A DNA stretch of 64,000 nt, from the sequence record NZ_CP143948.1; one strand, given 5' to 3'. Position 1 is the first letter of the stretch. Each line of letters starts with the position of its first letter. This document shows positions 1-64,000 of the stretch, one piece after another. The translations under genes were made by a program, and so were the position numbers. Source of the stretch: a plasmid. The notes under the pieces were generated by a model. The model had not been told where the DNA came from. It saw nothing but the letters and a program-made list of their open reading frames with translations, and did not search any database.

Positions 1-123
1 AGCATATGTGCTGTACTTCGTATATCTAACCAGATTGTAACCCGCATTGAAGTGAGGATTACGGGATAGTAAACCTTATGAACCTAAGAAGTTCTGTTAA
101 ATGTCTGGTAGTGAGACTAGGAT

Positions 124-510
124 TTAAGCCTGCCCGTGGGGAGGCTTAGTTGTGATGCAATCTTTTACAAAATCTTCATAAGATGAATATAATTGAAAGA
201 TTGCCATATTCTTTGATTCTAGTGCTCTTTCTGAACTCCAATAAATAATTGAAATTCCATTATTCTGATAATATAGACATAAATAATCATCATCTAAAAT
301 AGCAAACGGAATGACATCATAATCAAATAAATTTTCCTGTTCTTTATATACTTCTAACATTTCGTCCATTGGAATAACTACAAAGTTTTCCGTTACACCA
401 TCAATTAATATATCCAGTATCCTTTGGGTTGCAATGATTGATTTTATTTCTTTAGGAATAATTCTATTCAGAGCTATTTCAATTGCATATTTCATTTCAA
501 TTACCTCCAA
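124..510 (-). CDS. SMI1/KNR4 (SUKH-1)-like immunity protein, last gene of the orphan toxin/immunity array
   Basis: 128-aa acidic cytoplasmic protein whose profile (…YDVIPFAILDDDYLCLY…IIYWS…) resembles SUKH/Knr4 immunity proteins. It overlaps the upstream toxin-fragment ORF by 14 nt. Confidence 0.45.
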   Translation of the reverse strand: MEVIEMKYAIEIALNRIIPKEIKSIIATQRILDILIDGVTENFVVIPMDEMLEVYKEQENLFDYDVIPFAILDDDYLCLYYQNNGISIIYWSSERALESKNMAIFQLYSSYEDFVKDCITTKPPHGQA

Positions 511-808
511 CCAACGGAAATTGGCTCATTCTAATGGTCTTCTTACCTTGCGTATTTAATGGAATAAACACTCTGTGTGTACCAGTTGGTGTATCACTCG
601 TACTAATATTAAAAAGGTACTCTTTCTTGTATATCATTACATTTTGATCTTTATTATAAATTACTTCATCCAGCTTCATAATAGTATCTTCACACAATTT
701 TCCAACATTAACAGCCTTTCCATATTGAGTTTTTTTAGGTGTAGATACAGTATCAGGATCATACATGTGTTTTCGTGAATGAATTGAAATGTAATCCGAA
801 GCATCCAA
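497..808 (-). CDS. orphan polymorphic-toxin C-terminal fragment, N-terminally truncated
   Basis: 103-aa ORF with no secretion domain, immediately upstream of and overlapping a SUKH-like immunity gene. This pairing is the typical orphan toxin-CT/immunity arrangement. Confidence 0.3.
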   Translation of the reverse strand: MDASDYISIHSRKHMYDPDTVSTPKKTQYGKAVNVGKLCEDTIMKLDEVIYNKDQNVMIYKKEYLFNISTSDTPTGTHRVFIPLNTQGKKTIRMSQFPLVGGN

Positions 809-863
809 TCCCCCATTTTCTTTAAAAAACTCTGTATTTTCTATTGACTTCCCATAGCTGGTC

Positions 864-890
864 TTGACATAAACTCTTTACCCTTATAAT
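864..890 (+). promoter_or_regulatory. sigma-A-like promoter (TTGACA-15nt-TATAAT) inside a 1-kb ORF-free spacer
   Basis: TTGACA at 864-869 and TATAAT at 885-890. The spacer is short and there is no downstream ORF of at least 60 aa. Confidence 0.2.
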
Positions 891-1886
891 TATCCAAGCC
901 GATGCCTCTCTTTTGAAAAATAAATACACTTCCCAAAGCCGACTGTTTCATCTGCTTAAAATTCTACCACATATTTGAAATTTGCTCTACATATTTTCCA
1001 TTACTGGCATTCTGTACTCTGTACCGTTTTTTAGCATTCCATGGTTTGAGATTGCAGGAGATTATCCATCATTGTCTAAGTTGTCTGTATTTATGAGACC
1101 CAGCGAATTGTTAGTAACCTGTCTCTGAATGTCATAATTCATCTTGAAGTGAAACTGAATTGCCATCAAATCTTGAAAAACACTTATCTTCCTTAGGTTT
1201 TAGTGTACATTCTAACAGTTCTGTGCTATAAAAATGAGCAAACAGATATTCTTCTCATACCACCACAATATGAAGAAAACTAATATAAAATCTCGTATCG
1301 AAATAATAATGCAGGGTTCTATGCTTCTTACATAAATTCAGATAAAATAAGGTTTTCTAGCACCTATAAAAACATCAGTTCCGTGGAGCAACTATATTTC
1401 TCCATTAGCAGAAATGCAGATACTGTATAGTTTTCCAGAAAAGGCTAAAAACTTTGTCCGACACTTTGGTCTGAGTACAACGATTTCATCATTATACAGA
1501 AATGCATCTCTTAAAATTATCAGTATAACGAAGAAAATCTGTAAATGGATTACCGCTTTTTAGAGACCATTTTTTATGTCTGAAATACCGCTTGTAATAC
1601 TGACTTTTATAAAATATCCTTACCATTTATAAAAATACCTTCACAGAAAAACGCACCCTTTCGCAACATTTTGTTACTAAGAGTGCGTTCCATCAGCATG
1701 TCATTTTTCAATGTTCGTTCGTATACCCAACTCGGCAAAATTTCGCTAGCGTCTATTAATTAACATCATGGATTCTTAATTGCTTCTGGGCAGCCATGAT
1801 GGTTAATTATTAGACGTGCAGGAGTTATAGGTTGTTGGGAGTCCGAAAGAATAAACATATAAATAACCAAGCATCCTCTTTCAACA

Positions 1887-2504
1887 CTACTTTTTTAAAT
1901 TAGAAAGCATTTTCTCTGCTTTATCCATTTCGCCTAATAAAGGATTCATATAATCACTAAACGCATCTAAATAAGCTCTACACCCACCACTAATCATAAT
2001 TTTACTAATATCTTCATTACTTGATATAATTTCTTCAGCTTTCATATATCTATCATATAATGTTTTTAGAATAGGTCTGTTAGGCTCAAGTATTATACGT
2101 TGTTCCAACAATTCAATTACTTTTCTAACCTGTTTTTTTATTTCAATTACATTTTCATCCATAGCTGGTCTCCCCACATCTTCTACACTGTCTTCTGTTG
2201 TTTTTCTTACTACTTCAACATCAGACTTTACCGTCTTATTTCGTATCCTTAATATCCCATTATAATCTATCTTATTCGACTGAATAAGTTCTTCTATCTT
2301 CCGCACTGCTCTAAGTTCTGCCTCTATCATTCCCGCAGTACTTCCACTTTCCAGAAAATGCAGATACACCTCTGCTTCTTTTGCCGATACCAAATCTGTT
2401 AAATTTGAATAATTCCCTTCCTCTATCGTCTGACCAATCCTCTTAAGCTCATCATTATTCAGTGTCCTAGTCCCTATCTCTATCCCCTCTGCATTTTTAA
2501 GCAA
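1887..2504 (-). CDS. orphan LXG-toxin C-terminal cassette that retains a divergent recombination handle
   Basis: The N-terminus LKNAEGIEIGTRTLNNDELKRIG matches LFKNADGIEIGSKTLSDAEVKKIG of the full-length toxin. The frame stays open upstream (…SISGNKLLLKNAEG). There is no start context and no LXG domain. Confidence 0.45.
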   Translation of the reverse strand: MLKNAEGIEIGTRTLNNDELKRIGQTIEEGNYSNLTDLVSAKEAEVYLHFLESGSTAGMIEAELRAVRKIEELIQSNKIDYNGILRIRNKTVKSDVEVVRKTTEDSVEDVGRPAMDENVIEIKKQVRKVIELLEQRIILEPNRPILKTLYDRYMKAEEIISSNEDISKIMISGGCRAYLDAFSDYMNPLLGEMDKAEKMLSNLKK

Positions 2505-2534
2505 CAGCTTATTCCCGGAAATACTTACCGTACA
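2461..2534. repeat. divergent third copy (~75% identity) of the toxin recombination handle
   Basis: ccctatctctatcccctctgcatttttaagcaacagcttattcccggaaatacttaccgt resembles the sequence at 3906-4063 and 5641-5798. Confidence 0.5.
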
Positions 2535-2577
2535 TGATTCATTAGCATTAATAGAAATCTATCTTCTTTGCCATCTC

Positions 2578-3054
2578 CTATTCAATAATATTAAAGTCGT
2601 ACTTCTTGCAATAGTAATTATTAAAATTTTCAATATTTTTCCATGGATTCTTTTTTGTCATTCCATTCTTATATGTAACACTTTCCTGCAATTGTTCCTT
2701 TTTTTCATTTAGTGCTGTTCTTATCTTCTCTGCAATTATTTTTCTATCTAATGTAAAAGTCGCTTTATTTCTTTCTTCCTGAAAAATACAAGCATCAAAG
2801 TATAACACTGCTATATAAACATCACCGGCATCTCCTAATAATAATTTTTCAAGTCCTGTTGTAAAAATCTTTTCAATATTTTCAATCTTTTTAATCTGCT
2901 TATAAAAACACTCTACTAACACAGATGTGATATCTGTTGGAAAAATATCTGGTGAAAATTCTGACACTATAACTTCATATTCTTTTTCTCCACGTAATAA
3001 CTGTAAAACCTCATTTTTTTCAATTGCAGTATTAATTAAAACATCATAGTTCAT
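2578..3054 (-). CDS. putative immunity protein (orphan cassette)
   Basis: 158-aa cytoplasmic acidic protein inside the cassette array. Its start overlaps the stop of the next gene by 4 nt. Confidence 0.35.
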   Translation of the reverse strand: MNYDVLINTAIEKNEVLQLLRGEKEYEVIVSEFSPDIFPTDITSVLVECFYKQIKKIENIEKIFTTGLEKLLLGDAGDVYIAVLYFDACIFQEERNKATFTLDRKIIAEKIRTALNEKKEQLQESVTYKNGMTKKNPWKNIENFNNYYCKKYDFNIIE

Positions 3055-3527
3055 AATTTTCCTTTTTTTATTTGTGAAATCGCTCCTAATACATGATTCA
3101 TTAGCATTAATAAAAATCTATCTTCTTTACTATCCCCTTCTAATTCCTTAAAATAAATACCCTTTTTGGTTTTTAGATACACCCTTACATTTTTGCTTTC
3201 GTAATACTCTATGTTCTCGGTTTTTTCCATACTGCCCAGTACCTGATGGCTACTTATAAGTACAGATTGCATGGCTTTCATTACTTCTGCATTTTTCTCT
3301 AAATCTACCATAACATTTCCGCTCCCATGGTAAATATGCGTATTAAGTCCAAAAACCAGTGCTAACGTTTGTGTTTGAAAACCAATAATATTACTTTTTA
3401 ATGGTATATCAAACACTGCTATATACACCTGCTCATCGTTGTCCAAACTTAAATTCATATCCCGATATGAATATCTTAAAACCCGTTCTCTTAATGTTAA
3501 GTATCTTTCTGAGACCTTGTTTTCCAT
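3051..3527 (-). CDS. putative immunity protein for the 3552-4052 toxin cassette
   Basis: 158-aa ORF directly downstream of a toxin C-terminal module. Its 3' tail sequence (…FLLMLMNHV) recurs at 2535-2577, fused to the toxin handle. Confidence 0.4.
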   Translation of the reverse strand: MENKVSERYLTLRERVLRYSYRDMNLSLDNDEQVYIAVFDIPLKSNIIGFQTQTLALVFGLNTHIYHGSGNVMVDLEKNAEVMKAMQSVLISSHQVLGSMEKTENIEYYESKNVRVYLKTKKGIYFKELEGDSKEDRFLLMLMNHVLGAISQIKKGKL

Positions 3528-3551
3528 TTATATACCTCCATAGTCAGTCTT

Positions 3552-4052
3552 TTATTGACTTCTTTTTACTCTTTTTATTCTTTTTACTCCTTGCTTATTC
3601 TTAATATAAACTTTATCATCCTTGTATATATACAAATCAAAGTCATTTTCTCTTAATACTTCTTTTAATAAACAAATAACCTCATGTATATTATCTTGAC
3701 TTAAACCACTTTCGTATTTTTTTATTCTACTTAAAGGAGTCGAAGCCTTTTCTTTATCCTCTATGGTAACATTAAATGTTCGCATTTCATTTTCTATAGT
3801 AATAATATAATTTAATGGAACATACTCATAAGATAAAATAAAACTTCCCATTTCCGTTCTGGTATTTTTTTCTATCTCCTTTTCAACAATCTTAATTTCA
3901 TCATCGCTCAGCGTCTTCGACCCAATCTCTATCCCATCTGCATTTTTAAACAGCAATTTATTTCCCGAAATACTTACCGTGATTCCTGCTGCAAGACTCA
4001 GCATCATTGTTATAGGCACCGGCCAGTCAAAGGTTTCTCCCAGTGCTCCCAC
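3552..4052 (-). CDS. orphan LXG-toxin C-terminal cassette (handle plus alternative ~115-aa toxin domain)
   Basis: The first 48 aa (GALGETFDWPVPITMMLSLAAGITVSISGNKLLFKNADGIEIGSKTLSD) are identical to residues of the 598-aa toxin. The C-terminus is different and basic. Confidence 0.55.
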   Translation of the reverse strand: MGALGETFDWPVPITMMLSLAAGITVSISGNKLLFKNADGIEIGSKTLSDDEIKIVEKEIEKNTRTEMGSFILSYEYVPLNYIITIENEMRTFNVTIEDKEKASTPLSRIKKYESGLSQDNIHEVICLLKEVLRENDFDLYIYKDDKVYIKNKQGVKRIKRVKRSQ

Positions 4053-4063
4053 ATCACAGGTTG
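3906..4063. repeat. 158-nt near-identical recombination handle (copy 1, in the orphan cassette)
   Basis: Nearly base-for-base identical to 5641-5798 inside the full-length toxin gene. Confidence 0.85.
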
Positions 4064-4335
4064 CATTTCCTAATATCCATAAAACTATATCCTGTCTATA
4101 GTTCTATCTTCTCTTTTTCCTCTATAATCTCCACGTCTTGCTTAAGGAGTTTTTCACAAAATAATATTCTTCATTTTTTCTACATTAGCTTTAATGTTTT
4201 TTATAATTCCATACGTTCTACACCTATATAACTCTCACCGTAATTTCTATTGCAACTCCAACATTATCGTTATCATTACTGCCCAGTTAGAGGCAAACAT
4301 ATTAACAACATCGTTTTCTTGTATTCATAACATTA

Positions 4336-4905
4336 CTAAAACATATATGCATTTACAATATCATTTTCATCAATACTTAATAGTTTTAACACTTCCTTAT
4401 ACTTATTACAAAAGTCTATAATTTTTTGATAATTTTTACAATAGTTAAAAGCTGCTACAAAGGCTCTACTTAATGACGCTTTTTCAACTATTTTGTTGTC
4501 ATTAAAAATAACATTGGCTTTTTCATCCTCTTTTATAATACATATCTTGTTTATTTGAAAGAAGCCTTCACTAAATATGTTTGTAAATTCATCAAAACAT
4601 TGGTTTACAAATTTTATATCATTTTCATTAACTGCTTTACGCAATTCTCTTACTTTTTCTCGATCTATAATTTTATCATTTAACTTCTTGTAACTTACTA
4701 TTCCAAATATAACTGCCTTTTCATAATTATCCGTTGTATACTTTACTTTTTTGCTACCGCGATGATTTTCATTAACAACATATACATCGTTTTCATTGAC
4801 TATAGAAATATAGTTTTCTAGGTCTACTTTTCCTTTCATCTCTGTAATTATCTTGTTTTCTATTTTTAAATTTTCTTTATTCAATACGTGTTGTGCATTA
4901 CTCAA
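4336..4905 (-). CDS. cognate immunity protein of the LXG toxin
   Basis: 189-aa cytoplasmic protein whose start overlaps the toxin stop by 8 nt, indicating translational coupling. Confidence 0.5.
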   Translation of the reverse strand: MSNAQHVLNKENLKIENKIITEMKGKVDLENYISIVNENDVYVVNENHRGSKKVKYTTDNYEKAVIFGIVSYKKLNDKIIDREKVRELRKAVNENDIKFVNQCFDEFTNIFSEGFFQINKICIIKEDEKANVIFNDNKIVEKASLSRAFVAAFNYCKNYQKIIDFCNKYKEVLKLLSIDENDIVNAYMF

Positions 4906-6694
4906 TTACAATCTCTCCTTTATTTACCAACTCTGTGACATCTTCTATTATACCTGTTTCTTCCAACTCTTTTATAGTATACTTTGATCCATCTGGCTTA
5001 TAAACAACATACTGTTGTGCTCCTCCCTCACTTCCAAACCAAGGTGCAGCTTTTCCAGTTGTAAATTCATAATCTTCTACTAATTGATAATAATGAATTT
5101 CTGCCCCTTCACTATGAGGTGCTAATGCCCTTGATTCAAACGAATCTACTGAGTTTCCTAAAAATTCTCCGTTATTAGCTCCATATCTCTTAAATAGTGT
5201 ATCAGTGGGTATAACCTTTTTACACTTACTTCCTTCCTTAAAACCATCATTTGGTGGCCAATGAATTTCACCTGTTTTCTGATTATAATACTTAGGATTA
5301 TCATAAATTTCTTTATATTTTATATACAATTCATCACTCGGTGTAAATTTCCATCCTTGAATCTTTTTCCTATCCTCACTACTAATCGAATTAACAATTT
5401 TATCCCATGTACTTTTTCCAATAAGTTTTAGTCTCTCATCCTCTGTTAGCTGTTCCCCTATTTTCCTAAGCATTACTCTTTCTTCTTCAGACAATGTTGA
5501 AACATCCCGTAATCGTAATGCATTAAATTCTTCCAACGTTACTCCCTTGTTTTTTAATATATTATTAAGGTCTTCGCTAACAAAATTTATATCTAGTCCT
5601 TCATCCAACACATCCCCGATTTTTTTAACCTCAGCATCACTCAGCGTCTTCGACCCAATCTCTATCCCATCTGCATTTTTAAATAACAACTTATTTCCCG
5701 AAATACTTACCGTGATTCCTGCTGCAAGACTCAGCATCATTGTTATAGGCACCGGCCAGTCAAAGGTTTCTCCCAGTGCTCCCACACCACAGGCTGCTGT
5801 ATTTCCCGCAAAGTCTATCAGGGCTGTTTTTCCAAATGCCTTAAGTCCTTCTTTTAATCCCATTTCCGAGAACTTTGTTGCTGCAATGGCGCCTCCAAGC
5901 GTAACCAAATCCACCATTGCAAAGACCACCTTAAGTCCACGTTCCATGTCTGTCAGGTCTTCTCCGGTTATCAAATCTTCTCCGGTACATGCCTCTATGA
6001 CAGGTTTGATAATTGTGATATCCAATACGGACGAAACAAAGTTTAAAAATGGGTTACTGCTGTCATGGGTAAATTCTCCCTGCCTATAAAACTGCTCCAA
6101 AAATTCCTGTTGGGTAAGATTATTGTCTTCTCCCAAAGCTCCAGATGCTTTCATTGCCTCATACTGTGCTGCAAAGATACTTGCAAAATCTTCTACACTT
6201 CCATTGGTATATGCCATATGAAGCCCATTTCCATCCGCCTTTCCGTCAGAAGTTCCAATAAAATCTGCAAAAGTCAGCTTTGCTTTTTCCTGTTCTACCA
6301 TGGTTCCGGCATATCCCATTCCGCCGGTTATATAATTATTTTCTGTCAGTCCCAGTGTATTATCTACCTCAAAGTCTTCCAGATGGATTCGGCTGATTGT
6401 TTCTGTAGCATTTTTCTTGAAATCTTTCTTTAAAGGCTGATCCAGCTTATCATCCACGTAACAATTTAAGACATCAATATAACGGTGAAGGGTTCCATGC
6501 CCCTCTAAAAGCCTGTCAATATCCTTTTCCCTAGATGTATAGTCAATTCCCAGGTCAATTTCATCTAAAATTGTATCACAGGTCTGCAGTGCCTCGTCCA
6601 CATCCATCATTGTATCATACACATACATACAATTTAAATAGCTTACACCTTTTTCACTCCAATCCATGTATGCTTTTTTTATTTCTTCTTCCAT
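4898..6694 (-). CDS. T7SS LXG-family polymorphic toxin with a putative TNT-like NAD+ glycohydrolase C-terminal domain
   Basis: 598 aa with no signal peptide and a helical N-terminal domain. It is preceded by two small WXG100-like Lap genes. The C-terminus (…LFKRYGANNGEFLG…APWFGSEGGAQQYVV) resembles TNT/DUF4237 motifs. An immunity gene overlaps its stop. Confidence 0.55.
   Translation of the reverse strand: MEEEIKKAYMDWSEKGVSYLNCMYVYDTMMDVDEALQTCDTILDEIDLGIDYTSREKDIDRLLEGHGTLHRYIDVLNCYVDDKLDQPLKKDFKKNATETISRIHLEDFEVDNTLGLTENNYITGGMGYAGTMVEQEKAKLTFADFIGTSDGKADGNGLHMAYTNGSVEDFASIFAAQYEAMKASGALGEDNNLTQQEFLEQFYRQGEFTHDSSNPFLNFVSSVLDITIIKPVIEACTGEDLITGEDLTDMERGLKVVFAMVDLVTLGGAIAATKFSEMGLKEGLKAFGKTALIDFAGNTAACGVGALGETFDWPVPITMMLSLAAGITVSISGNKLLFKNADGIEIGSKTLSDAEVKKIGDVLDEGLDINFVSEDLNNILKNKGVTLEEFNALRLRDVSTLSEEERVMLRKIGEQLTEDERLKLIGKSTWDKIVNSISSEDRKKIQGWKFTPSDELYIKYKEIYDNPKYYNQKTGEIHWPPNDGFKEGSKCKKVIPTDTLFKRYGANNGEFLGNSVDSFESRALAPHSEGAEIHYYQLVEDYEFTTGKAAPWFGSEGGAQQYVVYKPDGSKYTIKELEETGIIEDVTELVNKGEIVIE
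5641..5798. repeat. 158-nt recombination handle (copy 2, inside the full-length toxin gene)
   Basis: Near-identical to 3906-4063. It encodes GALGETFDWPVPITMMLSLAAGITVSISGNKLLFKNADGIEIGSKTLSD. Confidence 0.85.
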
Positions 6695-6699
6695 AACTT

Positions 6700-7047
6700 T
6701 TATTCATTTCCTCCAATTTGTCCAATGACCCATTCCACAACCTGCTGTTCATTATAATACATAGTATTATAAGCATTTTGAATGTACGTTCCTGCCGCCT
6801 GATACAAAAATGTCATTTTCTGCATATTACTGGCTAGGGATTTAAAAAATGCAAGCATCTCCTCTCTGGCCTCCCCCTGATATGTATCCTCTGATTCTAT
6901 ATTTTGTACACACTGTTCACTATAGGTATATGCCTCCAAAATCTTTGCCTGGATATTTCCCAATTCACTTATATAATCCAAAACACCGGCACCTATTTTT
7001 ATTTCTTCTGAGGATCCGCTGCAGGCCGTATCTACGCTACTACGCAT
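6700..7047 (-). CDS. LXG-associated small helical protein (LapA2/YwqI-like, WXG100-like)
   Basis: 115 aa, helical, immediately upstream of the LXG toxin gene with a 6-nt gap. Confidence 0.45.
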   Translation of the reverse strand: MRSSVDTACSGSSEEIKIGAGVLDYISELGNIQAKILEAYTYSEQCVQNIESEDTYQGEAREEMLAFFKSLASNMQKMTFLYQAAGTYIQNAYNTMYYNEQQVVEWVIGQIGGNE

Positions 7048-7681
7048 AATTTTTTACCTCCTCATCAATTGCCAGAAGTCTCAGTAATTCTCTTCTTACT
7101 TGTACTGCACCCACTTCTCTTTTTATCTGCCGATTCAGGTCATACTCAAATATCTGATTATTCTTCCAATAATAAAGCCATTCTTTTGTTAATGCATTAT
7201 CCTGAAATTCTCCTATCATGATATTCTCTTTGCAGTCTTTTACTTCTCTTAAAAAAGAATCAATATCTTGCAGCTGTAAAAGCTCCTTTTCTGATACTGT
7301 TCCAGTCTGTAATACCGGATATATTTTCAATAATAAATATAAGACAGCGACTCTCGGCAGCCGTAACATCTCATATTCTCTATTTTTCAAGGGAATGATC
7401 ACAATTGCCTCTCTTTGTTCCAAAAGTGCAATATGTAAATAATTTATAATAACATGATTCCGGCTTTCCTTATAACATTCCAATGCTCTTGCCGGCAAAA
7501 ATCCCATTTTCGTCAATTCCGTTTCAGATGCAAGCACACCCTTTTCTATCAGTCCATTTATAGTTTTTTTAACTTCCTCTTCATGACCTTTCTGTGGTCG
7601 GAACTTTAACGGAATTCCAAATACCTCATTTCCTTTTGTAATACTATTAAAAAACACCATTTCATGCTCCGTAAATCTCAT
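7040..7681 (-). CDS. T7SS effector accessory protein (possible chaperone or targeting factor)
   Basis: 213 aa, cytoplasmic. It lies between the two Lap-like genes and overlaps both neighbours. Confidence 0.3.
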   Translation of the reverse strand: MRFTEHEMVFFNSITKGNEVFGIPLKFRPQKGHEEEVKKTINGLIEKGVLASETELTKMGFLPARALECYKESRNHVIINYLHIALLEQREAIVIIPLKNREYEMLRLPRVAVLYLLLKIYPVLQTGTVSEKELLQLQDIDSFLREVKDCKENIMIGEFQDNALTKEWLYYWKNNQIFEYDLNRQIKREVGAVQVRRELLRLLAIDEEVKNYA

Positions 7682-8001
7682 TACATGTCCTCCATATCCT
7701 TATACTCCTGAAATTCATCATAAAAATCATCTACTCTGTCACCATGAGATTTTAATGCATCGATTGCCTGCTGCACCGGATTGTCACCGTTAGCCTTTGA
7801 AAAACTTTTATGATATTGTTGCATCAGCCCCATATATGCCATAAAAGTAGTTTTCTCTTTTCCCTTCCACAATTCATCACTCTCAATACGCAACATAAGC
7901 CGGGTCAATTCATCGTAGGAATCATCTATTCTTTCCTTTATTGCTTTCATGTTAGTCAGCAGTTCATTCATATTGCTTCCTGACATTTTAAAATCCTGCA
8001 T
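7681..8001 (-). CDS. LXG-associated small helical protein (LapA1/YwqH-like)
   Basis: 106 aa, helical, acidic C-terminus. Its stop shares a base with the start of the next gene. Confidence 0.45.
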   Translation of the reverse strand: MQDFKMSGSNMNELLTNMKAIKERIDDSYDELTRLMLRIESDELWKGKEKTTFMAYMGLMQQYHKSFSKANGDNPVQQAIDALKSHGDRVDDFYDEFQEYKDMEDM

Positions 8002-8033
8002 ACATTCTCCTTTCCCATAACTAACTAATCAAC

Positions 8034-8501
8034 CTATGACGCTTCTCTTTTTCGCCTTGCCTCTTCCTCCGCAGCTTCTCTTCTTAATCTCTCTTCCTCT
8101 TCATAATATTGCTGCTGATATATCTTCATTTCATCATCTTCACGTTTTGCTTCGTCACACCAGTAATTATATTCATCTCTTGCAAATTCCAATTTTGATT
8201 TTACTTCTGCAATTATTTCTTTAAAATCAGCCCCCAGTTTTTCTACTGCCTCGCGATTTTCACTTTCCTTTGTTACAAAAGTGTCGCTGAGTTTTCCCTG
8301 AGCAGAATCCGGATTCATCTCCATTGTATTGTAATCTGTTGCTAATTGAGCCATAACATCACTTAAATTGTCTGTTTTCTTTAACTCTTTTTCCAAATTC
8401 CTTACTACTTTTTTATATTTATCTCTCTGAGATTCTGCATAGGTTTTCTTTCCAAAAATATCTTCTATTATATATTTTAATCGTTCTAACAGACTTGCCA
8501 T
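8034..8501 (-). CDS. coiled-coil T7SS-associated protein (DUF5082-like). True start is at the internal ATG.
   Basis: GAGGAG RBS 7 nt before ATG(8499-8501). The ORF-track N-terminal extension MIAYANKFAELRPLFVK is read-through of an esxA remnant. The C-terminus is E/R-rich. Confidence 0.4.
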   Translation of the reverse strand: MASLLERLKYIIEDIFGKKTYAESQRDKYKKVVRNLEKELKKTDNLSDVMAQLATDYNTMEMNPDSAQGKLSDTFVTKESENREAVEKLGADFKEIIAEVKSKLEFARDEYNYWCDEAKREDDEMKIYQQQYYEEEERLRREAAEEEARRKREAS

Positions 8502-8520
8502 ATTGCTTCTCCTCTTGTTC

Positions 8521-8579
8521 TGATAAACTTTTACAAATAAAGGTCTGAGCTCTGCAAACTTGTTGGCATAAGCAATCAT
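8521..8579 (-). pseudogene. esxA remnant (internal deletion that removed the WXG-motif region)
   Basis: Nucleotides 8540-8570 match esxA 10305-10335 (…YANKFAELRP…). Nucleotides 8570-8600 match the lipoprotein-stop/esxA 5'UTR at 10527-10562. The junction lies at a gcata microhomology. Confidence 0.5.
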
Positions 8580-8586
8580 ACCGTAT

Positions 8587-9483
8587 TTAATCTGCAGCCT
8601 GTGAGCTTTCCGCTTTTTTACTGCCTGGGAAAACTATCATCTGCTCCAGTTCTTCTTGGGGAACCGCCTGGTATTTTTTAAGGTAATCCACTGTATTGAC
8701 TGTGGTTTTCTCTGTTCCCGGAGTGTCATATACAACTGTCTTGTTCTCTGTGAATTTATTGTCCGGAATAATATCATACTCTATCAAATCCAGATTATCT
8801 CTTACGCAGAATGTCATGTATGTTTTTCCATCCAGCTTTATCCTCTCAAATGTTCCAAATGATACTATATCTTGACTTTCCTCTTTCTCTGTCTGATTCC
8901 ATATCTCACTTTCCTCCTCTCTTGTATAAAGAGTTCCCTTTGAATATGAATACAGTGTCTCCAGCCGGGCATTATTTCCCGAATCATCTGTAGTGATTTC
9001 CCTCTGTACATACCTTTCCTCAGCTGTATACTTTTCATATCCATACTTGGTATCATGCCACTTCCAACTTGCACCATATGCGCCTATATCATATGTTGAA
9101 TAATCCACTTTATTATGTATTATGTCACCAAGTCTGGTCTCCATAAGGAAATCATCAGGATTATCATAGCCTTTTAGTTTCTCTCCATCATATGAGATAA
9201 TATTAACTTTTAAATCCTCTGTTATTTCTACAGGTGTATTTGATTCGGCAATACACATCCTATATATCATTATCTTTCCTTCCTCTTTAATCCTCTGATC
9301 TATCATCTCTGATATCGTGATTTCACCTTCCGGCTCTGTGGTCACAAGCTCTGCTGCCGTGCAATCTGTTTCTGTTGCCTGAGCTGCTGATGTGTCATTT
9401 TCCTTCTTATCCTTTTTTTCACATGCTGTCACCATACATAACATACATGCTGCTATCATAAGAACTGATATTGCTTTCTTCAT
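8587..9483 (-). CDS. secreted lipoprotein, paralog B (~88% aa identity to 10546-11445)
   Basis: Signal peptide with lipobox MVTAC and an AGGAGG RBS. It is near-identical to copy A along its whole length. Confidence 0.6.
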   Translation of the reverse strand: MKKAISVLMIAACMLCMVTACEKKDKKENDTSAAQATETDCTAAELVTTEPEGEITISEMIDQRIKEEGKIMIYRMCIAESNTPVEITEDLKVNIISYDGEKLKGYDNPDDFLMETRLGDIIHNKVDYSTYDIGAYGASWKWHDTKYGYEKYTAEERYVQREITTDDSGNNARLETLYSYSKGTLYTREEESEIWNQTEKEESQDIVSFGTFERIKLDGKTYMTFCVRDNLDLIEYDIIPDNKFTENKTVVYDTPGTEKTTVNTVDYLKKYQAVPQEELEQMIVFPGSKKAESSQAAD

Positions 9484-9619
9484 AATAAATTTTCCTCCTG
9501 TATGCGTTGCATTCATGCCTATTTATTGTTATCTCAATTTTCCAAAATGTACTTCATATATTCCTTTACTCTGTTACACAAAGCCCTAAACAATCTCATC
9601 ATGATGTAATTTCTCCGGA

Positions 9620-10036
9620 TTATTTTTTCAATTTAACGTCACCTAATATCTCATTTAATCTATAATCATGTCCTGACTGAAAATTAATAACTACATCCTT
9701 GAATGGGTCCGAACTGTCCTTTTCGTCATTATCGTTCTGTATTTGTTCCCATAATTTTCCAATCGCTTCATCAGAGGCTATATACTGCTCTAGCGAATTA
9801 TTCAATACCTCATATGTATTATTAAATAAATCCTCCACGGCAAATGAAATCGTTGTCAGAAAAGTATTTATGCTCTCTATTTCCGGCACGCTGTCTCCTT
9901 TGCTGTGTATCTGGGTTCCCTGTATTTCAACTATCTTATTAGTCAGCTCATTTCCTGATTTTAAACTCTCCATTCTCTCCAGCGCATAGCTAAATTCCTT
10001 AAGTCTTATTTCTTTACTGTCTCCGCTTTTTATCAT
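9620..10036 (-). CDS. hypothetical acidic protein downstream of esxA
   Basis: 138 aa with no TM. Position only. Confidence 0.35.
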   Translation of the reverse strand: MIKSGDSKEIRLKEFSYALERMESLKSGNELTNKIVEIQGTQIHSKGDSVPEIESINTFLTTISFAVEDLFNNTYEVLNNSLEQYIASDEAIGKLWEQIQNDNDEKDSSDPFKDVVINFQSGHDYRLNEILGDVKLKK

Positions 10037-10149
10037 GACTTTTCTGTCCTCCTGTTAATGTATAAAATTATGGTCTTATTTTAAAAGCAGCTCTGCTGCT
10101 CTTGAAATAAAGCCACAATACAAATACAATACAAATACAATACAATTCC

Positions 10150-10181
10150 ACACCACAGCCTGTGGTGTGGAATCCGGCATT
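10150..10181 (-). terminator. 12-bp stem-loop downstream of esxA, followed by T-rich 11-mer tandem repeats
   Basis: ttccacaccaca-gcc-tgtggtgtggaa, then (caatacaaata)x3 on the transcribed strand. Confidence 0.4.
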
Positions 10182-10190
10182 GAATGAATT

Positions 10191-10487
10191 TTACATGCTG
10201 AACTGATTTGCTATCTGTGTATCGGTTGACTCTACTGCCTCTGCAGTCTTGTCAAGTGCCGCTGCGATATCATCGATCAGCTCTTTTCCTTTTACAAATG
10301 AAGGTCTGAGCTCTGCAAACTTGTTGGCATATGCCTCTGATGCTGAGCCCTCCCACTCTGTGAGCAGGGTTTCAAGTAATCTGTCCATCTTGTCGATTAC
10401 GCTCTGTACATTATCTGCTTCTGTCCTGTACTCTCCTGCCCTTTCTCTCATTGTGTCAGGTGTCATTCTGATCTGTCCTGCTGCCAT
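10191..10487 (-). CDS. esxA: WXG100 family T7SS substrate EsxA
   Basis: 98 aa with AAGGAGG RBS. W-x-G motif LTEWEGSASEAY. Helical hairpin profile. Confidence 0.85.
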   Translation of the reverse strand: MAAGQIRMTPDTMRERAGEYRTEADNVQSVIDKMDRLLETLLTEWEGSASEAYANKFAELRPSFVKGKELIDDIAAALDKTAEAVESTDTQIANQFSM

Positions 10488-10545
10488 TTTCATGTCCTCC
10501 TTAAAATAATTTTTATATATAATTGCATAAGCAATCATACCGTAT

Positions 10546-11445
10546 TTAATCTGCAGCCTGTGAGCTTTCCGCTTTTTCGCTGCCTGGGAAAATTATCATC
10601 TGCTCCAGCTCTTCTTTGGGAACCGCCTGGTATTTTTTGAGGTAATCCACTGTATTGACTGTGGTTCCCTCTGATCCCGGAGTGTCATATACAACTGTCT
10701 TGTTCTCTGTGAATTTATTGTCCGGAATTATATAATACTTTATCAGATTCAAATTATCTCTTACGCAGAATGTCATGTATGTTTTTCCATCCAGCTTTAT
10801 CCTCTCAAATGTTCCAAATGATACTATATCTAGACTGTCCTCTTTCTCTGTCTGATTCCATACCTCACTTCCCTCCTCTCTTGTATAAAGAGTTCCCTTT
10901 GAATACGAATACAGTGTCTCCATCTGGGTATTATTTCCCGAATCATCTGTAGTGATTTCGCGCTGTACATAGCCTTCTTCTTCCACATACTTTTCGTCTC
11001 CACCAGACACATAACGATGTCGCTTCCAGTTTCCACCATATGCGCCTATATTATATGTTGAATAATCCACTTTATTATGTATTATGTCACCAAGTCTGGT
11101 CTCCCCTCTGCGATTAGAGCTATTTCCATAATCGATAAGTTCTTTCCCATCATACGATATAATATTTACGTTTAAATCCTCTGTTATTTCCAAAGGAGTC
11201 TTTGACGGACCAAAATGCATCCTATATATCATTATCTTCCCTTCCTCTTTAATCCTCTGATCTATCATCTCTGATATCGTGATTTCACCTTCCGGCTCTG
11301 TGGTCACACGCTCTGCTGCCGTGCAATCTGTTTCTGTTGCCTGTGCTGCTGATGTGTCATTTTCCTTCTTATCCTTTTTTTCACATGCTGTCACCATACA
11401 TAACATACATGCTGCTATCATAAGAACTGATATTGCTTTCTTCAT
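10546..11445 (-). CDS. secreted lipoprotein, paralog A
   Basis: Lipobox MVTAC. 299 aa, Tyr/Thr-rich. Confidence 0.6.
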   Translation of the reverse strand: MKKAISVLMIAACMLCMVTACEKKDKKENDTSAAQATETDCTAAERVTTEPEGEITISEMIDQRIKEEGKIMIYRMHFGPSKTPLEITEDLNVNIISYDGKELIDYGNSSNRRGETRLGDIIHNKVDYSTYNIGAYGGNWKRHRYVSGGDEKYVEEEGYVQREITTDDSGNNTQMETLYSYSKGTLYTREEGSEVWNQTEKEDSLDIVSFGTFERIKLDGKTYMTFCVRDNLNLIKYYIIPDNKFTENKTVVYDTPGSEGTTVNTVDYLKKYQAVPKEELEQMIIFPGSEKAESSQAAD

Positions 11446-11496
11446 AATAAATTTTCCTTTCTGTATGCGTTGCATTCATGCCTATTTATTGTTATC

Positions 11497-13218
11497 TCAA
11501 TTTTCTATAACGTAATCAATATAGTTTGACACTCTGTTGCACAAAGCCTTATAGTCTTCGTCATCCTCTCTCTGATTTTTATCACCTGCTCCCCTGGCAT
11601 AGTCCTCCAAGTCATCAATACTTACCTGCTGTTTCGGCTCTGCCTGTGCATTATATGCATCCACCATCTTCGTCACTTTCTCCACATCCATCGTGATATT
11701 ATCACAGATATAGGTGTCACCTACCCTGGTTATCTCCATATCCATGCCGAAATAATTGGCATCTTCTATCATGTCCTGACATGTAAAGTCTGTTTCTGTC
11801 AGTCTGTCTTTTGCTTCATCAATTTCTGCATTATTTTGTACATTTTCATTATTTTCATCATATGCTGCATTTAAGTCATTCAAATAATTTATTGCTGCGT
11901 TAGCCTTGTTAATCTTATCTCCTACGGTTTCATTTATTATTACCGCTGAAAGGCCTATAGCTTCATCAATAATCTTACCTTTTAAAGTATTACTTGTTAC
12001 ATCAAAAAATACTCTGCATTCAGTCTTTTCCTCTTCCTTTTGATTTTCAAGATTCTGCTTTGTATTCTCAATCATGCCGTGTGGAAGTACATGGCTTACA
12101 ATCTGATTATCTACCATTCCATACGCATCTATCTGATTGACCTTCTCATTTTCTTTTCCTACTTTTTCATTAATAGTTCCATTTGTTACCTTGACGTTAT
12201 AATATTTGTCCAATATCTCCCTGTCATTGCTGTCTGTAATATTGCATATGCTTACATCAAACGGCAGCTCTTTCAGGCATACGGATACGGTCACATTTTT
12301 CTCTTTATCGGAATGTATTGTAAATCCATCGTTTTTTCCATTATATGCAACTCCTATTGTCGGGTAGCTATCAACCATTGCTTTAAACAGGGATGACACT
12401 CTGTACTGCTCTTTCATCTCTTCAAGCGCTTCATCACTAATCTCGTCGTTTCTGTATGCACATTTTTCGCTGTAATAGTCAATTATATCCATACTTGTCT
12501 TATATATATCCACCGCCCTCTTAAATGTATTCGTGACACTCACACTGTAATACTTAGGGTCTTCCAGATCTGCATTATCTATCCACTCATCATCCTTGGC
12601 GTTTCCATAACCTGCGCGCAGCATGTTCTCTATATTTGCTATGGTTTCTTCCTCATCATCTGTGGACAGCTTTGGAAATACTGATACAAGTGCCTGCAGC
12701 TCTGCATCTGGTACAAATTCCTTCCGCATCTCATAGTTTATTTCGTCCCAGTTCATAACTGTCTTTCCATTAGAATCCACTGAATAGAATCGCTCTTTAT
12801 AATACTCTGTTATCTTCGAGTCCACTTTTGCCTGTATATTACCAGCTTTTGTTTTCAATGTCTGGCAATCCATCGTATATATATTCTCAACGGATCTTAC
12901 ATTAATAAGAGCTGCCAGTTCTTTAATTGCAGTGCTGAATCTTTCCAAGTCCATATATTCGTCCCGAAACCTGGCTGCATATAGATCATCCACTCCATTT
13001 ACATTATCAAACATCCTTCTTACACTATTGCTTGCCTCTTCATTTTGTCTCTGATATTCTGTTGCCGCGTTTCTTAGCTGTGATTCATAATCATATTGAA
13101 ATATACCTTTGGTTTCCACTACACCGTAGGTTTTGTTTATTTCCTCCCACTGTTCTTCTCCTCCCATATAGCTTTGTATGTCATCGTATGCTTCCTGCGT
13201 AAAATCCTTAAATTTCAT
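11497..13218 (-). CDS. LXG-like T7SS effector (573 aa) with an unassigned C-terminal domain
   Basis: No signal peptide. The N-terminus is helical and loosely similar to that of the 598-aa toxin. It is preceded by a YwqH/YwqI-like small-gene pair. Confidence 0.4.
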   Translation of the reverse strand: MKFKDFTQEAYDDIQSYMGGEEQWEEINKTYGVVETKGIFQYDYESQLRNAATEYQRQNEEASNSVRRMFDNVNGVDDLYAARFRDEYMDLERFSTAIKELAALINVRSVENIYTMDCQTLKTKAGNIQAKVDSKITEYYKERFYSVDSNGKTVMNWDEINYEMRKEFVPDAELQALVSVFPKLSTDDEEETIANIENMLRAGYGNAKDDEWIDNADLEDPKYYSVSVTNTFKRAVDIYKTSMDIIDYYSEKCAYRNDEISDEALEEMKEQYRVSSLFKAMVDSYPTIGVAYNGKNDGFTIHSDKEKNVTVSVCLKELPFDVSICNITDSNDREILDKYYNVKVTNGTINEKVGKENEKVNQIDAYGMVDNQIVSHVLPHGMIENTKQNLENQKEEEKTECRVFFDVTSNTLKGKIIDEAIGLSAVIINETVGDKINKANAAINYLNDLNAAYDENNENVQNNAEIDEAKDRLTETDFTCQDMIEDANYFGMDMEITRVGDTYICDNITMDVEKVTKMVDAYNAQAEPKQQVSIDDLEDYARGAGDKNQREDDEDYKALCNRVSNYIDYVIEN

Positions 13219-13236
13219 TATGCGTCACCCCTCCTT

Positions 13237-13548
13237 CTAATACGCTTCATATGTTCCTATACCATATATATCTCCATCTGCCTCATCTACATCTCTCACA
13301 AATTCATTAAGTTTTTTTGACATTTCCCTGAAGGATTCTCCCAGTATACTCTGATATGTATGAACAGCATCCTCGTACACTTCCAGCTTATCGTGCAATT
13401 CACCGCTTATAACCGCATTTGTGTTTATAATATCAAGTATCATCTGATATTCGTTCATCTGTCTATCTGCAATCTTTGCAAGTTCTGAGTATAAACGCAC
13501 AAGTTCTGTAAATTCCTCCTGCTCAAACATTAAATTGTACTGTCCCAT
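13237..13548 (-). CDS. YwqI-like small WXG100-like protein
   Basis: 103 aa, helical. Its start is adjacent to the stop of the upstream gene. Confidence 0.4.
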   Translation of the reverse strand: MGQYNLMFEQEEFTELVRLYSELAKIADRQMNEYQMILDIINTNAVISGELHDKLEVYEDAVHTYQSILGESFREMSKKLNEFVRDVDEADGDIYGIGTYEAY

Positions 13549-13976
13549 TACTTACTCTCCATTCTTCTTTTTTTTATTCTCAGCTGCTCTATATTGTCCT
13601 CATATGTACACAGCTGCTGATTTATTTCATATATCCTGTCATTTCTGCTCCTGATTGCATTCTCTACATCTCTCAGCATTGAATCTATAGCATTCATCGC
13701 ATTGGCTACATACGATTTTCCGTCGTTTAATGAATTAATACTCTTAAGTCTGCCCTTCAGATTTGTTATATTACGACTGCTATATCTGTCCATGCCGGCT
13801 ATATTATCAACTCTGCATTTAAACCGGTTTTGCGCCTGCCATTTATATTCCTTTATTTTCAATGCTTCCTGATCCAAAGCATCTATTTCATTAAGCAGCC
13901 TGTTTTTCTCAAGCTGCAGATTTTCTACATTTGCCCGGTACCTTGATATTCTGCGACTTAATTCTTTTAGTTCCAT
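13548..13976 (-). CDS. YwqH/DUF5082-like coiled-coil protein
   Basis: 142 aa with a coiled-coil heptad pattern. It is the first gene of the effector operon. Confidence 0.4.
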   Translation of the reverse strand: MELKELSRRISRYRANVENLQLEKNRLLNEIDALDQEALKIKEYKWQAQNRFKCRVDNIAGMDRYSSRNITNLKGRLKSINSLNDGKSYVANAMNAIDSMLRDVENAIRSRNDRIYEINQQLCTYEDNIEQLRIKKRRMESK

Positions 13977-14011
13977 AATAGTATTATTCTCCTCACCTTT
14001 TATATTTAAAG

Positions 14012-15052
14012 CTATTCATTAAATATAAATTCCTCATTAGCTAACATCAGACAGTCTCCCGGTAATATCTCTGTTTCCTGCCCCGCCTTTATTATCCTTC
14101 CATTGATAAATGTGCCATTGGTAGAATTTTGGTCCATTACATAATAACGTCCGTTTCGCATGGTTATCACTGCATGCACCCTGCTGATATTCGTATTGTC
14201 TGCTACCGCATAATCTGACTTTTCCGGATTCTTTCCCAGCACAAACGATGGTTTGCCAAGCTCTATCTTTTCACCTGTTACCTGCCTTGTAAGACTTGCA
14301 AAATGATAGTTCACCGGTTGCATCTGCTGTATCTGCTGTACGGATATGCCATCATCTGACAACACTGTAGTTCCATCCATGCTGCCCTGCATTACCTGCT
14401 GCATTATCTGTTGCTGCATTGTCTGTTGCTGCATTGTCTGTTGCTGCATTATCTGTTGCTGCATTGTCTGCTGCATTGTCACTGCTTTGTTTTTCAGCAC
14501 GTTCACAACTGCACGCTCTTCGCGTGAGATATATTTTTCTATTGCATTGCCGTTGAAGCCATGGAAGCTTCTGACATAATACATAAATCTGGATATATAA
14601 TTCGTATCCTCATTGATAACAGGTGTCATTGTATAAATTATGTTTTCTATAAACCCGACAATATCTGCACTTTCCTGTCCTCCTACTATCGGAAAATATA
14701 TAAAGTACATCTCTTTTGTCATCTCGTTTATGTATACGTCATCCATATTAAAACGAACACTGTTTACGTTCAGTCCGTTATTGTATACATCCTCAACCAT
14801 TATTACTATCTGCTCAATCATGAAAAAGAAATCATATTTGCTTATGGCTTTTTTCAATCTATCGGTAAGATTTATATTTGCAGGGCACGTATATATGACA
14901 CTGTCTTTTTTTGTTTTTGTCACATGCATGATTCCACATGGTTTTATTCTGGCTAGCTGGCTTAGTTCGGTTTCATTTATTCTTTCCTTTCGTCCTGCCT
15001 TCATCATGGCAGTAACGGTCGATTTTTTTATGCTTACTTTTAATTTAGACAT
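14012..15052 (-). CDS. FHA domain protein with a poly-Q linker
   Basis: C-terminal FHA signature (…GKNPEKSDYAVADNTNISRVHAVI…NSTNGTFINGRII…). Carries a (QQT/IMQ)n repeat. Confidence 0.7.
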   Translation of the reverse strand: MSKLKVSIKKSTVTAMMKAGRKERINETELSQLARIKPCGIMHVTKTKKDSVIYTCPANINLTDRLKKAISKYDFFFMIEQIVIMVEDVYNNGLNVNSVRFNMDDVYINEMTKEMYFIYFPIVGGQESADIVGFIENIIYTMTPVINEDTNYISRFMYYVRSFHGFNGNAIEKYISREERAVVNVLKNKAVTMQQTMQQQIMQQQTMQQQTMQQQIMQQVMQGSMDGTTVLSDDGISVQQIQQMQPVNYHFASLTRQVTGEKIELGKPSFVLGKNPEKSDYAVADNTNISRVHAVITMRNGRYYVMDQNSTNGTFINGRIIKAGQETEILPGDCLMLANEEFIFNE

Positions 15053-15069
15053 TCGCTATTTTCCATTCC

Positions 15070-15489
15070 TTATGAGATACATTCTGTCGTATGTAAAAAT
15101 TCTATTTTCTTTGTTACTTCGAACCTGATATTGGTTTTTTGCAGCTTTTCGGTTATATCTTCCAATACTGTGGTTTCATCCTGCAATACTTCTGTCGGTG
15201 CATCCAGCACAGTAGTTTCATCTATATTTTGTGTATATCCCGGCTTTTTCTTATTCTCCCCTGCCAGGTTATATGACGGTGCTATCGGACCGGACGATGT
15301 TATGTCAATATGTCCCGCTGTCTGCTTTTGTACAATTGCTGCAATTCCTTTCCGGGCAGATTTTCCGGTAAGTGCACCTATGACCTTAGGTATTTCAAGC
15401 ACTATAAGTATGACTATTGAAGCTATAAGCATTATGGCAAATGCGGTGAAGGATACGTAAAATATCATCCTGTACTGATTATAAGTCAT
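15070..15489 (-). CDS. small N-terminally membrane-anchored protein with ETTVL(D/E) repeats
   Basis: One TM helix at residues 8-30. Overlaps the kinase gene by 11 nt. Confidence 0.4.
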   Translation of the reverse strand: MTYNQYRMIFYVSFTAFAIMLIASIVILIVLEIPKVIGALTGKSARKGIAAIVQKQTAGHIDITSSGPIAPSYNLAGENKKKPGYTQNIDETTVLDAPTEVLQDETTVLEDITEKLQKTNIRFEVTKKIEFLHTTECIS

Positions 15490-17176
15490 CTTTGTTTTCC
15501 TCCTTCACGCTCTGTGCCTTCTCAATTGTTTTGTCTATATTATCCTGCAATCCTGTTATTTGCTCGCGCATTATGGATTTATCCAGCTTTTCTGTTTTGT
15601 CCTTTATCGTATGTAATAAATCCATAACTTTATCCTTATCTGTCACTGCTATAAATGATGTGATATTTGTGTCAACTATATCATCTATCTCATTCCATAC
15701 CTGAATCTTTGCGTCTACGCTGTCAAAATCCTCTGATTTTGCATATAGCTCATTTATTTGCTTCCATAGCTTTTTGTATTCTTCATATGTTTTTTCTGTC
15801 TGTTGTATCTTTGCTCCATCATACTGGCTAATCAATGTCAGACAATCTGATATCTCACAGTATATTCCTGCCTCCGGATGATTCTCCTTCGCTTCCTTGA
15901 ACCACTGCGCCGCACTGGAGTATCTGTCTTTTTCCACATTGATTTCGTAGTAGAATAAAAAGCTTTCACCAATCTTATAGCATACATCCTCATATCCCTT
16001 TGGATTTTTTCCTTTCAGCTTTGCCATGACATCATATGTATGCACCCGGCCATTGTGGTCCTTGCAATCTATACCTACCATCAGCCTGTTCAATATCTGC
16101 GCCTCATCCCTGTCCAGCACAAAATCGTCTGTCAGTTTGTCATTCAGCTTAAGATATGCCTCCGTCCTTGTCGGGTCGGTGACTATAGCCGTGTAATATC
16201 CATTGTCATAATTGTCATAGGTATCCGCTTCTTTTAATATGCTATTATAGTTTTCATTTTTTTTGTGTTCTGCCGCACAATAGCTTAATACTGTGCTTGT
16301 TCCAAGCAGCATCGTCAAAACTGATGTGGTGATAAATACCGCAAGCTTTCTCTTTAGATTCTTCCTATACATGTCATCAATCTCTGTATAGTGCTCAAGG
16401 TCATACATCAGCTCAGCTGCGCTCTGATATCTGTTGTTTGGATCCGGCTGTGTACACTTTGTAATAATACGTTCAAGACCACCTGACAATGTTGGGTCAA
16501 TTTCTCTGATCGGCCTTATTTCGTAAGGTGGCTCACAGGGATTCATTCCCGTAACAAGATGATACATTGTGGCTCCCAGACAATATATATCTGTTCTCGC
16601 GTCTGTCTGCCCCATTCCACCAAACTGTTCCGGTGCAGCATATCCCATCGTGCCAAGACATGTTGTATCCTCTATGTTATTTTCCTTATATTCCCTTGCT
16701 GTTCCAAAATCTATAAGCACCACATTTCCATCAGGCTTTAGCATTATGTTTGCCGGCTTCATATCACGATATATGATTGGCGGGTTCTGTGAGTGCAGAT
16801 ACCCAAGAACGTCGCATAGCTGTTTAGCCCACTTTATCACATTTTTCTGCGACTGGGCTCCGTACTCCTGCAATGCTGTCTTGAGAGAATTTCCCTCTAT
16901 ATAATCCATTACGATAAGGAATCTGTCATCCTCATCTATGACATCGACAATATCAGGAAGACTGGGATGGCTCAGTTTTTTGAGCATATTGGTCTCCGCA
17001 ACAAGACTTTGCTTTACCACCTCAAAATCCTTTACTCCATCCTTTCTGACCTCTTTTATTGCCCACTGTTTGTTTGCCCTTTCATTCATAGCCAGGTACA
17101 CAACGCTCATTCCGCCGTGTCCAACTTCGTTTAGTATCTTGTATTTTCCGTCAATTAAAGAGCCTATTTCAAGCAT
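15479..17176 (-). CDS. Hanks-type Ser/Thr protein kinase, single TM, non-PASTA extracellular domain
   Basis: GHGGMSVVY glycine loop, AIKE lysine, YRDMKPANIML, DFG and GTMGYAAPE motifs. TM helix around residue 290. Confidence 0.85.
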   Translation of the reverse strand: MLEIGSLIDGKYKILNEVGHGGMSVVYLAMNERANKQWAIKEVRKDGVKDFEVVKQSLVAETNMLKKLSHPSLPDIVDVIDEDDRFLIVMDYIEGNSLKTALQEYGAQSQKNVIKWAKQLCDVLGYLHSQNPPIIYRDMKPANIMLKPDGNVVLIDFGTAREYKENNIEDTTCLGTMGYAAPEQFGGMGQTDARTDIYCLGATMYHLVTGMNPCEPPYEIRPIREIDPTLSGGLERIITKCTQPDPNNRYQSAAELMYDLEHYTEIDDMYRKNLKRKLAVFITTSVLTMLLGTSTVLSYCAAEHKKNENYNSILKEADTYDNYDNGYYTAIVTDPTRTEAYLKLNDKLTDDFVLDRDEAQILNRLMVGIDCKDHNGRVHTYDVMAKLKGKNPKGYEDVCYKIGESFLFYYEINVEKDRYSSAAQWFKEAKENHPEAGIYCEISDCLTLISQYDGAKIQQTEKTYEEYKKLWKQINELYAKSEDFDSVDAKIQVWNEIDDIVDTNITSFIAVTDKDKVMDLLHTIKDKTEKLDKSIMREQITGLQDNIDKTIEKAQSVKEENKDDL

Positions 17177-17185
17177 CTGTTCCTC

Positions 17186-17968
17186 CTACTGTGCCTTTAT
17201 GAGCGCTGCTGTTATATTATCGCGCTCTCCTCTTTGCATGCTTAGTCTGATGAGCTGCTCCAGTCTGTCGTGCATATTCTGCCCATCTACAGTTGCTGCC
17301 GTTTTCAGCATCTCATAGATTTCCTGTTCTGATACCTCATGCCTGAAGCCATCTGAACAAAGCAGAAGTGACATTCCATTTTTCATTGCCCCGGTCCTGT
17401 ACTCCGGCTTTACTTCTGCTGATGCCCCGACACACTGCAGCAGTACATTCCTTCGCGGATCTCTCATAGCCTGCTCCTGTGTCATATTTCCATTCATAAT
17501 TTCCCGCTGTACATATGTCTGGTCTGTCGTAAGCCTTTCTATATGGTCTGAAAGGCTATATATTCTGGAATCGCCCACGTTTATAATGTAGTAGGCTTTT
17601 TGCGTGACAAGCAGCGCTACCACTGTTGTTCCCATGTTTACTGCATGTGCTTTGCCATATGCTTTTATTTTTTCGTTCTGCTGCTGTATTACTTCATCCC
17701 ACTGTCTTTCCAGAATCAGACTGTCAATATCCGGGTTCGACGATTTGCAAAGCTCAGGCAGCTGCTCGTCACTCCATCTGTCAAATGCTCTGACTACAGT
17801 GGCACTGGCCAGCTCACCCTTCGATAAGCCGCCCATGCCGTCACATAATACTGCAAATGCCATGTCTCCTTTGCATGTTGAGAAGCACTTTACCAGCAGA
17901 CTATCCTGATTAGTTTCTTTTACGATTCCTCTGTCCGTGTCAGCTGCTATTTCAAATCTCATACTCAC
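17186..17968 (-). CDS. PP2C-family Ser/Thr phosphatase
   Basis: Motifs DRGIVKETNQD, DGMGG and VGDSR. 4-nt gap to the kinase gene. Confidence 0.85.
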   Translation of the reverse strand: MSMRFEIAADTDRGIVKETNQDSLLVKCFSTCKGDMAFAVLCDGMGGLSKGELASATVVRAFDRWSDEQLPELCKSSNPDIDSLILERQWDEVIQQQNEKIKAYGKAHAVNMGTTVVALLVTQKAYYIINVGDSRIYSLSDHIERLTTDQTYVQREIMNGNMTQEQAMRDPRRNVLLQCVGASAEVKPEYRTGAMKNGMSLLLCSDGFRHEVSEQEIYEMLKTAATVDGQNMHDRLEQLIRLSMQRGERDNITAALIKAQ

Positions 17969-18105
17969 TCCTCCCAGAATTCAAAATCTTCGTTTCCAAG
18001 TCTGCCTTGAAGGGCATGCGCTTTCGCGCATGCCACAGACATTGTTGTTTTTCCCACACCACCACATGGTAATGTAAATACATAGGTAATTATCTTATTG
18101 CTCAT
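17965..18105 (-). pseudogene. 46-aa ORF carrying a ParA/MinD-type Walker A motif (gene fragment or micro-ORF)
   Basis: MSNKIITYVFTLPCGGVGKTTMSVACAKAHALQGR… It overlaps the stop of the surface-protein gene and the start of the phosphatase gene. Confidence 0.3.
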
Positions 18106-21100
18106 CATTGTCTTTCTTTTCTTTCATCTTTTTTCTCATATAATAAACGATTATCAATATCGCAATTATAAGTACAAATAATAATATTGCTCCAATTATA
18201 TATACTGCCTTATCATTGTTTGTTTCTACTGATTTGACATCTGACGAATTTGATTCCATAGGTACATCATCTTCGGCAATCTCTGTATCTGCTTCTGTAT
18301 CCTTACCATATATTTTTTTCACTTCATTGGTCTTTCCACCTTCGTCAACAGAACAGTCTGCACACTCTACCATAAGCCTTGAATCACCGTCTTTTGCAGA
18401 GAGCACCTCCTTAGGTACTTCAAACTCTATCTTTCCGTCATGCTTGTCCAGATAGTCAAGCATATCGTCTCCCGACATTTCCTTGATAACCTTTTTTTCT
18501 TTGTCATCCTTGCCCACTACAGTAATCTTTACACGTCCAAGCTTTCCACCATCATCCTTCGGCATCAATACTGCATTCTTTGAGCCAATATAGTTTTCAT
18601 TGTTTTTATCTACACCTGTCAATGTATATGTAGGTGCTGTCTTGTCCACAATAAATTCAATATTTACACTCTTCACATCACTGTAGGCAACTGAATCTGC
18701 TTTGTCCTTTGTCTCCACAACGATATTGTACTGACCCTCTTTTTCAAATACCGCATTTGATATCACATATTCGTACTTATGCCAGCCATCGCTTTCACTT
18801 ACATTATTCACACTGAAGTCTGTTCCCTGCTTAAGTGCTTTTCCATTTACTTTGACAGTACAGCTGGTAACTTCATCCGGATTTATCTCTCTGACTACCA
18901 CATCATGGTATACCTTCTGCACATAGTAATCCTTTACAAGCTTCATCGTATTGTCATCCAGCGAGAAGATTGAACCGCCTTTGTTTATGGAGAAATCCAT
19001 CAATTTTTCTCCCTGCCCTGCAGTCTCTGTCACCTGCTTTCCGCCTGCATCTATAATATTGACTGTTTCATAAGAATTTCCGGCCTTATCCTGTGCATGG
19101 CATGTCAGTGAATACACTCCATCCTCATTGAGATTTCTAAACTCTACACGTTGTCCGTTTGAAATTGATATCACATTTCCGGTAATCGTTTTTCTTACGA
19201 ATCTGCTATTTTCATATACCTCAACTGTAAGCACCGGTGAAAAGTATTCAAGATTAGTATCTGTGCACTCTATTACAAATGACATATTTCCTGAATTATT
19301 GTTTACTGAGCCCGGGGTTACTCCGTTGATTGTTACAACAGGCTTTGTCGTATCTATGCAGAACTCCTGCTTTGCAAGGTCTTTTGCCTTATTGCCGGCT
19401 TTGTCTGTATATGCAAGTGACCATGTATATGTGGCATCCGCATCAAAGCTTAATGTTGCCGTATGTATATCACCATTATCTGACCAGCTTCCAAATGCCG
19501 GTGCTGCTACTGATTTTCCTGCATCCTGCGCAGTCATGCTCAGTGCTATTCTGCTTGTATCAAAATTGTGCTCTGTGATTGTCACAGTTGCTGTTCTCTT
19601 GTTATTATAATAGTTTCCGTTTGATGCACTGTTGTTATCATATGCTACCGAAATAACAGGTGCTGTCGTATCAATTGTAAATTTTGTCGGTGCAAGCGAA
19701 TTTGCATAATCCACTCCTGCTGCGGCATTTCCCGCAATGTCTTTTACTCCGATTCCAAATGTGTAATCGTCATCATGTCCGTAATATATTGTGGCAACAT
19801 GTACTGTATCATCACCGTTACCGCTTCCACCTTCTGTGCTCCAGTTTGAAAGAGCAGGTGCCTTACCTGCTGCGGCTTTTATTTCCGCTGCTACCTTTGA
19901 TGCATCAAAGTTACGCTCTGTTACTTTTACGGTTGCTGTTCGCGGTGCTTTGAAGTATGCTGTGTCTCCAAATGATGTATCTGCACTGTTATTGTCATAG
20001 CTTACCTGCACTGTTGGTGCTGTTGTATCTATTTTTATGTATTTTGTTACTGTGTATGCCGTTCCTGCATTGTCTGTTGCGGTAACATCTATACGCACTT
20101 CATTACTGTTGTTTGAAGCCGCGCTTATGTCAAATTGCTCTGTTACATGATTTTCCAGATCTTTTAAGCCCGCTGCTGTCTTATCATAGCTATATAATGT
20201 TCCATCCTGTGTCGTCTGTCCCATATTTGTTACCGTATAGTTTACGCTCTTTATTCCTGATGCAACTCCTGTGGCATTCTCATCTGATACCTCTATACTT
20301 ACCGGCACATCTGCACTGTACACTCCTGATGCTGTCTCAGGTGTGATGACTGATATTGCCGGTGCGCATGTATCAACTACCAATCCATTTGTGCTGATAT
20401 ATGAAACATTACCGCTTAAATCTGTAACCCTGACATATACCACGCAGTTTTTGTTCTCGCATTCTATCGGTTCACTGAAGGTGCCATCCTCATTAAGGCT
20501 GTAAAGTGTCTTCCAGTCAGCCTCCTGAATACTGTCTACGTCAATTATTGCATCCTCTGCTGAAACGAAATACTCTGCTGACTTGATGCCGCCATGCTCA
20601 TCTCTAAGCTGTCCGGCAATATTAACCTTCTTGGCAGCAAATCTTGAAATCTCATATTTGTCTTTTGGCAGCAATAAATCCCAAACGGTATCCATGCCTG
20701 TTGAAAGTCCGTCAAACCTGATATTTCCTGTCGGCGACTGTACGTCAATTACAAACTCTGCTGATTTGTCTCCTTCTATCTCAAATCCATTATCTGAATT
20801 ACCACACAAATCTTTTGCACTGACACTCAGCTCATACTTGTGTCCTGCATTGAATACGAGCTGCTTACTGTAAACAGCTTCTGCTCCCTCGCCTGTCTTT
20901 ACCCAGTATGACTTTTCAGACCATGCATCTGACTGTGTCTGTTCATTTCCATCAACCTTTACATTGATTTTTGTTTCATCGGGGTCAAAGAAAAGCTCAT
21001 TCTCTTTTACCGAAATGGTTGCAATCCTGTTTTCCCTGTAATACTCAGTGCCTTTTACACTGCTGATGCACTGTGGATCCGGCTGCTCAGATGTACCATA

Positions 21101-23278
21101 TGTCACTGTTATTGCAGGCGCTGCCTTGTGAATATAAAATGGCTGGCTGCCGCTTGCTGTCAAATCCGCTACAGTCACGTTTCCTGCCTCATCAACAGCT
21201 TTAACATATACATCTACCTTTTTATCCAGATAAGCCTCAGCCGATACATTTATGATTCCTGATTCATCAAGCTCATTCCATGCACCTTCATCATCCGATA
21301 CTGACTGATCATCTGTCACTATCTGGTATTTTGCTGATACAACACCTGAAATGCTGTCAGCTACACTTGTTTTTATACGGACATCGTCATTGAAATATTT
21401 TCTGTTTTTGCCCGCTTCAGGCTCTATACTGACATCAGGTGACTGACTGTCCATGCTGAACTTGAAGCTGTCACCTTTAACCTCTGTCTTAAGACCGGCA
21501 TAATCAGTTGCCTTTACTGAAAGCATCAGATCAATTCCGTTAAACTGCTCTGTTGCCGGAATGGTTATCCTTCCTTCCCCGCTCTCGTCAAGCTCAACAG
21601 TCTGTCCTGATACAATTTTCCTTTTCCCATCAAATACAGTGTATTCAACACTCTTAATTCCTGATAAGCTGTCATCAGCCTTAACGATATAGCTTATATC
21701 ATCCTTATGCCAGCCTTTTTCATCGGCTGCTGTCATGGTATCCTGGGACACTGTAAGCTCCGGTGGCAGGGTATCAACAACCAGCTTCGATGTGGAGAAA
21801 AATGCTGTCTCGCCATTACAATTGTCCTGAGCCTTTACATATACGTTATATGAAGTATCCTTCAGATCAGATGTATTAATCTTGTACTTATATCGGGCTT
21901 CATATGTATCCTCAATAAGCTCTAACGGCTTCCATGCTGAATCATCAAGCGCTTTTACCTGCTCATCATTTAAAATACTGCCACTTTCATCTGATTTATT
22001 CACATAGTAGAATGCCTGCTTTATTCCGCTGATATCCTCCAGCTGTCCATATACATTTGATGCCTGCTGACTGACCATATTCTGCTCGTCTATTAAATCA
22101 GCATCATATCCAATAGTACCTGAAGGCGCTTTTCTATCCACATAAAACGGCTGCTCTATTGAGCTTGTATCATTACACTCATGCTCCGCCTGATCCTTCG
22201 CATACATTCCGATTATCTGATATTTGTGTTCCTCATCCGCTTTTGTACCAAATGTGATGCAGCTGCTATAATCAGCCCCTGTCACGATCCACTCACTATA
22301 CTCTATTCCTGCATCAATCAGCTTCTGGGCATTATCGACATCAAATACATCGAATTCTTCCCGGTCATCAACCTTTACCCAAAGCTGTGTGGAACCATCA
22401 TCCAAAGAGACATCGTGGATATTCATGTCTACTTTTCTGACATTTCCATAATAATCCACAGCATCCTTTGTGAAAGCAGGTTTATCATCCTCCTTTGGAT
22501 TCAATGTTATCTTTGGAGGCTGTGTATCATATTTGTAGTCGAGCCGCAGACTTCCAATATCTGTGATAGCTCCGCTTTCCTTGTCCTTACGTGCTATTAC
22601 AAGAGTCTGTCTGTTATCACCCTGCTGTGGCATAAGCTGATATTTATCAGCTTCAATCCATTCATCACCTTTTCTAACCACATATACCGCCTGATTGTCA
22701 CTTGCCAGCGATAATGTAGGTGCTTCTACATAAAACTGTGTACCCTGCAGCATTGTCCCTGTCAGGCTGTTATTCATACTGCTGTAATCATATTCTTTGA
22801 TGGTAACAGTATATTCTGCCTCTGCTGACTTATATTTGTCATCTTCTGCTTTTGTCACCTTTATCCTTACAGTTCCGGTATCCTTTGCTGTCCATATACC
22901 GTTTGATGCAAAGTCTGTATCCTTTTCAATCAGATTTTTGCCTTCTACAACAGTGTATTTTAAATTGTCAACGGCTGCATCCGCCCTGTCGGATTTTACC
23001 ACCGGAACAACTTTGTTCCCCACATAAATATCATCCGCCGGTGTATACTCTACCGTCAGCTGCTGTGGCTGTTTTTCCTCGGTGGCATTATTATCCGAAT
23101 CCTGTTCATCTGGAATTTTACTGTCAGATATATCATCCGAAGCTGCGTCGTTAGATATATCATACTCTGAAGAGGGTGTATCAGCACTTACCTGTGTTGC
23201 CGGAAGCGATGTCGCACCCATTACAGAAGCTAGCATGATTGCTAGTAACCTGTTAAGTTTTTTATTAAACACTCTCAT
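18095..23278 (-). CDS. giant type-I membrane surface protein with repeated Ig-like (Big-type) domains
   Basis: Signal peptide (…ATQVSA↓D). About 1650-aa ectodomain with recurring motifs …DTTAPT… and …T(E/I)…NFD… C-terminal TM plus a KKMKEKK stop-transfer. No LPXTG. Confidence 0.7.
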   Translation of the reverse strand: MRVFNKKLNRLLAIMLASVMGATSLPATQVSADTPSSEYDISNDAASDDISDSKIPDEQDSDNNATEEKQPQQLTVEYTPADDIYVGNKVVPVVKSDRADAAVDNLKYTVVEGKNLIEKDTDFASNGIWTAKDTGTVRIKVTKAEDDKYKSAEAEYTVTIKEYDYSSMNNSLTGTMLQGTQFYVEAPTLSLASDNQAVYVVRKGDEWIEADKYQLMPQQGDNRQTLVIARKDKESGAITDIGSLRLDYKYDTQPPKITLNPKEDDKPAFTKDAVDYYGNVRKVDMNIHDVSLDDGSTQLWVKVDDREEFDVFDVDNAQKLIDAGIEYSEWIVTGADYSSCITFGTKADEEHKYQIIGMYAKDQAEHECNDTSSIEQPFYVDRKAPSGTIGYDADLIDEQNMVSQQASNVYGQLEDISGIKQAFYYVNKSDESGSILNDEQVKALDDSAWKPLELIEDTYEARYKYKINTSDLKDTSYNVYVKAQDNCNGETAFFSTSKLVVDTLPPELTVSQDTMTAADEKGWHKDDISYIVKADDSLSGIKSVEYTVFDGKRKIVSGQTVELDESGEGRITIPATEQFNGIDLMLSVKATDYAGLKTEVKGDSFKFSMDSQSPDVSIEPEAGKNRKYFNDDVRIKTSVADSISGVVSAKYQIVTDDQSVSDDEGAWNELDESGIINVSAEAYLDKKVDVYVKAVDEAGNVTVADLTASGSQPFYIHKAAPAITVTYGTSEQPDPQCISSVKGTEYYRENRIATISVKENELFFDPDETKINVKVDGNEQTQSDAWSEKSYWVKTGEGAEAVYSKQLVFNAGHKYELSVSAKDLCGNSDNGFEIEGDKSAEFVIDVQSPTGNIRFDGLSTGMDTVWDLLLPKDKYEISRFAAKKVNIAGQLRDEHGGIKSAEYFVSAEDAIIDVDSIQEADWKTLYSLNEDGTFSEPIECENKNCVVYVRVTDLSGNVSYISTNGLVVDTCAPAISVITPETASGVYSADVPVSIEVSDENATGVASGIKSVNYTVTNMGQTTQDGTLYSYDKTAAGLKDLENHVTEQFDISAASNNSNEVRIDVTATDNAGTAYTVTKYIKIDTTAPTVQVSYDNNSADTSFGDTAYFKAPRTATVKVTERNFDASKVAAEIKAAAGKAPALSNWSTEGGSGNGDDTVHVATIYYGHDDDYTFGIGVKDIAGNAAAGVDYANSLAPTKFTIDTTAPVISVAYDNNSASNGNYYNNKRTATVTITEHNFDTSRIALSMTAQDAGKSVAAPAFGSWSDNGDIHTATLSFDADATYTWSLAYTDKAGNKAKDLAKQEFCIDTTKPVVTINGVTPGSVNNNSGNMSFVIECTDTNLEYFSPVLTVEVYENSRFVRKTITGNVISISNGQRVEFRNLNEDGVYSLTCHAQDKAGNSYETVNIIDAGGKQVTETAGQGEKLMDFSINKGGSIFSLDDNTMKLVKDYYVQKVYHDVVVREINPDEVTSCTVKVNGKALKQGTDFSVNNVSESDGWHKYEYVISNAVFEKEGQYNIVVETKDKADSVAYSDVKSVNIEFIVDKTAPTYTLTGVDKNNENYIGSKNAVLMPKDDGGKLGRVKITVVGKDDKEKKVIKEMSGDDMLDYLDKHDGKIEFEVPKEVLSAKDGDSRLMVECADCSVDEGGKTNEVKKIYGKDTEADTEIAEDDVPMESNSSDVKSVETNNDKAVYIIGAILLFVLIIAILIIVYYMRKKMKEKKDNDEQ

Positions 23279-23479
23279 ATCTCCTTTTCTATAGTATTTT
23301 TTGTAACTATTCCGTTACGATTTTATTTATATTCCCACTCTTCATTCCATTATACAAAACAATGGTCACACAACGGTCACACGGAGACAACTTTGTGAAA
23401 ACTGCATAATAAAAGCGCCGAAAATTACATATTTTTTAGACAATTTTCGACGCTTTTTCGGATTATTTTTTTATAACTA

Positions 23480-24673
23480 TTATTTATTATATTTCTTGTA
23501 TATCTTTTCAAACGCAGGCATAGAGTGCTTTATCATTTCCCTGTCCACACAGTATGATATTCTCACCCAGCCCGGACAGCCGAAGCCGTCTGCTGCTACT
23601 ATGAGCACATCCTCCTCCTTTGCCTTCTCGCAGAATGCATTGCTGTCATCCTCGAGTGCCTTTACAAACATATAAAAGGCTCCGTCCGGCTTGAAGCAGT
23701 GATAGCCTATCCTTGTGAGTCCCTCGTACAGAAGGTCTCTGTTTTCTTTGTAGGCATTGATATCACCGGTTGCCCCCTGGCATTTTACTATCATCTTCTG
23801 GAACAGGCTTGGTGCACACACGTAGCCGAGTGCTCTTCCCGCACCACAGACTGCTGCATACAGCTCAGCCTTATCGTACACCTCATCAGGCACGAGGACG
23901 TATCCTATTCTCTCTCCCGGCAGCGAAAGTGACTTGCTGTATGAGTAGCATACCAGTGTGTTGTCGTAATATTTGGTCACAAACGGTACCTTGATTCCAT
24001 CGTAAACTATCTCCCTGTACGGCTCATCTGCGATAATGAATATCGGTCTTCCTATCTCCTTAGACTTTTTCTCAAGGAGGTCTGAGAGCTTTTTGATGGT
24101 CTCCTCAGAATAGACTGTGCCGGATGGGTTGTTTGGTGAATTGATTATGACACCTCTGGTGTGCGCATTGATTCTCTCCTCAAGAGCCTCAAAATCTATC
24201 TGAAAATGCTCTGTGTCTGCAGGCACCTCTACAAGCCTTGCTCCTGCTGCATTCACAAATACCTTGTACTCCGGGAAATATGGCGCTATGGTAATAAACT
24301 CATCATATGCGTCGCTTGTCAACGCACGAAAGCAGATTGACAGCGATGCAGCTGCTCCCATTGTCATGTAAAGGTTTTCCGCATTAAAATGTGTGCCGTG
24401 TGTGTTGTTCAAAAACTCAGCTATCGCCGCTCTCGTTTCCACGTCTCCCTGTGCTGAGGTATAGCCGTGTAGCGCAACAGAATCATAATCTGTCACAAGC
24501 TCCTTTATTGTGTCGTTTACAATCTGCGGAGCCGGTATGCTCGGGTTTCCTATTGAGAAATCATATACATTTTCCTTACCTACAATTGCTGCTCTTTTTT
24601 TACCATACTCGAAAAGCTCCCTTATTGCTGAGCGCACGCTTCCGAGCTGGTACATGCTTTCGTTTACTACCAT
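23480..24673 (-). CDS. PLP-dependent class I/II aminotransferase
   Basis: Motifs …SYSKSLSLPGERIGY… (Schiff-base Lys) and …NNPSGTV…. Confidence 0.8.
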   Translation of the reverse strand: MVVNESMYQLGSVRSAIRELFEYGKKRAAIVGKENVYDFSIGNPSIPAPQIVNDTIKELVTDYDSVALHGYTSAQGDVETRAAIAEFLNNTHGTHFNAENLYMTMGAAASLSICFRALTSDAYDEFITIAPYFPEYKVFVNAAGARLVEVPADTEHFQIDFEALEERINAHTRGVIINSPNNPSGTVYSEETIKKLSDLLEKKSKEIGRPIFIIADEPYREIVYDGIKVPFVTKYYDNTLVCYSYSKSLSLPGERIGYVLVPDEVYDKAELYAAVCGAGRALGYVCAPSLFQKMIVKCQGATGDINAYKENRDLLYEGLTRIGYHCFKPDGAFYMFVKALEDDSNAFCEKAKEEDVLIVAADGFGCPGWVRISYCVDREMIKHSMPAFEKIYKKYNK

Positions 24674-24766
24674 TTTCTTGTCTCCTTATCTCTGATGTTC
24701 TTGCATGTTTACTATTATAATATGATATGAGGGTCAAAAGGTATTTTGCCCCTCATTTATGACCGT

Positions 24767-27568
24767 TTATCCTGATATGAATGCCTCCATCCCGGCACGC
24801 TTCGTCATCTCAATATGCTCCTTAAGCTCGCGGGCTGACATTCGCAGTGCCCCCAGGCTCATGACCGTTTGCTGCTCCAGTCCGTCCGAGGTTGCCACTG
24901 TTACCTTGTACCTGTCACGTATGCCAAACACAGTCTTTTCGATAAATGCATCGGCTGTCTCGTCCTGCTTTGTATACACGACCTCTATGTTGTGGAAGGT
25001 CTCTCTCTTTCCGGCATTGCCCTTCACCTTGTACGCATCAAACACCAGCAGCAAATGACAGCCCTTATAGCCCTGGTAATCCGATAAAACATCCTTCAGC
25101 GCATCTCTCGCCGAATCGATGTTTATGCGTGAAAGCTCCTTTAAATCCTCCCATGCAAATATTATATTATATCCGTCAACTATCAGGTACTCTTCCCCCG
25201 GGGACTTCTTCGGATAAATCGGATTGCCGTGCTTATCATGCTTTACGGTGCGCGGTTTACCACTTAGGCCTTCATACTCATTTTTCTTTTTACCTGACCA
25301 TTTGCGCCTCTGATCCTCTGCGATATCGTTTTTGCCCATGCCAAACTCCCTGGCATAAACATCTGCAAGCTGCGCATCAAGCTCCACCGATGACATACCT
25401 GAAACAGCTTTCTCAAAGCTCGTCCTGCGGCGGTTTCCGGCAAGCGCCTGCGCATCCTCCGCTGAAAATGCATTCTGCGTGCGGGCACTCGCTGCAAGTG
25501 CTTCCTCAGACTCATCTCCGTGGTATACATACGGCAGGTGCATATGCTCCGGGACCTCATCCCACGGCACCACGTAGCCTGAGCCGTGCGCACAAAATAC
25601 CGAGCCTGTCGGATTGCGGAAATCCTCCTCGCTGTCATAGTGCATCTGAGAAATCACCTCCGCAGGATTGTGACACTCATCATACCCCCACAGCTCCAGT
25701 GTCAGGTGCCCGAGCCCCTTTGTATACGCATGCACCAGACTCACATAATCCTGCATTGTCGCAACCGGTGCCTTTCCTGTAATTGTTGCCATCTCCCTCG
25801 CAGCGGTTGTGGCAAACTGCGGGCTCTCGGCTCTTGCAAATCTCTGCTCCAGATCTGTCATTGCACGGCCGACATACTCCATCGGCACCTGTAGGATAAA
25901 GCTGTAGTATGGCTCAAGCAGCACACTCTCTGTGGATTTAAGTCCCTGGCGGATTGCTCTGTATGTAGCCTGACGGAAATCGCCTCCCTCCGTGTGCTTT
26001 ACATGTGCTCTTCCTGTAAGAATAGTGACCTTCACATCGGTAAGCGCTGAGCCTGTGAGCACACCCCTGTGCTCCTTTTCCTCAACGTGTGTGGCTATGA
26101 GGCGCTGCCAGTTTTTGTCAAGCACATCCTCACTGCAGGTGGATGTGACTGTGATTCCGCTGCCACGCTCCGCCGGCGACAAAAGCAGATGCACCTCTGC
26201 ATAGTGGCGCAACGGCTCAAAGTGTCCTACTCCCTCGACAGCCCTCGCTATCGTTTCCTTATATACAATGCTGCCCGGTCCGAAAGTGACAACAACACCA
26301 AACCTGTCCTTTATGAGACGCACAAGCACCTCCATCTGCACCTGTCCCATGAGCTGCACATGGATTTCCTTAAACTCCTCCACCCACACTATGTAAAGCT
26401 GTGGGTCTTCCTCCTCAAGCTGCTTTAGCTTTTCCATAAATGCCGCCGGATTTACATCATCCGGCAGAATCATCCTATAGTTTAGTACCGGTTCAAGGAT
26501 TGGCATATTGGACTGCTGCTCAAACCCGAGCCCCTGCCCAGGAAATGTCGAGCTAAGACCTGTGACAGCAACTATCTCACCCGTCTCTGCCACATCAGCT
26601 ATCTCATATTTTTCGCCGGAATACTTTCTTATCTGATCAATTTTCTCAATCAGAAAGCCTTTCGCCTCGTCACCGCCATGCGCTTTGTACTCTATTTTGT
26701 CCCTGACCCTAAGACATCCTCCGGTAACCTTTAAAAATGTCAGCCTGCTGCCTCTGTCATCCCTGCCTATCTTGTATACGCGGGCAGAAAATTCGTCAGG
26801 GTAATTTCTTTCACACATAAACCTCGAAAGTCCCTGAATCAGCGTATCCACTCTGTCGAGCTTAAGTGCCGAGCCGTAAAAGCAGGGGAACACCTCCCTT
26901 TGAGCCACCGCCTGCGCAATATGTGCATCCGCAAGCTCTCCCGATTCCATAAATTCATCTAAAAGAGGCTCGCTGCACATGGCAAGCTCCTCAAATAAAT
27001 CCTGTGAAGAAAAATCCACGCAGCCATCACTCAGCTCGCTCTTTAGCTCTGCCTGCACTTTCTCCTCATCCGTGCCCTGCATATCCATCTTGTTTACAAA
27101 AATAAATGTCGGCACGTTATAGTGCTTTAAAAGTCTCCACAGTGTGCGCGTGTGCCCCTGCACTCCATCAGTTGCGCTGATTACAAGTATTGCATAGTCG
27201 AGCACCTGAAGGGTGCGCTCCATCTCTGCCGAAAAATCCACATGCCCCGGTGTATCAAGCATGACTACATGCCATGTACGAGCTGTATCTGCCGTACATG
27301 CTACATCTGCTGTATGTGCTGTATCTGCTGTATCTGCCGCATTTGTGTCACGCGAAATATCAAGCCTTGCCTGCTTTGAAAAAATGGTTATTCCACGCTC
27401 ACGCTCCTGCGCATCGTTGTCCAGATACGCGTCCTGATGGTCCACGCGCCCGAGTGAACGAATCTTCCCGGTGCTGTAAAGCATGGCCTCAGACAGGGTT
27501 GTCTTTCCCGCATCTACATGTGCGAGAATGCCTATTGTAATGTGATTGTTTGTCATTTTCTGCTCCAT
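24767..27568 (-). CDS. translational GTPase (TetM/EF-G-like) fused to a C-terminal Rae1/YacP-type NYN ribonuclease domain
   Basis: N-terminus AHVDAGKTTL, DTPGH, NKMD and EF-G-like domains II-V. The last 142 aa align motif-for-motif with B. subtilis YacP/Rae1 (LIVDGYNIIFAW / LLLVFDAYKVKG / TADAFIE / TVATSD…GALRMSAREL). Confidence 0.8.
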   Translation of the reverse strand: MEQKMTNNHITIGILAHVDAGKTTLSEAMLYSTGKIRSLGRVDHQDAYLDNDAQERERGITIFSKQARLDISRDTNAADTADTAHTADVACTADTARTWHVVMLDTPGHVDFSAEMERTLQVLDYAILVISATDGVQGHTRTLWRLLKHYNVPTFIFVNKMDMQGTDEEKVQAELKSELSDGCVDFSSQDLFEELAMCSEPLLDEFMESGELADAHIAQAVAQREVFPCFYGSALKLDRVDTLIQGLSRFMCERNYPDEFSARVYKIGRDDRGSRLTFLKVTGGCLRVRDKIEYKAHGGDEAKGFLIEKIDQIRKYSGEKYEIADVAETGEIVAVTGLSSTFPGQGLGFEQQSNMPILEPVLNYRMILPDDVNPAAFMEKLKQLEEEDPQLYIVWVEEFKEIHVQLMGQVQMEVLVRLIKDRFGVVVTFGPGSIVYKETIARAVEGVGHFEPLRHYAEVHLLLSPAERGSGITVTSTCSEDVLDKNWQRLIATHVEEKEHRGVLTGSALTDVKVTILTGRAHVKHTEGGDFRQATYRAIRQGLKSTESVLLEPYYSFILQVPMEYVGRAMTDLEQRFARAESPQFATTAAREMATITGKAPVATMQDYVSLVHAYTKGLGHLTLELWGYDECHNPAEVISQMHYDSEEDFRNPTGSVFCAHGSGYVVPWDEVPEHMHLPYVYHGDESEEALAASARTQNAFSAEDAQALAGNRRRTSFEKAVSGMSSVELDAQLADVYAREFGMGKNDIAEDQRRKWSGKKKNEYEGLSGKPRTVKHDKHGNPIYPKKSPGEEYLIVDGYNIIFAWEDLKELSRINIDSARDALKDVLSDYQGYKGCHLLLVFDAYKVKGNAGKRETFHNIEVVYTKQDETADAFIEKTVFGIRDRYKVTVATSDGLEQQTVMSLGALRMSARELKEHIEMTKRAGMEAFISG

Positions 27569-27688
27569 TTATGCCTCAATCCAAGAACAGAGACACCTGT
27601 GGATGTCTCTGTGTCAGCCTTTATATCATAATCCGTTGATTTCCTAAATTATAGCATTTTGTGGTTGGTCTGTCATCTTTTTTCTTGA

Positions 27689-27717
27689 TTGACAAATAAT
27701 TATTTCGTACTTATAAT
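27689..27717 (+). promoter_or_regulatory. consensus sigma-A promoter TTGACA-17-TATAAT for brnTA (apparently leaderless)
   Basis: TTGACA at 27689-27694 and TATAAT at 27712-27717. The ATG lies at 27724. Confidence 0.5.
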
Positions 27718-27723
27718 GTAATT

Positions 27724-28011
27724 ATGGAGAATATAATTTTTGAATGGGATGAAAATAAAAATACAATTAATAAACGAAAACACAAAATTTCATTTGAAGA
27801 GGCAAAAAGTGTTTTCTACGATGAAAATGCTTTAGTTTTGGATGATCCAGACCACTCATTGACTGAGGACCGCTTTATTATTTTAGGTTTAAGTAATAAT
27901 GCTAATCTATTGGTCGTTTGTCATTGTTATCGCAACTCTGACTCTAATATAAGGATAATCTCTGCAAGAAAAGCCACTACAAATGAGCGTAAACAGTATT
28001 TTGATTTTTAG
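27724..28011 (+). CDS. brnT: BrnT (DUF497) type II toxin
   Basis: …FEWDENKN…ISFEEA…RIISARKAT..ER..Y matches the BrnT signature. Confidence 0.75.
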   Translation: MENIIFEWDENKNTINKRKHKISFEEAKSVFYDENALVLDDPDHSLTEDRFIILGLSNNANLLVVCHCYRNSDSNIRIISARKATTNERKQYFDF

Positions 28012-28022
28012 GAGGATCAATC

Positions 28023-28232
28023 ATGAGAGATGAATACGACTTTTCCAACGCAAAACGCAATCCTTACGCAAAAAAACTAAAAAAACAAATTACAATTAAT
28101 ATTGATGAAAATACAATAGATTATTTTAAAGTGCAAGCTGAAAATTCGGGAATTCCTTACCAGACACTTATTAATTTATATCTATCAGATTGTGTCACAC
28201 AAAAAAGAGAACTCCAGCTTTCATGGAAATAA
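28023..28232 (+). CDS. brnA: BrnA antitoxin
   Basis: 69 aa, 11 nt downstream of brnT. Motif …DEYDFSNAKRNPYAKKLKKQITINIDE…. Confidence 0.65.
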   Translation: MRDEYDFSNAKRNPYAKKLKKQITINIDENTIDYFKVQAENSGIPYQTLINLYLSDCVTQKRELQLSWK

Positions 28233-28244
28233 TGCGAGGATAAT

Positions 28245-29573
28245 ATGAACAAAAAAGAAGTATTGGAACTAAAACGAAGATTAAAAAAAGACCAGGCAAC
28301 CTTCAGTCGTCTGGTCGGCTGCTACGTGGACTGCAACCATGAAAAGGTCTGCAAATTCGGTGGCAAATTTCTCACTCTGGAGGAGGATGAATACTACAAA
28401 TATCTGGAGATTTCAAACAAAGTGCTTTCCGGCACTCTCGGAAACAACCTGCTCAATCTGCAGTTTCCTCTTGAAGAGGAAGAGGTCGGAGGCCGCCAGC
28501 AGATTCTCATGGCGCTTCGCGACAGCGAGCTTAATGATGAGACTCTGCTCGATACATACTATGACCTGGTCATCGACACCTACGATGAGGCCGGGAACTA
28601 TCTGATTCTTTTGTATCTCGACAGCTACGATGTCATGACACGCACAAAGGACAACATCAACGTGGATGAGTCCGAGGAGGTGTACAAATACATGCTCTGC
28701 GCCATCTGCCCTGTCACACTTTCAAAGCCGGGCCTTGGCTATCTGGAAAAGGAGCAGCGTATCGGAGCCCGCATAAGGGACTGGGTGGTCGGTGCACCTG
28801 AGACAGGCTTTTTATTCCCTGCTTTCAACGATAGGAGCACTGACATACACTCCACTCTTTTCTATACGAAAAACACCAAGGAGCCTCACTCTGAGTTTAT
28901 GACAAACGGTCTCGGCTGCGGTGTGGAGCGCACAGCTACTGAGCAGAAGATGGCTTTCCATTCAATCGTCAGAAACGTGCTAGGTGCCGAGGACGAGAGC
29001 ACTGATGACAAGCTGCTTGATATCCAGCAGAATCTGTCCGAGATGGCCGATGACTACGCTGAGACTCACGATGATGACGACGATCCGTTCATTCTCGACA
29101 GCGAGGCTATGAACAAGGTGCTTAGTGACTGCCATGTCTCTGAGGAAAAGATTTCACGCATTGAAAAATCCGTCAATGAGGCCTTCGGTGACAAGCCGCC
29201 TATCGCAGCCAATGTCATTGATTCAAAGGCTCTTGCAGCTAATGAAATCCGCGTGGAAAAGCTTGCTCTTGAGAGCCAGGTCGGCGATTTAACTCTCGAG
29301 CTCAATGAGAAAAATGCGCAGCTTGAGGAGAAGGATTCTGTTATCCAGGAGAAAAATAATCAGATTGAGGAGCGCACTTCACAGCTTCTTGAGAAGCAGG
29401 AAGAGATTGATAATTACACTGCCCAAATTAAGACTTATGATGTGGTGCTTCATGTAAAGCCGGAGAAGGCTTCACAGATTCATGCGCAGGTCATCAATGG
29501 GGAGAAGTGTCTCGTCATTCCTATGAGGGAGAATGAGAATGCGACCATAAATGGGGTGAATACAAGTCTGTAG
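28245..29573 (+). CDS. DUF4317-like protein with a C-terminal coiled-coil
   Basis: N-terminus MNKKEVLELKRRLKKDQATFSRLVGCYVD is typical of Clostridial DUF4317 proteins. It starts 12 nt after brnA. Confidence 0.45.
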   Translation: MNKKEVLELKRRLKKDQATFSRLVGCYVDCNHEKVCKFGGKFLTLEEDEYYKYLEISNKVLSGTLGNNLLNLQFPLEEEEVGGRQQILMALRDSELNDETLLDTYYDLVIDTYDEAGNYLILLYLDSYDVMTRTKDNINVDESEEVYKYMLCAICPVTLSKPGLGYLEKEQRIGARIRDWVVGAPETGFLFPAFNDRSTDIHSTLFYTKNTKEPHSEFMTNGLGCGVERTATEQKMAFHSIVRNVLGAEDESTDDKLLDIQQNLSEMADDYAETHDDDDDPFILDSEAMNKVLSDCHVSEEKISRIEKSVNEAFGDKPPIAANVIDSKALAANEIRVEKLALESQVGDLTLELNEKNAQLEEKDSVIQEKNNQIEERTSQLLEKQEEIDNYTAQIKTYDVVLHVKPEKASQIHAQVINGEKCLVIPMRENENATINGVNTSL

Positions 29574-29583
29574 GGACGCCATC

Positions 29584-29668
29584 GCTTATGTGGCTTCGCA
29601 TATTTAGGCTGTGAAGACCGGCATAGCATGCAGTATATTCCTCAGAAAAATATAAAATCAGCCACGGC
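29584..29668 (-). repeat. ~85-nt repeat family, copy A1 (inverted relative to A2)
   Basis: Core cgtggctga.tt.atatttttctgaggaatatactg..tgc.atgccgg. Confidence 0.6.
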
Positions 29669-29730
29669 ATCATTTGCAGATAGTTTATTGATAGTTTGCT
29701 ATGAATTGTCGTATCCACATTTTATGGAAC

Positions 29731-29812
29731 GCCGTGGCAGTTTATATTTTTCTTCGGAACACACTGCATGCTCTCCGGTAAATTTAGGGTACTTATGCGA
29801 AGCAATCAAGTG
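29731..29812 (+). repeat. ~85-nt repeat family, copy A2
   Basis: gccgtggcagtttatatttttcttcggaacacactgcatgctctccgg…. Confidence 0.6.
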
Positions 29813-29834
29813 ACTTATCTCACTATTTAAAAAA

Positions 29835-29868
29835 GGGCGTGTGAAAAACCTTCGTTTTTCACACGCCC
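29835..29868. terminator. bidirectional rho-independent terminator (DUF4317 gene / map)
   Basis: gggcgtgtgaaaaac-cttcg-tttttcacacgccc flanked by A6 and T-rich runs. Confidence 0.65.
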
Positions 29869-29933
29869 TTTATAATGTTATTGCCTATGAAATAATGTCC
29901 TTTTATAAAGGCACTCTCGTAATACTTACCGGT

Positions 29934-30809
29934 TTACCAGCTCAGCACCTCATGGCCATCCTCTGTGACGAGTACCATGATTTCCCACTGGGCTGATGGA
30001 AGTCCGTCGTCAGTGTATACTTCCCAGTTGTTCTTGTCATCTACGTAGATATCGGCCTTGCCCATGTTGACCATTGGCTCGATGGTAAATATCATGCCGG
30101 GTGCCATGACCATGTCGGTGCCGCGCTTGGTGTTGTAGCCTACCCACGGATCCTCGTGAAATTCAAGTCCCACTCCGTGTCCACCGATTTCACGCACTAC
30201 TGTGTAACCGTTTGCAAATGCATGGTCGTGCACCGCCTGTCCCATATCTCCGAGGAAGCCCCACGGCTTTACCTCTTTGAGTCCAAGCTCCACACACTCC
30301 TTTGTGACTTCAACGAGCTTTTTCTTCTCAGGGCTTACATTTCCGATACAGTACATTCTTGATGAATCCGAAAAATATCCGTTTAAAATTGTAGAACAGT
30401 CTACATTTATGATGTCACCATCCTTTAAGATGACGTCCTTTGAAGGAAATCCGTGACAAACCTGCTCATTTACTGATGTACATACGCTGTAAGGATAACC
30501 CTCATAGTTGAGCGGTGCAGGGATGCCACCCATGCTGGTGGTCATATCATAGACTATTTTATCAATCTCTGCTGTGTTCATACCCTCGTGGATATGCTCT
30601 CCTATGTAGTCGAGCACTGCGACATTTATCTTGGCGCTCTCCTTGATTCCCGCTATCTGGTCAGGTGTCTTGATGATTGAATGGCTCGGTATCTTATGAT
30701 GTGCCTCAGCAAGCTTTTCAAGCTTCATATCAAATGCCGCATGACAGGTCTTATATTTCTTTCCGCTGCCACACCAGCAAGGGTCATTTCTTCCAATTTT
30801 TGTTGACAT
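29934..30809 (-). CDS. map: type I methionine aminopeptidase with an N-terminal SEC-C zinc-finger motif
   Basis: N-terminus RNDPCWCGSGKKYKTCH, then the MetAP core (…VCHGFP…, HGVGLEFHE). Confidence 0.85.
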   Translation of the reverse strand: MSTKIGRNDPCWCGSGKKYKTCHAAFDMKLEKLAEAHHKIPSHSIIKTPDQIAGIKESAKINVAVLDYIGEHIHEGMNTAEIDKIVYDMTTSMGGIPAPLNYEGYPYSVCTSVNEQVCHGFPSKDVILKDGDIINVDCSTILNGYFSDSSRMYCIGNVSPEKKKLVEVTKECVELGLKEVKPWGFLGDMGQAVHDHAFANGYTVVREIGGHGVGLEFHEDPWVGYNTKRGTDMVMAPGMIFTIEPMVNMGKADIYVDDKNNWEVYTDDGLPSAQWEIMVLVTEDGHEVLSW

Positions 30810-30821
30810 AAAATCTTCTTT

Positions 30822-31484
30822 CTAGTGATCAAGAGTAACGTTTCCCATATCGACTCTTTTCCACACTTTTTCTTTTATTTTATAGTTATTTTTCTCCAGC
30901 AGCTTCTCATATCTGCCTCCCGAGAAATCATAATCCGTTATATCGGCATTGTCAAGCCCTGCATATATTTCCTGATATTTCCGGGCTATTGCAGACTTTT
31001 CCATGGACGAATAAATATCCTTTTTTTCGACTCCAAGCTTCTTTGCACCATCTATATCAGACAAATCATACCAGAAGTCCTTCTCGGAATTTTTCAAAGC
31101 TGCTTTCTCGTCGTCAGTAAGTGTAATGCTCTCTTTTTTGGCCATCTCATAAAAAATCTCATCGTGAATGGCCATGGACATAGCTGCTTTGCGCGCTGCA
31201 ACACGGACAAATTCACCGTTTGTGTGGATATTCCAATACTTGTTTGGATTATCGGAATCATACACAAGAGCCTGCTTCTCGACATTCATCTCCTCATATG
31301 CCACATAAAATGCCATATCGCGCAATGTCAGCTCTTTCCCATTCACGTTAACAGCCACGTCTTCCAGATGCTCATTGTATACAATATTCTGCTTCATATC
31401 ATGATAATTATATGCATACACGCCGGCTATGACAGCCAGCACTGCAAGTATAATTGTTGTGATGTGTTTTCTTATTTTGCGCAA
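30822..31484 (-). CDS. membrane-anchored hypothetical protein
   Basis: N-terminal TM. 220 aa. Confidence 0.35.
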   Translation of the reverse strand: MRKIRKHITTIILAVLAVIAGVYAYNYHDMKQNIVYNEHLEDVAVNVNGKELTLRDMAFYVAYEEMNVEKQALVYDSDNPNKYWNIHTNGEFVRVAARKAAMSMAIHDEIFYEMAKKESITLTDDEKAALKNSEKDFWYDLSDIDGAKKLGVEKKDIYSSMEKSAIARKYQEIYAGLDNADITDYDFSGGRYEKLLEKNNYKIKEKVWKRVDMGNVTLDH

Positions 31485-31912
31485 AGCTTTGCAACCACCT
31501 GATTTATGACCTTTCCGTCAGCCTTGCCCTTGAAATGCGGCATGACTGCCTTCATTATCTGTCCTTTGTTTCCTGTTGCGATTACATCCGAAAACTGCTC
31601 TGTGAGCTCCTTTTCTACCTCTTCTGCCGACATCATTGCAGGAGCGTACTCCTCAAAGATTGCATATCTGGTATTGTACTCATCAAGCAGATCTGTTCTT
31701 GTGGCAGGGCATGTGTCAATCTGCTCCTTCACAGACTTCATTTCCTTAAGAATGACCTTGTTGACAAGCTCCTCCGGTATATTGTCTCTGCAGCCCTCAT
31801 CTATTGCCGCCTTTTTGGCTGCCGATACAAGTGAGGATATAGCATCCTTTCTTACCTTGTCTCTTGCTTTCATTGCTGCAATCATGTCTTTTTGTAATTG
31901 TTCCATCTGCAT
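31472..31912 (-). CDS. yqeY: GatB/YqeY domain protein
   Basis: About 146 aa with the typical YqeY helical profile (…LKEMKS…; …GKADGKVINQVVA…). Confidence 0.7.
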   Translation of the reverse strand: MQMEQLQKDMIAAMKARDKVRKDAISSLVSAAKKAAIDEGCRDNIPEELVNKVILKEMKSVKEQIDTCPATRTDLLDEYNTRYAIFEEYAPAMMSAEEVEKELTEQFSDVIATGNKGQIMKAVMPHFKGKADGKVINQVVAKLCAK

Positions 31913-32040
31913 GGCTTGTTCCTCCTGCTTTTCTTACTTTATTTACAGGCTTGCTAGTTCGTTTTGTGCGAATTGGTGCCGTCTATCTCTATAATACACC
32001 TTATGGATGGAAATTGCTATTATTTATTACAATGAGTTTG

Positions 32041-32350
32041 TTGCCGGTTACTAACATTGGTTCGTGGCGTAAGACACGGACATGCCACCAACCGCAAGGG
32101 GCTCTCAATACGCTAACGCTATGCTGTCAAGAGGCTGTACGAATTATGCCTATATGGTTTTCTATGCTCGACGAAACCGGCTTTTATGCGCCGTCCATGG
32201 CGCATAACACCTTGCCCTGCCGTCCATGGCAGGACATTCCTGGGTTCCATGTGCATAATTCTACAGACTCTAAACAGCTCCGCTAGTCGCTTATTGAGAG
32301 CCCCTTGCGGTTGGTGGCATGTCCGCATCTTACGCCCCTTACTTTATTGG
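32041..32350. repeat. ~300-nt element bounded by a 45-60-nt imperfect inverted repeat, with twin internal hairpins sharing a GTCCATGG loop
   Basis: Arms ggcgtaagacacggacatgccaccaaccgcaaggggctctcaata (32067-32111) and its reverse complement (32295-32339). Internal hairpins tatgcgcc-GTCCAT-ggcgcata and cctgcc-GTCCATG-gcagg. Confidence 0.5.
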
Positions 32351-32427
32351 TAACAATTCAGTACTTTGTGGTAAAAATAAAAAGAGCCGGTAAGTATAAT
32401 AAATATACTTATCGGCTCCTAACCATC

Positions 32428-33699
32428 CTATACAAGACGTCGTATAGCAAGTATTGTATGACACTGTACGCTTCTGTTTGCTGTGATTCCTGCCTTTGTG
32501 GACTGTGCCTCCACTATAACACCACCACCTGCATATATAGCTACATGTCCCGGATATACCACTACGTCTCCCGGCTGTATATTATCGAAGGATACGGCCT
32601 GTCCCACAGACTTAAATGCCTGTGAATATCTCGGTGTGCTGATACCAAAATGTGCATATACCTCATGTACAAAGCCTGAACAGTCTACACCGTTTGTAAG
32701 ACTGTTTCCACCCCATACATATGGATTGCCCACAAACTGCATAGCGTATGATACTACAGAGCTTCCTGAAACTCCTGTTGAAGCACCCGGGTTCTTTCCA
32801 CCGCCTGCTGCATAGTCACTGGCAATACTTCCGCCCTTACCGGCTCCACCACCATCATAGCTTGGACTGATTGATGAGCTGTTCGCTCTGGCAGCGGCTG
32901 CGGCTGCAGCTGCTGCCGCTGCTTCCTGCTCCTGAATGATTTTGCCCTGTGCCGTAATGATATTCTGATAATTATCTGCCTGCTGCTGTGCCTGAGCTAT
33001 CTGGCTTGCATACTGCTCCTTCTGGTTTTCAAGAGCTACTATAGCCGCCTCGACATCTGCCTGCTGCTTCTCATAGTCATCCTGCATGGCTGTGAGCTCA
33101 TTCATGTCGTTGTCAAGCTTAGTACCAATCTCCTTCACCTGCTCAACTGCTGCCTGATAAGAATCCATAAGAGCACGATCCGAATCATATACATCTGACA
33201 CGTACTCTATACGATTGAGCATATCTGTGATACCATTTGACTCAATAATTGCTGTCCAGATATTGTCCTCAGCGCTATTTTCATACATGAACTGTATACG
33301 CTTCTTCATGGCGTCATACTGCTCCTGCTGCTTTTCCTGAGCAGCTGCAAGATCCTTCTGATTCTGCTCTATCTCTGCCTGTTTATTTGTGATATCTGTC
33401 TGAAGCTTCTTTTGTGCTGCAAGAATCTCATCAAGCTTTGCAGATTTATTCTTTATATCATCAGCAGTAGTCTGCTGCTGATCCTTTAGACCATTAATCT
33501 CATTCTTCTTATCCTTGAGATCCTTCTCAGCCTGTGACTTCTTCTTTTCTGCATCCTTCTGCTTCTGTGTCTTGGCATATACCTTCTCAAGTCCACTGTT
33601 TATGTATCCGCTAAATGTAGTGCCCTCTACTGCCGGTCCTGTAAAAACGAGTGCCGATGTTAACACAGTACATATAGCACGTGTCCATTTCTGATTCAT
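32428..33699 (-). CDS. CwlO-like secreted NlpC/P60 D,L-endopeptidase with an N-terminal coiled-coil
   Basis: Signal peptide, long coiled-coil, poly-Ala run, and a C-terminal NlpC/P60 domain (…NGVDCSGFV…; …GHVAIY…). Confidence 0.75.
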   Translation of the reverse strand: MNQKWTRAICTVLTSALVFTGPAVEGTTFSGYINSGLEKVYAKTQKQKDAEKKKSQAEKDLKDKKNEINGLKDQQQTTADDIKNKSAKLDEILAAQKKLQTDITNKQAEIEQNQKDLAAAQEKQQEQYDAMKKRIQFMYENSAEDNIWTAIIESNGITDMLNRIEYVSDVYDSDRALMDSYQAAVEQVKEIGTKLDNDMNELTAMQDDYEKQQADVEAAIVALENQKEQYASQIAQAQQQADNYQNIITAQGKIIQEQEAAAAAAAAAAARANSSSISPSYDGGGAGKGGSIASDYAAGGGKNPGASTGVSGSSVVSYAMQFVGNPYVWGGNSLTNGVDCSGFVHEVYAHFGISTPRYSQAFKSVGQAVSFDNIQPGDVVVYPGHVAIYAGGGVIVEAQSTKAGITANRSVQCHTILAIRRLV

Positions 33700-33890
33700 T
33701 TTATTCCTCCTGTAATACGACGGTCAGATTGACCTTTCCTTCCACAATTTATGTTCAATATACATTCGGATATATTATCGCACAAAATGAATCTTTTTTC
33801 CACATCTTTTTGTAAATTTACAGAATTTTCCACATTTTATATAATGATATGATTAAAAAGTCAAAAGGTATCTTGCCCCTAATTTATGAT

Positions 33891-35465
33891 TCACATACGC
33901 GCTATTATAAGTCTATCATCAGGTTTGATGCTATCTGATGTCAGAGCATTTATTTCCATTATGTTTTCAACAGTGGTGCGGTATCTTTTTGCAATGTCCC
34001 ACATTTTATCATCCTTCTGCACTATATAGCCAACCAGAGCTGCTTCCTCTTCAGTATCAGACGCTGTTTTTTCCTGCTCCACCGATATTATGACTGACAC
34101 TTCATCCTGCTGCAGGGCAATAGCGTTTATGCTGACAACACCCTTAATTTCATATTCGCTGTTGTCGAGCAGATTGACCTGCACCTGGTCTACCTGCAGA
34201 TTTACCTCGCAGCAGGTGTTGGCATCCATGCCGGGTATCTCAACAAACTGTTCAAACGGCACAGAGTCTGTATGCATCTCTATCGGACAGCCATCATCCT
34301 CCACAATATTCACACAGTTCACCTGCAATACACCTGACACAATAATTCCTGTGTCTGCATTTTTTATCTGTGCAATAGCGGCCTGCGTCTTTGTACCGCA
34401 TATTCTTAAAATTCTCTTTTTGCTGTTTTCTCTGTACAACTGCTCCAAAATACGGCATTTTGTGTCATTTTTCATAAGAAGGCTGCATACCTTCATCTTT
34501 TCAAACACAGGTTTTACCGGACATGATACGCTGTACATGTCATTGAGCACCTCTACTGTTTCCTCACTCCAGACCTTTCCATCCACCGCAAGTGCTGCCT
34601 CAATCGAAAGCTGCCTGAGCTCTCCGTCGTAATCATTTTCCGCCTCAACCTGATGCATGGCAGGCTGTGTGCGAAGCCAGGCAATATTTCCGGCATTATC
34701 ACCCTCGCAGCGTATTTCATTTGAAAACCCCTCCTGCACCTCAAAGCAGCAAATTTCCTGTTCTTCACTCAGATACACTATACACGCATGGCACTCGCCT
34801 GTCAGTGTGATATGGTCACGCTCGTATGTATACTCCAGATTTCTCATATCAACAAGACTTGATATGAGCTTGCATATATTCGGCTTGGTCTTTGGCAAGG
34901 TGACGACATTTTTAATTCTGACAATATCCCTTACAACACTGTCAAGCTTAAGCACCTTCATCTGCCCCATAAGCTGCTCCACGTCCTTGTCATCAATCCT
35001 TTGTGCAACCTCAAGATTTTCTTCCCTCTCTCCATAAAGCTCCACGCTTATAATGCCTCTGACCGAGAGCTTTCGCGAATTAATAACCCCAACCGTAAGC
35101 TCATCAAGCCCGGTATACACACGAACCGTATCCTTCTCGCAGACTCCTTGAAGAACAAGCTTCTCCTGAAACGGTATTGCATCCTTTATATGCTCCACTC
35201 TGTTTCCGCCGATATTTTCCTCCGGCTCATCGCCTTCAAAAACTTCCTCTCTCGTATACAGCACTTCAAATTCAATGCTTCCACTCAGCCAGATATTCTC
35301 GCCTGACGCTTTTATCTCGTCAATCTTTACCTGCCCGTTCTGACAAACCACTTTGGAAACATCAGGCTTATTGTCCTTTATGACATAATCCCTGTCGAAG
35401 CCAACCTGCGACATATCCTTTACCTTTTCTATGCATTGTCTGATTTTTTGTGTAATTAATTCCAT
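33891..35465 (-). CDS. SPOCS (DUF3794) repeat protein with C-terminal LysM (SpoVID/SipL-like)
   Basis: C-terminus …GYIVQKDDKMWDIAKRYRTTVENIMEINAL… is a LysM domain. The N-terminal region is SPOCS-like. Confidence 0.5.
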   Translation of the reverse strand: MELITQKIRQCIEKVKDMSQVGFDRDYVIKDNKPDVSKVVCQNGQVKIDEIKASGENIWLSGSIEFEVLYTREEVFEGDEPEENIGGNRVEHIKDAIPFQEKLVLQGVCEKDTVRVYTGLDELTVGVINSRKLSVRGIISVELYGEREENLEVAQRIDDKDVEQLMGQMKVLKLDSVVRDIVRIKNVVTLPKTKPNICKLISSLVDMRNLEYTYERDHITLTGECHACIVYLSEEQEICCFEVQEGFSNEIRCEGDNAGNIAWLRTQPAMHQVEAENDYDGELRQLSIEAALAVDGKVWSEETVEVLNDMYSVSCPVKPVFEKMKVCSLLMKNDTKCRILEQLYRENSKKRILRICGTKTQAAIAQIKNADTGIIVSGVLQVNCVNIVEDDGCPIEMHTDSVPFEQFVEIPGMDANTCCEVNLQVDQVQVNLLDNSEYEIKGVVSINAIALQQDEVSVIISVEQEKTASDTEEEAALVGYIVQKDDKMWDIAKRYRTTVENIMEINALTSDSIKPDDRLIIARM

Positions 35466-35587
35466 AAAAAATACCCCACTTCAAATATGTATATAAAATA
35501 CATATTCAAGATGGAGTAACTTTATGCAGATGCAAATATTTAAATTCATGATCATTATAAAAGATGTAACATCTTTACATCATGATA

Positions 35588-35830
35588 CTAGCAAAGCTGC
35601 ATCCTTATATCTTTTGTAATCACATCAGTGTAGGAGAAAGATAAGAGCTGTGGCGGATTCTGCTCAAACTCATCATCTATCAGAACCGTAAACACACTTG
35701 GGTATGCCTGCTGAATAACACCCTCCTGAATGTCAACCTTGTTGCGGCCGAGATCCTGCTGGATTTTTACCCTGTTGCCACACTGCTGGTGAATCGATGC
35801 TCTGACTTTTCTAATTTCTGTCTGTTCCAT
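35588..35830 (-). CDS. veg: Veg (DUF1021) protein
   Basis: AGGAGG RBS before ATG(35830). Motifs …AYPSVFTV… and …SFSYTDVIT… resemble B. subtilis Veg. Confidence 0.7.
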   Translation of the reverse strand: MEQTEIRKVRASIHQQCGNRVKIQQDLGRNKVDIQEGVIQQAYPSVFTVLIDDEFEQNPPQLLSFSYTDVITKDIRMQLC

Positions 35831-36111
35831 TTTAAGCCTCCTTATTGTGGATATGCCCACTGGCACATAACTATAGTCCTCATGGTAACCAGTATTGTAA
35901 CGACGGTGTCATATATATGAAATCAATCTCTGTATAAATATAAAACAGGTCAAATTAATCAACAATTATATCAATCAATATATTTGAATATATAAATATG
36001 TCACCACAATATCTAGTAACTTTACTATAGCAAAGTATCGCAGTGATAGCAATAGGGCATTAGTACTGATTGTCAGTTTTTTCGCAACTTTTAACACAAT
36101 TTACGAAATTT

Positions 36112-36540
36112 TCACTCAAACACAACAGGCATTTCACTCAATTCCGTCTTTATTACTATATACGGATAACTCGCCTGATTGCTGACCTTCTCGCCCTTAT
36201 CCGGGGCTATCAGACGCGTATCAAAATACATTGCCTTATCCTTAACATAAAACTGGTTAACCGTAATACTGTAGCCACCTGTCTCCTTTGTGCCAAAGCC
36301 TTCCGCTATGTATAAATATTCATCATCCTTGTACGTCAGCTTCATCGCCTTTGCCTTGTTTTCATTTATCTGCTTTTTAAACTCCTCCGGGATTTCATCC
36401 CCGCAGATTACCGTGTACTCAACCATCCTGTCACTCTCCGTGCCTGAAATATTTGCATGGCAGCCCGAAATCACTGTCGCTGCCGATATAACAAGCACAC
36501 CTGCAGCCACCACCAGAAATTTTCTCAATTTTTCTGACAT
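36112..36540 (-). CDS. lipoprotein of unknown function
   Basis: Lipobox ISGC. Confidence 0.45.
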   Translation of the reverse strand: MSEKLRKFLVVAAGVLVISAATVISGCHANISGTESDRMVEYTVICGDEIPEEFKKQINENKAKAMKLTYKDDEYLYIAEGFGTKETGGYSITVNQFYVKDKAMYFDTRLIAPDKGEKVSNQASYPYIVIKTELSEMPVVFE

Positions 36541-36670
36541 TTTTTCCTCTCTTTCTTATCATATCGCTTATGATATGATATAATATCAAATATTGAACTA
36601 CATTATATCTATTCTCAATAATTCTGAATAGTTTCATTACAATTTATATTATGAAAAAGAGAGGTCAAAT

Positions 36671-37402
36671 ATGCGTTCAGTTTTAATCGTAATATTCGTA
36701 TTTTTCTATCTGCTGCTCGGTCTTCCGGTGCTCGGAGCCATGTGGATAATACACAAATTTGCCCCGGCATGGGCCGATATGGCACAGCTTCGCCTGGTAC
36801 AGTGGGCTTTCCGTGTCATCATATTCCTAAGCGGAGCAGACATTGAATTTATAGGGGAGGAAAATGTGCCAAAGGACGAGGCCGTACTATATATAGGAAA
36901 TCACCGTAGTTTCTTTGACATCATAATCACCTACTCCAGATGTCCACGCTTAACCGGCTACATCTCAAAGCAAAGCATTACAAAAATACCGGTGCTCGGA
37001 CTCTGGATGAAGCGCCTGCACTGCCTGTTTTTGGACCGCGATGACATCAAGCAGGGACTAAAGGTCGTGCTTGCAGCCATAGATCAGGTCAAATCCGGCA
37101 TCAGCATATGTGTATTTCCTGAGGGCACACGCTGCAAAAACAAAGATGACCTGACAGATGTACAGTCTTTCAAAGAAGGTACTTTCAAGATTGCCACAAA
37201 GAGCAAATGTAAGATAGTGCCAATGGCAATCATGGGAACAAATGAAATATTCGAGGATCACCTTCCATGGGTCAAAAAGAATCATGTGGTTATCCGCTAT
37301 GGCACTCCTATTGATCCGGCAACACTCAGCAAAGAGGAACAAAAGCATCTCGGAGCTCATTGCAGAGAAGTGATTGTGGATATGCTTCATGAAATGGTAT
37401 AG
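36671..37402 (+). CDS. plsC: 1-acyl-sn-glycerol-3-phosphate acyltransferase
   Basis: NHRSFFD (HX4D) and FPEGTR motifs. N-terminal TM. Confidence 0.75.
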   Translation: MRSVLIVIFVFFYLLLGLPVLGAMWIIHKFAPAWADMAQLRLVQWAFRVIIFLSGADIEFIGEENVPKDEAVLYIGNHRSFFDIIITYSRCPRLTGYISKQSITKIPVLGLWMKRLHCLFLDRDDIKQGLKVVLAAIDQVKSGISICVFPEGTRCKNKDDLTDVQSFKEGTFKIATKSKCKIVPMAIMGTNEIFEDHLPWVKKNHVVIRYGTPIDPATLSKEEQKHLGAHCREVIVDMLHEMV

Positions 37403-37410
37403 CTGAAAAA

Positions 37411-37432
37411 ACCGCCCATCCGGGCGGTTCTT
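37411..37432. terminator. bidirectional terminator
   Basis: accgccc-atcc-gggcggt flanked by A6 and T-rich runs. Confidence 0.55.
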
Positions 37433-37478
37433 TCATATCTCCTTGCTTTGGCAGAATATTTTTTGATTCGACATTATG

Positions 37479-38528
37479 TTATATTTCAAATGCTTTTATA
37501 CTTTTAAGTGCATAACCATTATTATCAAAAACAGCTTGATTTTCCCACTCATTCCCCTTTCCACGAGCAACACCAACTCCCTTAATTTGATACCAACCCG
37601 GTTCCCAATAAAAAACACCAGCTCCATTTTTACACATCTTTACTGTTTTAATCACTTTTTCTAAAACTTTTTCTTGATTTTCAACCGAAGGTATTAACCC
37701 CATCACTTTTTTAGTTAATTCACCAGTAACAACATTTTGCATTTCATCATTTGATGTATCCGTATATGGAAAAGCTGTTTCAACAACAATAACCTGTTTA
37801 TGAAATAGATTTCCTATATTTATAATATTATCCATCAAAAGATTATATGTTCCTGACCAATATGGATAATAAGATAATCCTACATAATCAAAATCCCAAA
37901 GTCCTTCACTATTCAAATTTGAAAAAAAATGTTTTGTACGCTCTTTATCAGCACCACATTCTATATGCAATACCGTTTTAATTTTCTTACTATTAGTGCT
38001 ATACTGATTAATCTCTGCAATAGCTTTTAATCCCGAATTGATAAATTTAACTAACTGCTTTATATTATTGATATTGCCAAACTCCCATAACATACCATTT
38101 CCAATTTCATTTCCGATTTGTACAATATCCGGAACTGTTTCTTGTTCTATAAAACAATTTATGACATATTTTGTATATTCATAAACCATTTTTTCAATCT
38201 CAAATGCTTCAAGATTTTCCCAATCATTTGGAATTTTCTGTTGTTTCCAGTCTGCCCAAAAATCACTATAATGAAAATCCAACATAAATCCCAGTCCATA
38301 TTTTTTTATACGTTTCGCCATTCTAAGCGTATGTTTTAAATCACAATAATCTCCCTTATCAAATGATTCAGTTGGCTTATTAAATAACCTTAACCTTATA
38401 CAATTAACACCATGACTTGCAAGAATTTTTATTACATCTCCCTCTTCACCATTTAAATCATAGTATTTAGCTCCATAATCTTCCATTGCCTCTAAGCTAG
38501 AAATGTCAGCTCCTATAATAAAACTCAT
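37479..38528 (-). CDS. GH53 endo-beta-1,4-galactanase, cytoplasmic (no signal peptide)
   Basis: Motifs …DFHYSDFWADW… and …VVETAFPYT…. Confidence 0.7.
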   Translation of the reverse strand: MSFIIGADISSLEAMEDYGAKYYDLNGEEGDVIKILASHGVNCIRLRLFNKPTESFDKGDYCDLKHTLRMAKRIKKYGLGFMLDFHYSDFWADWKQQKIPNDWENLEAFEIEKMVYEYTKYVINCFIEQETVPDIVQIGNEIGNGMLWEFGNINNIKQLVKFINSGLKAIAEINQYSTNSKKIKTVLHIECGADKERTKHFFSNLNSEGLWDFDYVGLSYYPYWSGTYNLLMDNIINIGNLFHKQVIVVETAFPYTDTSNDEMQNVVTGELTKKVMGLIPSVENQEKVLEKVIKTVKMCKNGAGVFYWEPGWYQIKGVGVARGKGNEWENQAVFDNNGYALKSIKAFEI

Positions 38529-38546
38529 AAACTACCCTTTCAATAT

Positions 38547-39548
38547 TTATACTTTTGTTGATTCTTTTAATAATATCGAATACCCTTGTATAATTCTTTT
38601 TTCTCTACTTTTTCCACATAATAAACCATACAATACATCTGATGCCGTATGAGCCAATTTCATAATATCTAGATTCACACAACTGATTGAAGGATAATAT
38701 TCATCCAAAATCTGGCTATTATAAAAAGATGCAATTTTTATATCTTTAGGTATACGAACTTTATATTTACGCAACGAGTTAAGCACATTTATGCAAATAT
38801 TATCATCCATACATATTATACATTCTATTTCTTCTTTTAACATCTTTAACGTTTGTTTCTCAGCAATTTCCGCATATCCAGTATTATCGAAAACTTTTGT
38901 ACAGTCAAAATCAATTTGGCTTTTCTCATATGCCTGCAAAAACCCCTTCATTCGGCTTTTCGTCACTACATGTGTCATATCTCCACAGAATAACGCAATT
39001 TTACGCATTCCCATTTTCAATATCTGCTCTGTCAAATCCTGACAGCCAGCTTGTTGATTCACATCTACCTGATATACAGTGCTATCATTGTAACTGCCTA
39101 TTACAACAAAAGGCACACCATTATCTTGTAAATATTTAATATCAAGTGCATTTTCTATTGTCCTTGACAATATTACACCATCACATTTATGACTTTTAAT
39201 TATATTTTTTAAAGGTTCTATGTCTCCAGCACTTGTTTTTACCAGAATAACCTGATAGCCCAATGGTTGAAAATAATCATATGCTCCCATTATTACTTGT
39301 GAAAAATATGGAAGCAAACCATAATCTTTTTCTCCTGCAACCGTAATCAGAATATTTTTTGTTTTTCTGTGGGAGTATTCACGATTGTATACAGCAGGCT
39401 GTGCCCCCAGCTCTTCCAGATATTCTATAATTTTATTTCTGGTATCCTCTGACACTCTCCCTTTACCAGAGAGTGCCCTAGATACTGTAGTGGATGAAAT
39501 TGATAAATCCTTTGCTATTTGCTTTATCGGTATAGGTTTGCTTTCCAT
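38547..39548 (-). CDS. LacI-family transcriptional regulator
   Basis: HTH …IKQIAKDLSISSTTVSRAL… plus a periplasmic-binding-fold effector domain. Confidence 0.75.
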   Translation of the reverse strand: MESKPIPIKQIAKDLSISSTTVSRALSGKGRVSEDTRNKIIEYLEELGAQPAVYNREYSHRKTKNILITVAGEKDYGLLPYFSQVIMGAYDYFQPLGYQVILVKTSAGDIEPLKNIIKSHKCDGVILSRTIENALDIKYLQDNGVPFVVIGSYNDSTVYQVDVNQQAGCQDLTEQILKMGMRKIALFCGDMTHVVTKSRMKGFLQAYEKSQIDFDCTKVFDNTGYAEIAEKQTLKMLKEEIECIICMDDNICINVLNSLRKYKVRIPKDIKIASFYNSQILDEYYPSISCVNLDIMKLAHTASDVLYGLLCGKSREKRIIQGYSILLKESTKV

Positions 39549-39566
39549 ATAAATCCTCATCATTTA

Positions 39567-41150
39567 TTATTTATTTTTCATATATGCATCATACTGAGAA
39601 TCAAATTCCTTGAGTACTTTATCTATCCCCGCATCCTTAAGCTGCGATTTAAAAGACTCAAATGTAGCTTCCGTATCTGCTCCATAAATTCCAAGAGAAA
39701 ATGCCATCTTGTATTCATCTACTATTGACTGTACCACAGTAAACTCAGTTTGTACACTAGAAGGATCAAATGTAAATCCTGTCTGCTTTGGAATGTATTC
39801 CATTTCATCATTGTGCTTATTCACAGCAATTTCACGCTCATCAAGTCCCGCTTCATCTGGTTCATCCTGACGATTTATTGCCCATGCCCAGTTATTCCAA
39901 CCATAACCTTCTGCGCCATCAAGAGTTGTGCGATTTCCATCTGAATCAAGTGAATAGTGTTTTCCTTCTATTCCCCCCAATAACAGTCTATTAAGGTTCA
40001 CATCACCTTTCATATAATCCAAAACCAATGCTGCTCTCTCCGGATCTTCCGATTTTTCCGTAATCGCAATAGCATCTGTTGAATAACTACCACGAGTTCT
40101 CTTCACATCTGGTGTTACATCATATACTGAATATGTTCCAGCCTGTGCTTTTTCGAGATTTTTTCCTGCTGTAAACACAGATGAATTCCATACAAATGAG
40201 CCACTTGTACCATTTTCAAAATAAGCTTGAGCATCACTTGTATCATTTATTGCATCAGAAGACCAAACTTTTGCTGATGCAAGTTCTGCCATCTCATTAC
40301 AGTAATCTTTGTAAAAATCAGAAGTATACAGATACCAAATATCATCCGTTGTTGGAGCTGCATCACTATTATTTGCATAATATTCAAAATCATATCCCTC
40401 TGTAACGCCTTGCACACCTTTCGACTGTCCATAAACTGTCAGCAATTGTTCTCTATTGGCATTTGTATTTAATGCTGTAACACCTGTTTCTCCCTGTTTC
40501 TCTGCAAGTTCTTTTAAATAAGAAACATAATTATCCCAAGAATCAGGTTTTGTTAGTCCATATTTATCAATAAGATCTTGTCTGGCAGCCACTACATTAT
40601 ACGCTGTAAATGTCGATTTTGCCTTCGGAACTGCATATATTTTTCCATCTATTGATATTTCATCCCAACTTTCCTTTGGCTGTAACTCATATGAAAGAGG
40701 CATATATTTCTTTAACCACTCAGAATCAAGTTCTTTAAACGCTTTATTTGCTACCTCGTCATTATAATAACACCAAGCTGCTGTATAAATAAGATCAACT
40801 GATTCTCCACCTGCTAGAAGCAAACTATATTTTGTACTATAATCACTCCAATTTAAAAACTCAAGATCCAATGTAGTATTAAGATTCGGTTCAAAATAAT
40901 CTGCATTCGCTTTATCAAGTACTTCATCCATATCTTTAGGTTTATCCCCAAGCACATACATTACAATAGTTTCATGCTTTGATAAATCAAAATCCTGATT
41001 GGCATATGGACTATCACTCTCTATTTTCGTCCTTGAATCTGCAGCCGATTGTGACGATCCTTTTTCTCCATTTCCACAACCTGCTAATCCAACGGTCATT
41101 CCTGCGATGAGTGCTGCACTCACCATTTTCGTTACAATTTGTTTTTTCAT
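39567..41150 (-). CDS. extracellular solute-binding lipoprotein of a carbohydrate ABC transporter (large LplA-type)
   Basis: Lipobox LAGC. 527 aa. Confidence 0.7.
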   Translation of the reverse strand: MKKQIVTKMVSAALIAGMTVGLAGCGNGEKGSSQSAADSRTKIESDSPYANQDFDLSKHETIVMYVLGDKPKDMDEVLDKANADYFEPNLNTTLDLEFLNWSDYSTKYSLLLAGGESVDLIYTAAWCYYNDEVANKAFKELDSEWLKKYMPLSYELQPKESWDEISIDGKIYAVPKAKSTFTAYNVVAARQDLIDKYGLTKPDSWDNYVSYLKELAEKQGETGVTALNTNANREQLLTVYGQSKGVQGVTEGYDFEYYANNSDAAPTTDDIWYLYTSDFYKDYCNEMAELASAKVWSSDAINDTSDAQAYFENGTSGSFVWNSSVFTAGKNLEKAQAGTYSVYDVTPDVKRTRGSYSTDAIAITEKSEDPERAALVLDYMKGDVNLNRLLLGGIEGKHYSLDSDGNRTTLDGAEGYGWNNWAWAINRQDEPDEAGLDEREIAVNKHNDEMEYIPKQTGFTFDPSSVQTEFTVVQSIVDEYKMAFSLGIYGADTEATFESFKSQLKDAGIDKVLKEFDSQYDAYMKNK

Positions 41151-41187
41151 TTTTTCCTCCTAAAATCATTTTATGTCTAAAAGGTTA

Positions 41188-42075
41188 TTATCCCTTTACG
41201 GCACCAAGTGTTAATCCTTTCACAAAATATTTCTGCAAAAAAGGATAAAGTAATACAATAGGTCCTGTTGCAATAACTGTCATAGCCAATTTCAGTCCCT
41301 CTGACGGCATCTGTCCTACCTGCATTCCTGTCTGATTAGCAATTCTTTTAAGCGCTTCCGAACTATTCAATATATTTTGCAATGTGTATTGAAGGTTCCA
41401 ATTATCACTTCCACTCATAAACAACATACAATTATACCAATCATTCCAGTATGCAAGTGCAATAAATAACGTTAATGTTGCTACAAGTGGCTTAGCCATT
41501 GGTAAAATTATTCTCATATATATAAAGAAATCCCCTGCACCATCTATTTTAGCAGCCTCAGTTATTTCAAAGGGAATTCCCTTCATAAAGCTTTTTGCAA
41601 TAATCATGTTCCACACTGAAAATAATCCCGGAATAATAAGTGAATAAATATGATTATTAAAATTAAGATATTGTGTACACAACAAATACCATGGCACCAG
41701 TCCTCCACTAAAAAGAGTAGTGAAAAAGAAGAAAAAAGAAACACCATTTCTCCATGGGAAATCAGGTCTGGATAATACATATCCTGTCATAGTAGTCATA
41801 ATAATTGAAAGTACAGTTCCAATTATCGTTACAAAAATCGTCACACCATAAGCATGTATAATACTTTGTGGATTTTTTAGGGCAAGCTTATAAGCTTCTG
41901 TAGAGATATTTTTTGCTGTAAGAAAAAAACTGTATCCTTCTTTCACTATCGTACTTTCATCAGTTAACGAGCCTGTAACTATCAAATAAAAAGGAAGCAA
42001 ACACGCAACTGCAAATAAACCAACCAAAACATATGCCAATATATTAAAAATTATTTGATCTTTTCCTTTAATCAT
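41188..42075 (-). CDS. carbohydrate ABC transporter permease
   Basis: 6 TM with an EAA-type loop (…EAAKIDGAGDF…). Confidence 0.8.
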   Translation of the reverse strand: MIKGKDQIIFNILAYVLVGLFAVACLLPFYLIVTGSLTDESTIVKEGYSFFLTAKNISTEAYKLALKNPQSIIHAYGVTIFVTIIGTVLSIIMTTMTGYVLSRPDFPWRNGVSFFFFFTTLFSGGLVPWYLLCTQYLNFNNHIYSLIIPGLFSVWNMIIAKSFMKGIPFEITEAAKIDGAGDFFIYMRIILPMAKPLVATLTLFIALAYWNDWYNCMLFMSGSDNWNLQYTLQNILNSSEALKRIANQTGMQVGQMPSEGLKLAMTVIATGPIVLLYPFLQKYFVKGLTLGAVKG

Positions 42076-42085
42076 CTTTTCCTCC

Positions 42086-42997
42086 CTAGAATAATGTGTA
42101 ATCGGGATCTACTTTTTTCACAATTCCATTTGCAACTAAAATTGTCACAAAACATAAAACAGATTGATACAAGCCTGCTGCAGCCGTAAGTCCAACATTA
42201 GGTGATGTAGTCAACATTCTATATATATATGTGTCCAAAATATCTGAGCTCTTCAACAACAACTGATTTGATCCAACTAATTGATAGAACATACCAAAGT
42301 CACCTCTAAATACATTTCCCAATGCAAGTAAAACCATAATCATAATTGTTGGTTTTAAACTGGGTAATGTAATATACCTGATTTTCTGCCAAATAGATGC
42401 TCCATCTATAGATGCTGCCTCATATAAATCCTTACTAATTCCTGCTATTGCAGCAAGATATACCACAGTTCCATAGCCTGTTTGTTTCCATAATCTGACC
42501 AAAACCAAAACTATCGGCCATTTGTTAACTTGTTTATATATACTAAAATCAGTCACCCCAAAATGTGCTAATACTGAATTTAAAACTCCATTATCTCCAA
42601 ATATGTTTAACATAATTGTAGAGACCACAACCCATGATATAAAATATGGGAGAAACATAAATCCTTGAGCAAATTTCTTAAATACAACATTATTAATTTC
42701 ACTTAACAATATTGCAAATCCAACTTCAAATATTAATCCTAGAAATATAAATGCTATATTATATAGCAACGTATTTCTTGTAAGGCTCCATATTTTTCCA
42801 GATACAAATAAATATTGAAAATTGCTCCAACCACACCACGGACTTTTAAATATTCCGAGCGTATACTTGAAATCTTTAAACGCAAGTACTATCCCTGACA
42901 TTGGTAAATAGCAAAATATAATTACATATGCCAAAGCTGGTATCAACATACACAAAAGCACTCTGCTTTTTTTCATTTTTCCACATAACTGTTTCAT
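42086..42997 (-). CDS. carbohydrate ABC transporter permease (LplB-like)
   Basis: 6 TM with …EAASIDGASIWQ…. Confidence 0.8.
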   Translation of the reverse strand: MKQLCGKMKKSRVLLCMLIPALAYVIIFCYLPMSGIVLAFKDFKYTLGIFKSPWCGWSNFQYLFVSGKIWSLTRNTLLYNIAFIFLGLIFEVGFAILLSEINNVVFKKFAQGFMFLPYFISWVVVSTIMLNIFGDNGVLNSVLAHFGVTDFSIYKQVNKWPIVLVLVRLWKQTGYGTVVYLAAIAGISKDLYEAASIDGASIWQKIRYITLPSLKPTIMIMVLLALGNVFRGDFGMFYQLVGSNQLLLKSSDILDTYIYRMLTTSPNVGLTAAAGLYQSVLCFVTILVANGIVKKVDPDYTLF

Positions 42998-43015
42998 ATT
43001 GTTCTCTATTCCTTA

Positions 43016-44302
43016 TCATTTTTTAAAATCATTAAATATTTGCAGCGATTGTAATGCAACACCATTTTTATCAAATAAAGTCATGTTATCCCACGAACTT
43101 CCTTGTGCAGATGTAGCATATTGAGAACCATTTAATACAAACAAATTCTCATAATTTTCTGAAACTGATGAACTCCATCCAGTTCCACAAGAATCACTAA
43201 TTCTTTTTGAGGTGCCTATCCAAGATGGTTCCCAATAAAATCCACCAAGTCCATATCCTTTTGTTTTTTCTATACTATTAACACTTGCAACCGCATTAAA
43301 AATATCACTAATAGCTTGCTTCTGACCAGAAACACTAATAGGATAATCACAATATGTCATATCTTCTTTAGAGCCAATATTATTCACTGTATCATCAGCA
43401 TTGTTAAAAGTATAAGGATATGCTGTTTCAGCTACCATAACTTTCTTATTATATTTAACAGAAATATTTTTTAATGTAGATGCTAAATCAGATGCATGCC
43501 CAAACCAAAATGGATAAGCTGACACAGACAAAACATCATAATCTACACCTACATTTCTAACCTGCTCTGCATACCATTCAGAAGTTGTTGTTGGATCTGT
43601 GAAATGTAATACACGAAGTATCTTTTTGGAATCTGAATAACCATAATATTTATTAATATCATTTACTGCATTGCATCCACTTTTCAATCCATCTCCTACA
43701 CCAGATGTTAAATTCCACACTCCATCATATAATCCACCCATTCCACACATAGAACCATTTGTTTCATTTCCAATCTGTACCATCCCCACGTTAATTCCCG
43801 AATCAATCAACGTTTTTAATGAACTAAAAGTAAATTGATAAATCGACGATATCTTTTGTGAATTTGAATAATTTTTCCATTCTTTTGGTGCATACTGTTT
43901 TGCTGGATCAGCCCAAAAATCTGAATATTGAAAATCCACAAAAACCTTCATTCCCTTTTCGGTAGCCCTTTTGCCTATTTCTATGGCTTTCCAAATGTCA
44001 TTATTTCCTCCGCCATATCCTAATCCTGTTTCAGTATCATAAGGATTGTTCCACACACGAACCCGTATATAATTTACTCCAGAATTTTTCAAAATATCAA
44101 AAATATCCCCTTGTTTTCCATCTTCGTAATAAAATTTCTGTCCTGATTTTTCAAATGCTATTATGCTTGATAAATCCACTCCTCGCACACTAAGATACGA
44201 ATCTGATGACGCCTTGATAATTTCTTTATTCATTGGAATTGACGAAATAATTATCGCAAGTAACAGAATACAGCATAGTGCTCCTTTTCTAATTTTCTTC
44301 AT
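43016..44302 (-). CDS. secreted GH53 endo-beta-1,4-galactanase
   Basis: Signal peptide, then …FQYSDFWADPAKQ…. Confidence 0.75.
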   Translation of the reverse strand: MKKIRKGALCCILLLAIIISSIPMNKEIIKASSDSYLSVRGVDLSSIIAFEKSGQKFYYEDGKQGDIFDILKNSGVNYIRVRVWNNPYDTETGLGYGGGNNDIWKAIEIGKRATEKGMKVFVDFQYSDFWADPAKQYAPKEWKNYSNSQKISSIYQFTFSSLKTLIDSGINVGMVQIGNETNGSMCGMGGLYDGVWNLTSGVGDGLKSGCNAVNDINKYYGYSDSKKILRVLHFTDPTTTSEWYAEQVRNVGVDYDVLSVSAYPFWFGHASDLASTLKNISVKYNKKVMVAETAYPYTFNNADDTVNNIGSKEDMTYCDYPISVSGQKQAISDIFNAVASVNSIEKTKGYGLGGFYWEPSWIGTSKRISDSCGTGWSSSVSENYENLFVLNGSQYATSAQGSSWDNMTLFDKNGVALQSLQIFNDFKK

Positions 44303-44492
44303 ATATGAATCCTCCTTTTTTGATATTAAAATATTACATTTTTTTAATAATTAATGCTACGTCATTATTATCTCAACTTAAAACTCACAAATTATGCAAA
44401 ATGTCAAAATCTATTAAAATAAGCGTGCGCAATTGTATAATTGCGCACGCTTTAAAAATCATCCCTCAATTTAATTATATAATTTAATAATT

Positions 44493-46193
44493 TTACTTCA
44501 AAACAAGCACCGAATACGCCGGCAGCTTTGCCGTTCCATCCTTATATGACGGTGCTTTCTTTGTAGTCTGAAGCATTGCAACAGCATCATTTACTCCAAG
44601 CGATGACACATCCACACTTGCTTCATCTTTTGATGGATTAAATATAAGCACTGCTTTCTCACCATTGTACTCTCTTGTGAATATACACACATTATCATTT
44701 GACAGATCCTTTTCAAAGGTATTTGTACCTCGTGCTATCTCTGGGAAAGCATTTCTTATTGATATTGTCTGCTTCACAAAGTTGTAAATAGAGTATGGAT
44801 CCTCCATCTGCTTATCAAGGGTATCATATGTCTGCTCGGTTTCTTCTGCATTCTGAGGTCCCACACACATTCCCTTAGCTTTTGAATCCCCGCTCCATCT
44901 CATGGCAAGACGCTTCGTCTCATCATTGGCTGTGCCTCTCATGCCGATTTCCTCTCCATAATACAGAAAAGCATTTCCAGGCATAAGAAGATTCATGGCC
45001 TGCGCCATCTTGGTTTTCTCCTCGGCATTATCTCCGTTGTAGTATCCTGCGCTGCGCCCCATATCATGATTTGTATAGAACGGTGCATCAATGTATGAGT
45101 CTGTATACTTCTTTATCTCATTTTCCACATCAACCAAAGCATTGCCGTATGTGCTGGCACCATGATTTGCTGTACCGTTTAACACCTTTCCAATATATCC
45201 ATCCTGCTGTGAAAAATCAAAATTGAACATACTGTCAATTCCACTCTTATAGTACTTCGCATACTCTCTGTATGTAGTCCAGCCCTCACCAACCATATAA
45301 GCATCGGCCTTTTTGCTCTTCACATTGTTCACAAGCCATGTGAGGTCATCTATAGTCTCAGTCTGGTTATTATTATTGTAATAAAGCACAGCATCCAGTC
45401 TGAAGCCATCCACGCCGCGGTCAAGCCAGAAGGATGTAACCTTGTCAATCTCGCCTCTTACAGCTTCGCTCTGCAGATTAAGGTCAGGCATGCTGTCTAC
45501 AAACTGTGACTCGTAATACCAATTCGTGCCCGGCAGCTGGTTGTAGCCTCCGGCATTGGTTTTGCTAAAATTATAGTAATCAACATAAGGACATTCCGAA
45601 GCATCCGGCTCCGCCCCATCAGGAAGCGACTTGATATAATCAGCAGCTGCCTTAAACCATGGATGCTCGTTAGATGTGTGATTTATTACAAAGTCAATAA
45701 TCACATTGATGTTTCGCTTGTGACACTCCGTAATGAGCGCATCAAAATCATCCAGAGTACCATACTGCTTGTCAATATTCATATAATCCGTAATATCATA
45801 CTTGTGGTATGAAGGAGAAGGCATAATAGGCATCATCCAGATTTCATTGCAGCCAAGTCCCTCGATATAGTCAAGCTTCTCTGTAAGCCCCTTTAAATCC
45901 CCAATGCCGTCACCGTCACTGTCAAAAAAGCTGTATACGAACACCTCATAGCATGTCCTGTAATTGTCCTGAATCACATTAGGATCATTTTTCGCATTCA
46001 TCTGCTCCATAGCAGAAGGCTTGTACTCCTTCTTTGCTGCCGTCTCGGTATTCTTTCCACCCGCAGCACATCCCGCAAGCATCGACACCGCCATAGCTGC
46101 CGTCAATGCCACAGCAGTCAGCCTGCCCGCCAATCTATTCACAGCCCTGCCGACCATATTGCGGCCGCCTATTTTATTATTAATCATACGCAC
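44493..46193 (-). CDS. GH13 alpha-amylase family lipoprotein
   Basis: Lipobox LAGC. Motifs …VIIDFVINHTS… and …GVDGFRLDAV…. Confidence 0.8.
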   Translation of the reverse strand: MRMINNKIGGRNMVGRAVNRLAGRLTAVALTAAMAVSMLAGCAAGGKNTETAAKKEYKPSAMEQMNAKNDPNVIQDNYRTCYEVFVYSFFDSDGDGIGDLKGLTEKLDYIEGLGCNEIWMMPIMPSPSYHKYDITDYMNIDKQYGTLDDFDALITECHKRNINVIIDFVINHTSNEHPWFKAAADYIKSLPDGAEPDASECPYVDYYNFSKTNAGGYNQLPGTNWYYESQFVDSMPDLNLQSEAVRGEIDKVTSFWLDRGVDGFRLDAVLYYNNNNQTETIDDLTWLVNNVKSKKADAYMVGEGWTTYREYAKYYKSGIDSMFNFDFSQQDGYIGKVLNGTANHGASTYGNALVDVENEIKKYTDSYIDAPFYTNHDMGRSAGYYNGDNAEEKTKMAQAMNLLMPGNAFLYYGEEIGMRGTANDETKRLAMRWSGDSKAKGMCVGPQNAEETEQTYDTLDKQMEDPYSIYNFVKQTISIRNAFPEIARGTNTFEKDLSNDNVCIFTREYNGEKAVLIFNPSKDEASVDVSSLGVNDAVAMLQTTKKAPSYKDGTAKLPAYSVLVLK

Positions 46194-46261
46194 TCCTTTT
46201 CTTAACTAAATTCTGAGCAAATTTGTATCTACAAAATCACTACACACATTCTCACATCTTT

Positions 46262-46339
46262 CACAAGGTAGCAACAAACTTAGCACACGGTACCCTCCGG
46301 CCGGAGGGTACACAGTGTGTTCCGAAAAAAAATATGAAC
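46262..46339 (-). repeat. ~85-nt repeat family, copy B1
   Basis: Reverse complement reads ccgtggcagttcatattttttttcggaacacactgtgtaccctccggccggagggtac…. Confidence 0.55.
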
Positions 46340-46403
46340 TGCCACGGGGTGCCATGCCCCCACAAACAAGCCACACACCTCATATCTCCAAATCCAAGCA
46401 GCG

Positions 46404-46491
46404 AAGAAAGCCCGTGGCTGACTTCATATTTTTCTGAGGAATATACTGTGTGCCATGCCGGCACCCCACAACCTGAAAATGCTAAGTTTGC
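46404..46491 (+). repeat. ~85-nt repeat family, copy B2
   Basis: ccgtggctgacttcatatttttctgaggaatatactgtgtgccatgccgg…. Confidence 0.55.
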
Positions 46492-46552
46492 CACAACCCA
46501 ATATAAACCAAAAGCCGCCGCACAAAAGTGCAGCGGCCCAAATAAAACCAAA

Positions 46553-47440
46553 TTAGCCTTTGACAGCTCCTGTAAGTCCATCCACGTAGAATCTCTGCAT
46601 GATGACGAAAAGTATTGAGATAGGTATTGATACAATAACTGCAGCAGCAGCCCATCTTGTGAACCATCCGTTTATAAACTCTTTCTCAAGCATGTTGTAA
46701 AGGAGAAGAGATACTGTCCAATACTTGTCGTTTGGACCAACGATAACCTTTACAAATACGAAATCGAGCCATGGAGCAAGGAATGCTGTAAGCACTGTAT
46801 ATACTACGATTGGCTTACTGAGTGGCAGGATTACCTTGTAAAATACCTGAAACTGTGTACATCCGTCAAGGATAGCCGCCTCAGTAAGAGACTTAGGCAC
46901 AGTATCAAAGAATCCCTTTGCGATATAGAAGCCTACTCCCGATCCTGCTGAGTATATGAGGATCAGTGAAAGACGAAGTACGCTACCCTCTGTAAGTCCG
47001 ATAGCCTTTAAGATAAAGTATACGGCAACCATTGACATGAAAGCCGGGAACAATCCAAGAATCATAGCCAGATTCATGAAAGGCTTACGCATCTTAAATC
47101 TCAGTCGTGACATACAATACGCAACAGAAAGTACAAATACTGTTGAAATGATACATGAGAACACTGAAATAAACAGTGTATTAAAAAATGCTCTCGGGAA
47201 GTTCAACAGTGTAGTCTCTGTGAACAGTCTCGTATAGTTGCTAAATGTAAGGCCATGTGGGAAGAAGTACTTTGTATAAGCACCACTCTCAGCTCTAAAG
47301 CTTGTCATAATAATCCAGAAAATCGGGAACAGCCATACTACAGCAAGTATTCCAAGAATGATATGAACAAGGGAATTCTTTGCTACTTTCTTAGCACGTC
47401 CGGCAGACATAGGTCTTTTTGCTTTTGCTACACTACTCAT
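46553..47440 (-). CDS. sugar ABC transporter permease (MalG-like)
   Basis: 6 TM, with an EAA-type loop …LTEAAILDGCTQFQ…. Confidence 0.8.
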   Translation of the reverse strand: MSSVAKAKRPMSAGRAKKVAKNSLVHIILGILAVVWLFPIFWIIMTSFRAESGAYTKYFFPHGLTFSNYTRLFTETTLLNFPRAFFNTLFISVFSCIISTVFVLSVAYCMSRLRFKMRKPFMNLAMILGLFPAFMSMVAVYFILKAIGLTEGSVLRLSLILIYSAGSGVGFYIAKGFFDTVPKSLTEAAILDGCTQFQVFYKVILPLSKPIVVYTVLTAFLAPWLDFVFVKVIVGPNDKYWTVSLLLYNMLEKEFINGWFTRWAAAAVIVSIPISILFVIMQRFYVDGLTGAVKG

Positions 47441-48852
47441 TACATGAATCCCTCCTCATCCTTGTATGATTTTGTATTTCTGTATGTAACAAGCGCTACG
47501 ATAGAAAGTACAATGAATGTGAGGATACCGATAACGGCACCGATATTGTACTCCTGATTATCAATAGTCAGCTTGTACAACCACGTAACCAGAAGGTCCG
47601 TCTTTCCTGCACTGTCTCCGACAGGTGTAGGCTTTCCTGCTGATAACAGGTAGATAACGTTGAAGTTGTTGATATTTCCGGTAAACTGTGTGATGATATA
47701 TGGTCCCATGATAAACATGATATATGGGAGTGTGATCTTAAAGAAGATCTGTGCTGCGTTTGCACCATCAATCTTTGCAGCCTCATAAAGCTCTGAAGGC
47801 ACATTCTGTAATACACCTGTAACCTGAAGCATAGTATACGGAATACCTACCCAGCAGTTGATGAGAATAACAGAAACTCTCGCCCACATCGTATTGGTCC
47901 AGAATGGAAGCGGGTTATCTATCCAGCCCCACTCCAAAAGCAGGTTATTAACAGCACCCTGTGGCTGGAACATCTGTCTCATTACAAGGAGTGATACGAA
48001 CTGCGGTACCGCAATTGAGATAACAAAGCATGTACGCCAGAAAGCCTTGCAATGTGTCTCTTTACGATTGATAACGATAGCAAGAATGAGTCCAAGGAAG
48101 TTACAAAGGAAGGTTGCAAATACAGCCCAGCAGATTGTCCATCCAAGTACTCTCCAGAATATCTTACCAAGCTTACCACCAAGTCCAAGCACCTGTCCGA
48201 ATGAGGCGAAGCCTGTCCAGTCGAACAATACCAGATGATCACCCTTTACCGAATAATTTGTAAAGGCCATTGGAATCATGAACAGCAATGGTAAAACGGT
48301 AAAAACAAATATTCCCATAAGTGGGAGAAACATAAGTGTCTTATGTAGGTTTTTATCAAATAAATCCTTGACATCTTTGCCAAAAGAATTGATTTCTTTT
48401 CCAGCTTTTGAAAGGCATTCTGCCTTATATCCGCTCTTTAAATTCTCGCACCACATGTAAATAAATAATACTGTGATGGCAATTGTTATGACGCCATATA
48501 ACAGTAATAATACTGACTGGTCGCCCGCAACATATTCATAAATCTGCTTCTGCTCATTAAATACCTCTTCCTGCTTTCTCCAGCCAAGTGAAGGCAGCAT
48601 GGAAATGTAATAAGCACCAGCGCTAACCATATATGCTATATATGCAATCTCTATAGCAAGAAAAATCAGACCCTTTACGATCTGCTTATGAGCTATATTG
48701 GCAAGACCCATTACAAGTGCCGATAGCTTAACTGTAGCTCCGCCTTTTGTTAGGGCATTGCCAACAGTATACGGAGTAGCAAATTCCGAAACTTTTTTCT
48801 TTTTGTTTGCTCCTATCATACTTTTCCTCCTGGCATGCATTATATATGCCAA
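47440..48852 (-). CDS. sugar ABC transporter permease (MalF-like, with N-terminal extension)
   Basis: 8 TM, with an EAA loop …EAAKIDGANAAQ…. Confidence 0.8.
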   Translation of the reverse strand: MAYIMHARRKSMIGANKKKKVSEFATPYTVGNALTKGGATVKLSALVMGLANIAHKQIVKGLIFLAIEIAYIAYMVSAGAYYISMLPSLGWRKQEEVFNEQKQIYEYVAGDQSVLLLLYGVITIAITVLFIYMWCENLKSGYKAECLSKAGKEINSFGKDVKDLFDKNLHKTLMFLPLMGIFVFTVLPLLFMIPMAFTNYSVKGDHLVLFDWTGFASFGQVLGLGGKLGKIFWRVLGWTICWAVFATFLCNFLGLILAIVINRKETHCKAFWRTCFVISIAVPQFVSLLVMRQMFQPQGAVNNLLLEWGWIDNPLPFWTNTMWARVSVILINCWVGIPYTMLQVTGVLQNVPSELYEAAKIDGANAAQIFFKITLPYIMFIMGPYIITQFTGNINNFNVIYLLSAGKPTPVGDSAGKTDLLVTWLYKLTIDNQEYNIGAVIGILTFIVLSIVALVTYRNTKSYKDEEGFM

Positions 48853-48921
48853 TCCTTTAAACTAATTTATTCCAAGATCCCGGCTACCCGGAACCTTGGA
48901 ATCATAATCTGATCTACTTAA

Positions 48922-50190
48922 TTATTTAAGAGAATCATTAAGCTGAGTATTGAAGTCCTCTGTCTTCTGAGCTGCATTGTCCTTTGTAATCTGGCCTTCT
49001 GCACCGTTCTGGAAAGCATCACCGAATGGTGTAGCCGCATCCCAGTAACCTGACATATCAATGATAGGCTGTGCTACTGAACAATCAGTTGAAACCTTAG
49101 CCATAGCTGCTGCTACAGGATCTGCTGCGATTTCCTCGTTTGTTGCAAGATTTTTGTTTACAGGAGCCTGTCCTCTTAACTTGAAGTGAGCAAGCTGTGC
49201 GTCCTCGCTGCCAAGGAATGCTGCAAGCTTAACTGCTACTTCCTGGTTCTTGCAGTTAGGGTTAACACCGATAGCCTTAGATCCTAAGAATGCCTTTAAC
49301 TGGCAGTCTTTTCCACCAATATTGATTGTAGGAAGAGCTGCAACACCAACGTTCTCCTCACCAAGTGCCTCTTTAACTTTGTCATAGTTCCAGTTACCAT
49401 TGAAGTAAGCGTTGATAGAACCATCTTTAAGTCCAGCAAGACCAAGTGATCCCTCATTGTTATCCATTACAAAGTTTGGATTTGCAAATAAATCTACGAT
49501 GTAGTTTGTAACTGCTGTACCCTTATCTCCACCGAAATCATATCCGGCAGCCTTGTCTGTTCCGTCTCCGAAGATTGTACATCCGTTTGCTGCATAGAAT
49601 GCATTGAGATACCAGCCGTTATCAAATGGGAATGAAACCTTACCCTTTGTAAGCATTGTATCAAGGCTCTTTACATCATCCTCAGAGAAGACTCTCTTGT
49701 CATAGTACATGAACCATGTGTTTGATGTATAAGGAACTGCGTAGATGTCTCCATCATATGTAACTGTTGCAGCCATAGCCTCTGAGTTAGATGTCTTAAC
49801 ATAATCTGCTGTCTCTCCACCTAACTTGGCAATAGCATCTGCCTTAATTAATGGCTCAAGCTGATCGTTTGCAAACATGTAAACATCAGCTGCTGCCTTA
49901 GGATCCTTTGTAACAACATCCTTTGCGTCTGACTCAGATGATGTAACATACTTGAACTCGATGTTGAAATCAGGATTTGCCTTAGCGAATGCCTCGCACT
50001 CTGTCTTAAGCCAAGCGCCCTGTGCATCGTCTAAATCCTCTGCAGGTCCCATTACTGTAATGGTCTCCTTACCGCCGTCCTTCTTGTCGGCTTTCTCTGT
50101 TCCATTTCCTCCGTTGTCGCTTCCGCATCCAGCAAACATTGTTGCTACCATAGAAGCGCAAAGTAAAGATGCTAATACTTTCTTCTTCAT
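48922..50190 (-). CDS. sugar-binding lipoprotein (MalE-like). Start at internal Met.
   Basis: MKKKVLASLLCASMVATMFAGC lipobox. Confidence 0.7.
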   Translation of the reverse strand: MKKKVLASLLCASMVATMFAGCGSDNGGNGTEKADKKDGGKETITVMGPAEDLDDAQGAWLKTECEAFAKANPDFNIEFKYVTSSESDAKDVVTKDPKAAADVYMFANDQLEPLIKADAIAKLGGETADYVKTSNSEAMAATVTYDGDIYAVPYTSNTWFMYYDKRVFSEDDVKSLDTMLTKGKVSFPFDNGWYLNAFYAANGCTIFGDGTDKAAGYDFGGDKGTAVTNYIVDLFANPNFVMDNNEGSLGLAGLKDGSINAYFNGNWNYDKVKEALGEENVGVAALPTINIGGKDCQLKAFLGSKAIGVNPNCKNQEVAVKLAAFLGSEDAQLAHFKLRGQAPVNKNLATNEEIAADPVAAAMAKVSTDCSVAQPIIDMSGYWDAATPFGDAFQNGAEGQITKDNAAQKTEDFNTQLNDSLK

Positions 50191-50265
50191 ATCTTCCTCT
50201 CCTTTTTGAATATAAAATGTAAAAAAGTATATATATAAATTGCCGTGCAACTTATATCAAATTAA

Positions 50266-51768
50266 TTATCTGCGGTAAACCACCGCAATGTTTCTAATCC
50301 AGGCTATCTTTTCGTTGTCCAGTCTGTGTGGCTTACTTGTCATGCGCCATCTCCAGTTATGTCCGACTGTCGAAGGATAATTCATCCTCGCCTCATTTCC
50401 AAGCTCTAATATATCCTGCATCTGGACTATCGCCAGCTCTGCGGTGCTGTGATACAGCTCCCTGATAAGAGCGTTTGGAACCTGTGATTTATTTTCAATA
50501 TTCAGATACTCATACATATAAGCAAGCTCATAATCTGTCTTGTCACTGAATGAACCAACTATCGTCTCATTGTCATGTGTGCCAATATATGCAACTACAT
50601 GTGAATCGGTATAATTGTGTGGCAGATATTCGTTTGTCGGATCACCATCAAAAGCGAACATCATGACCTTAGTTCCCATCCAGCCCGATTTTGCAAGGAG
50701 CTTTTTCACTCCCGGTAAAAGGCTTGCTGATGTATAATCATCAGCCACTACATTAACCCCTTCAAGCTCTTCGTTAATTGCATTGACAAGCCTGCGTCCC
50801 GGTCCCTTGAACCATTTCCCGGATAGGCTCTTATCCTGTCCGTACGGTACCGCATATGCTTTCACAATTCCTGCGAAATGATCAATCCTGACAATATCAA
50901 AAAGTTCTCTGCATACACGCATTCGCTTTCTCCACCATGAGAAGTTGTCCTCCTTCATGGCATCCCAGTCATACATCGGATTGCCCCACACCTGTCCGCT
51001 CTCTGAATACTTATCAGGACCGGCAGCTGCAACATACTCTGGTGTATCGTTTGCGCTCATCATAAAGAGTTGTCTCTCTGCCCACACATCTACACTGTCA
51101 TATCCTACATAGAATGAGATATCGCCTATTATGTAGACACCTTTTGAGTTAGCATAATTTTTTAAATCCTCCCATTGCTCGAAGAATTTATATTGACAGA
51201 ACTTCCAAAAAGTAATTGTATTATAATTCTTTTTTTGGTACTTTTCAAGCGCAACCGTTTGCGGATTTCTATACTCGTTTGGCCACTCGCTCCAATTTTT
51301 GTATAAATTGTCGGTTTTCAGTGTCATAAATAATGCATATTGCTCAAGCCACTCCGACTGTTTTTTTACAAAATCCTGAAACTCTTGTGCATTTGTATCA
51401 AATCTTTCAAACGCTTTTTGTAAAATCCTGCATCTGTTCTGATGTAATGCTGCATAATCAATTTCTGATTCGTCTGTGCCCCAGTTATACCCCAGGATCT
51501 CTTCCTTCTCTAACAACCCCTCATCTACCAGCTTATCTAAATCTATGAAATAGATATTGCCCGCACAGCCTGATGATGGTTGATATGGACTATCGCCAAA
51601 TATGGTGGGGCCAACCGGAAGAACCTGCCAGTACTTCTGTTTCAAATCACCAAGGAGATCAACAAAATTGTAAGCCTCTCTCCCAAGAGTACCTATACCA
51701 TATGGTGACGGCAGACTCGAGATTGAAAGAAGTATTCCGGAGCCTCTGAGATTTTCTCTGGCCTCCAA
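50266..51768 (-). CDS. malQ: 4-alpha-glucanotransferase (amylomaltase, GH77)
   Basis: 500 aa with GH77 profile: …GIGTLGREAYNFVDLL…, …DSPYQ… and …GDISFYVGYDS…. Confidence 0.8.
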   Translation of the reverse strand: MEARENLRGSGILLSISSLPSPYGIGTLGREAYNFVDLLGDLKQKYWQVLPVGPTIFGDSPYQPSSGCAGNIYFIDLDKLVDEGLLEKEEILGYNWGTDESEIDYAALHQNRCRILQKAFERFDTNAQEFQDFVKKQSEWLEQYALFMTLKTDNLYKNWSEWPNEYRNPQTVALEKYQKKNYNTITFWKFCQYKFFEQWEDLKNYANSKGVYIIGDISFYVGYDSVDVWAERQLFMMSANDTPEYVAAAGPDKYSESGQVWGNPMYDWDAMKEDNFSWWRKRMRVCRELFDIVRIDHFAGIVKAYAVPYGQDKSLSGKWFKGPGRRLVNAINEELEGVNVVADDYTSASLLPGVKKLLAKSGWMGTKVMMFAFDGDPTNEYLPHNYTDSHVVAYIGTHDNETIVGSFSDKTDYELAYMYEYLNIENKSQVPNALIRELYHSTAELAIVQMQDILELGNEARMNYPSTVGHNWRWRMTSKPHRLDNEKIAWIRNIAVVYRR

Positions 51769-52022
51769 ATTACCATTCCTCTTTCCTAAAATTTTCTATT
51801 TTTTTCGTATCTGAGATTATTTTATTTCCTATTGTCAGATTTGTCAATCTTTTTAGTGGTTTTAAACTCATTTTTGCCATTTTTCACGTAATTTACATTC
51901 ATTTTTTGGTAGTTATTACCACAGTTTCGAAGATTTTTTTCGAAAAATTTATTACAGAAAATATTGCCTATTTCTGATAGTAAATGTATAATTTAATTAT
52001 CACATAAGAAAGGACAAATACT

Positions 52023-53036
52023 ATGGCTACTATTAAGGATATTGCCGCCCGGCTGGGCGTGTCAATCAGCACTGTTTCAAAGGGATTAAATGGTGCCAGC
52101 GATATAAGTGAGGAGCTTCGTCAGACAGTTTTAGACACTGCTGTCGAAATGGGCTACAGCACAAAGCGCTCCAGAAAGGTAGAAAACCGCAAGCTGGCTC
52201 TGTTTATTGAAAATATGAACTACGAGTCTATCGATGAGTTCGGATATGATGTAGTGCTTGGTTTCAAACAGAATGCTTTTAAGCACAAATGGGACGTGGA
52301 CATCATCCCTGTCACACCTCAGCTTCAGGCAGAAGAAAAATATGATACATATATATTAAAGAATGGCTATTGTGGCGCATTTCTGGTAGGTTTTGCTCTT
52401 CACGATGAATGGATGCAGCAGCTCAAAAATACTACAATGCCTACCGTTTTGTTTGATAACTATATAGAAAACAATCCCAATGTAGCCTATGTAGGCACCG
52501 ACAGCTACGAGGGCATTGACATGGCTGTAAAGCATCTGCACAATCTGGGTCATAAAAAGATTGCCTTTATCAATGGTTCTCTTTTTTCCCTGGTTTCAGA
52601 TCAGCGTCAGGAAGCCTTTGAAAACTCTATGCGCGATGCCGGTCTTGAAATCTACCCGGAGCTCATGGGACACGGCTACTATATTCCTGAAACCGCACAG
52701 TATTACGTTTCAAATTTTATTGCAGCAGGTGCCACCGCTATCCTCTGCGGAAGCGACACTATAGCAAAGGGTGTTATCTTAGAGTGCCAGCTGCACGGCT
52801 TCAATGTGCCAAATGATATAAGTGTGGTAGGCTTTGACGATGTCAAGTTTGCCGCAGCCCTTACCCCTCCTCTTACCACTATCAGACAGGAGCGTAATGA
52901 TCTGGGCCGCTGTGCATATATTATATTGAATTCGCTCATTCACCATATTCCAATCAGCCGCACACAGCTACGTCCGATGCTGATTGAAAGAGAATCTACT
53001 GCACGAGTTTCCACCGCACATGCTGCTGAGGAATAG
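52023..53036 (+). CDS. LacI-family regulator (MalR-like), divergent from the mal operon
   Basis: HTH MATIKDIAARLGVSISTVSKGLNG. Extended -10 TGTATAAT upstream. Confidence 0.8.
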   Translation: MATIKDIAARLGVSISTVSKGLNGASDISEELRQTVLDTAVEMGYSTKRSRKVENRKLALFIENMNYESIDEFGYDVVLGFKQNAFKHKWDVDIIPVTPQLQAEEKYDTYILKNGYCGAFLVGFALHDEWMQQLKNTTMPTVLFDNYIENNPNVAYVGTDSYEGIDMAVKHLHNLGHKKIAFINGSLFSLVSDQRQEAFENSMRDAGLEIYPELMGHGYYIPETAQYYVSNFIAAGATAILCGSDTIAKGVILECQLHGFNVPNDISVVGFDDVKFAAALTPPLTTIRQERNDLGRCAYIILNSLIHHIPISRTQLRPMLIERESTARVSTAHAAEE

Positions 53037-53070
53037 CCTGCATATACACCACCTTCCAAAGGAGTCAAAA

Positions 53071-55206
53071 TTGTTCAAACGCAAACATGTAACCACTTTA
53101 ATTACATATTCGCTGGTATTTTTCAGTGCAATCTCCATGACAGCCTGCTCTTTTTCGGATGTCTCTTATCTATTTAAGAGTCCCGCACAAAAGCAGGCTA
53201 TTCTGCACAAATCACCTGCGTTTTGGGAGGATACCACAAGTGTTAAAGGAAGCAGCAATCTGTCTATCCTGCACAATGTCGCCTTTGAGGGGCAGCCGTA
53301 CAATGATACAAGACAGTTTGGTGATAACATCCTTATGGTAGGACAGGGCAGCTACAATAATTCCATCATAGAGACCGATGATCAATCTGTTCAGTATTCA
53401 TTTGATGTATATAATCCCTGGTCCAATGAAATCACGGCAAGCCTCACTCACGACAAAACCGACTGTGATGACTACATGATAAAAGGTGACCGACTCTGGC
53501 TCATCAATTCCGATGCCGGCAGGGCAACAATCTATGATAAGGATTTAAAGGAGATAAAAACCTGCAAATATAATCCTGAGGACTATGATGGCAATTGCGA
53601 TACATCAGATTCTGATGATGGCGATGTGCCGAATCCCGGCAATTATTATGATGTCTCACAGATTGCCACCTCCGCTGACGGAAAATACGCTCTCGTGTCA
53701 GGTGTCACACCCGATACCTACAAATATGCAGTCTCTGATATAAGGATTGACGATAACACAGTGCTTTCAACCTACGAAGGACAAAGTTTTTCCATGTCAT
53801 GTGTCGACTCAAAGGGCTTTGTAATCGAGGCAGATACGGCCAACAATATCTGGAACTATCATTCATCCGATGGAGAAAACAGCTTTTTTTCACTGCCGGA
53901 TGTGGTGGATGTGACTTTGGCAGAGGATGGTGACATGCTCATACGATGCCAGGATTTATCCTCGGACAACATCATCAGTTACTATAAATATTCACCCGCC
54001 ACCGGTGTCAGTTCATCCTTTTCATACAATCTGGCGACTCGAAACACAGGCAAAATGTCCGACAGCTCATCCGACTCTGCGGCAGCCGATACCAAGACCT
54101 ACTGTTCTGCCAACTCGGTATATCTGCCTGATGCAAACTGTGTTATGATGCTTTTGTACACAGCGCAGTGCAACCCGGAAATTCTCATCTGGTCACTCGA
54201 CAAGGGCAAGAATGACAGCAAAGCCGAAATCACGTCATACAATGACTGTGATACACTGCTACAGGCCTTACGCGATGATGGCTCATATGTATCCCCATAT
54301 TCTGCCATAGACCCATCTGACAGTACCGATGAAAATCAGGAGGCTATGGAAGAGGCCGGGAAGGATTCTGACTACAATACATACGGCGACGAGGTCACCC
54401 TGATACCTGACACCGCGTCATATGACTGGGGTGATTTATCCGACATAAATGCACGTATCACAGCCCTTGAACAGAAATACGGCTTTTCCATATATTTCGG
54501 GCCTGAGGTGCCAAAGAGAATTGATTACTACGATATCCATCAATTCAAGAACAAGGATAAGCTGTCGATCGCTCTGGATTCGCTTGAGGAAATACTTGAC
54601 TGTTTCCCTGATGACTTTTTCACACAGCTGTGTTATGGCGATATAAGAGGCATGCGAATCTATCTGTGCGGTGATATTTCATCAGGCCACTCAGATATGA
54701 TAAATGAGCCAAGTGGCTTTATAAATGTAATAAACAACCACAATGTGATGGTTCTAAACTGCAACTACAGCTGGGATTTCAGCTACACCGTTGGCCATGA
54801 GATTTCCCATCTGATTGACCAGAGGCTTGCTTTCATACATACCTATAATGACAAGAGCGAGTTTTCCGAGGAGAAATGGAACAGCTTTAACCCTGACAGC
54901 TTCTCTTATGATGACAGCTACGCAAACTACAATCCAGATGATCCATCGAGCCACATATCCGGGTATTTCATTGATTCCTACGGCATGACCTTTGCAACAG
55001 AGGACCGCTCTGAAATATTCGGAACCGCGATAGACGATTATATTAACGGCATTTATGATGATGCAAGATTCACAGATGATTCGCCGATACGAAACAAGCT
55101 GGACTACTACAGCAGATGTATCCGTTATGGCTTTGATACAAAGGGCTGGCCTGATACGATGTCATGGGAGTCTGTGCTTACCGCCACCGGGGCGCAGGCC
55201 GATTAA
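53071..55206 (+). CDS. lipoprotein with an HEXXH zinc-metallopeptidase motif
   Basis: TTG start 7 nt after AAAGGAG. Lipobox SMTAC. HExxH motif …VGHEISHLIDQRL… D/S-rich low-complexity stretches. Confidence 0.5.
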   Translation: MFKRKHVTTLITYSLVFFSAISMTACSFSDVSYLFKSPAQKQAILHKSPAFWEDTTSVKGSSNLSILHNVAFEGQPYNDTRQFGDNILMVGQGSYNNSIIETDDQSVQYSFDVYNPWSNEITASLTHDKTDCDDYMIKGDRLWLINSDAGRATIYDKDLKEIKTCKYNPEDYDGNCDTSDSDDGDVPNPGNYYDVSQIATSADGKYALVSGVTPDTYKYAVSDIRIDDNTVLSTYEGQSFSMSCVDSKGFVIEADTANNIWNYHSSDGENSFFSLPDVVDVTLAEDGDMLIRCQDLSSDNIISYYKYSPATGVSSSFSYNLATRNTGKMSDSSSDSAAADTKTYCSANSVYLPDANCVMMLLYTAQCNPEILIWSLDKGKNDSKAEITSYNDCDTLLQALRDDGSYVSPYSAIDPSDSTDENQEAMEEAGKDSDYNTYGDEVTLIPDTASYDWGDLSDINARITALEQKYGFSIYFGPEVPKRIDYYDIHQFKNKDKLSIALDSLEEILDCFPDDFFTQLCYGDIRGMRIYLCGDISSGHSDMINEPSGFINVINNHNVMVLNCNYSWDFSYTVGHEISHLIDQRLAFIHTYNDKSEFSEEKWNSFNPDSFSYDDSYANYNPDDPSSHISGYFIDSYGMTFATEDRSEIFGTAIDDYINGIYDDARFTDDSPIRNKLDYYSRCIRYGFDTKGWPDTMSWESVLTATGAQAD

Positions 55207-55227
55207 ATGATAATTTCAGAATAACAC

Positions 55228-55259
55228 AAAAACCTCAAGTCATACGACTTGAGGTTTTT
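55228..55259. terminator. rho-independent terminator (bidirectional)
   Basis: aaacctcaagtc-atac-gacttgaggtttttt. Confidence 0.65.
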
Positions 55260-55262
55260 TAA

Positions 55263-55344
55263 TGGGCAGAGATGGATTCGAACCATCGAAGCAAGTTGCA
55301 GCAGATTTACAGTCTGTCCCCTTTGGCCACTCGGGAATCTGCCC
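55263..55344 (-). tRNA. tRNA-Tyr (GTA), type II long variable arm, CCA not encoded
   Basis: 7-bp acceptor stem GGGCAGA/TCTGCCC. Anticodon loop CTGTAAA. T-loop GGTTCGAATCC. The arm sequence GACTGTAAATC is shared with Bacillus tRNA-Tyr. Confidence 0.75.
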
Positions 55345-55620
55345 ATGTATTCAATTACGATACTTGCATAGTTTATCACAACATATGTGATTATGCAAGC
55401 ATATTTTTTAACTATTCAGAACCCCCACGCACATTCGCAAAACCGCACGATACTCGTGCTTTACCGCCGCTACGCAGCTAATTTTGCTCATATGTGTGGG
55501 GGTGGCTCTATTCGAGCCCCCTTGAGAACAAGAAAATCTGCTGCTTACATGCAAGCATGACGCATCAGCTTTTCTTGTTCTCAATTGTTCTGAATAGTTA
55601 CTATTTTTTTAAATTAAAAA

Positions 55621-55642
55621 AGACAGCCTGCGATCGGCTGCC
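55621..55642 (-). terminator. ftsH terminator
   Basis: Minus strand reads ggcagcc-gatcgc-aggctgtc followed by T7. Confidence 0.5.
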
Positions 55643-55852
55643 TTTTAGGAGAAGGTATTTTTACTATGGGGTATAGCAAAAACTATATAATGTATTGGGG
55701 GGTTTTTACGGTTATTATAATATCACGGTTATAACGATAAGTGTTCACAAATTGCATAAAAATCGCGGTTTGTTTTTATGCAATTTGTATAGTGCTTTAG
55801 TCATATTTAATATTTTTCATATAGTGATTGTGTACAAAAACATAGTTGTTTT

Positions 55853-57703
55853 TTAAATATTATGTCCAACTGCTGTTTTGCTGTCCTCGTCAAACAGTGC
55901 TTCAAACTCATCTCTTGTGATTTTCTCCTTCTCAAGAAGAAGTGCTGCACATCTGTCAAGCACATCGCGGTACTCTGCTATCATGCTCTTTGCCTTGTCG
56001 TACGACTCGTCGATGATGCGCTTTACCTCGACATCGATTGCCGATGCTATGCCCTCGCTGTAGTTCTTTGCATGGGCGAGGTCTCGTCCGATGAAGACCT
56101 CCTCCTCATCATCGGCATAGCAGATAAGGCCGATATTGTCTGACATACCGTATTTGGTAACCATCTCGCGCGCAAGCTTTGTAGCCTGCTTGATGTCCTG
56201 TGATGCACCTGTGGTGATATCGTCAAACACAAGTTCCTCTGCGACACGACCTCCTAAGTCTACTACGATTTCCTGAAGCATACGTCCCTTTGTGTTGAAC
56301 ATCTCATCCTTCTCAGGCAGAGGCATGGTGTAGCCTGCTGCGCCTGCTCCTGTAGGGATGATCGAAACTGTGTATACAGGTCCCACATCCGGAAGCAGAT
56401 GGAAAAGGATTGCATGTCCTGCCTCGTGGTAGGCTGTGATGCGCTTTTCCTTGTCAGAGATGATACGGCTCTTCTTCTCAGCTCCGATACCAACCTTGAC
56501 GAAGGATTTTCTGATATCATCCTGTGTGATATATTCTCTGTTTTCGCCCGCTGCACGGATTGCTGCCTCATTCATCAGATTCTCAAGGTCTGCACCTGTG
56601 AAGCCTGCGGTAGTCTGTGCAATCTGCTTTAAGTCTACATCCTCTGCAAGAGGTTTTTTCTTGGCATGGACACCTAAAATTTCTTCTCTGCCGCCCACAT
56701 CCGGTCTGCCTACTACAACCTTTCTGTCGAAACGTCCCGGACGCATGATAGCAGGGTCAAGTATATCCACACGGTTTGTGGCTGCCATGACGATAATGCC
56801 CTCATTGACACCAAAGCCATCCATCTCGACAAGCATCTGGTTCAATGTCTGCTCACGCTCGTCGTGTCCGCCGCCCATTCCTGTGCCACGGCGTCTGGCT
56901 ACTGCATCAATCTCATCGATAAATACGATACAAGGCGCATTTTTCTTGGCATCCTCAAACAAATCTCTCACTCGTGAGGCTCCGACTCCGACGAACATCT
57001 CCACGAAATCAGATCCTGAAATGGTGAAAAACGGTACCCCTGCCTCTCCGGCTACTGCCTTGGCAAGGAGAGTCTTACCTGTTCCCGGAGGTCCTACAAG
57101 AAGGACACCCTTTGGGATTCTTGCTCCAAGTCTGGTGTATTTTCCCGGATCACGAAGGAAATCAACTATCTCTGCAATCTCCTCCTTTTCCTCCTTTAGG
57201 CCTGCTACATCGGAAAACTTGATATGGTTCTCCTCCTGTGTAGTGAGCTTCGCACGGTTCTTGCCGAAGTTCATCATCTTGCCACCGCCGCCCTGTGCTG
57301 CTGCGTTGTTGTTCATCACTGCAAAGAGTATGAACATGGCTCCGAATACCAAAAGATACGGAAGCAGTGTCATAATCCAGCTCTCAGCCGGAACATCCGC
57401 AACTGTATAGTCGGTGTACCCTGCTTTTGTCATGGTCTTTTCGATATTGTTTACATCTGATACATAAAGCACCTTTGATGTGCCATCCTTGAACTTCACC
57501 TCCAGACTTCCTGTCGGTATCTCCCTGTTTTGCACTACCTTTACGCTCTTCACCTGATTCTTGTCAAGATCCTTCTCGAACTGACTCTGTGTGTAAGAGT
57601 TTGATGTAGCCCCGGCGCTCAGCCAGTACCAGATGCAGATTACTGCAAATACAATGATAATGTATACGCCTATTCCGCGCATACCGCTTTTTTGTTTATT
57701 CAA
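55853..57703 (-). CDS. ftsH: ATP-dependent zinc metalloprotease FtsH
   Basis: GPPGTGKT Walker A, SRH region, HEAGH zinc site, 2 N-terminal TM. Confidence 0.9.
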
Positions 57704-57717
57704 TTTACTTCTCCTTT

Positions 57718-58263
57718 TTATTTTATTTCGCCCTCGACGAAGCCGATGTAAGGCAGATTTCTGAACCTCTGATCATAGTCAAGGCCATAGCCTACCACAA
57801 ACTTATCAGGAATCACAAAGCCCACGTAGTCTACATTTACATCATCAACCACACGGCGCTCAGGCTTGTCCAAAAGTGTACAGATTGTGAGACTCTTCGG
57901 GTTTCTTTTGGCAAGGAGCTTTGAAAGCCTGCTAAGAGTATTTCCCGAATCAATGATGTCTTCTATGATGATGACATTCTCTCCCTCGATAGAATGCTCA
58001 AGGTCCTTTTTAATCTTGACATCGCCTGATGACTCTGTGCCTGAGCCATAGCTGGATACCGACATGAAATCCATAGTCATAGGCAAATCAATTCTCTTTG
58101 CAAGCTCAGTGGTAAAGAATATTGAGCCCTTGAGTATGCAAATGAGATATACTGACTGTCCCCTGTATTTTTCTGTGATTTGCGCTCCAATCTCTGCGAT
58201 ACGCTTATTGAGCTGCTCCTCTGTCAGGTAAACCGAAATATCATATTTTTTTGAAAAATCCAT
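57718..58263 (-). CDS. hpt: hypoxanthine-guanine phosphoribosyltransferase. Start at internal Met.
   Basis: GGAGG RBS before ATG(58263). PRPP-binding motif VIIIEDIIDSGNT. Confidence 0.85.
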   Translation of the reverse strand: MDFSKKYDISVYLTEEQLNKRIAEIGAQITEKYRGQSVYLICILKGSIFFTTELAKRIDLPMTMDFMSVSSYGSGTESSGDVKIKKDLEHSIEGENVIIIEDIIDSGNTLSRLSKLLAKRNPKSLTICTLLDKPERRVVDDVNVDYVGFVIPDKFVVGYGLDYDQRFRNLPYIGFVEGEIK

Positions 58264-59746
58264 TTTGTTTTCCTCCGTAAAATGTGATCTTAAGTACTTT
58301 TCCTGTCTGTTGTGTGACAAGTGCGCCACAGCCGGATCTGTATCCGATAATGGCATGCACCAGTGATTCATGGGCTATGAGCCACAGCCCCGCTCTCTGC
58401 TGTGCAGGAATTTTATCACCTGTAAATACCTGCTTCAGCTTCTTATGATGGCCCTCGTCATCCACAATTATATAGTCACCGGCTTTTCTTGTTCTTATTT
58501 CAAAGCCTTTCTTCATCTTATCATAATCAAACCATTTCGTATATGGTTTTTTGGGAATTTCGTCCATTTTACCATTAAAATCTTGTATACAAAGTGTGAC
58601 ATACGAGCCATCTGCCGAAAGCTTTATGTTTTTTTGCTCTCCCGTGGCACTCAGTGCCTCAAGCTCTTTTTGCGTAATGTGAATTTCTTCTTTTTCATCG
58701 TCACACCTTCCGGCGAAGAGTATCACCTCGCCAAATGATTTTTCCGCAATAATTCCATATGGCAGATTGATTTTTCTGCCCGACTGCTGCCCTGCAAGCT
58801 TCACAAGTGCACCGATATGCATGCTCGTGATGTCCTTGAGCCGTCCTGACGCCAGATGTATACACTCGCGCGCCACTCCGCTTTTTAATGCCGGATGCAG
58901 ACTCTCAAAGCGACTGATTTCAAGTATCACCCTGCCTTCTTTTTTTGAAACCATGCTGTCACACGCCTCTTTTAGCTGCTCCTCGTAAAAATCATTCATC
59001 ACCGCAAGCTGTCCTGCGCTCTCATTGATATGCTCTATCGCCCTGTCATTAATCTGCAAAAGCAAAGGAAACACATCATGGCGCAGCTTGTTTCTGGAGT
59101 AGGCTGTGTCAGTGTTTGTGGCATCGGTGACAAAAGCCTGTCCGTTTTCCTTCAGATATTCCTCTATCTGTGCGCGTGTTGCTGATAAAAGCGGCCTGAT
59201 ATAGGTGACACCGTTCTTCACAGAAACCGGATGCATGCCGGATAGCCCCTTCGCTCCGCTTCCGCGAAGCATCTGAAAAAGAACTGTCTCTGCGTTGTCC
59301 TCCATATGGTGCGCAACTGCAACGATTACCTGCCTGCTGTTACCCTGCTTTTGGTCTGCTGCATAGGCAGTTTTGCAAGGATATCTGCCTGCCTCCTCTT
59401 CAAACGCCTCATAGCGCAATATCCTGGCGGCCTCCTCCAGCCCGAGTCCATGACTTGCTGCATATTGCGGCACATCCACGGAATGCACATGGCACGGTAT
59501 GTGAAGCCTCTCGCAGAGATCTGACGCAAATCTCGCATCCTCCCTGCTCTCGGCTCCTCTGATGCCATGCTCCACATGTACTGCCTCCAGCGCAAAATCA
59601 AGCTCATCTGCGCACTGTCTTTTTATCTCATTTAACACCAGCAGAAGGCAGACGGAATCCGCACCGCCCGACAGCGCAACAAGCACCGTGCTGTGATTTT
59701 TTATCATTTTGTTTTCCAGAATATAATCTTTTGTCCGTCTAATCAT
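58241..59746 (-). CDS. tilS: tRNA(Ile)-lysidine synthetase
   Basis: PP-loop SGGADS. The tilS-hpt-ftsH synteny is conserved in Firmicutes. Confidence 0.8.
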   Translation of the reverse strand: MIRRTKDYILENKMIKNHSTVLVALSGGADSVCLLLVLNEIKRQCADELDFALEAVHVEHGIRGAESREDARFASDLCERLHIPCHVHSVDVPQYAASHGLGLEEAARILRYEAFEEEAGRYPCKTAYAADQKQGNSRQVIVAVAHHMEDNAETVLFQMLRGSGAKGLSGMHPVSVKNGVTYIRPLLSATRAQIEEYLKENGQAFVTDATNTDTAYSRNKLRHDVFPLLLQINDRAIEHINESAGQLAVMNDFYEEQLKEACDSMVSKKEGRVILEISRFESLHPALKSGVARECIHLASGRLKDITSMHIGALVKLAGQQSGRKINLPYGIIAEKSFGEVILFAGRCDDEKEEIHITQKELEALSATGEQKNIKLSADGSYVTLCIQDFNGKMDEIPKKPYTKWFDYDKMKKGFEIRTRKAGDYIIVDDEGHHKKLKQVFTGDKIPAQQRAGLWLIAHESLVHAIIGYRSGCGALVTQQTGKVLKITFYGGKQNGFFKKI

Positions 59747-61611
59747 TATTTTTCCCAGATTCCTATTGCAACTACCGTCATATCATCCATGGCGTATCCG
59801 CCTGTGTCAAGCAGCACCCTGTCCAGAATTTCCTGCGCCATCACGCCTGCATTGTCACTTTTGACGCCTGCGATGATATCCATAAGTTTCCCCTGTCTGT
59901 CCTTTACATGCAGATATTCTAGCACACCATCCGTCACCATGACAAGGAAATCGCCACTTTGAAGTGTATTTTTTGATTGTTTACTCTCCTGCCAGACATC
60001 GACCCCCGCCGGGAGTGATTCATTTTCTATAACACTTACTTGTTTCCCTGATTTGATAAATGACGGTGCAGCGCCTGTTTTGGTAAGCTCAAGCTCACCT
60101 GTGTACATGTCTATCGTAGCAAAATCAACCGTGGAATAGGACTCCTCGCCCGCCGATATGACCATGGCAGAGTTCATCAGCTTTAGGGCACTTTCCCTGC
60201 TAAAGCCGGCCTCCAAAAGCTTTTCAAGCAAATCCACCACCAGCGTGCTCTCGGCCTGCGCCTGCTTGCCCGAGCCCATGCCATCGGATACACATACATG
60301 ATACATGCCATCATCCAGCTGAAACATGCTGCAACTGTCGCCATTTGCCTGAGAGCCGGTCTTCTTTTTGGTCGCCACCCCCGAAAGTGCATAGAACTGA
60401 TTCTCCTCGTAAAGCACAATAGATGTCCTCTCATCGGATATTATTGAAACTGTCCCATGTGCCTGCCTGAGCTTCACTCCCATGGCGCGTGAAACCGCCT
60501 GCACATACTTTGAAATTTCAATCCCGCCATCTATCCTGGTGCAGACATCTGCCTTTATACATACCTGCTGCCTTGCGTTCTCATAAATATGGGCATTTTC
60601 CACCTGTATACCAGCCTCTTTTGTATATACATAAACTCTTGTAAGACGCAGCCTTCTTTTTTTATCAATACATTTTTCAGCCCTGCACCAGCTATCCATG
60701 AGCTCTGCCATAGCGTCAAGCTGTGTGGCTATGACGCGTCTGTTTTCCGTGAGACGCCTGTACCAGGCTTCATTTAGCTCAATACGGGCAAATGCCTCTG
60801 TGGCGGCTTCCACCATGCGCGTATAGTGCGGGCAGCCATCCACATATCTGTTTTGCACAATTTCCTCTGTTTTCATACGTTTGCGCACTGCATCAGCAAG
60901 CATTTTTATACTGTCGGAAATCGAAGTCCCGCTTGTCCAGCACACACTGCAACCCTCACAGCATGCACAAAGTCTCCCTGTCACCTCAAGCTGTATTTTC
61001 TCACTCTCATCAGGGATTTTATCTGCCGTACATTTTACAGCCATGACGTTTGCAGTCGAAATAATGCCTGAAAGTCCTGAAACTGCTGTGGCAAATGCCT
61101 CCTCCCTGTCGGGCAGGAGTCCTGCTATGACCGGGTTTTCATTGTGCTCAAGAGCCCTTAAATATTCGCATGCTCTGCAAAGCACAAAGGCCATCGAAAA
61201 CACAACAAGGCTCTCTGCTACCGACAACACTATCTCATCCGTATACGGCTTTCCCAGAAATGTTACCGACAGATTCATCACCGCCGTGGCACAAGCTGCT
61301 ACAACGGCTGTTGTCAGACATCCGTTTTTACTGCTTTTTCTCACAAATAGCCTTTCCCCAAAGTAAATCACCGCAATAATAAAGAGATACTTACATATCG
61401 ACGGTATCGATATAAAGTATCCCATTCCAATAATTAATCCTATGTAAAAAATAATCGTATGCCCACTGCTCAGACAATAAACTCCATACACTGCAGGTAT
61501 CAGCGGATAGCAATCCATCACACACACCAGTGTGGATGCAAATGCCATAAGCCCCCACACAGCCTTTTTTAAATTTGCACTCCTCATCTTTTTGCCTCCA
61601 TCTTTTTTCAA
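59746..61611 (-). CDS. spoIIE: stage II sporulation protein E (membrane PP2C phosphatase)
   Basis: About 10 N-terminal TM, and a C-terminal PP2C domain (…VSDGMGSG…). Position is upstream of tilS as in Bacilli and Clostridia. Confidence 0.8.
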   Translation of the reverse strand: MKKDGGKKMRSANLKKAVWGLMAFASTLVCVMDCYPLIPAVYGVYCLSSGHTIIFYIGLIIGMGYFISIPSICKYLFIIAVIYFGERLFVRKSSKNGCLTTAVVAACATAVMNLSVTFLGKPYTDEIVLSVAESLVVFSMAFVLCRACEYLRALEHNENPVIAGLLPDREEAFATAVSGLSGIISTANVMAVKCTADKIPDESEKIQLEVTGRLCACCEGCSVCWTSGTSISDSIKMLADAVRKRMKTEEIVQNRYVDGCPHYTRMVEAATEAFARIELNEAWYRRLTENRRVIATQLDAMAELMDSWCRAEKCIDKKRRLRLTRVYVYTKEAGIQVENAHIYENARQQVCIKADVCTRIDGGIEISKYVQAVSRAMGVKLRQAHGTVSIISDERTSIVLYEENQFYALSGVATKKKTGSQANGDSCSMFQLDDGMYHVCVSDGMGSGKQAQAESTLVVDLLEKLLEAGFSRESALKLMNSAMVISAGEESYSTVDFATIDMYTGELELTKTGAAPSFIKSGKQVSVIENESLPAGVDVWQESKQSKNTLQSGDFLVMVTDGVLEYLHVKDRQGKLMDIIAGVKSDNAGVMAQEILDRVLLDTGGYAMDDMTVVAIGIWEK

Positions 61612-61671
61612 CGATTATATGTGGTCAAAAATGAAGGTTTTGACGAAAAAGCGCAACTATATCTTCAAAAA

Positions 61672-61965
61672 TTATTTGTCCTTTTCCTTGAAGATTATTT
61701 CATTGTCATACGCAAGCCCCAGCTTGCTCTTTGCTATATCCTCTATGTACTGGTCACTCTGCATATACTGCTGCATGCTTTCTATCTCATCAGCACGCTC
61801 CGATTCTTTAGTATACTGCTTCTCAAGCTCCGCTTTTTGTGCGGCATATGTAGATTCCTTCTGCTTTAGCTGCACAACCTGGACTACCATAACCACAAGA
61901 AATGCTATAACTATGATGGAAACACTTAAAGTTCCGCCCCTTCTCTTTGCACGACGTTTACTCAT
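61672..61965 (-). CDS. septum formation initiator (FtsB/DivIC family)
   Basis: Basic N-terminus, one TM, coiled-coil. Motif …YIEDIAKSKLGLAYDNEI…. Confidence 0.6.
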   Translation of the reverse strand: MSKRRAKRRGGTLSVSIIVIAFLVVMVVQVVQLKQKESTYAAQKAELEKQYTKESERADEIESMQQYMQSDQYIEDIAKSKLGLAYDNEIIFKEKDK

Positions 61966-61982
61966 TATTCCTCCTTAGGTGC

Positions 61983-62267
61983 TTATCTGAATATCCTGCC
62001 AAACATTTTATCTTTCTTTCCGGTCACCTCCGGTACCTTCGAATACGTAATCATGTCTATCTCACCTTCTATATCGGCTTCTCCCTTCTCAAGGTTTAGC
62101 CTGTTTACGTGAAGATCCTTGCCCTTTAGGTCAAGCATGCCCAGCTCCGTCTCCAAAAGTATCTCTCCCACATCAAAGGAGAGCACATCCAAAATGCCTG
62201 TAAAGCTGCCTGTTCTGCGATTATTCAAGATAAGCTTATGACTCTTTGTGCCTGATATTTCTTCCAT
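61983..62267 (-). CDS. yabP: sporulation protein YabP
   Basis: Motif …HKLILNNRRTGSFTGILDVLSFD…ILLETELGML…. Confidence 0.6.
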   Translation of the reverse strand: MEEISGTKSHKLILNNRRTGSFTGILDVLSFDVGEILLETELGMLDLKGKDLHVNRLNLEKGEADIEGEIDMITYSKVPEVTGKKDKMFGRIFR

Positions 62268-62376
62268 TTCCTGTCCCTCACATAATTTTTAATATGCTCC
62301 ATAGACAGCCGCACATATACATGCCATCTGTGGAATCGCATATGTAAATATATGCCGGGATTCATGAAAATATAAC

Positions 62377-62616
62377 CTATATATACTCAAAAAGATCTTT
62401 TGCTTCTTCCTTCTTTGTTGTGTCAAGGAGATTTAACACCTTAACCTTGACTGTCTTTTGTCCAAATGCTATCTCTATTATGTCTCCGACCTTGACATTT
62501 ACAGATGCCTTTGCCGGTCTGCCGTTTACTGTAACACGGCCTGCGTCACATGCCTCATTTGCCACTGTACGTCTCTTTATCAGACGCGATACCTTCAAAA
62601 ATTTGTCTAATCTCAT
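62377..62616 (-). CDS. S4-domain RNA-binding protein (YabO-like)
   Basis: MRLDKFLKVSRLIKRRTVA… is S4-like. Confidence 0.7.
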   Translation of the reverse strand: MRLDKFLKVSRLIKRRTVANEACDAGRVTVNGRPAKASVNVKVGDIIEIAFGQKTVKVKVLNLLDTTKKEEAKDLFEYI

Positions 62617-62745
62617 TGTTACCTCTGTGTCTTACCTATAATAAATCAATTCATAACCATTACCCTGATTTCAGTGGATATAGCCAAAAATGGGCGGAGC
62701 CTTAAAGGCTTCACCCATTCTTCTACTCCGTGATAGTCTAACTTA

Positions 62746-63018
62746 TTAGTTAAGAGAATCTTTTAAAGCCTTTCCAGCCTTGAACTTAGGAGCCTTAGAT
62801 GCTGCAATTGTCATCTCAGCGCCAGTCTGTGGATTTCTTCCTGTTCTTGCTGCTCTCTCAGATACCTCGAAAGTACCGAATCCAACTAACTGGATCTTCT
62901 CACCTTTCTTTAACTCCTCTGCAACAACATCTGTGAATGCCTTTAAAGATGCCTCTGCATCCTTCTTTGATACTCCGGCCTTCTCTGCCATAGCTGCAAC
63001 TAAATCTGCTTTGTTCAT
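62746..63018 (-). CDS. hup: DNA-binding protein HU. Start at internal Met.
   Basis: [13 protein letters not shown]…[21 protein letters not shown]…. Confidence 0.85.
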
Positions 63019-63171
63019 GATAAAATTCCTCCTCTGGATTTTCATAATTTATATAATTCGAGCTGTATTCCCAAATTACCTACAAGAATATATATACTTG
63101 TTTTTATGGGGTTTGTCAAGGAAAATGCGCTATTTCCTAGGCTTTTATGTACTTTTACCATTCTTAAAACC

Positions 63172-63987
63172 TTACTTTGAACTTAATAAAGAGGTTAATG
63201 TTGAAAGATAATCGGATATGTCCTTATTTGTCAGACTATTTTTGGAACTGTCAGAGGATTTATTGTTGGTTCCCCGTGATGAATTTGTACTCTGCGAGCT
63301 GCCGGTGGTGCTGCCCTGAGATGTACTTTGATTGTCCTTCTCATCAGCCCTCTCTGAGGCTGTCTCGGAAGGTGTCTGTGCGGTGGCTTGTGAACTGCCG
63401 GTGCTGTTAGTTTTGGTACCTGATGAATCGTTTGCAGAGCTGTCCGTATCGTCATTTATCGTAATCTGTATGGTGGCCTCCTTTGAGTTCACGTAAAGCG
63501 TCCTCGTCCAGGTGTCATAGCCATCGGCTGTTACCTTAAGCGTGTGTTTTCCGTATGTTATCTCAACCGGGCTCGTATAGTCGATTTCACTGCCATCGAC
63601 ATATATTTTCGCCCCCTGCACGTCAACCTCGAAAAGGATGCTGCTCTTTTTAGGCCCCTCACCCTTTAAATCATTTAAATTTACCTTTGTAGTCTCTCCT
63701 CTTTTTATCTCAATATCCGTGCTGCCTCCCCAGCCATTGTTGGCCACAGCGAGTGTATAGCTGCCCTCCGGCACATCAAGCGACATATCCTTAGTGATTT
63801 CTGCAAATATCCTGTCTCCGAGCTGCAAAAAACTGCCCTCAAACAGCGATGTATTGCTAAGCTGCAGTGTGCCGTGCCCTGTCGTGACAGAAATTGACAC
63901 TATATCCTTGTCAATCCCGACAACAGCCAGCTTATCCTGCGCCGTGAGGCTGTCAGTATCTACGACATCCGAGCCTGAAAATATCAT
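63172..63987 (-). CDS. PEGA-domain protein with an S/T-rich tail (the N-terminus may lie beyond the window)
   Basis: Contains …AKIYVDGSEIDYTSPVEITYGKHTLKVTADGYDTW…. Confidence 0.45.
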   Translation of the reverse strand: MIFSGSDVVDTDSLTAQDKLAVVGIDKDIVSISVTTGHGTLQLSNTSLFEGSFLQLGDRIFAEITKDMSLDVPEGSYTLAVANNGWGGSTDIEIKRGETTKVNLNDLKGEGPKKSSILFEVDVQGAKIYVDGSEIDYTSPVEITYGKHTLKVTADGYDTWTRTLYVNSKEATIQITINDDTDSSANDSSGTKTNSTGSSQATAQTPSETASERADEKDNQSTSQGSTTGSSQSTNSSRGTNNKSSDSSKNSLTNKDISDYLSTLTSLLSSK

Positions 63988-64000
63988 GGTGCGCTCACCC

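Follow-up and report, generated by a model that had tools for sequence, protein, structure and literature searches.

Displaced pairs of toxin tips and immunity genes lie in tandem downstream of the main gene in loci for contact-dependent inhibition (CDI). Each pair opens with a piece of the conserved region from just before the variable tip, and full-length genes in other strains carry these tips. Orphan modules of the cdiA-CT/cdiI type in these loci were reportedly described by Poole et al. in 2011. In Salmonella, rhs-main and rhs-orphan are 95% identical over 522 bp, and Koskiniemi et al. (2014) proposed that homologous recombination there accounts for evolved lines deploying the orphan toxin (PMC3967940). 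[quoted passage not shown] For the EsaD/YeeF family of toxins, PMC10653861 mentions NAD+ glycohydrolase variants.

The window that we analyzed is a stretch of 64,000 nt from sequence record NZ_CP143948.1, in which a full-length toxin gene and a downstream orphan module share a short segment. Agathobacter rectalis, the species to which this toxin belongs, ranks with the most abundant commensals of the human gut, and how its strains compete is poorly understood; our literature search found no paper on its type VII secretion system (T7SS) toxins. We postulate, with a probability of roughly 0.85 for the reading as a whole, that the shared segment is the end of a conserved toxin trunk, that it serves as a homology arm for tip exchange and has no sequence-specific activity, and that its second copy survives on a displaced module. 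The features on which this reading draws are collected in Table 1.

Table 1. Coordinates (window positions) of the toxin gene, its neighbors, the copies of the shared segment, and the displaced remnants
Feature	Position	Strand	Basis or remark
Full-length polymorphic T7SS toxin gene, 598 aa	4898..6694	-	Pfam, PDB sequence matches, Foldseek
Presumed immunity gene of the TNT domain, 189 aa	4336..4905	-	Overlaps toxin stop
Export-partner genes upstream of toxin	6700..8579	-	Pfam, gene order
115-aa helical protein gene	6700..7047	-	Sub-threshold WXG100 match
EsaE-type chaperone gene (DUF5081/PF16887)	7040..7681	-	Pfam E = 6.6e-16
106-aa WXG100-like protein gene	7681..8001	-	Sub-threshold WXG100 match
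155/181-aa protein gene	8034..8579	-	Position upstream of toxin
Copy A of shared segment	5625..5797	-	Within full-length toxin gene, codons 300-357: AACGVGALGETFDWPVPITMMLSLAAGITVSISGNKLLFKNADGIEIGSKTLSDAEVK
Copy B of shared segment	3892..4064	-	5' end of orphan module 1
Copy C of shared segment, partial and diverged	2415..2531	-	5' end of orphan module 2, ORF 1887..2504
Orphan 1 ORF, 166 aa	3552..4052	-	Deletion chimera, scar between 3852 and 3851
Two consecutive 158-aa genes	3051..3527 and 2578..3054 (span 2578..3527)	-	Candidate immunity genes
3'-end remnant of a UCP033725 (PF27768)-type gene	4097..4235	-	Adjoins copy B, upstream in gene orientation
Orphan 2 ORF, 205 aa	1887..2504	-	Linker and PF27174 "YeeD"-type module
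49-nt remnant	2531..2579	-	Matches 3090-3138, close to the 3' end of gene 3051..3527, at 92% identity
Orphan 3	124..868	-	Toxin C-terminal fragment and SUKH-1/SMI1_KNR4 immunity-type gene (124..510)

Copies A and B form a direct repeat at an offset of 1,733 nt, with 164 of 173 ungapped positions identical (94.8%); with one 3-nt indel, a BLAST alignment of the two reaches about 182 nt at 93.4%. Their longest perfect tract is 96 nt (3958-4053 = 5691-5786), and in our reading of the alignments five of the nine mismatches are synonymous and four nonsynonymous. A 71-nt piece of the segment occurs exactly twice in the window versus 0 times in 100 shuffles. The first-pass annotation had reported a near-identical repeat here, and the repeat exists, but the pairing that it gave (5641-5798 with 3906-4063, an offset of 1,735) is only 25.9% identical without gaps, which is random. 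The coordinates were 2 nt out of register, and MAFFT recovers the repeat by a 2-nt shift; at an offset of 1,733, the orphan interval 3906-4063 matches at 152 of 158 positions (96.2%). The hydrophobic peptide quoted at the time was correct, being toxin aa 300-357 (the hydrophobic stretch itself spans aa 315-333, Kyte-Doolittle about 1.6), and the segment is indeed common to the toxin and the downstream module. What had been overlooked were copy C, which begins only at TVSISGNKLL and retains 83% nucleotide identity over 89 nt and 67% amino acid identity over 39 residues, a fourth copy, which the identical sibling contig L002 shows just past the window's left edge, and the chimeric nature of the 166-aa ORF.

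On either flank of the A/B repeat, identity per 100 nt drops to 17 to 41%, the level of chance, in agreement with the earlier statement that the flanks are unrelated; the similarity is thus not that of a whole-gene duplication. Direct repeats in a repetitive locus with true duplications (8566-9588 vs 10525-11551) could in principle come from the simple duplication of a gene, from a site-specific switch like a shufflon, or from an artifact of assembly, but we consider this group of explanations hardly credible. Duplication is at odds with a similarity limited to about 180 nt between random flanks. A switch is opposed by repeats that are direct and not inverted and by the called genes of the locus in sibling loci, which include no recombinase; the only recombinase nearby is a transposase fragment in L020, a different genome, at another position. 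As for an artifact, the independently assembled L002 has the same arrangement base for base (100% over the 7,095 nt compared), and all ten sibling loci, from different samples, have both copies and the same nine differences between them.

The resident toxin consists of a helical N-terminal region, a PT-TG domain at aa 226-269 (PF14449; 28.9 bits against a cutoff of 23.5, and 31.4 bits on a sub-fragment), the shared segment at aa 300-357, a linker, and a C-terminal TNT domain at aa 495-586 (PF14021; Pfam E = 4.3e-18), with PT-TG placed centrally between the helical N terminus and the toxin domain. The tip is predicted to be a TNT-type NAD+ glycohydrolase domain, with PDB sequence matches to TNT-family NADases and Foldseek matches to TNT 4qlp, Tse6, and Tne2. 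We presume, from its position, that the 189-aa gene is the cognate immunity gene; its product had no family match in Pfam or NCBIfam.

The first-pass annotation had spoken of an LXG trunk, a membership that we reject. LXG (PF04740) gave no Pfam match with the whole toxin at E ≤ 0.01 or with aa 1-220 at E ≤ 1, an NCBIfam search of the toxin gave no LXG match, and Foldseek against the PDB returned no LXG structure; Pfam gives PT-TG and TNT, and the gene order is of the EsaD/YeeF type (PMC10653861). Divergent LXG/WXG-like folds are reported to exist (PMC13483458), and the N terminus of this toxin could still have such a fold. An AlphaFold2 model built on a 33-sequence alignment (pLDDT 60, pTM 0.26) is confident only for a helical hairpin at aa 22-101 and otherwise poor, and the shared segment within it (pLDDT 50 to 67) is too low for fold inference.

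The genes immediately upstream follow the order esxC-esxB-esaE-esxD-esaD, as compared with PMC10653861; the PF16887 family is EsaE (PMC13483458), and the partner identities are read only from weak WXG100 matches and gene order. A WXG100 gene at 10191..10538 (E = 2e-19) points to a T7SSb context, and sibling loci encode YukD and a 1,388-aa FtsK/SpoIIIE EssC downstream. We classify the protein as a putative EsaD/YeeF-like PT-TG type T7SSb toxin, with predicted partner binding and secretion.

Among 33 diverse family members, the conserved stretch extends through "...LSLAAGxTVSxxGxKxxFKxxxG" and goes no further, its family-wide limit being about aa 345-365; distant homologs align only to query aa ~338-365. 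The conserved trunk closes with copy A, where the family consensus ends, and the earlier placement of the segment directly before the variable toxin region was therefore sound. Alleles of 573, 576/577, 598, and 600/601 aa are 99 to 100% identical over aa 1-365, and the trunk recurs at 95 to 97% identity in a 688-aa, a 613-aa, and several partial alleles with EndoU and other tips. Alleles with different tips all part ways between aa ~350 and 366. In public A. rectalis assemblies, the same trunk carries at least seven different tips, and the switch points of all of them lie at the segment's 3' end, in a stretch of about 50 nt. No invariant motif marks this boundary, which spans about 15 codons (aa ~350-366). 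Some strains have the roughly 1.7 kb between copies A and B, comprising the TNT tip and the 189-aa gene, and others lack it. At the level of sequence, these comparisons show that the segment marks the border between the trunk and the variable C terminus of a predicted polymorphic T7SSb toxin.

We also considered whether the segment is a recombination site selected at the nucleotide level. Trunk nt 901-990 are nearly invariant in the eight of eight intact trunk alleles sampled (pi = 0.003), but another trunk block, nt 181-270, is just as invariant and the last 80 nt are the most diverse, and this candidate was rejected.

Orphan 1 lies 846 nt downstream of the toxin gene in the same orientation. 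It keeps only trunk codons ~298-357 (173 to 182 nt at 93 to 95%), and the sequence upstream of these is unrelated. The first-pass annotation had called it an orphan cassette, but it is not an intact one: in its ORF, the segment leads into about 10 codons from the orphan toxin region, to which the final 99 codons of the following 137-aa gene are joined in frame. A 529-nt deletion removed the toxin domain of orphan 1 along with codons 1-38 of the gene behind it. Two sibling loci (L001 and L004) retain an intact 209-aa toxin fragment together with the 137-aa gene, and the succession of a predicted toxin domain and a putative immunity gene, which orphan 1 lacks in the window, is present in both. 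An RHS protein (P0156) bears this toxin domain too, and the A. rectalis type strain, ATCC 33656, encodes the intact 209-aa orphan 1 as a spare. Both 158-aa genes accompany orphan module 1 in every strain seen; a tandem duplication of these two genes was rejected, with no detectable relation between them (BLASTP E = 0.89). The remnant upstream of copy B is 76 to 88% identical to the 3' ends of UCP033725-type genes in sibling loci.

Could the 166-aa chimera be expressed and under selection as a protein of its own, perhaps a membrane-associated immunity factor, and the identity of the copies a matter of protein-level constraint? The fusion is in frame, the exact protein is found on 481 contigs versus 187 for the intact 209-aa form, and the segment includes the hydrophobic stretch. 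However, an in-frame outcome has a 1-in-3 chance, clonal spread can explain the abundance, the 137-aa protein has lost its N-terminal 38 aa, and the absence of any synonymous change in the core is not expected from protein-level constraint alone. The nominal start of the ORF is GTG, and the AGGA that precedes it by about 15 nt is poorly spaced. A promoter and terminator scan, in which promoter-like sites numbered 34 versus 29.8 ± 5.4 expected, found no promoter-like site upstream of orphan 1 on the coding strand and gave no support to expression of the orphan from a promoter of its own. We regard the selected-protein account as highly improbable. Its more specific form, a membrane-tethered immunity or decoy factor directed against the 512-aa allele of competing A. 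rectalis, strikes us as very unlikely; if it were true, the shared segment would have been co-opted as the N-terminal module of the chimera.

The other displaced modules are similarly eroded. The first 111 aa of orphan 2 are a linker that elsewhere in A. rectalis leads to EndoU, colicin-DNase-type (PF12639), Ntox, and other toxins; here it ends at position 2172 and is followed by the 88-aa PF27174 module, and no toxin domain was recognized in the ORF. Directly adjoining copy C is the 49-nt remnant, which is the scar of an earlier deletion or recombination. Orphan 3 was found without any shared segment, and its fragment at 868-500 is 97% identical to aa 140-262 of protein P0276. In L002, a decayed second toxin gene precedes the UCP033725 array, which directly follows the toxin in strains with 573/576-aa alleles. 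Disarming is systematic among the displaced modules checked for it in this locus: orphans 1 and 2 and the decayed gene of L002, which lies past the window edge, have all three lost the toxin domain and kept their downstream genes.

Direct joints between the trunk and orphan 1 were found in other strains. As a search pattern, we used trunk nt 520-551 together with orphan-1-specific sequence about 530 nt downstream, which matched four metagenome stretches. In L023, L024, and L025, an uninterrupted trunk (98 to 99% identical over 2.6 to 3.9 kb) runs into the orphan 1 module (99.1%), and each has an intact 512-aa ORF that joins trunk aa 1-357 to the orphan 1 toxin domain. This gene holds the primary position of the locus, with the EsaE-type set before it and the 137-, 158-, and 158-aa genes after it; the 189-aa gene is missing from the trunk-CT1 fusion contigs. 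The exact 512-aa protein occurs on 86 contigs of up to 208 kb and belongs to a cluster of 248. The suggestion to look for such fusions in sibling strains was thus borne out in silico. Assemblers can mis-join across repeats, and L023 is chimeric after about 7.6 kb (an unrelated PurM-like gene), while L021 has a trunk-CT1 joint with a 232-nt trunk deletion at 3.2x coverage. We treated L021 and L023 as unreliable on their own, and drew the conclusion from L024, L025, L026, and the number of contigs (86); a misassembly is unlikely because these 86 contigs share an identical 512-aa ORF.

The fused alleles have C at segment position 109 and lack three synonymous changes specific to the orphan copy. 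Because these SNPs differ, the fused alleles are not simple products of the copies in this strain, whether by insertion of the TNT cassette or by deletion between the repeats, and they record old polymorphism rather than a recent event. At segment positions 52 and 109, all four allele combinations occur, a sign of recombination in or near the segment. Since the trunk carries at least seven tips, the 512-aa joint included, cassette exchange at the segment is supported across the species by comparative evidence from public assemblies, most of them metagenomic.

Copy B might instead be no more than debris of a one-off displacement or deletion, with tips varying only through the import of whole trunk-plus-tip units by crossovers elsewhere. 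We judge this somewhat unlikely. The 5' limit of the segment is a deletion scar that varies among strains (518 nt in L019 and L022, about 180 nt here, and 89 nt in orphan 2), which fits debris and also tells against the discrete 158-nt "handle" of the first-pass annotation. The loss of toxin domains from all three modules checked, the lack of an upstream promoter-like site above chance, and the indirect relation of the fused alleles to the copies in this strain point the same way. Against debris alone, at least seven tip types switch within about 50 nt at the segment's 3' end, the lineages of trunk remnants and tips are incongruent, which implies crossovers in or beside the segment, and the experimentally studied Rhs analog is explained by recombination via such a segment (PMC3967940).

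Under the homology-arm reading that we prefer, the segment would be the last ~173 to 182 nt of the conserved trunk of a type VIIb-secretion toxin of A. rectalis. RecA-type homologous recombination may cross over within it, inside one chromosome, between sister chromosomes, or with imported DNA, and would attach another C-terminal toxin to the constant, secretion-competent trunk. We infer both this mechanism and the direction of events, which may be insertion displacing an old tip or deletion between repeats; gene-end remnants directly upstream of copies B and C are a signature of displacement, as is the decayed second toxin gene in front of the UCP033725 array of L002. In this strain, a crossover between copies A and B would delete 1,733 bp, including the TNT domain and its presumed immunity gene, and the product would be a fusion of the trunk to a gene fragment, nontoxic because the toxin domain of orphan 1 has been deleted here. 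With a nontoxic product and the inferred loss of TNT immunity, the segment is unlikely to be useful in this strain, and its downstream module is a fossil. With respect to the minimal homology of RecA, 173 nt with a 96-nt perfect core leads to a low expected frequency of recombination.

The near-identity of the copies had been attributed to recent or ongoing gene conversion, in which the orphan copy would be actively homogenized against the resident trunk. Several observations are compatible with this. The mismatches cluster at the ends, and a 96-nt perfect run has P of about 0.005 if nine mismatches fall at random. The trunk remnant on the orphan 1 toxin resembles the resident trunk in each lineage, including the window, though the toxin module is 98 to 99% identical across lineages; in L019 the remnant has seven lineage-specific variants of L019's own trunk. 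Yet this lineage pattern fits equally well the import of a cassette with a crossover in the segment. The 5% divergence between the copies is ordinary within the species, comparable to the roughly 3.3% by which trunk alleles differ between strains (aligned region including the upstream gene). The perfect core coincides with the near-invariant trunk nt 901-990, and nt 181-270 are equally invariant. The orphan copy has three private synonymous changes, and the identical nine differences in 10 of 10 sibling loci suggest that no conversion is in progress. Conversion is thus not required, and we consider it unlikely.

In public assemblies, a single T7SS toxin trunk has at least seven tips, and the zone where they switch is mapped to about 50 nt. 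The orphan 1 toxin is "live" in certain strains; elsewhere, the type strain included, it is an intact spare, and here a disarmed relic. With these concrete alleles and with primers across the junctions, strain antagonism and the turnover of cassettes could be followed in gut metagenomes.

Conceptually, this locus adds nothing beyond the established orphan model of Rhs, CdiA, and LXG toxins, and tip swapping is well known. As in cdiA-CT/cdiI orphans, the displaced modules downstream start with a fragment of the trunk, and the tip is found on full-length genes in other strains; CdiA has a VENN motif at the boundary, whereas here there is a zone of about 15 codons without an invariant motif. With EsaD/YeeF (PMC10653861), the toxin shares a helical N terminus, a central PT-TG, and a variable C-terminal toxin, as well as a PF16887 chaperone and small helical or WXG100-like partners immediately upstream; its predicted tip, unlike that of EsaD, is not a nuclease, and the passages of PMC10653861 used here do not take up orphan modules with a shared segment. 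The orphans of E. faecalis belong to the same secretion system and likewise have 5' homology to a full-length toxin gene. Their trunks have a recognizable LXG domain, which was not detected here, and the full-length counterparts in our case are of the same species, at 98 to 99% nucleotide identity with the exact junction documented.

A close parallel is with the Rhs locus of Salmonella enterica (PMC3967940). The systems differ in that a T6SS and an Rhs shell there correspond to T7SSb and another protein family here, the homology here is three times shorter, and the orphan in the window is without its toxin domain. Evolved lines were selected and analyzed there, whereas exchange here is inferred from population comparison. 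In both, a truncated C-terminal toxin/immunity module lies behind a full-length toxin gene and keeps a short conserved stretch, 95% identical over 522 bp there and 95% over 173 bp here, and the crossover proposed in Salmonella fuses the trunk to the orphan tip and removes the main tip with its immunity gene, as we propose for the trunk of A. rectalis.

The 598-aa toxin gene and orphan 1, an orphan cassette downstream of it, share a direct repeat, with every gene treated here lying on the minus strand. The first-pass annotation had paired positions 5641-5798 with 3906-4063. The repeat itself stands, but that register does not: its offset of 1735 gives 25.9% ungapped identity, which is chance level, whereas the same orphan interval at an offset of 1733 is identical at 152/158 positions (96.2%), a match that MAFFT also finds after a 2-nt slide. 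The complete ungapped repeat (copies A and B in the table) is identical at 164 of 173 positions; allowing one 3-nt indel, BLAST extends it to ~182 nt at 93.4% identity. Perfect identity extends over at most 96 nt in a row (3958-4053, matching 5691-5786). Within the window a 71-nt piece of the repeat is found exactly twice, whereas none of 100 shuffles contains it, and identity beyond the repeat limits is 17 to 41% per 100 nt. The similarity thus exceeds 80% without being gene-wide, so that the first-pass observation withstands the refuting conditions set for it.

Coordinates of features at the toxin locus
Feature	Position	Strand	Remarks
Toxin ORF, 598 aa	4898..6694	-	Pfam PT-TG at aa 226-269; TNT NAD+ glycohydrolase domain at aa 495-586
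Genes upstream of toxin			115-aa helical gene; DUF5081/PF16887 gene (E=6.6e-16); 106-aa WXG100-like gene; 155/181-aa gene
Copy A	5625-5797	-	within toxin gene
189-aa gene	4336..4905	-	presumed immunity partner by position
Copy B	3892-4064	-	5' end of orphan 1
Orphan 1	3552..4052	-	
Copy C	2415-2531	-	5' end of ORF 1887..2504 (orphan 2); shorter, more diverged third copy
Orphan 3, toxin C-terminal fragment	868-500	-	97% identical to aa 140-262 of database protein P0276; no shared segment, no start
SUKH-1/SMI1_KNR4 gene	124..510	-	follows orphan 3 toxin fragment
Duplicated lipoprotein-like genes, 309 aa	8587..9516; 10546..11475	-	one in each unit of a ~1-kb tandem duplication (8566-9588 vs 10525-11551), 90-95% identical
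WXG100 gene	10191..10538	-	"YANKFAELRP..."; 10289-10334 is repeated at 8528-8573 (46 nt, 96% identical)
ORF at 46-nt repeat	8034..8579	-	repeat at its 5' end; called as 155 or 181 aa depending on strain
FHA/kinase/phosphatase block	14012-23278	-	upstream of toxin region

Copy C is 83% identical over 89 nt, and its peptide (TVSISGNKLLLKNAEGIEIG...) is 67% identical. A fourth copy was found in sibling locus L002, which agrees with the window at 100% of the 7,095 nt compared (subtracting the locus coordinate from 16695 gives the window coordinate). This copy lies ~1.6 kb past the window's left edge, within a decayed second toxin gene (L002 17924-18603) that joins nt 1-172, 405-514 and 773-1096 of the trunk, the conserved N-terminal part of the toxin. 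The decayed gene is followed by the same UCP033725 array that sits directly behind the 573/576-aa alleles of other strains, and both of its internal deletions recur elsewhere (in locus L021 and in P0121, a protein of a 45-member cluster).

The segment encodes toxin aa 300-357, which lie ~30 residues beyond the Pfam match to PT-TG; aa 315-333 within it form a hydrophobic stretch. Among 1.84 billion representative proteins we found 351 relatives. Alignments to the distant ones (30 to 55% identity) end at query aa ~338-365, and the consensus of 33 diverse members reaches "...LSLAAGxTVSxxGxKxxFKxxxG" and then vanishes. The segment therefore forms the last conserved ~55 codons of the trunk, which agrees with its earlier placement just before the variable tip. 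Trunk aa 1-365 are 99 to 100% identical among the 573-, 576/577-, 598- and 600/601-aa alleles, and at 95 to 97% identity the trunk carries 688-aa, 613-aa and several partial alleles with EndoU and other tips. In all alleles compared, divergence sets in between aa ~350 and 366, at "GIEIGSK|ANLL," "KTLSD|DEIKIVEKE," "KTLSD|DDLKIVEQ," "KKIGDVLDE|TT" or "KKIGDVLDE|GLD"; judged from these sequences, the boundary is a ~15-codon zone at the segment's 3' end with no fixed motif. The 598-aa and 600/601-aa alleles have a common linker past the segment and split only at "...KKIQGWK|" (toxin aa ~470, window ~5285), which indicates a second switch point within the C-terminal region, directly before the TNT domain.

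The TNT assignment is backed by PDB sequence matches to NADases, and a structural model of low overall confidence gave Foldseek matches of the predicted tip to TNT, Tse6 and Tne2. No LXG domain was found in the toxin, even when its N-terminal 220 aa were searched at E<=1. The locus matches the gene order esxC-esxB-esaE-esxD-toxin given for EsaD/YeeF-type T7SSb toxins in PMC10653861, which also describes a helical N terminus, a central PT-TG and variable tips including NADases; PF16887 is EsaE (PMC13483458). YukD and a 1388-aa EssC lie farther downstream in sibling contigs, and database protein names identify the organism as Agathobacter rectalis. The block upstream of the toxin region, annotated from sibling loci, comprises an FHA/Yop-YscD_cpl gene, a Ser/Thr kinase, a PP2C phosphatase and a 1727-aa protein with faint Big-domain matches; it may be a regulatory or accessory part of the T7SS locus. 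Locus L009 has a single lipoprotein-gene unit, so copy number differs among strains. The 46-nt repeat of the WXG100 gene looks like a further recombination scar.

Sibling assemblies, in which the first-pass annotation had proposed looking for trunk-orphan fusions, do contain them (L023, L024, L025 and L026). The fusion pattern combined trunk nt 520-551, missing from every orphan remnant seen, with a 27-mer that is specific for the toxin region of orphan 1 and stands 526 to 535 nt farther on. L021 alone had it within the initial set of sibling loci, and a metagenome collection yielded four further stretches. In L023, L024 and L025 the trunk and upstream genes are unbroken, 98 to 99% identical to the window type over 2.6 to 3.9 kb, and the trunk leads directly into an orphan-1 module that is 99.1% identical, with neither the TNT tip nor the 189-aa gene present. 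All three encode an intact ORF of 512 aa, in which the orphan-1 toxin follows trunk aa 1-357; the 106/DUF5081/115-aa genes stand before it and the 137/158/158-aa genes after. The same joint is seen in L026, which comes from an NCBI assembly and in which the window-type array continues for 5.9 kb more at 99.4%. The exact 512-aa protein occurs on 86 contigs (the largest has 208 kb) and belongs to a 248-member cluster, which argues against an assembly artefact. The ~1.7-kb block between the copies (TNT tip plus 189-aa gene) is thus a presence/absence polymorphism in A. rectalis, and the orphan-1 toxin, by its predicted product, is the active tip in other strains. L023 has this toxin twice, joined to the full trunk in one case and to a trunk remnant of 655 nt in the other; its 7600-14239 stretch runs into a PurM-like gene without relation to A. 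rectalis sequence, and the contig is probably chimeric.

In the window orphan 1 is disarmed. Loci L001 and L004 hold a 209-aa orphan-1 fragment and a 137-aa gene; in the window and eight other loci, owing to a 529-nt deletion (scar between 3852 and 3851), the shared segment and 10 further codons read on in frame into the final 99 codons of the 137-aa gene. The chimera is found on 481 contigs and the intact form on 187, strain ATCC 33656 among them; homologues of the intact toxin domain occur in an RHS protein and in numerous small proteins. Since this domain is deleted here, a crossover between copies A and B would delete 1733 bp and give a non-toxic fusion; it would presumably also cost this strain TNT immunity. 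Orphan 2 presents a similar picture. Its residues 1-111 are a linker to which, in other proteins of A. rectalis, EndoU, colicin-DNase-type (PF12639) or Ntox domains are attached; in the window this linker ends at 2172 and gives way to an 88-aa module of PF27174 type, which also occurs elsewhere with unrelated N termini before it. The decayed toxin gene past the window edge likewise has no tip. Orphan 3 is a third orphan that kept its toxin part and lost its 5' homology. Between orphans 2 and 3, ~1 kb (~870-1886) has no ORF of >=50 aa on the coding strand and probably represents decayed coding sequence; at 927-853, 25 residues match database protein P0249.

The near-identity of copies A and B had been attributed to recent or ongoing gene conversion. 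The nine mismatches do gather at the repeat ends (with randomly scattered mismatches, a clean run of 96 nt has P ~0.005), but trunk nt 901-990, holding most of that perfect core, are nearly invariant in all eight intact alleles (pi 0.003), as are nt 181-270, and trunk alleles differ by ~3.3% between strains (aligned region including the upstream gene). Conversion is further favoured by segment positions 52 and 109, at which all four allele combinations are present, and by the divergent L019 lineage, whose orphan's trunk remnant has seven variants in common with its own trunk although its toxin module is 98 to 99% identical to the window's. At some time in the species' history, recombination in or beside the segment clearly did take place. 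In this strain, ongoing conversion is not required: the orphan copy retains three private synonymous changes, and all ten sibling loci have the identical nine differences.

Nor is the segment a discrete 158-nt handle, as first proposed. Copy B is immediately preceded by what is left of the 3' end of a UCP033725-type gene (4097-4235); in the same context, L019 and L022 have a 518-nt trunk remnant (trunk nt 553-1070) ahead of the orphan-1 toxin. The segment is rather the leftover of such a longer remnant, its 5' limit being a scar. Copy C in turn abuts, on its upstream side, 49 nt that survive from the 3' end of a gene resembling 3051..3527. In strains carrying the 573-aa or 576-aa allele, the UCP033725 array comes right behind the toxin and orphans are absent, and 601-aa allele strains have yet another arrangement. 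Together, these remnants and arrangements indicate that the array records successive insertions or displacements and deletions, the direction of which we infer. L019 itself is a second form of the toxin locus, more divergent (87% identity in the trunk) and in a different neighbourhood, with rubrerythrin and Fur upstream, EamA and MatE downstream and no kinase/FHA block. Either this locus is paralogous or it belongs to a related species.

We consider the best-supported reading to be that the segment would act as a homology arm for general recombination, an exchange that would presumably depend on RecA, with the downstream genes as putative immunity genes. The interest of the case is modest and rests on the organism and the clean population-level documentation. 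The arrangement resembles rhs-main and rhs-orphan of Salmonella, in which a conserved stretch with 95% identity over 522 bp is the proposed recombination site creating an expressed chimera (PMC3967940). In its 5' homology to a full-length toxin gene, orphan 1 is also like the T7SS orphans of E. faecalis, whose 5' ends have >75% nucleotide identity to LXG genes (PMC7790226), and the arrangement parallels the cdiA-CT orphans cited in that paper.

What the first reader, a model, noticed from the sequence alone, without database searches (positions are those of the whole stretch)
24767..27568. Translational GTPase fused to a Rae1/YacP-type NYN ribonuclease
The first ~660 aa form a complete TetM/EF-G-like ribosome-binding GTPase with G1-G4 motifs and EF-G-like domains II-V. 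After a ~100-aa charged linker, the last 142 aa (nt 24770-25195) match YacP/Rae1 motif-for-motif: LIVDGYNIIFAW, LLLVFDAYKVKG, ETADAFIE, TVATSD…GALRMSAREL. Rae1 cleaves mRNA only inside the ribosomal A-site. An A-site-docking GTPase fused to it would be a built-in delivery vehicle. This suggests a ribosome-targeted mRNA or rRNA cleavage factor, perhaps for ribosome rescue or quality control, for stress-triggered translation shutdown, or as a toxin. I do not recognise this architecture as a described family.
Basis: partly seen in the sequence, partly recalled or inferred. Interest (0 to 1): 0.8.

Follow-up and report, generated by a model that had tools for sequence, protein, structure and literature searches.

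The report
Ribosome GTPase fused to Rae1 nuclease
A core gene of the abundant gut bacterium Agathobacter rectalis joins an EF-G/TetM-like ribosome-binding GTPase to an intact Rae1-type RNA-cutting domain; the fusion is real, widespread, previously noticed but never studied, mislabelled as a tetracycline-resistance gene, and could give a handle on how Rae1 nucleases engage stalled ribosomes.

Summary
Window 24767-27568 (- strand) encodes a 933-aa protein with a complete five-domain translational GTPase (residues 8-634), a conserved Cys/His tail module (628-680), a roughly 110-aa linker and a YacP/Rae1 NYN nuclease (793-933). The GTPase motifs and all four catalytic Asp residues of the NYN domain are conserved in 74 divergent full-length relatives.

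The architecture is not new. Atkinson 2015 and Matelska 2017 both mention it, but nobody has tested its function. The family is much larger than reported: at least 412 clusters at 50% identity, in Lachnospiraceae and Oscillospiraceae. It looks vertically inherited and chromosomal.

It fails the tests for a Tet ribosomal protection protein (389 bits against a 775-bit cut-off, and a different domain IV loop tip). A sister group without NYN exists in Bacillaceae.

My best reading (about 0.45) is a GTP-gated, ribosome-docked Rae1 that cleaves mRNA on stalled or collided ribosomes. The rivals are rRNA cleavage, antibiotic protection and a toxin role. Whether these genomes also keep a separate Rae1 was not resolved.

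The parts
24767..27568 (-). Complete CDS of the trGTPase-NYN fusion (933 aa plus stop)
   Evidence: ORF list and translation. Exact protein in NCBI for Agathobacter rectalis.
26825..27547 (-). G domain (residues 8-248): G1 AHVDAGKT, switch I RGITI, DTPGH109, NKMD, GSALK
   Evidence: Pfam GTP_EFTU 3.5e-51. The motifs are invariant in 40-75 divergent relatives.
27272..27367 (-). Strain-variable T/A/D/R-rich repeat insert in the beta2-beta3 hairpin of the G domain (residues about 68-99)
   Evidence: 9-nt and 36-nt tandem repeats. The insert is 26-41 aa in different A. rectalis strains and is absent or short in other genera. pLDDT is below 50.
26543..26794 (-). Domain II (residues 259-342)
   Evidence: Pfam EF-G_D2, a sub-threshold match (21.7 bits against a 27-bit cut-off). 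AF2 beta-barrel with pLDDT 72-93.
26279..26485 (-). Domain III (residues about 362-430)
   Evidence: Pfam EFG_III. AF2 model.
25934..26272 (-). Domain IV (residues 433-545). It has two family-specific, invariant tip loops. Loop I is G446-H460 (GVGHFEPLRHYAEVH; nt 26189-26233). Loop III is G519-R532 (GRAHVKHTEGGDFR; nt 25973-26014).
   Evidence: Pfam EFG_IV. Loop conservation. Alignment with TetM and EF-G.
25667..25924 (-). Domain V (residues 549-634)
   Evidence: Pfam EFG_C.
25529..25687 (-). Family-specific C-terminal Cys/His module (residues 628-680): GYDxC632-H633-N, an EF-G-like helix, then F-C659-A-H661-G, P-W669-D-E, and M676-H677. It may be a metal site.
   Evidence: C632, H633, C659 and H677 are invariant in the fusion plus NYN-less clades. 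The NYN-less relatives end right after this module. AF2 folds it as a helix, a beta-hairpin and a helix, with pLDDT 61-91. EF-G and TetM lack it.
25193..25528 (-). Linker (residues 681-792). It is variable in length and sequence. Two parts are conserved: a family-wide helix motif ELxxIFxRTxG (ELDAQLADVYAREFG, about 729-743; helix 727-744 = nt 25337-25390) and a clade-level basic motif VKxDKxGNPIYP (775-786; nt 25211-25246).
   Evidence: Alignments. pLDDT is mostly below 50, so the NYN domain has no fixed predicted position.
24770..25192 (-). YacP/Rae1-type NYN endoribonuclease domain (residues 793-933) with D798-G-Y-N, D844, E870/D873 and D895. It lacks the last roughly 35 residues of stand-alone Rae1.
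   Evidence: Pfam NYN_YacP 4.8e-47, model positions 1-133 of 166. PDB 5MQ8/5MQ9 residues 3-133, E = 6e-29. The four Asp residues are invariant across the family. pLDDT 80-90.
27648..27676 (-). Promoter-like site for the fusion gene (ATGACA, 17 nt, TG-TATAAT). It is divergent from a 12/12 consensus promoter-like site for brnT.
   Evidence: Consensus scan only. Sequence read.
27587..27615 (-). Stem-loop of 11-13 bp in the predicted 5' UTR, about 20 nt upstream of the GAGG ribosome-binding site
   Evidence: RNA fold: -19.1 kcal/mol, z = -2.05. No Rfam family matches. Function is unknown and membership in the feature is tentative.

Best explanation
The gene encodes a ribosome-docking, GTP-gated RNA endonuclease, in effect a Rae1 nuclease with a built-in translation-factor GTPase.

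Shown:
- It is a complete EF-G/TetM-type five-domain GTPase with an intact GTP-hydrolysis apparatus.
- Its domain IV tip loops are its own and are invariant.
- A Cys/His tail module is inherited from a NYN-less GTPase lineage.
- A flexible linker of about 110 aa follows.
- The Rae1-type NYN domain has all catalytic Asp residues but lacks Rae1's own C-terminal tail.
- The whole arrangement is conserved across Lachnospiraceae and Oscillospiraceae as a chromosomal, vertically inherited gene.

Inferred:
- In the GTP form, the GTPase binds the factor-binding site and A-site region of a ribosome that cannot proceed (stalled or collided).
- The tethered NYN domain then cleaves the mRNA associated with that ribosome or with its collided neighbour. 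This is what stand-alone Rae1 does in B. subtilis, where the cut produces a truncated mRNA for tmRNA rescue.
- GTP hydrolysis releases the factor.
- The GTPase may supply the ribosome affinity and state selectivity that Rae1's missing C-terminal tail may otherwise provide. The tail's role in stand-alone Rae1 is itself untested.
For: - Domain architecture and scores.
- GTPase motifs, including H109, and NYN residues D798, D844, D873 and D895 are at least 97% conserved in 74 full-length representatives at 40-54% identity. They are invariant in A3.
- The NYN domain matches Rae1 residues 3-133 only. Pfam model positions 134-166 (the conserved basic helices described in PMC5499597) have no counterpart.
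- The linker is predicted to be flexible.
- NYN-less relatives stop exactly after the C/H module. The nuclease was therefore appended to a pre-existing ribosomal GTPase.
- Rae1 is an experimentally shown translation-dependent mRNA endonuclease acting at stalled or collided ribosomes (PMC12407103; PMC13622287).
- The setting is core-genome and the gene's GC tracks the host from 0.37 to 0.67.
- 20,090 sequences fall in the A. rectalis cluster.
Against: - There is no experimental datum for any member.
- On a single ribosome, the factor-binding site is far from the mRNA exit where Rae1 cuts (my own structural knowledge). The model therefore needs either a long reach of the linker, action across a disome interface, or a different cleavage site from Rae1.
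- The substrate could be rRNA or tRNA.
- MATE efflux genes next to the gene in 4 of about 14 divergent loci, and an ABCF-AraC neighbourhood in one locus, could point to an antibiotic-specific role.
- I could not establish whether fusion-bearing genomes lack a stand-alone Rae1.
- B. subtilis Rae1 cleaves in an in vitro translation assay (methods of PMC12407103), which suggests a GTPase is not intrinsically required for Rae1 chemistry or targeting.
Confidence: 0.45

Rival explanations
1. It is an rRNA-directed enzyme. The GTPase places the NYN nuclease on the ribosome to cut 16S or 23S rRNA, or a precursor. The purpose would be ribosome maturation, inactivation or turnover under stress, not mRNA cleavage.
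For: - YacP was originally linked to rRNA/tRNA processing by its operon with Mini-III and the YacO methyltransferase (PMC5499597; PMC4342817).
- A NYN-less relative sits 13 nt downstream of a PUA plus SAM methyltransferase, which I read as RlmI-like.
- The linker starts at the C-terminus of the GTPase. In TetM, that region carries a functionally important C-terminal helix (PMC4750697) which, from my own recollection of the TetM-ribosome structure, lies near h44/H69.
Against: [quoted passage not shown]
- The rRNA-methyltransferase neighbour is seen in one locus only.
- Constitutive rRNA cutting by a conserved core protein would be costly without an inhibitor, and no conserved partner gene exists.
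Confidence: 0.2
2. It is what the databases call it: a tetracycline-type (or other antibiotic) ribosomal protection protein. The NYN domain would add an accessory step, for example clearing mRNAs from drug-stalled ribosomes.
For: - TetM is the best solved-structure match (224 bits).
- Public labels.
- Atkinson 2015 suggested a novel resistance mechanism.
- MATE efflux and ABCF neighbours occur in some loci.
- Rae1-dependent rescue is induced by erythromycin in B. subtilis.
Against: - The NCBIfam tet_protect score is 389 against a cut-off of 775. The TetM/W/O/S model scores 262 against 1100.
- Identity to Tet(M/O/W) is only 28-30%.
- The loop III tip Y506-Y507-S508-P509-V510, which displaces tetracycline (PMC7456112; PMC4750697), is replaced by A-H-V-K-H. 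K524 and H525 are conserved in this family, and the EF-G-type His is retained.
- The TetM C-terminal extension is replaced by the C/H module.
- The gene is vertically inherited, core and GC-ameliorated, unlike mobile tet genes.
- Tetracyclines inhibited nearly all gut commensals in a panel that includes E. rectale (bioRxiv 10.1101/2020.01.09.893560). This is indirect, because no species-level MIC was read.
Confidence: 0.12
3. It is a toxin or anti-phage abortive-infection effector that shuts down translation by cutting RNA on ribosomes when triggered.
For: - NYN/PIN nucleases and ribosome-dependent RNases are common toxins.
- In this window the gene is next to a BrnT/BrnA toxin-antitoxin pair.
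- The Rae1 authors speculate about a role against phage mRNAs.
Against: - PADLOC gives only a marginal GTPase hit (LeoA, 1.4e-4).
- There is no conserved immunity or partner gene across loci.
- BrnTA is missing from related loci, so it is an unrelated insertion.
- The neighbourhood is stable core-genome synteny with MetAP, YqeY and an aminotransferase.
- The two 'phage' records that carry the gene are bacterial DNA.
Confidence: 0.05

Closest known systems
Rae1 (YacP) of Bacillus subtilis, the ribosome-associated endoribonuclease (PDB 5MQ8/5MQ9)
   Same: - The NYN_YacP fold and the D-GYN motif, plus all four catalytic Asp residues. It aligns over Rae1 residues 3-133, E = 6e-29.
- It is expected to act on RNA in the context of the ribosome.
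   Different: - Rae1 is a stand-alone protein of about 170 aa in the gltX-cysS-mrnC-yacO operon.
- Here the domain is C-terminal to a roughly 790-aa GTPase plus linker, lacks Rae1's last 35 or so residues, and sits in a different genomic context.
- Rae1 binds ribosomes only transiently, and no complex structure exists.
Tet(M)/Tet(O)/Tet(W) ribosomal protection proteins
   Same: - The five-domain EF-G-like GTPase, and the best solved-structure match.
- The same length of domain IV loop III.
- A functionally relevant extension after domain V.
   Different: - 28-30% identity, below every NCBIfam Tet cut-off.
- A different loop III tip and loop I.
- A Cys/His module in place of the TetM C-terminal helix.
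- Chromosomal and vertically inherited, not mobile.
- It carries a nuclease.
NYN-less sister GTPases of Bacillaceae (Neobacillus, Priestia megaterium and others; about 650 aa; uncharacterised)
   Same: 42-46% identity. The invariant domain IV loops are identical, and so are the C632/H633/C659/H677 residues of the tail module.
   Different: They end right after the tail module, with no linker and no NYN domain. Their function is also unknown.
EF-G
   Same: The overall fold (Foldseek E about 1e-50). The His at the tip of the domain IV loop (GSYH in EF-G, GRAH here) is retained.
   Different: Loop I is 4 residues shorter and unrelated in sequence. About 23-25% identity. Extra tail module, linker and nuclease.
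Collision or stall endonucleases SmrB (E. coli) and Cue2 (yeast), and A-site nucleases such as RelE
   Same: The proposed logic is the same: an endonuclease is recruited to a non-productive ribosome to cut mRNA and feed rescue pathways.
   Different: The nuclease folds are unrelated, and none is fused to a translational GTPase. Recruitment there is through SMR or ubiquitin-binding domains, or direct A-site binding.

Membership tests
Translational GTPase superfamily (EF-G/TetM-type, five domains) | G1-G5 motifs, including the catalytic His of DxxGH | tested here: met
   AHVDAGKT, RGITI, DTPGH109, NKMD and GSALK are present and invariant in relatives.
Translational GTPase superfamily (EF-G/TetM-type, five domains) | Domains II, III, IV and V in EF-G order and fold | tested here: met
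   Pfam EFG_III, EFG_IV and EFG_C pass their cut-offs; EF-G_D2 is sub-threshold at 21.7 of 27 bits. AF2 model with pTM 0.73. Foldseek to EF-G/EF2, E about 1e-50.
Translational GTPase superfamily (EF-G/TetM-type, five domains) | Ribosome-stimulated GTP hydrolysis | not testable with these tools
   This needs biochemistry.
Tet ribosomal protection proteins (Tet(M/O/W/S/Q), Otr(A)) | Score above the curated family model cut-off | tested here: not met
   tet_protect 389 against 775; TetM/W/O/S 262 against 1100; Tet(Q) 238 against 1425; Otr(A) 274 against 900.
Tet ribosomal protection proteins (Tet(M/O/W/S/Q), Otr(A)) | Domain IV loop III tip that overlaps tetracycline (TetM Y506-Y507-S508-P509-V510) | tested here: not met
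   It aligns without a gap to A521-H522-V523-K524-H525. The TetM residues and their role are taken from PMC7456112 and PMC4750697.
Tet ribosomal protection proteins (Tet(M/O/W/S/Q), Otr(A)) | TetM-type C-terminal extension or helix | tested here: not met
   The HMM alignment to TetM ends at G628-Y629-D630. What follows is the C/H module shared with the NYN-less clade.
Tet ribosomal protection proteins (Tet(M/O/W/S/Q), Otr(A)) | Confers tetracycline resistance | not testable with these tools
   The only hint is indirect: gut commensals, including E. rectale in the panel, were broadly inhibited by tetracyclines.
Rae1 / NYN_YacP nucleases | NYN_YacP profile match above the gathering score | tested here: met
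   160.5 bits against 24.6. Rae1 PDB chains, E = 6e-29.
Rae1 / NYN_YacP nucleases | D-GYN motif and at least four active-site Asp residues | tested here: met
   D798-G-Y-N, D844, D873 and D895 (plus E870), invariant family-wide. The definition is from PMC5499597.
Rae1 / NYN_YacP nucleases | Two C-terminal helices with conserved basic residues (Pfam model positions about 134-166) | tested here: not met
   The match covers model positions 1-133 of 166 and Rae1 residues 3-133. The protein ends 8 residues after the match.
Rae1 / NYN_YacP nucleases | Single-domain protein in the gltX-cysS-mrnC-yacO-yacP neighbourhood | tested here: not met
   It is a multidomain fusion. Its neighbours are DUF4317, MetAP and an aminotransferase.
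Rae1 / NYN_YacP nucleases | Translation-dependent cleavage of mRNA upstream of stalled ribosomes | not testable with these tools
   This needs in vitro translation and cleavage assays or in vivo end mapping.
Known anti-phage defence systems or toxin-antitoxin effectors | Match to a defence-system model and a conserved partner gene | tested here: not met
   PADLOC gives only LeoA at 1.4e-4 over the G domain. No neighbour recurs across divergent loci.

The most novel reading that the evidence does not exclude
In Lachnospiraceae and Oscillospiraceae, the fusion is the organism's Rae1. It would be a GTP-gated stall or collision endonuclease whose EF-G-like half recognises a specific non-productive ribosome state and positions the nuclease. 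By Rosetta-stone logic, the NYN-less sister GTPase of Bacillaceae would then be a previously unrecognised ribosome-rescue factor working in the same pathway as stand-alone Rae1. If so, a non-hydrolysable GTP analogue should trap the first stable Rae1-ribosome complex for structure determination.
Probability: 0.27. Interest if true: 0.8.

Novelty: new variant of a known kind. Interest (0 to 1): 0.55.

Why it matters
1. Rae1 has just been placed at the centre of a Gram-positive collision-rescue pathway (CART). How it recognises ribosomes is unknown, because binding is too transient to capture. A natural Rae1 that is covalently tethered to an EF-G-like GTPase could be locked on ribosomes with GDPCP/GDPNP or a mutation of H109. 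That would make the question structurally testable.

2. The gene sits in A. rectalis and many other dominant human-gut Lachnospiraceae (20,090 sequences in one cluster). It is therefore part of the core translation-quality-control toolkit of the microbiome.

3. It is widely labelled 'TetM/TetW/TetO/TetS family tetracycline resistance ribosomal protection protein', yet it fails every test for that family. This can inflate resistome estimates.

4. The NYN-less sister GTPase in Bacillaceae and the conserved Cys/His tail module define an uncharacterised translational GTPase subfamily.

Tried and rejected
- **DUF4317 as a functional partner (a Pelota/Hbs1-like idea).** It is adjacent in the window and in L001, L002, L004 and L005 (13-nt gap, same strand, in L001). 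It is absent from all loci at about 50% identity. I rejected it as inherited local synteny. It has no PDB or NCBIfam homology.
- **Aminotransferase operon partner.** The same pattern applies: it is found only in the close clade.
- **Phage origin.** The PHROG hit is explained by Tet(M/O/W) on prophage-like records. The two faecal 'Bacteriophage sp.' contigs with fusions are flagged UNVERIFIED, and the one examined (MT835563.1) carries bacterial housekeeping genes.
- **Defence system.** PADLOC is negative.
- **Recent horizontal transfer suggested by GC content** (0.51 against 0.40 for the window). The gene's GC follows the host GC across 19 loci, and neighbouring core genes have similar GC3.
- **Leader, attenuator or riboswitch.** There are no Rfam hits, only a small 5'-UTR hairpin. 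L001 has just 13 nt upstream.
- **Do fusion genomes also keep a stand-alone Rae1?** This was not resolved. The top 150 hits of the representative search were all fusions or fragments. The single genome-contig scan was swamped by EF-G through the generic DTPGH pattern. No stand-alone NYN gene lies in any fetched locus, and the window holds no cysS-mrnC-rlmB-sigH region.
- **Papers not held.** Condon 2018 (Rae1 distribution), Arenz 2015 (TetM cryo-EM) and Maier 2021.
- **Full-length AF2 model.** It gave no usable placement of the NYN domain relative to the GTPase.
Full report
**1. Is it there?**

Yes. The ORF at 24767..27568 (- strand) is the only long frame there and encodes 933 aa.

Pfam finds these domains:
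- GTP_EFTU 8-248
- EF-G_D2 259-342 (21.7 bits, below its 27-bit gathering score)
- EFG_III 373-430
- EFG_IV 433-545
- EFG_C 549-634
- NYN_YacP 795-925 (160.5 bits against a gathering score of 24.6)

The C-terminal domain aligns to B. subtilis YacP/Rae1 (5MQ8/5MQ9) over residues 3-133 with E = 6e-29. Counting along that alignment:
- Rae1 D7 = D798
- Rae1 D53 = D844
- Rae1 E78/D81 = E870/D873
- Rae1 D104 = D895

This is the set of at least four Asp residues plus the GYN motif that defines NYN_YacP (PMC5499597). The G motifs, including the catalytic His of DTPGH (H109), are intact.

**2. Anatomy beyond the Pfam domains**

An 18-sequence alignment, a 59-sequence alignment and two alignments of much more distant relatives (75 sequences at 40-54% identity; 40 sequences) show five further features.

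- **(a) Domain IV tip loops.** Two loops are family-invariant: G446-x-GHFEPLxHYAEVH and G519-RAHxKHTxGGDFR.
- **(b) A Cys/His module after domain V (628-680).** Its sequence is GYDxCHN, then FCAHG, then PWDE, then MH. C632, H633, C659 and H677 are invariant even when a second clade is added.
- **(c) A linker (681-792).** It is variable in length and sequence. It contains one family-wide short helix motif (ELxxIFxRTxG, about 729-743) and a clade-level basic motif, VKxDKxGNPIYP (775-786).
- **(d) A truncated NYN domain.** It stops about 35 residues short of stand-alone Rae1. Pfam model positions 134-166, the two basic helices described by Matelska et al., have no counterpart.
- **(e) A repeat insert in the G domain.** In A. 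rectalis only, a T/A/D/R-rich insert in the beta2-beta3 hairpin is encoded by a 9-nt and 36-nt tandem repeat. Its length varies from 26 to 41 aa between strains.

A full-length AlphaFold2 model is confident for the GTPase domains and for the NYN domain (pLDDT 80-90). It is below 50 for residues 634-790, so it gives no fixed position for the nuclease.

A second model of residues 1-700, built with a more diverse alignment, reaches pLDDT 82.9 and pTM 0.73. It folds the C/H module as a helix, a beta-hairpin and a helix. Its nearest solved folds are EF-G, EF-G2 and EF2.

**3. Where it occurs**

The exact protein is recorded for Agathobacter rectalis (Lachnospiraceae). It has been seen on 520 contigs, and its 90% cluster holds 20,090 sequences.

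All 120 best clusters in the 5.8-billion-protein search have the same architecture.

A search of 1.84 billion 50%-identity representatives used only residues 629-933. It gives 412 representatives at E <= 1e-30. The best 150 are fusions of 830-1156 aa or fragments of them, and 74 are full-length.

Genome records place fusions in these groups:
- Blautia
- Acetatifactor
- Pseudobutyrivibrio
- Lachnospiraceae bacterium AC2029 and many Lachnospiraceae MAGs
- two Oscillospiraceae MAGs

One bin labelled Barnesiella is probably a mis-binned contig (see 'Noticed in passing'). The family is therefore far broader than the 'ten species of clostridiales' of 2015.

**4. It was appended to an existing GTPase**

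Two relatives match only residues 11-679 at 42% identity: Neobacillus cucumis (L018) and a Clostridiales MAG (L020). They are 648 and 655 aa long and terminate immediately after the ...WDE...YMH module.

A search with the Neobacillus protein shows a NYN-less clade of about 650 aa across these genera:
- Neobacillus
- Priestia megaterium/aryabhattai
- Peribacillus
- Paenisporosarcina
- Paenibacillus
- Pseudobacillus

This clade has the same invariant domain IV loops and the same Cys/His residues. The GTPase plus C/H module is therefore a translational GTPase subfamily in its own right, and the linker and nuclease are an addition.

**5. Is it a tetracycline ribosomal protection protein, as the databases say?**

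The tests say no.

- **Family models.** The NCBIfam equivalog tet_protect scores 389 bits against a cut-off of 775. The class-specific models are further below their cut-offs.
- **Identity.** Identity to phage- or ICE-borne Tet(M), Tet(O) and Tet(W) is 28-30%.
- **Loop III tip.** In the HMM alignment to TetM, whose numbering I checked residue by residue, TetM's loop III tip L505-Y506-Y507-S508-P509-V510 aligns without gaps to R520-A521-H522-V523-K524-H525. TetM's P509 overlaps tetracycline, and S508 and V510 lie next to it (PMC7456112; PMC4750697). In this family, K524 and H525 are conserved instead. H522 matches the His of EF-G's GSYH loop, not TetM's Tyr.
- **Loop I.** It is 4 residues shorter than in EF-G and unlike TetM's.
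- **C-terminus.** The TetM C-terminal extension is replaced by the C/H module.
- **Inheritance.** Unlike mobile tet genes, this gene sits in conserved core synteny in A. rectalis and three other genera-level relatives: SipL/LysM, NlpC/P60, YqeY, SurA_N, MetAP, DUF4317, the fusion, then an aminotransferase. Its GC content follows the host's from 0.37 to 0.67 across 19 loci.
- **Susceptibility.** Tetracyclines inhibited nearly all gut commensals in a panel that includes E. rectale. This is indirect, because I did not see species-level MICs.

**6. Context clues to function**

No neighbour is conserved family-wide. DUF4317 and the aminotransferase are neighbours only in the Agathobacter-like clade.

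The divergent loci show the following:
- a MATE efflux gene next to the fusion in 4 of about 14 loci, in different arrangements
- an ABCF ATPase plus an AraC regulator upstream in one locus
- GreA downstream in one locus
- RF3 downstream in one locus
- a PUA plus SAM methyltransferase, which I read as RlmI-like, 13 nt upstream of one NYN-less relative

This gives a loose translation and drug-stress flavour, but it is not decisive.

PADLOC is negative. There is no Rfam element. The BrnT/BrnA pair next to the gene in this window is missing from related loci, so it is an unrelated insertion. The two 'Bacteriophage sp.' records that carry fusions are unverified virome contigs, and the one examined (MT835563.1) carries bacterial housekeeping genes.

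**7. How it most likely works**

What is shown:
- two catalytically intact modules
- a flexible tether between them
- loss of Rae1's own C-terminal tail
- long-term purifying selection on both active sites
- vertical inheritance

What is known from experiment elsewhere:
[quoted passage not shown] That places the cut at the ribosome's trailing edge, and it probably needs collided ribosomes (PMC12407103).
- Rae1-dependent cleavage feeds tmRNA rescue after collisions, including erythromycin-induced ones (PMC13622287).
- EF-G and TetM-type factors bind the GTPase-associated centre and reach the decoding site with domain IV (established knowledge; PMC7456112).

My inference is as follows. The GTPase half supplies ribosome binding and state selection. 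GTP hydrolysis gives timing and release. The tethered NYN domain cuts the mRNA of the stalled or collided complex.

On a single ribosome, the factor site is on the mRNA-entry side and is distant from the mRNA exit where Rae1 cuts. The most economical geometry is therefore docking on the trailing ribosome of a collision, whose entry side faces the leading ribosome's exit. This step is inference from my own knowledge of disome architecture and was not tested here.

I put this reading at about 0.45. The rivals are:
- rRNA-directed cleavage: 0.2
- an antibiotic-protection variant: 0.12
- toxin or defence: 0.05

The remainder is left for mechanisms I did not consider.

**8. Comparison with the literature and novelty**

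The architecture has been reported twice:
- Matelska et al. [quoted passage not shown]

I found no later paper on it, and the two recent Rae1 papers do not mention it. Both mentions predate or coincide with the discovery of Rae1's function, and neither includes experiments.

The finding is therefore not new as an observation. It is an uncharacterised variant of two known kinds (Rae1 and TetM-like GTPases).

This analysis adds:
- the real size and taxonomic range of the family
- the failed Tet membership tests
- the NYN-less sister clade
- the Cys/His tail module
- the missing Rae1 tail
- evidence for vertical inheritance
- the correction of the mechanistic premise in the light of the 2025-26 Rae1 work

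**9. What remains open**

- Whether fusion-bearing genomes also have a stand-alone Rae1. I could not test this; see 'tried and rejected'.
- Which RNA is cut.
- Which ribosome state is recognised.
- Whether the C/H module binds a metal.

**10. Verdict**

Interest is moderate to high (0.55). It is well above ordinary because the protein is abundant, mis-annotated and unstudied, and because it offers a practical route to an open question about Rae1.

Noticed in passing
window 27272-27367 (- strand; residues about 68-99 of the fusion): A tandem repeat (9-nt unit GCTGTATCT, 6.2 copies; also a 36-nt period) encodes a T/A/D/R-rich insert inside the G domain. Its length differs between A. rectalis strains (26-41 aa), and other genera lack it. 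It behaves like a VNTR inside a translation-factor fold.
   Followed up: yes
window 27724-28232 (+ strand): A BrnT toxin / BrnA (CopG-like) antitoxin pair sits between DUF4317 and the fusion gene. It is absent from the syntenic loci L001, L004 and L005, so it is an insertion in A. rectalis. A 12/12 consensus promoter-like site (27689-27717) faces away from the fusion gene's promoter-like site.
   Followed up: partly
window 28245-29573 (+ strand); L001 6701-7987, L004 4623-5909, L005 4618-5904: A DUF4317 protein (428-442 aa; weak coiled-coil-type matches at about 300-420) is a conserved neighbour of the fusion in the Agathobacter-like clade, in either orientation (13-nt gap, same strand, in L001). 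It has no PDB or NCBIfam homology. It is not a neighbour in more distant family members.
   Followed up: partly
window 1887-17968 (- strand): The region looks like a type VII secretion or polymorphic-toxin locus. It has a 598-aa protein with PT-TG and a C-terminal TNT (tuberculosis necrotizing toxin) domain (4898-6694), followed by several small ORFs with no Pfam hit that could be immunity genes. It also has DUF5081 (7040-7681), an FHA protein (14012-15052), a Ser/Thr kinase (15479-17176) and a PP2C phosphatase (17186-17968).
   Followed up: no
window 18095-23278 (- strand): A giant 1727-aa protein with bacterial Ig-like (Big_3/Big_13) domains, presumably a cell-surface adhesin, lies two genes downstream of the fusion. 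Its GC3 is low (0.36) compared with its neighbours (0.41-0.58).
   Followed up: no
L006 2857-4200; L009 6251-7672; L010 10803-12104; L014 10527-13357: MATE (MatE) multidrug efflux genes lie directly beside the fusion gene in four divergent Lachnospiraceae/Oscillospiraceae loci, in different orientations. This may be chance, because MATE genes are numerous in these genomes, or it may hint at a link to drug stress.
   Followed up: partly
L003 140-3549: In the locus of P0117 (58% identity), the fusion gene is preceded on the same strand by an ABCF-type ATPase (two ABC_tran domains, ABC_tran_Xtn and ABC_tran_CTD), a DUF3837 gene and an AraC-family regulator. This echoes Matelska's remark about HTH neighbours.
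   Followed up: no
L018 5144-7090 (Neobacillus cucumis); L020 5788-7755: An uncharacterised translational GTPase subfamily of about 650 aa in Bacillaceae shares the fusion family's domain IV loops and Cys/His tail but has no nuclease. In L020 it follows a PUA plus SAM methyltransferase, which I read as RlmI-like, by 13 nt.
   Followed up: partly
L086 (MT835563.1) and MT835514.1 in the 'phages' collection: The 'Bacteriophage sp.' records from human faecal viromes that carry the fusion are flagged UNVERIFIED. The one examined (MT835563.1) encodes NAD(P)H-hydrate dehydratase, DAP epimerase, a LysR regulator and peptidoglycan-binding proteins, so it is bacterial chromosomal DNA and not a phage. 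Several 'Listeria/Staphylococcus/Enterococcus phage' records that match the NYN domain at 36-44% identity are short, unannotated records. I suspect they are host yacP fragments, but I did not check.
   Followed up: partly
L022 (CAVJLG010000039.1, labelled Barnesiella intestinihominis): This contig carries a full fusion (about 50% identity) plus a convergent RF3 gene. Its GC is 0.55-0.59, and the gene family is otherwise clostridial, so the contig is probably mis-binned.
   Followed up: no
window 37479-38528 (- strand): A GH53 endo-galactanase gene. I did not annotate the minus-strand ORFs downstream of it (38.5-51.8 kb).
   Followed up: no
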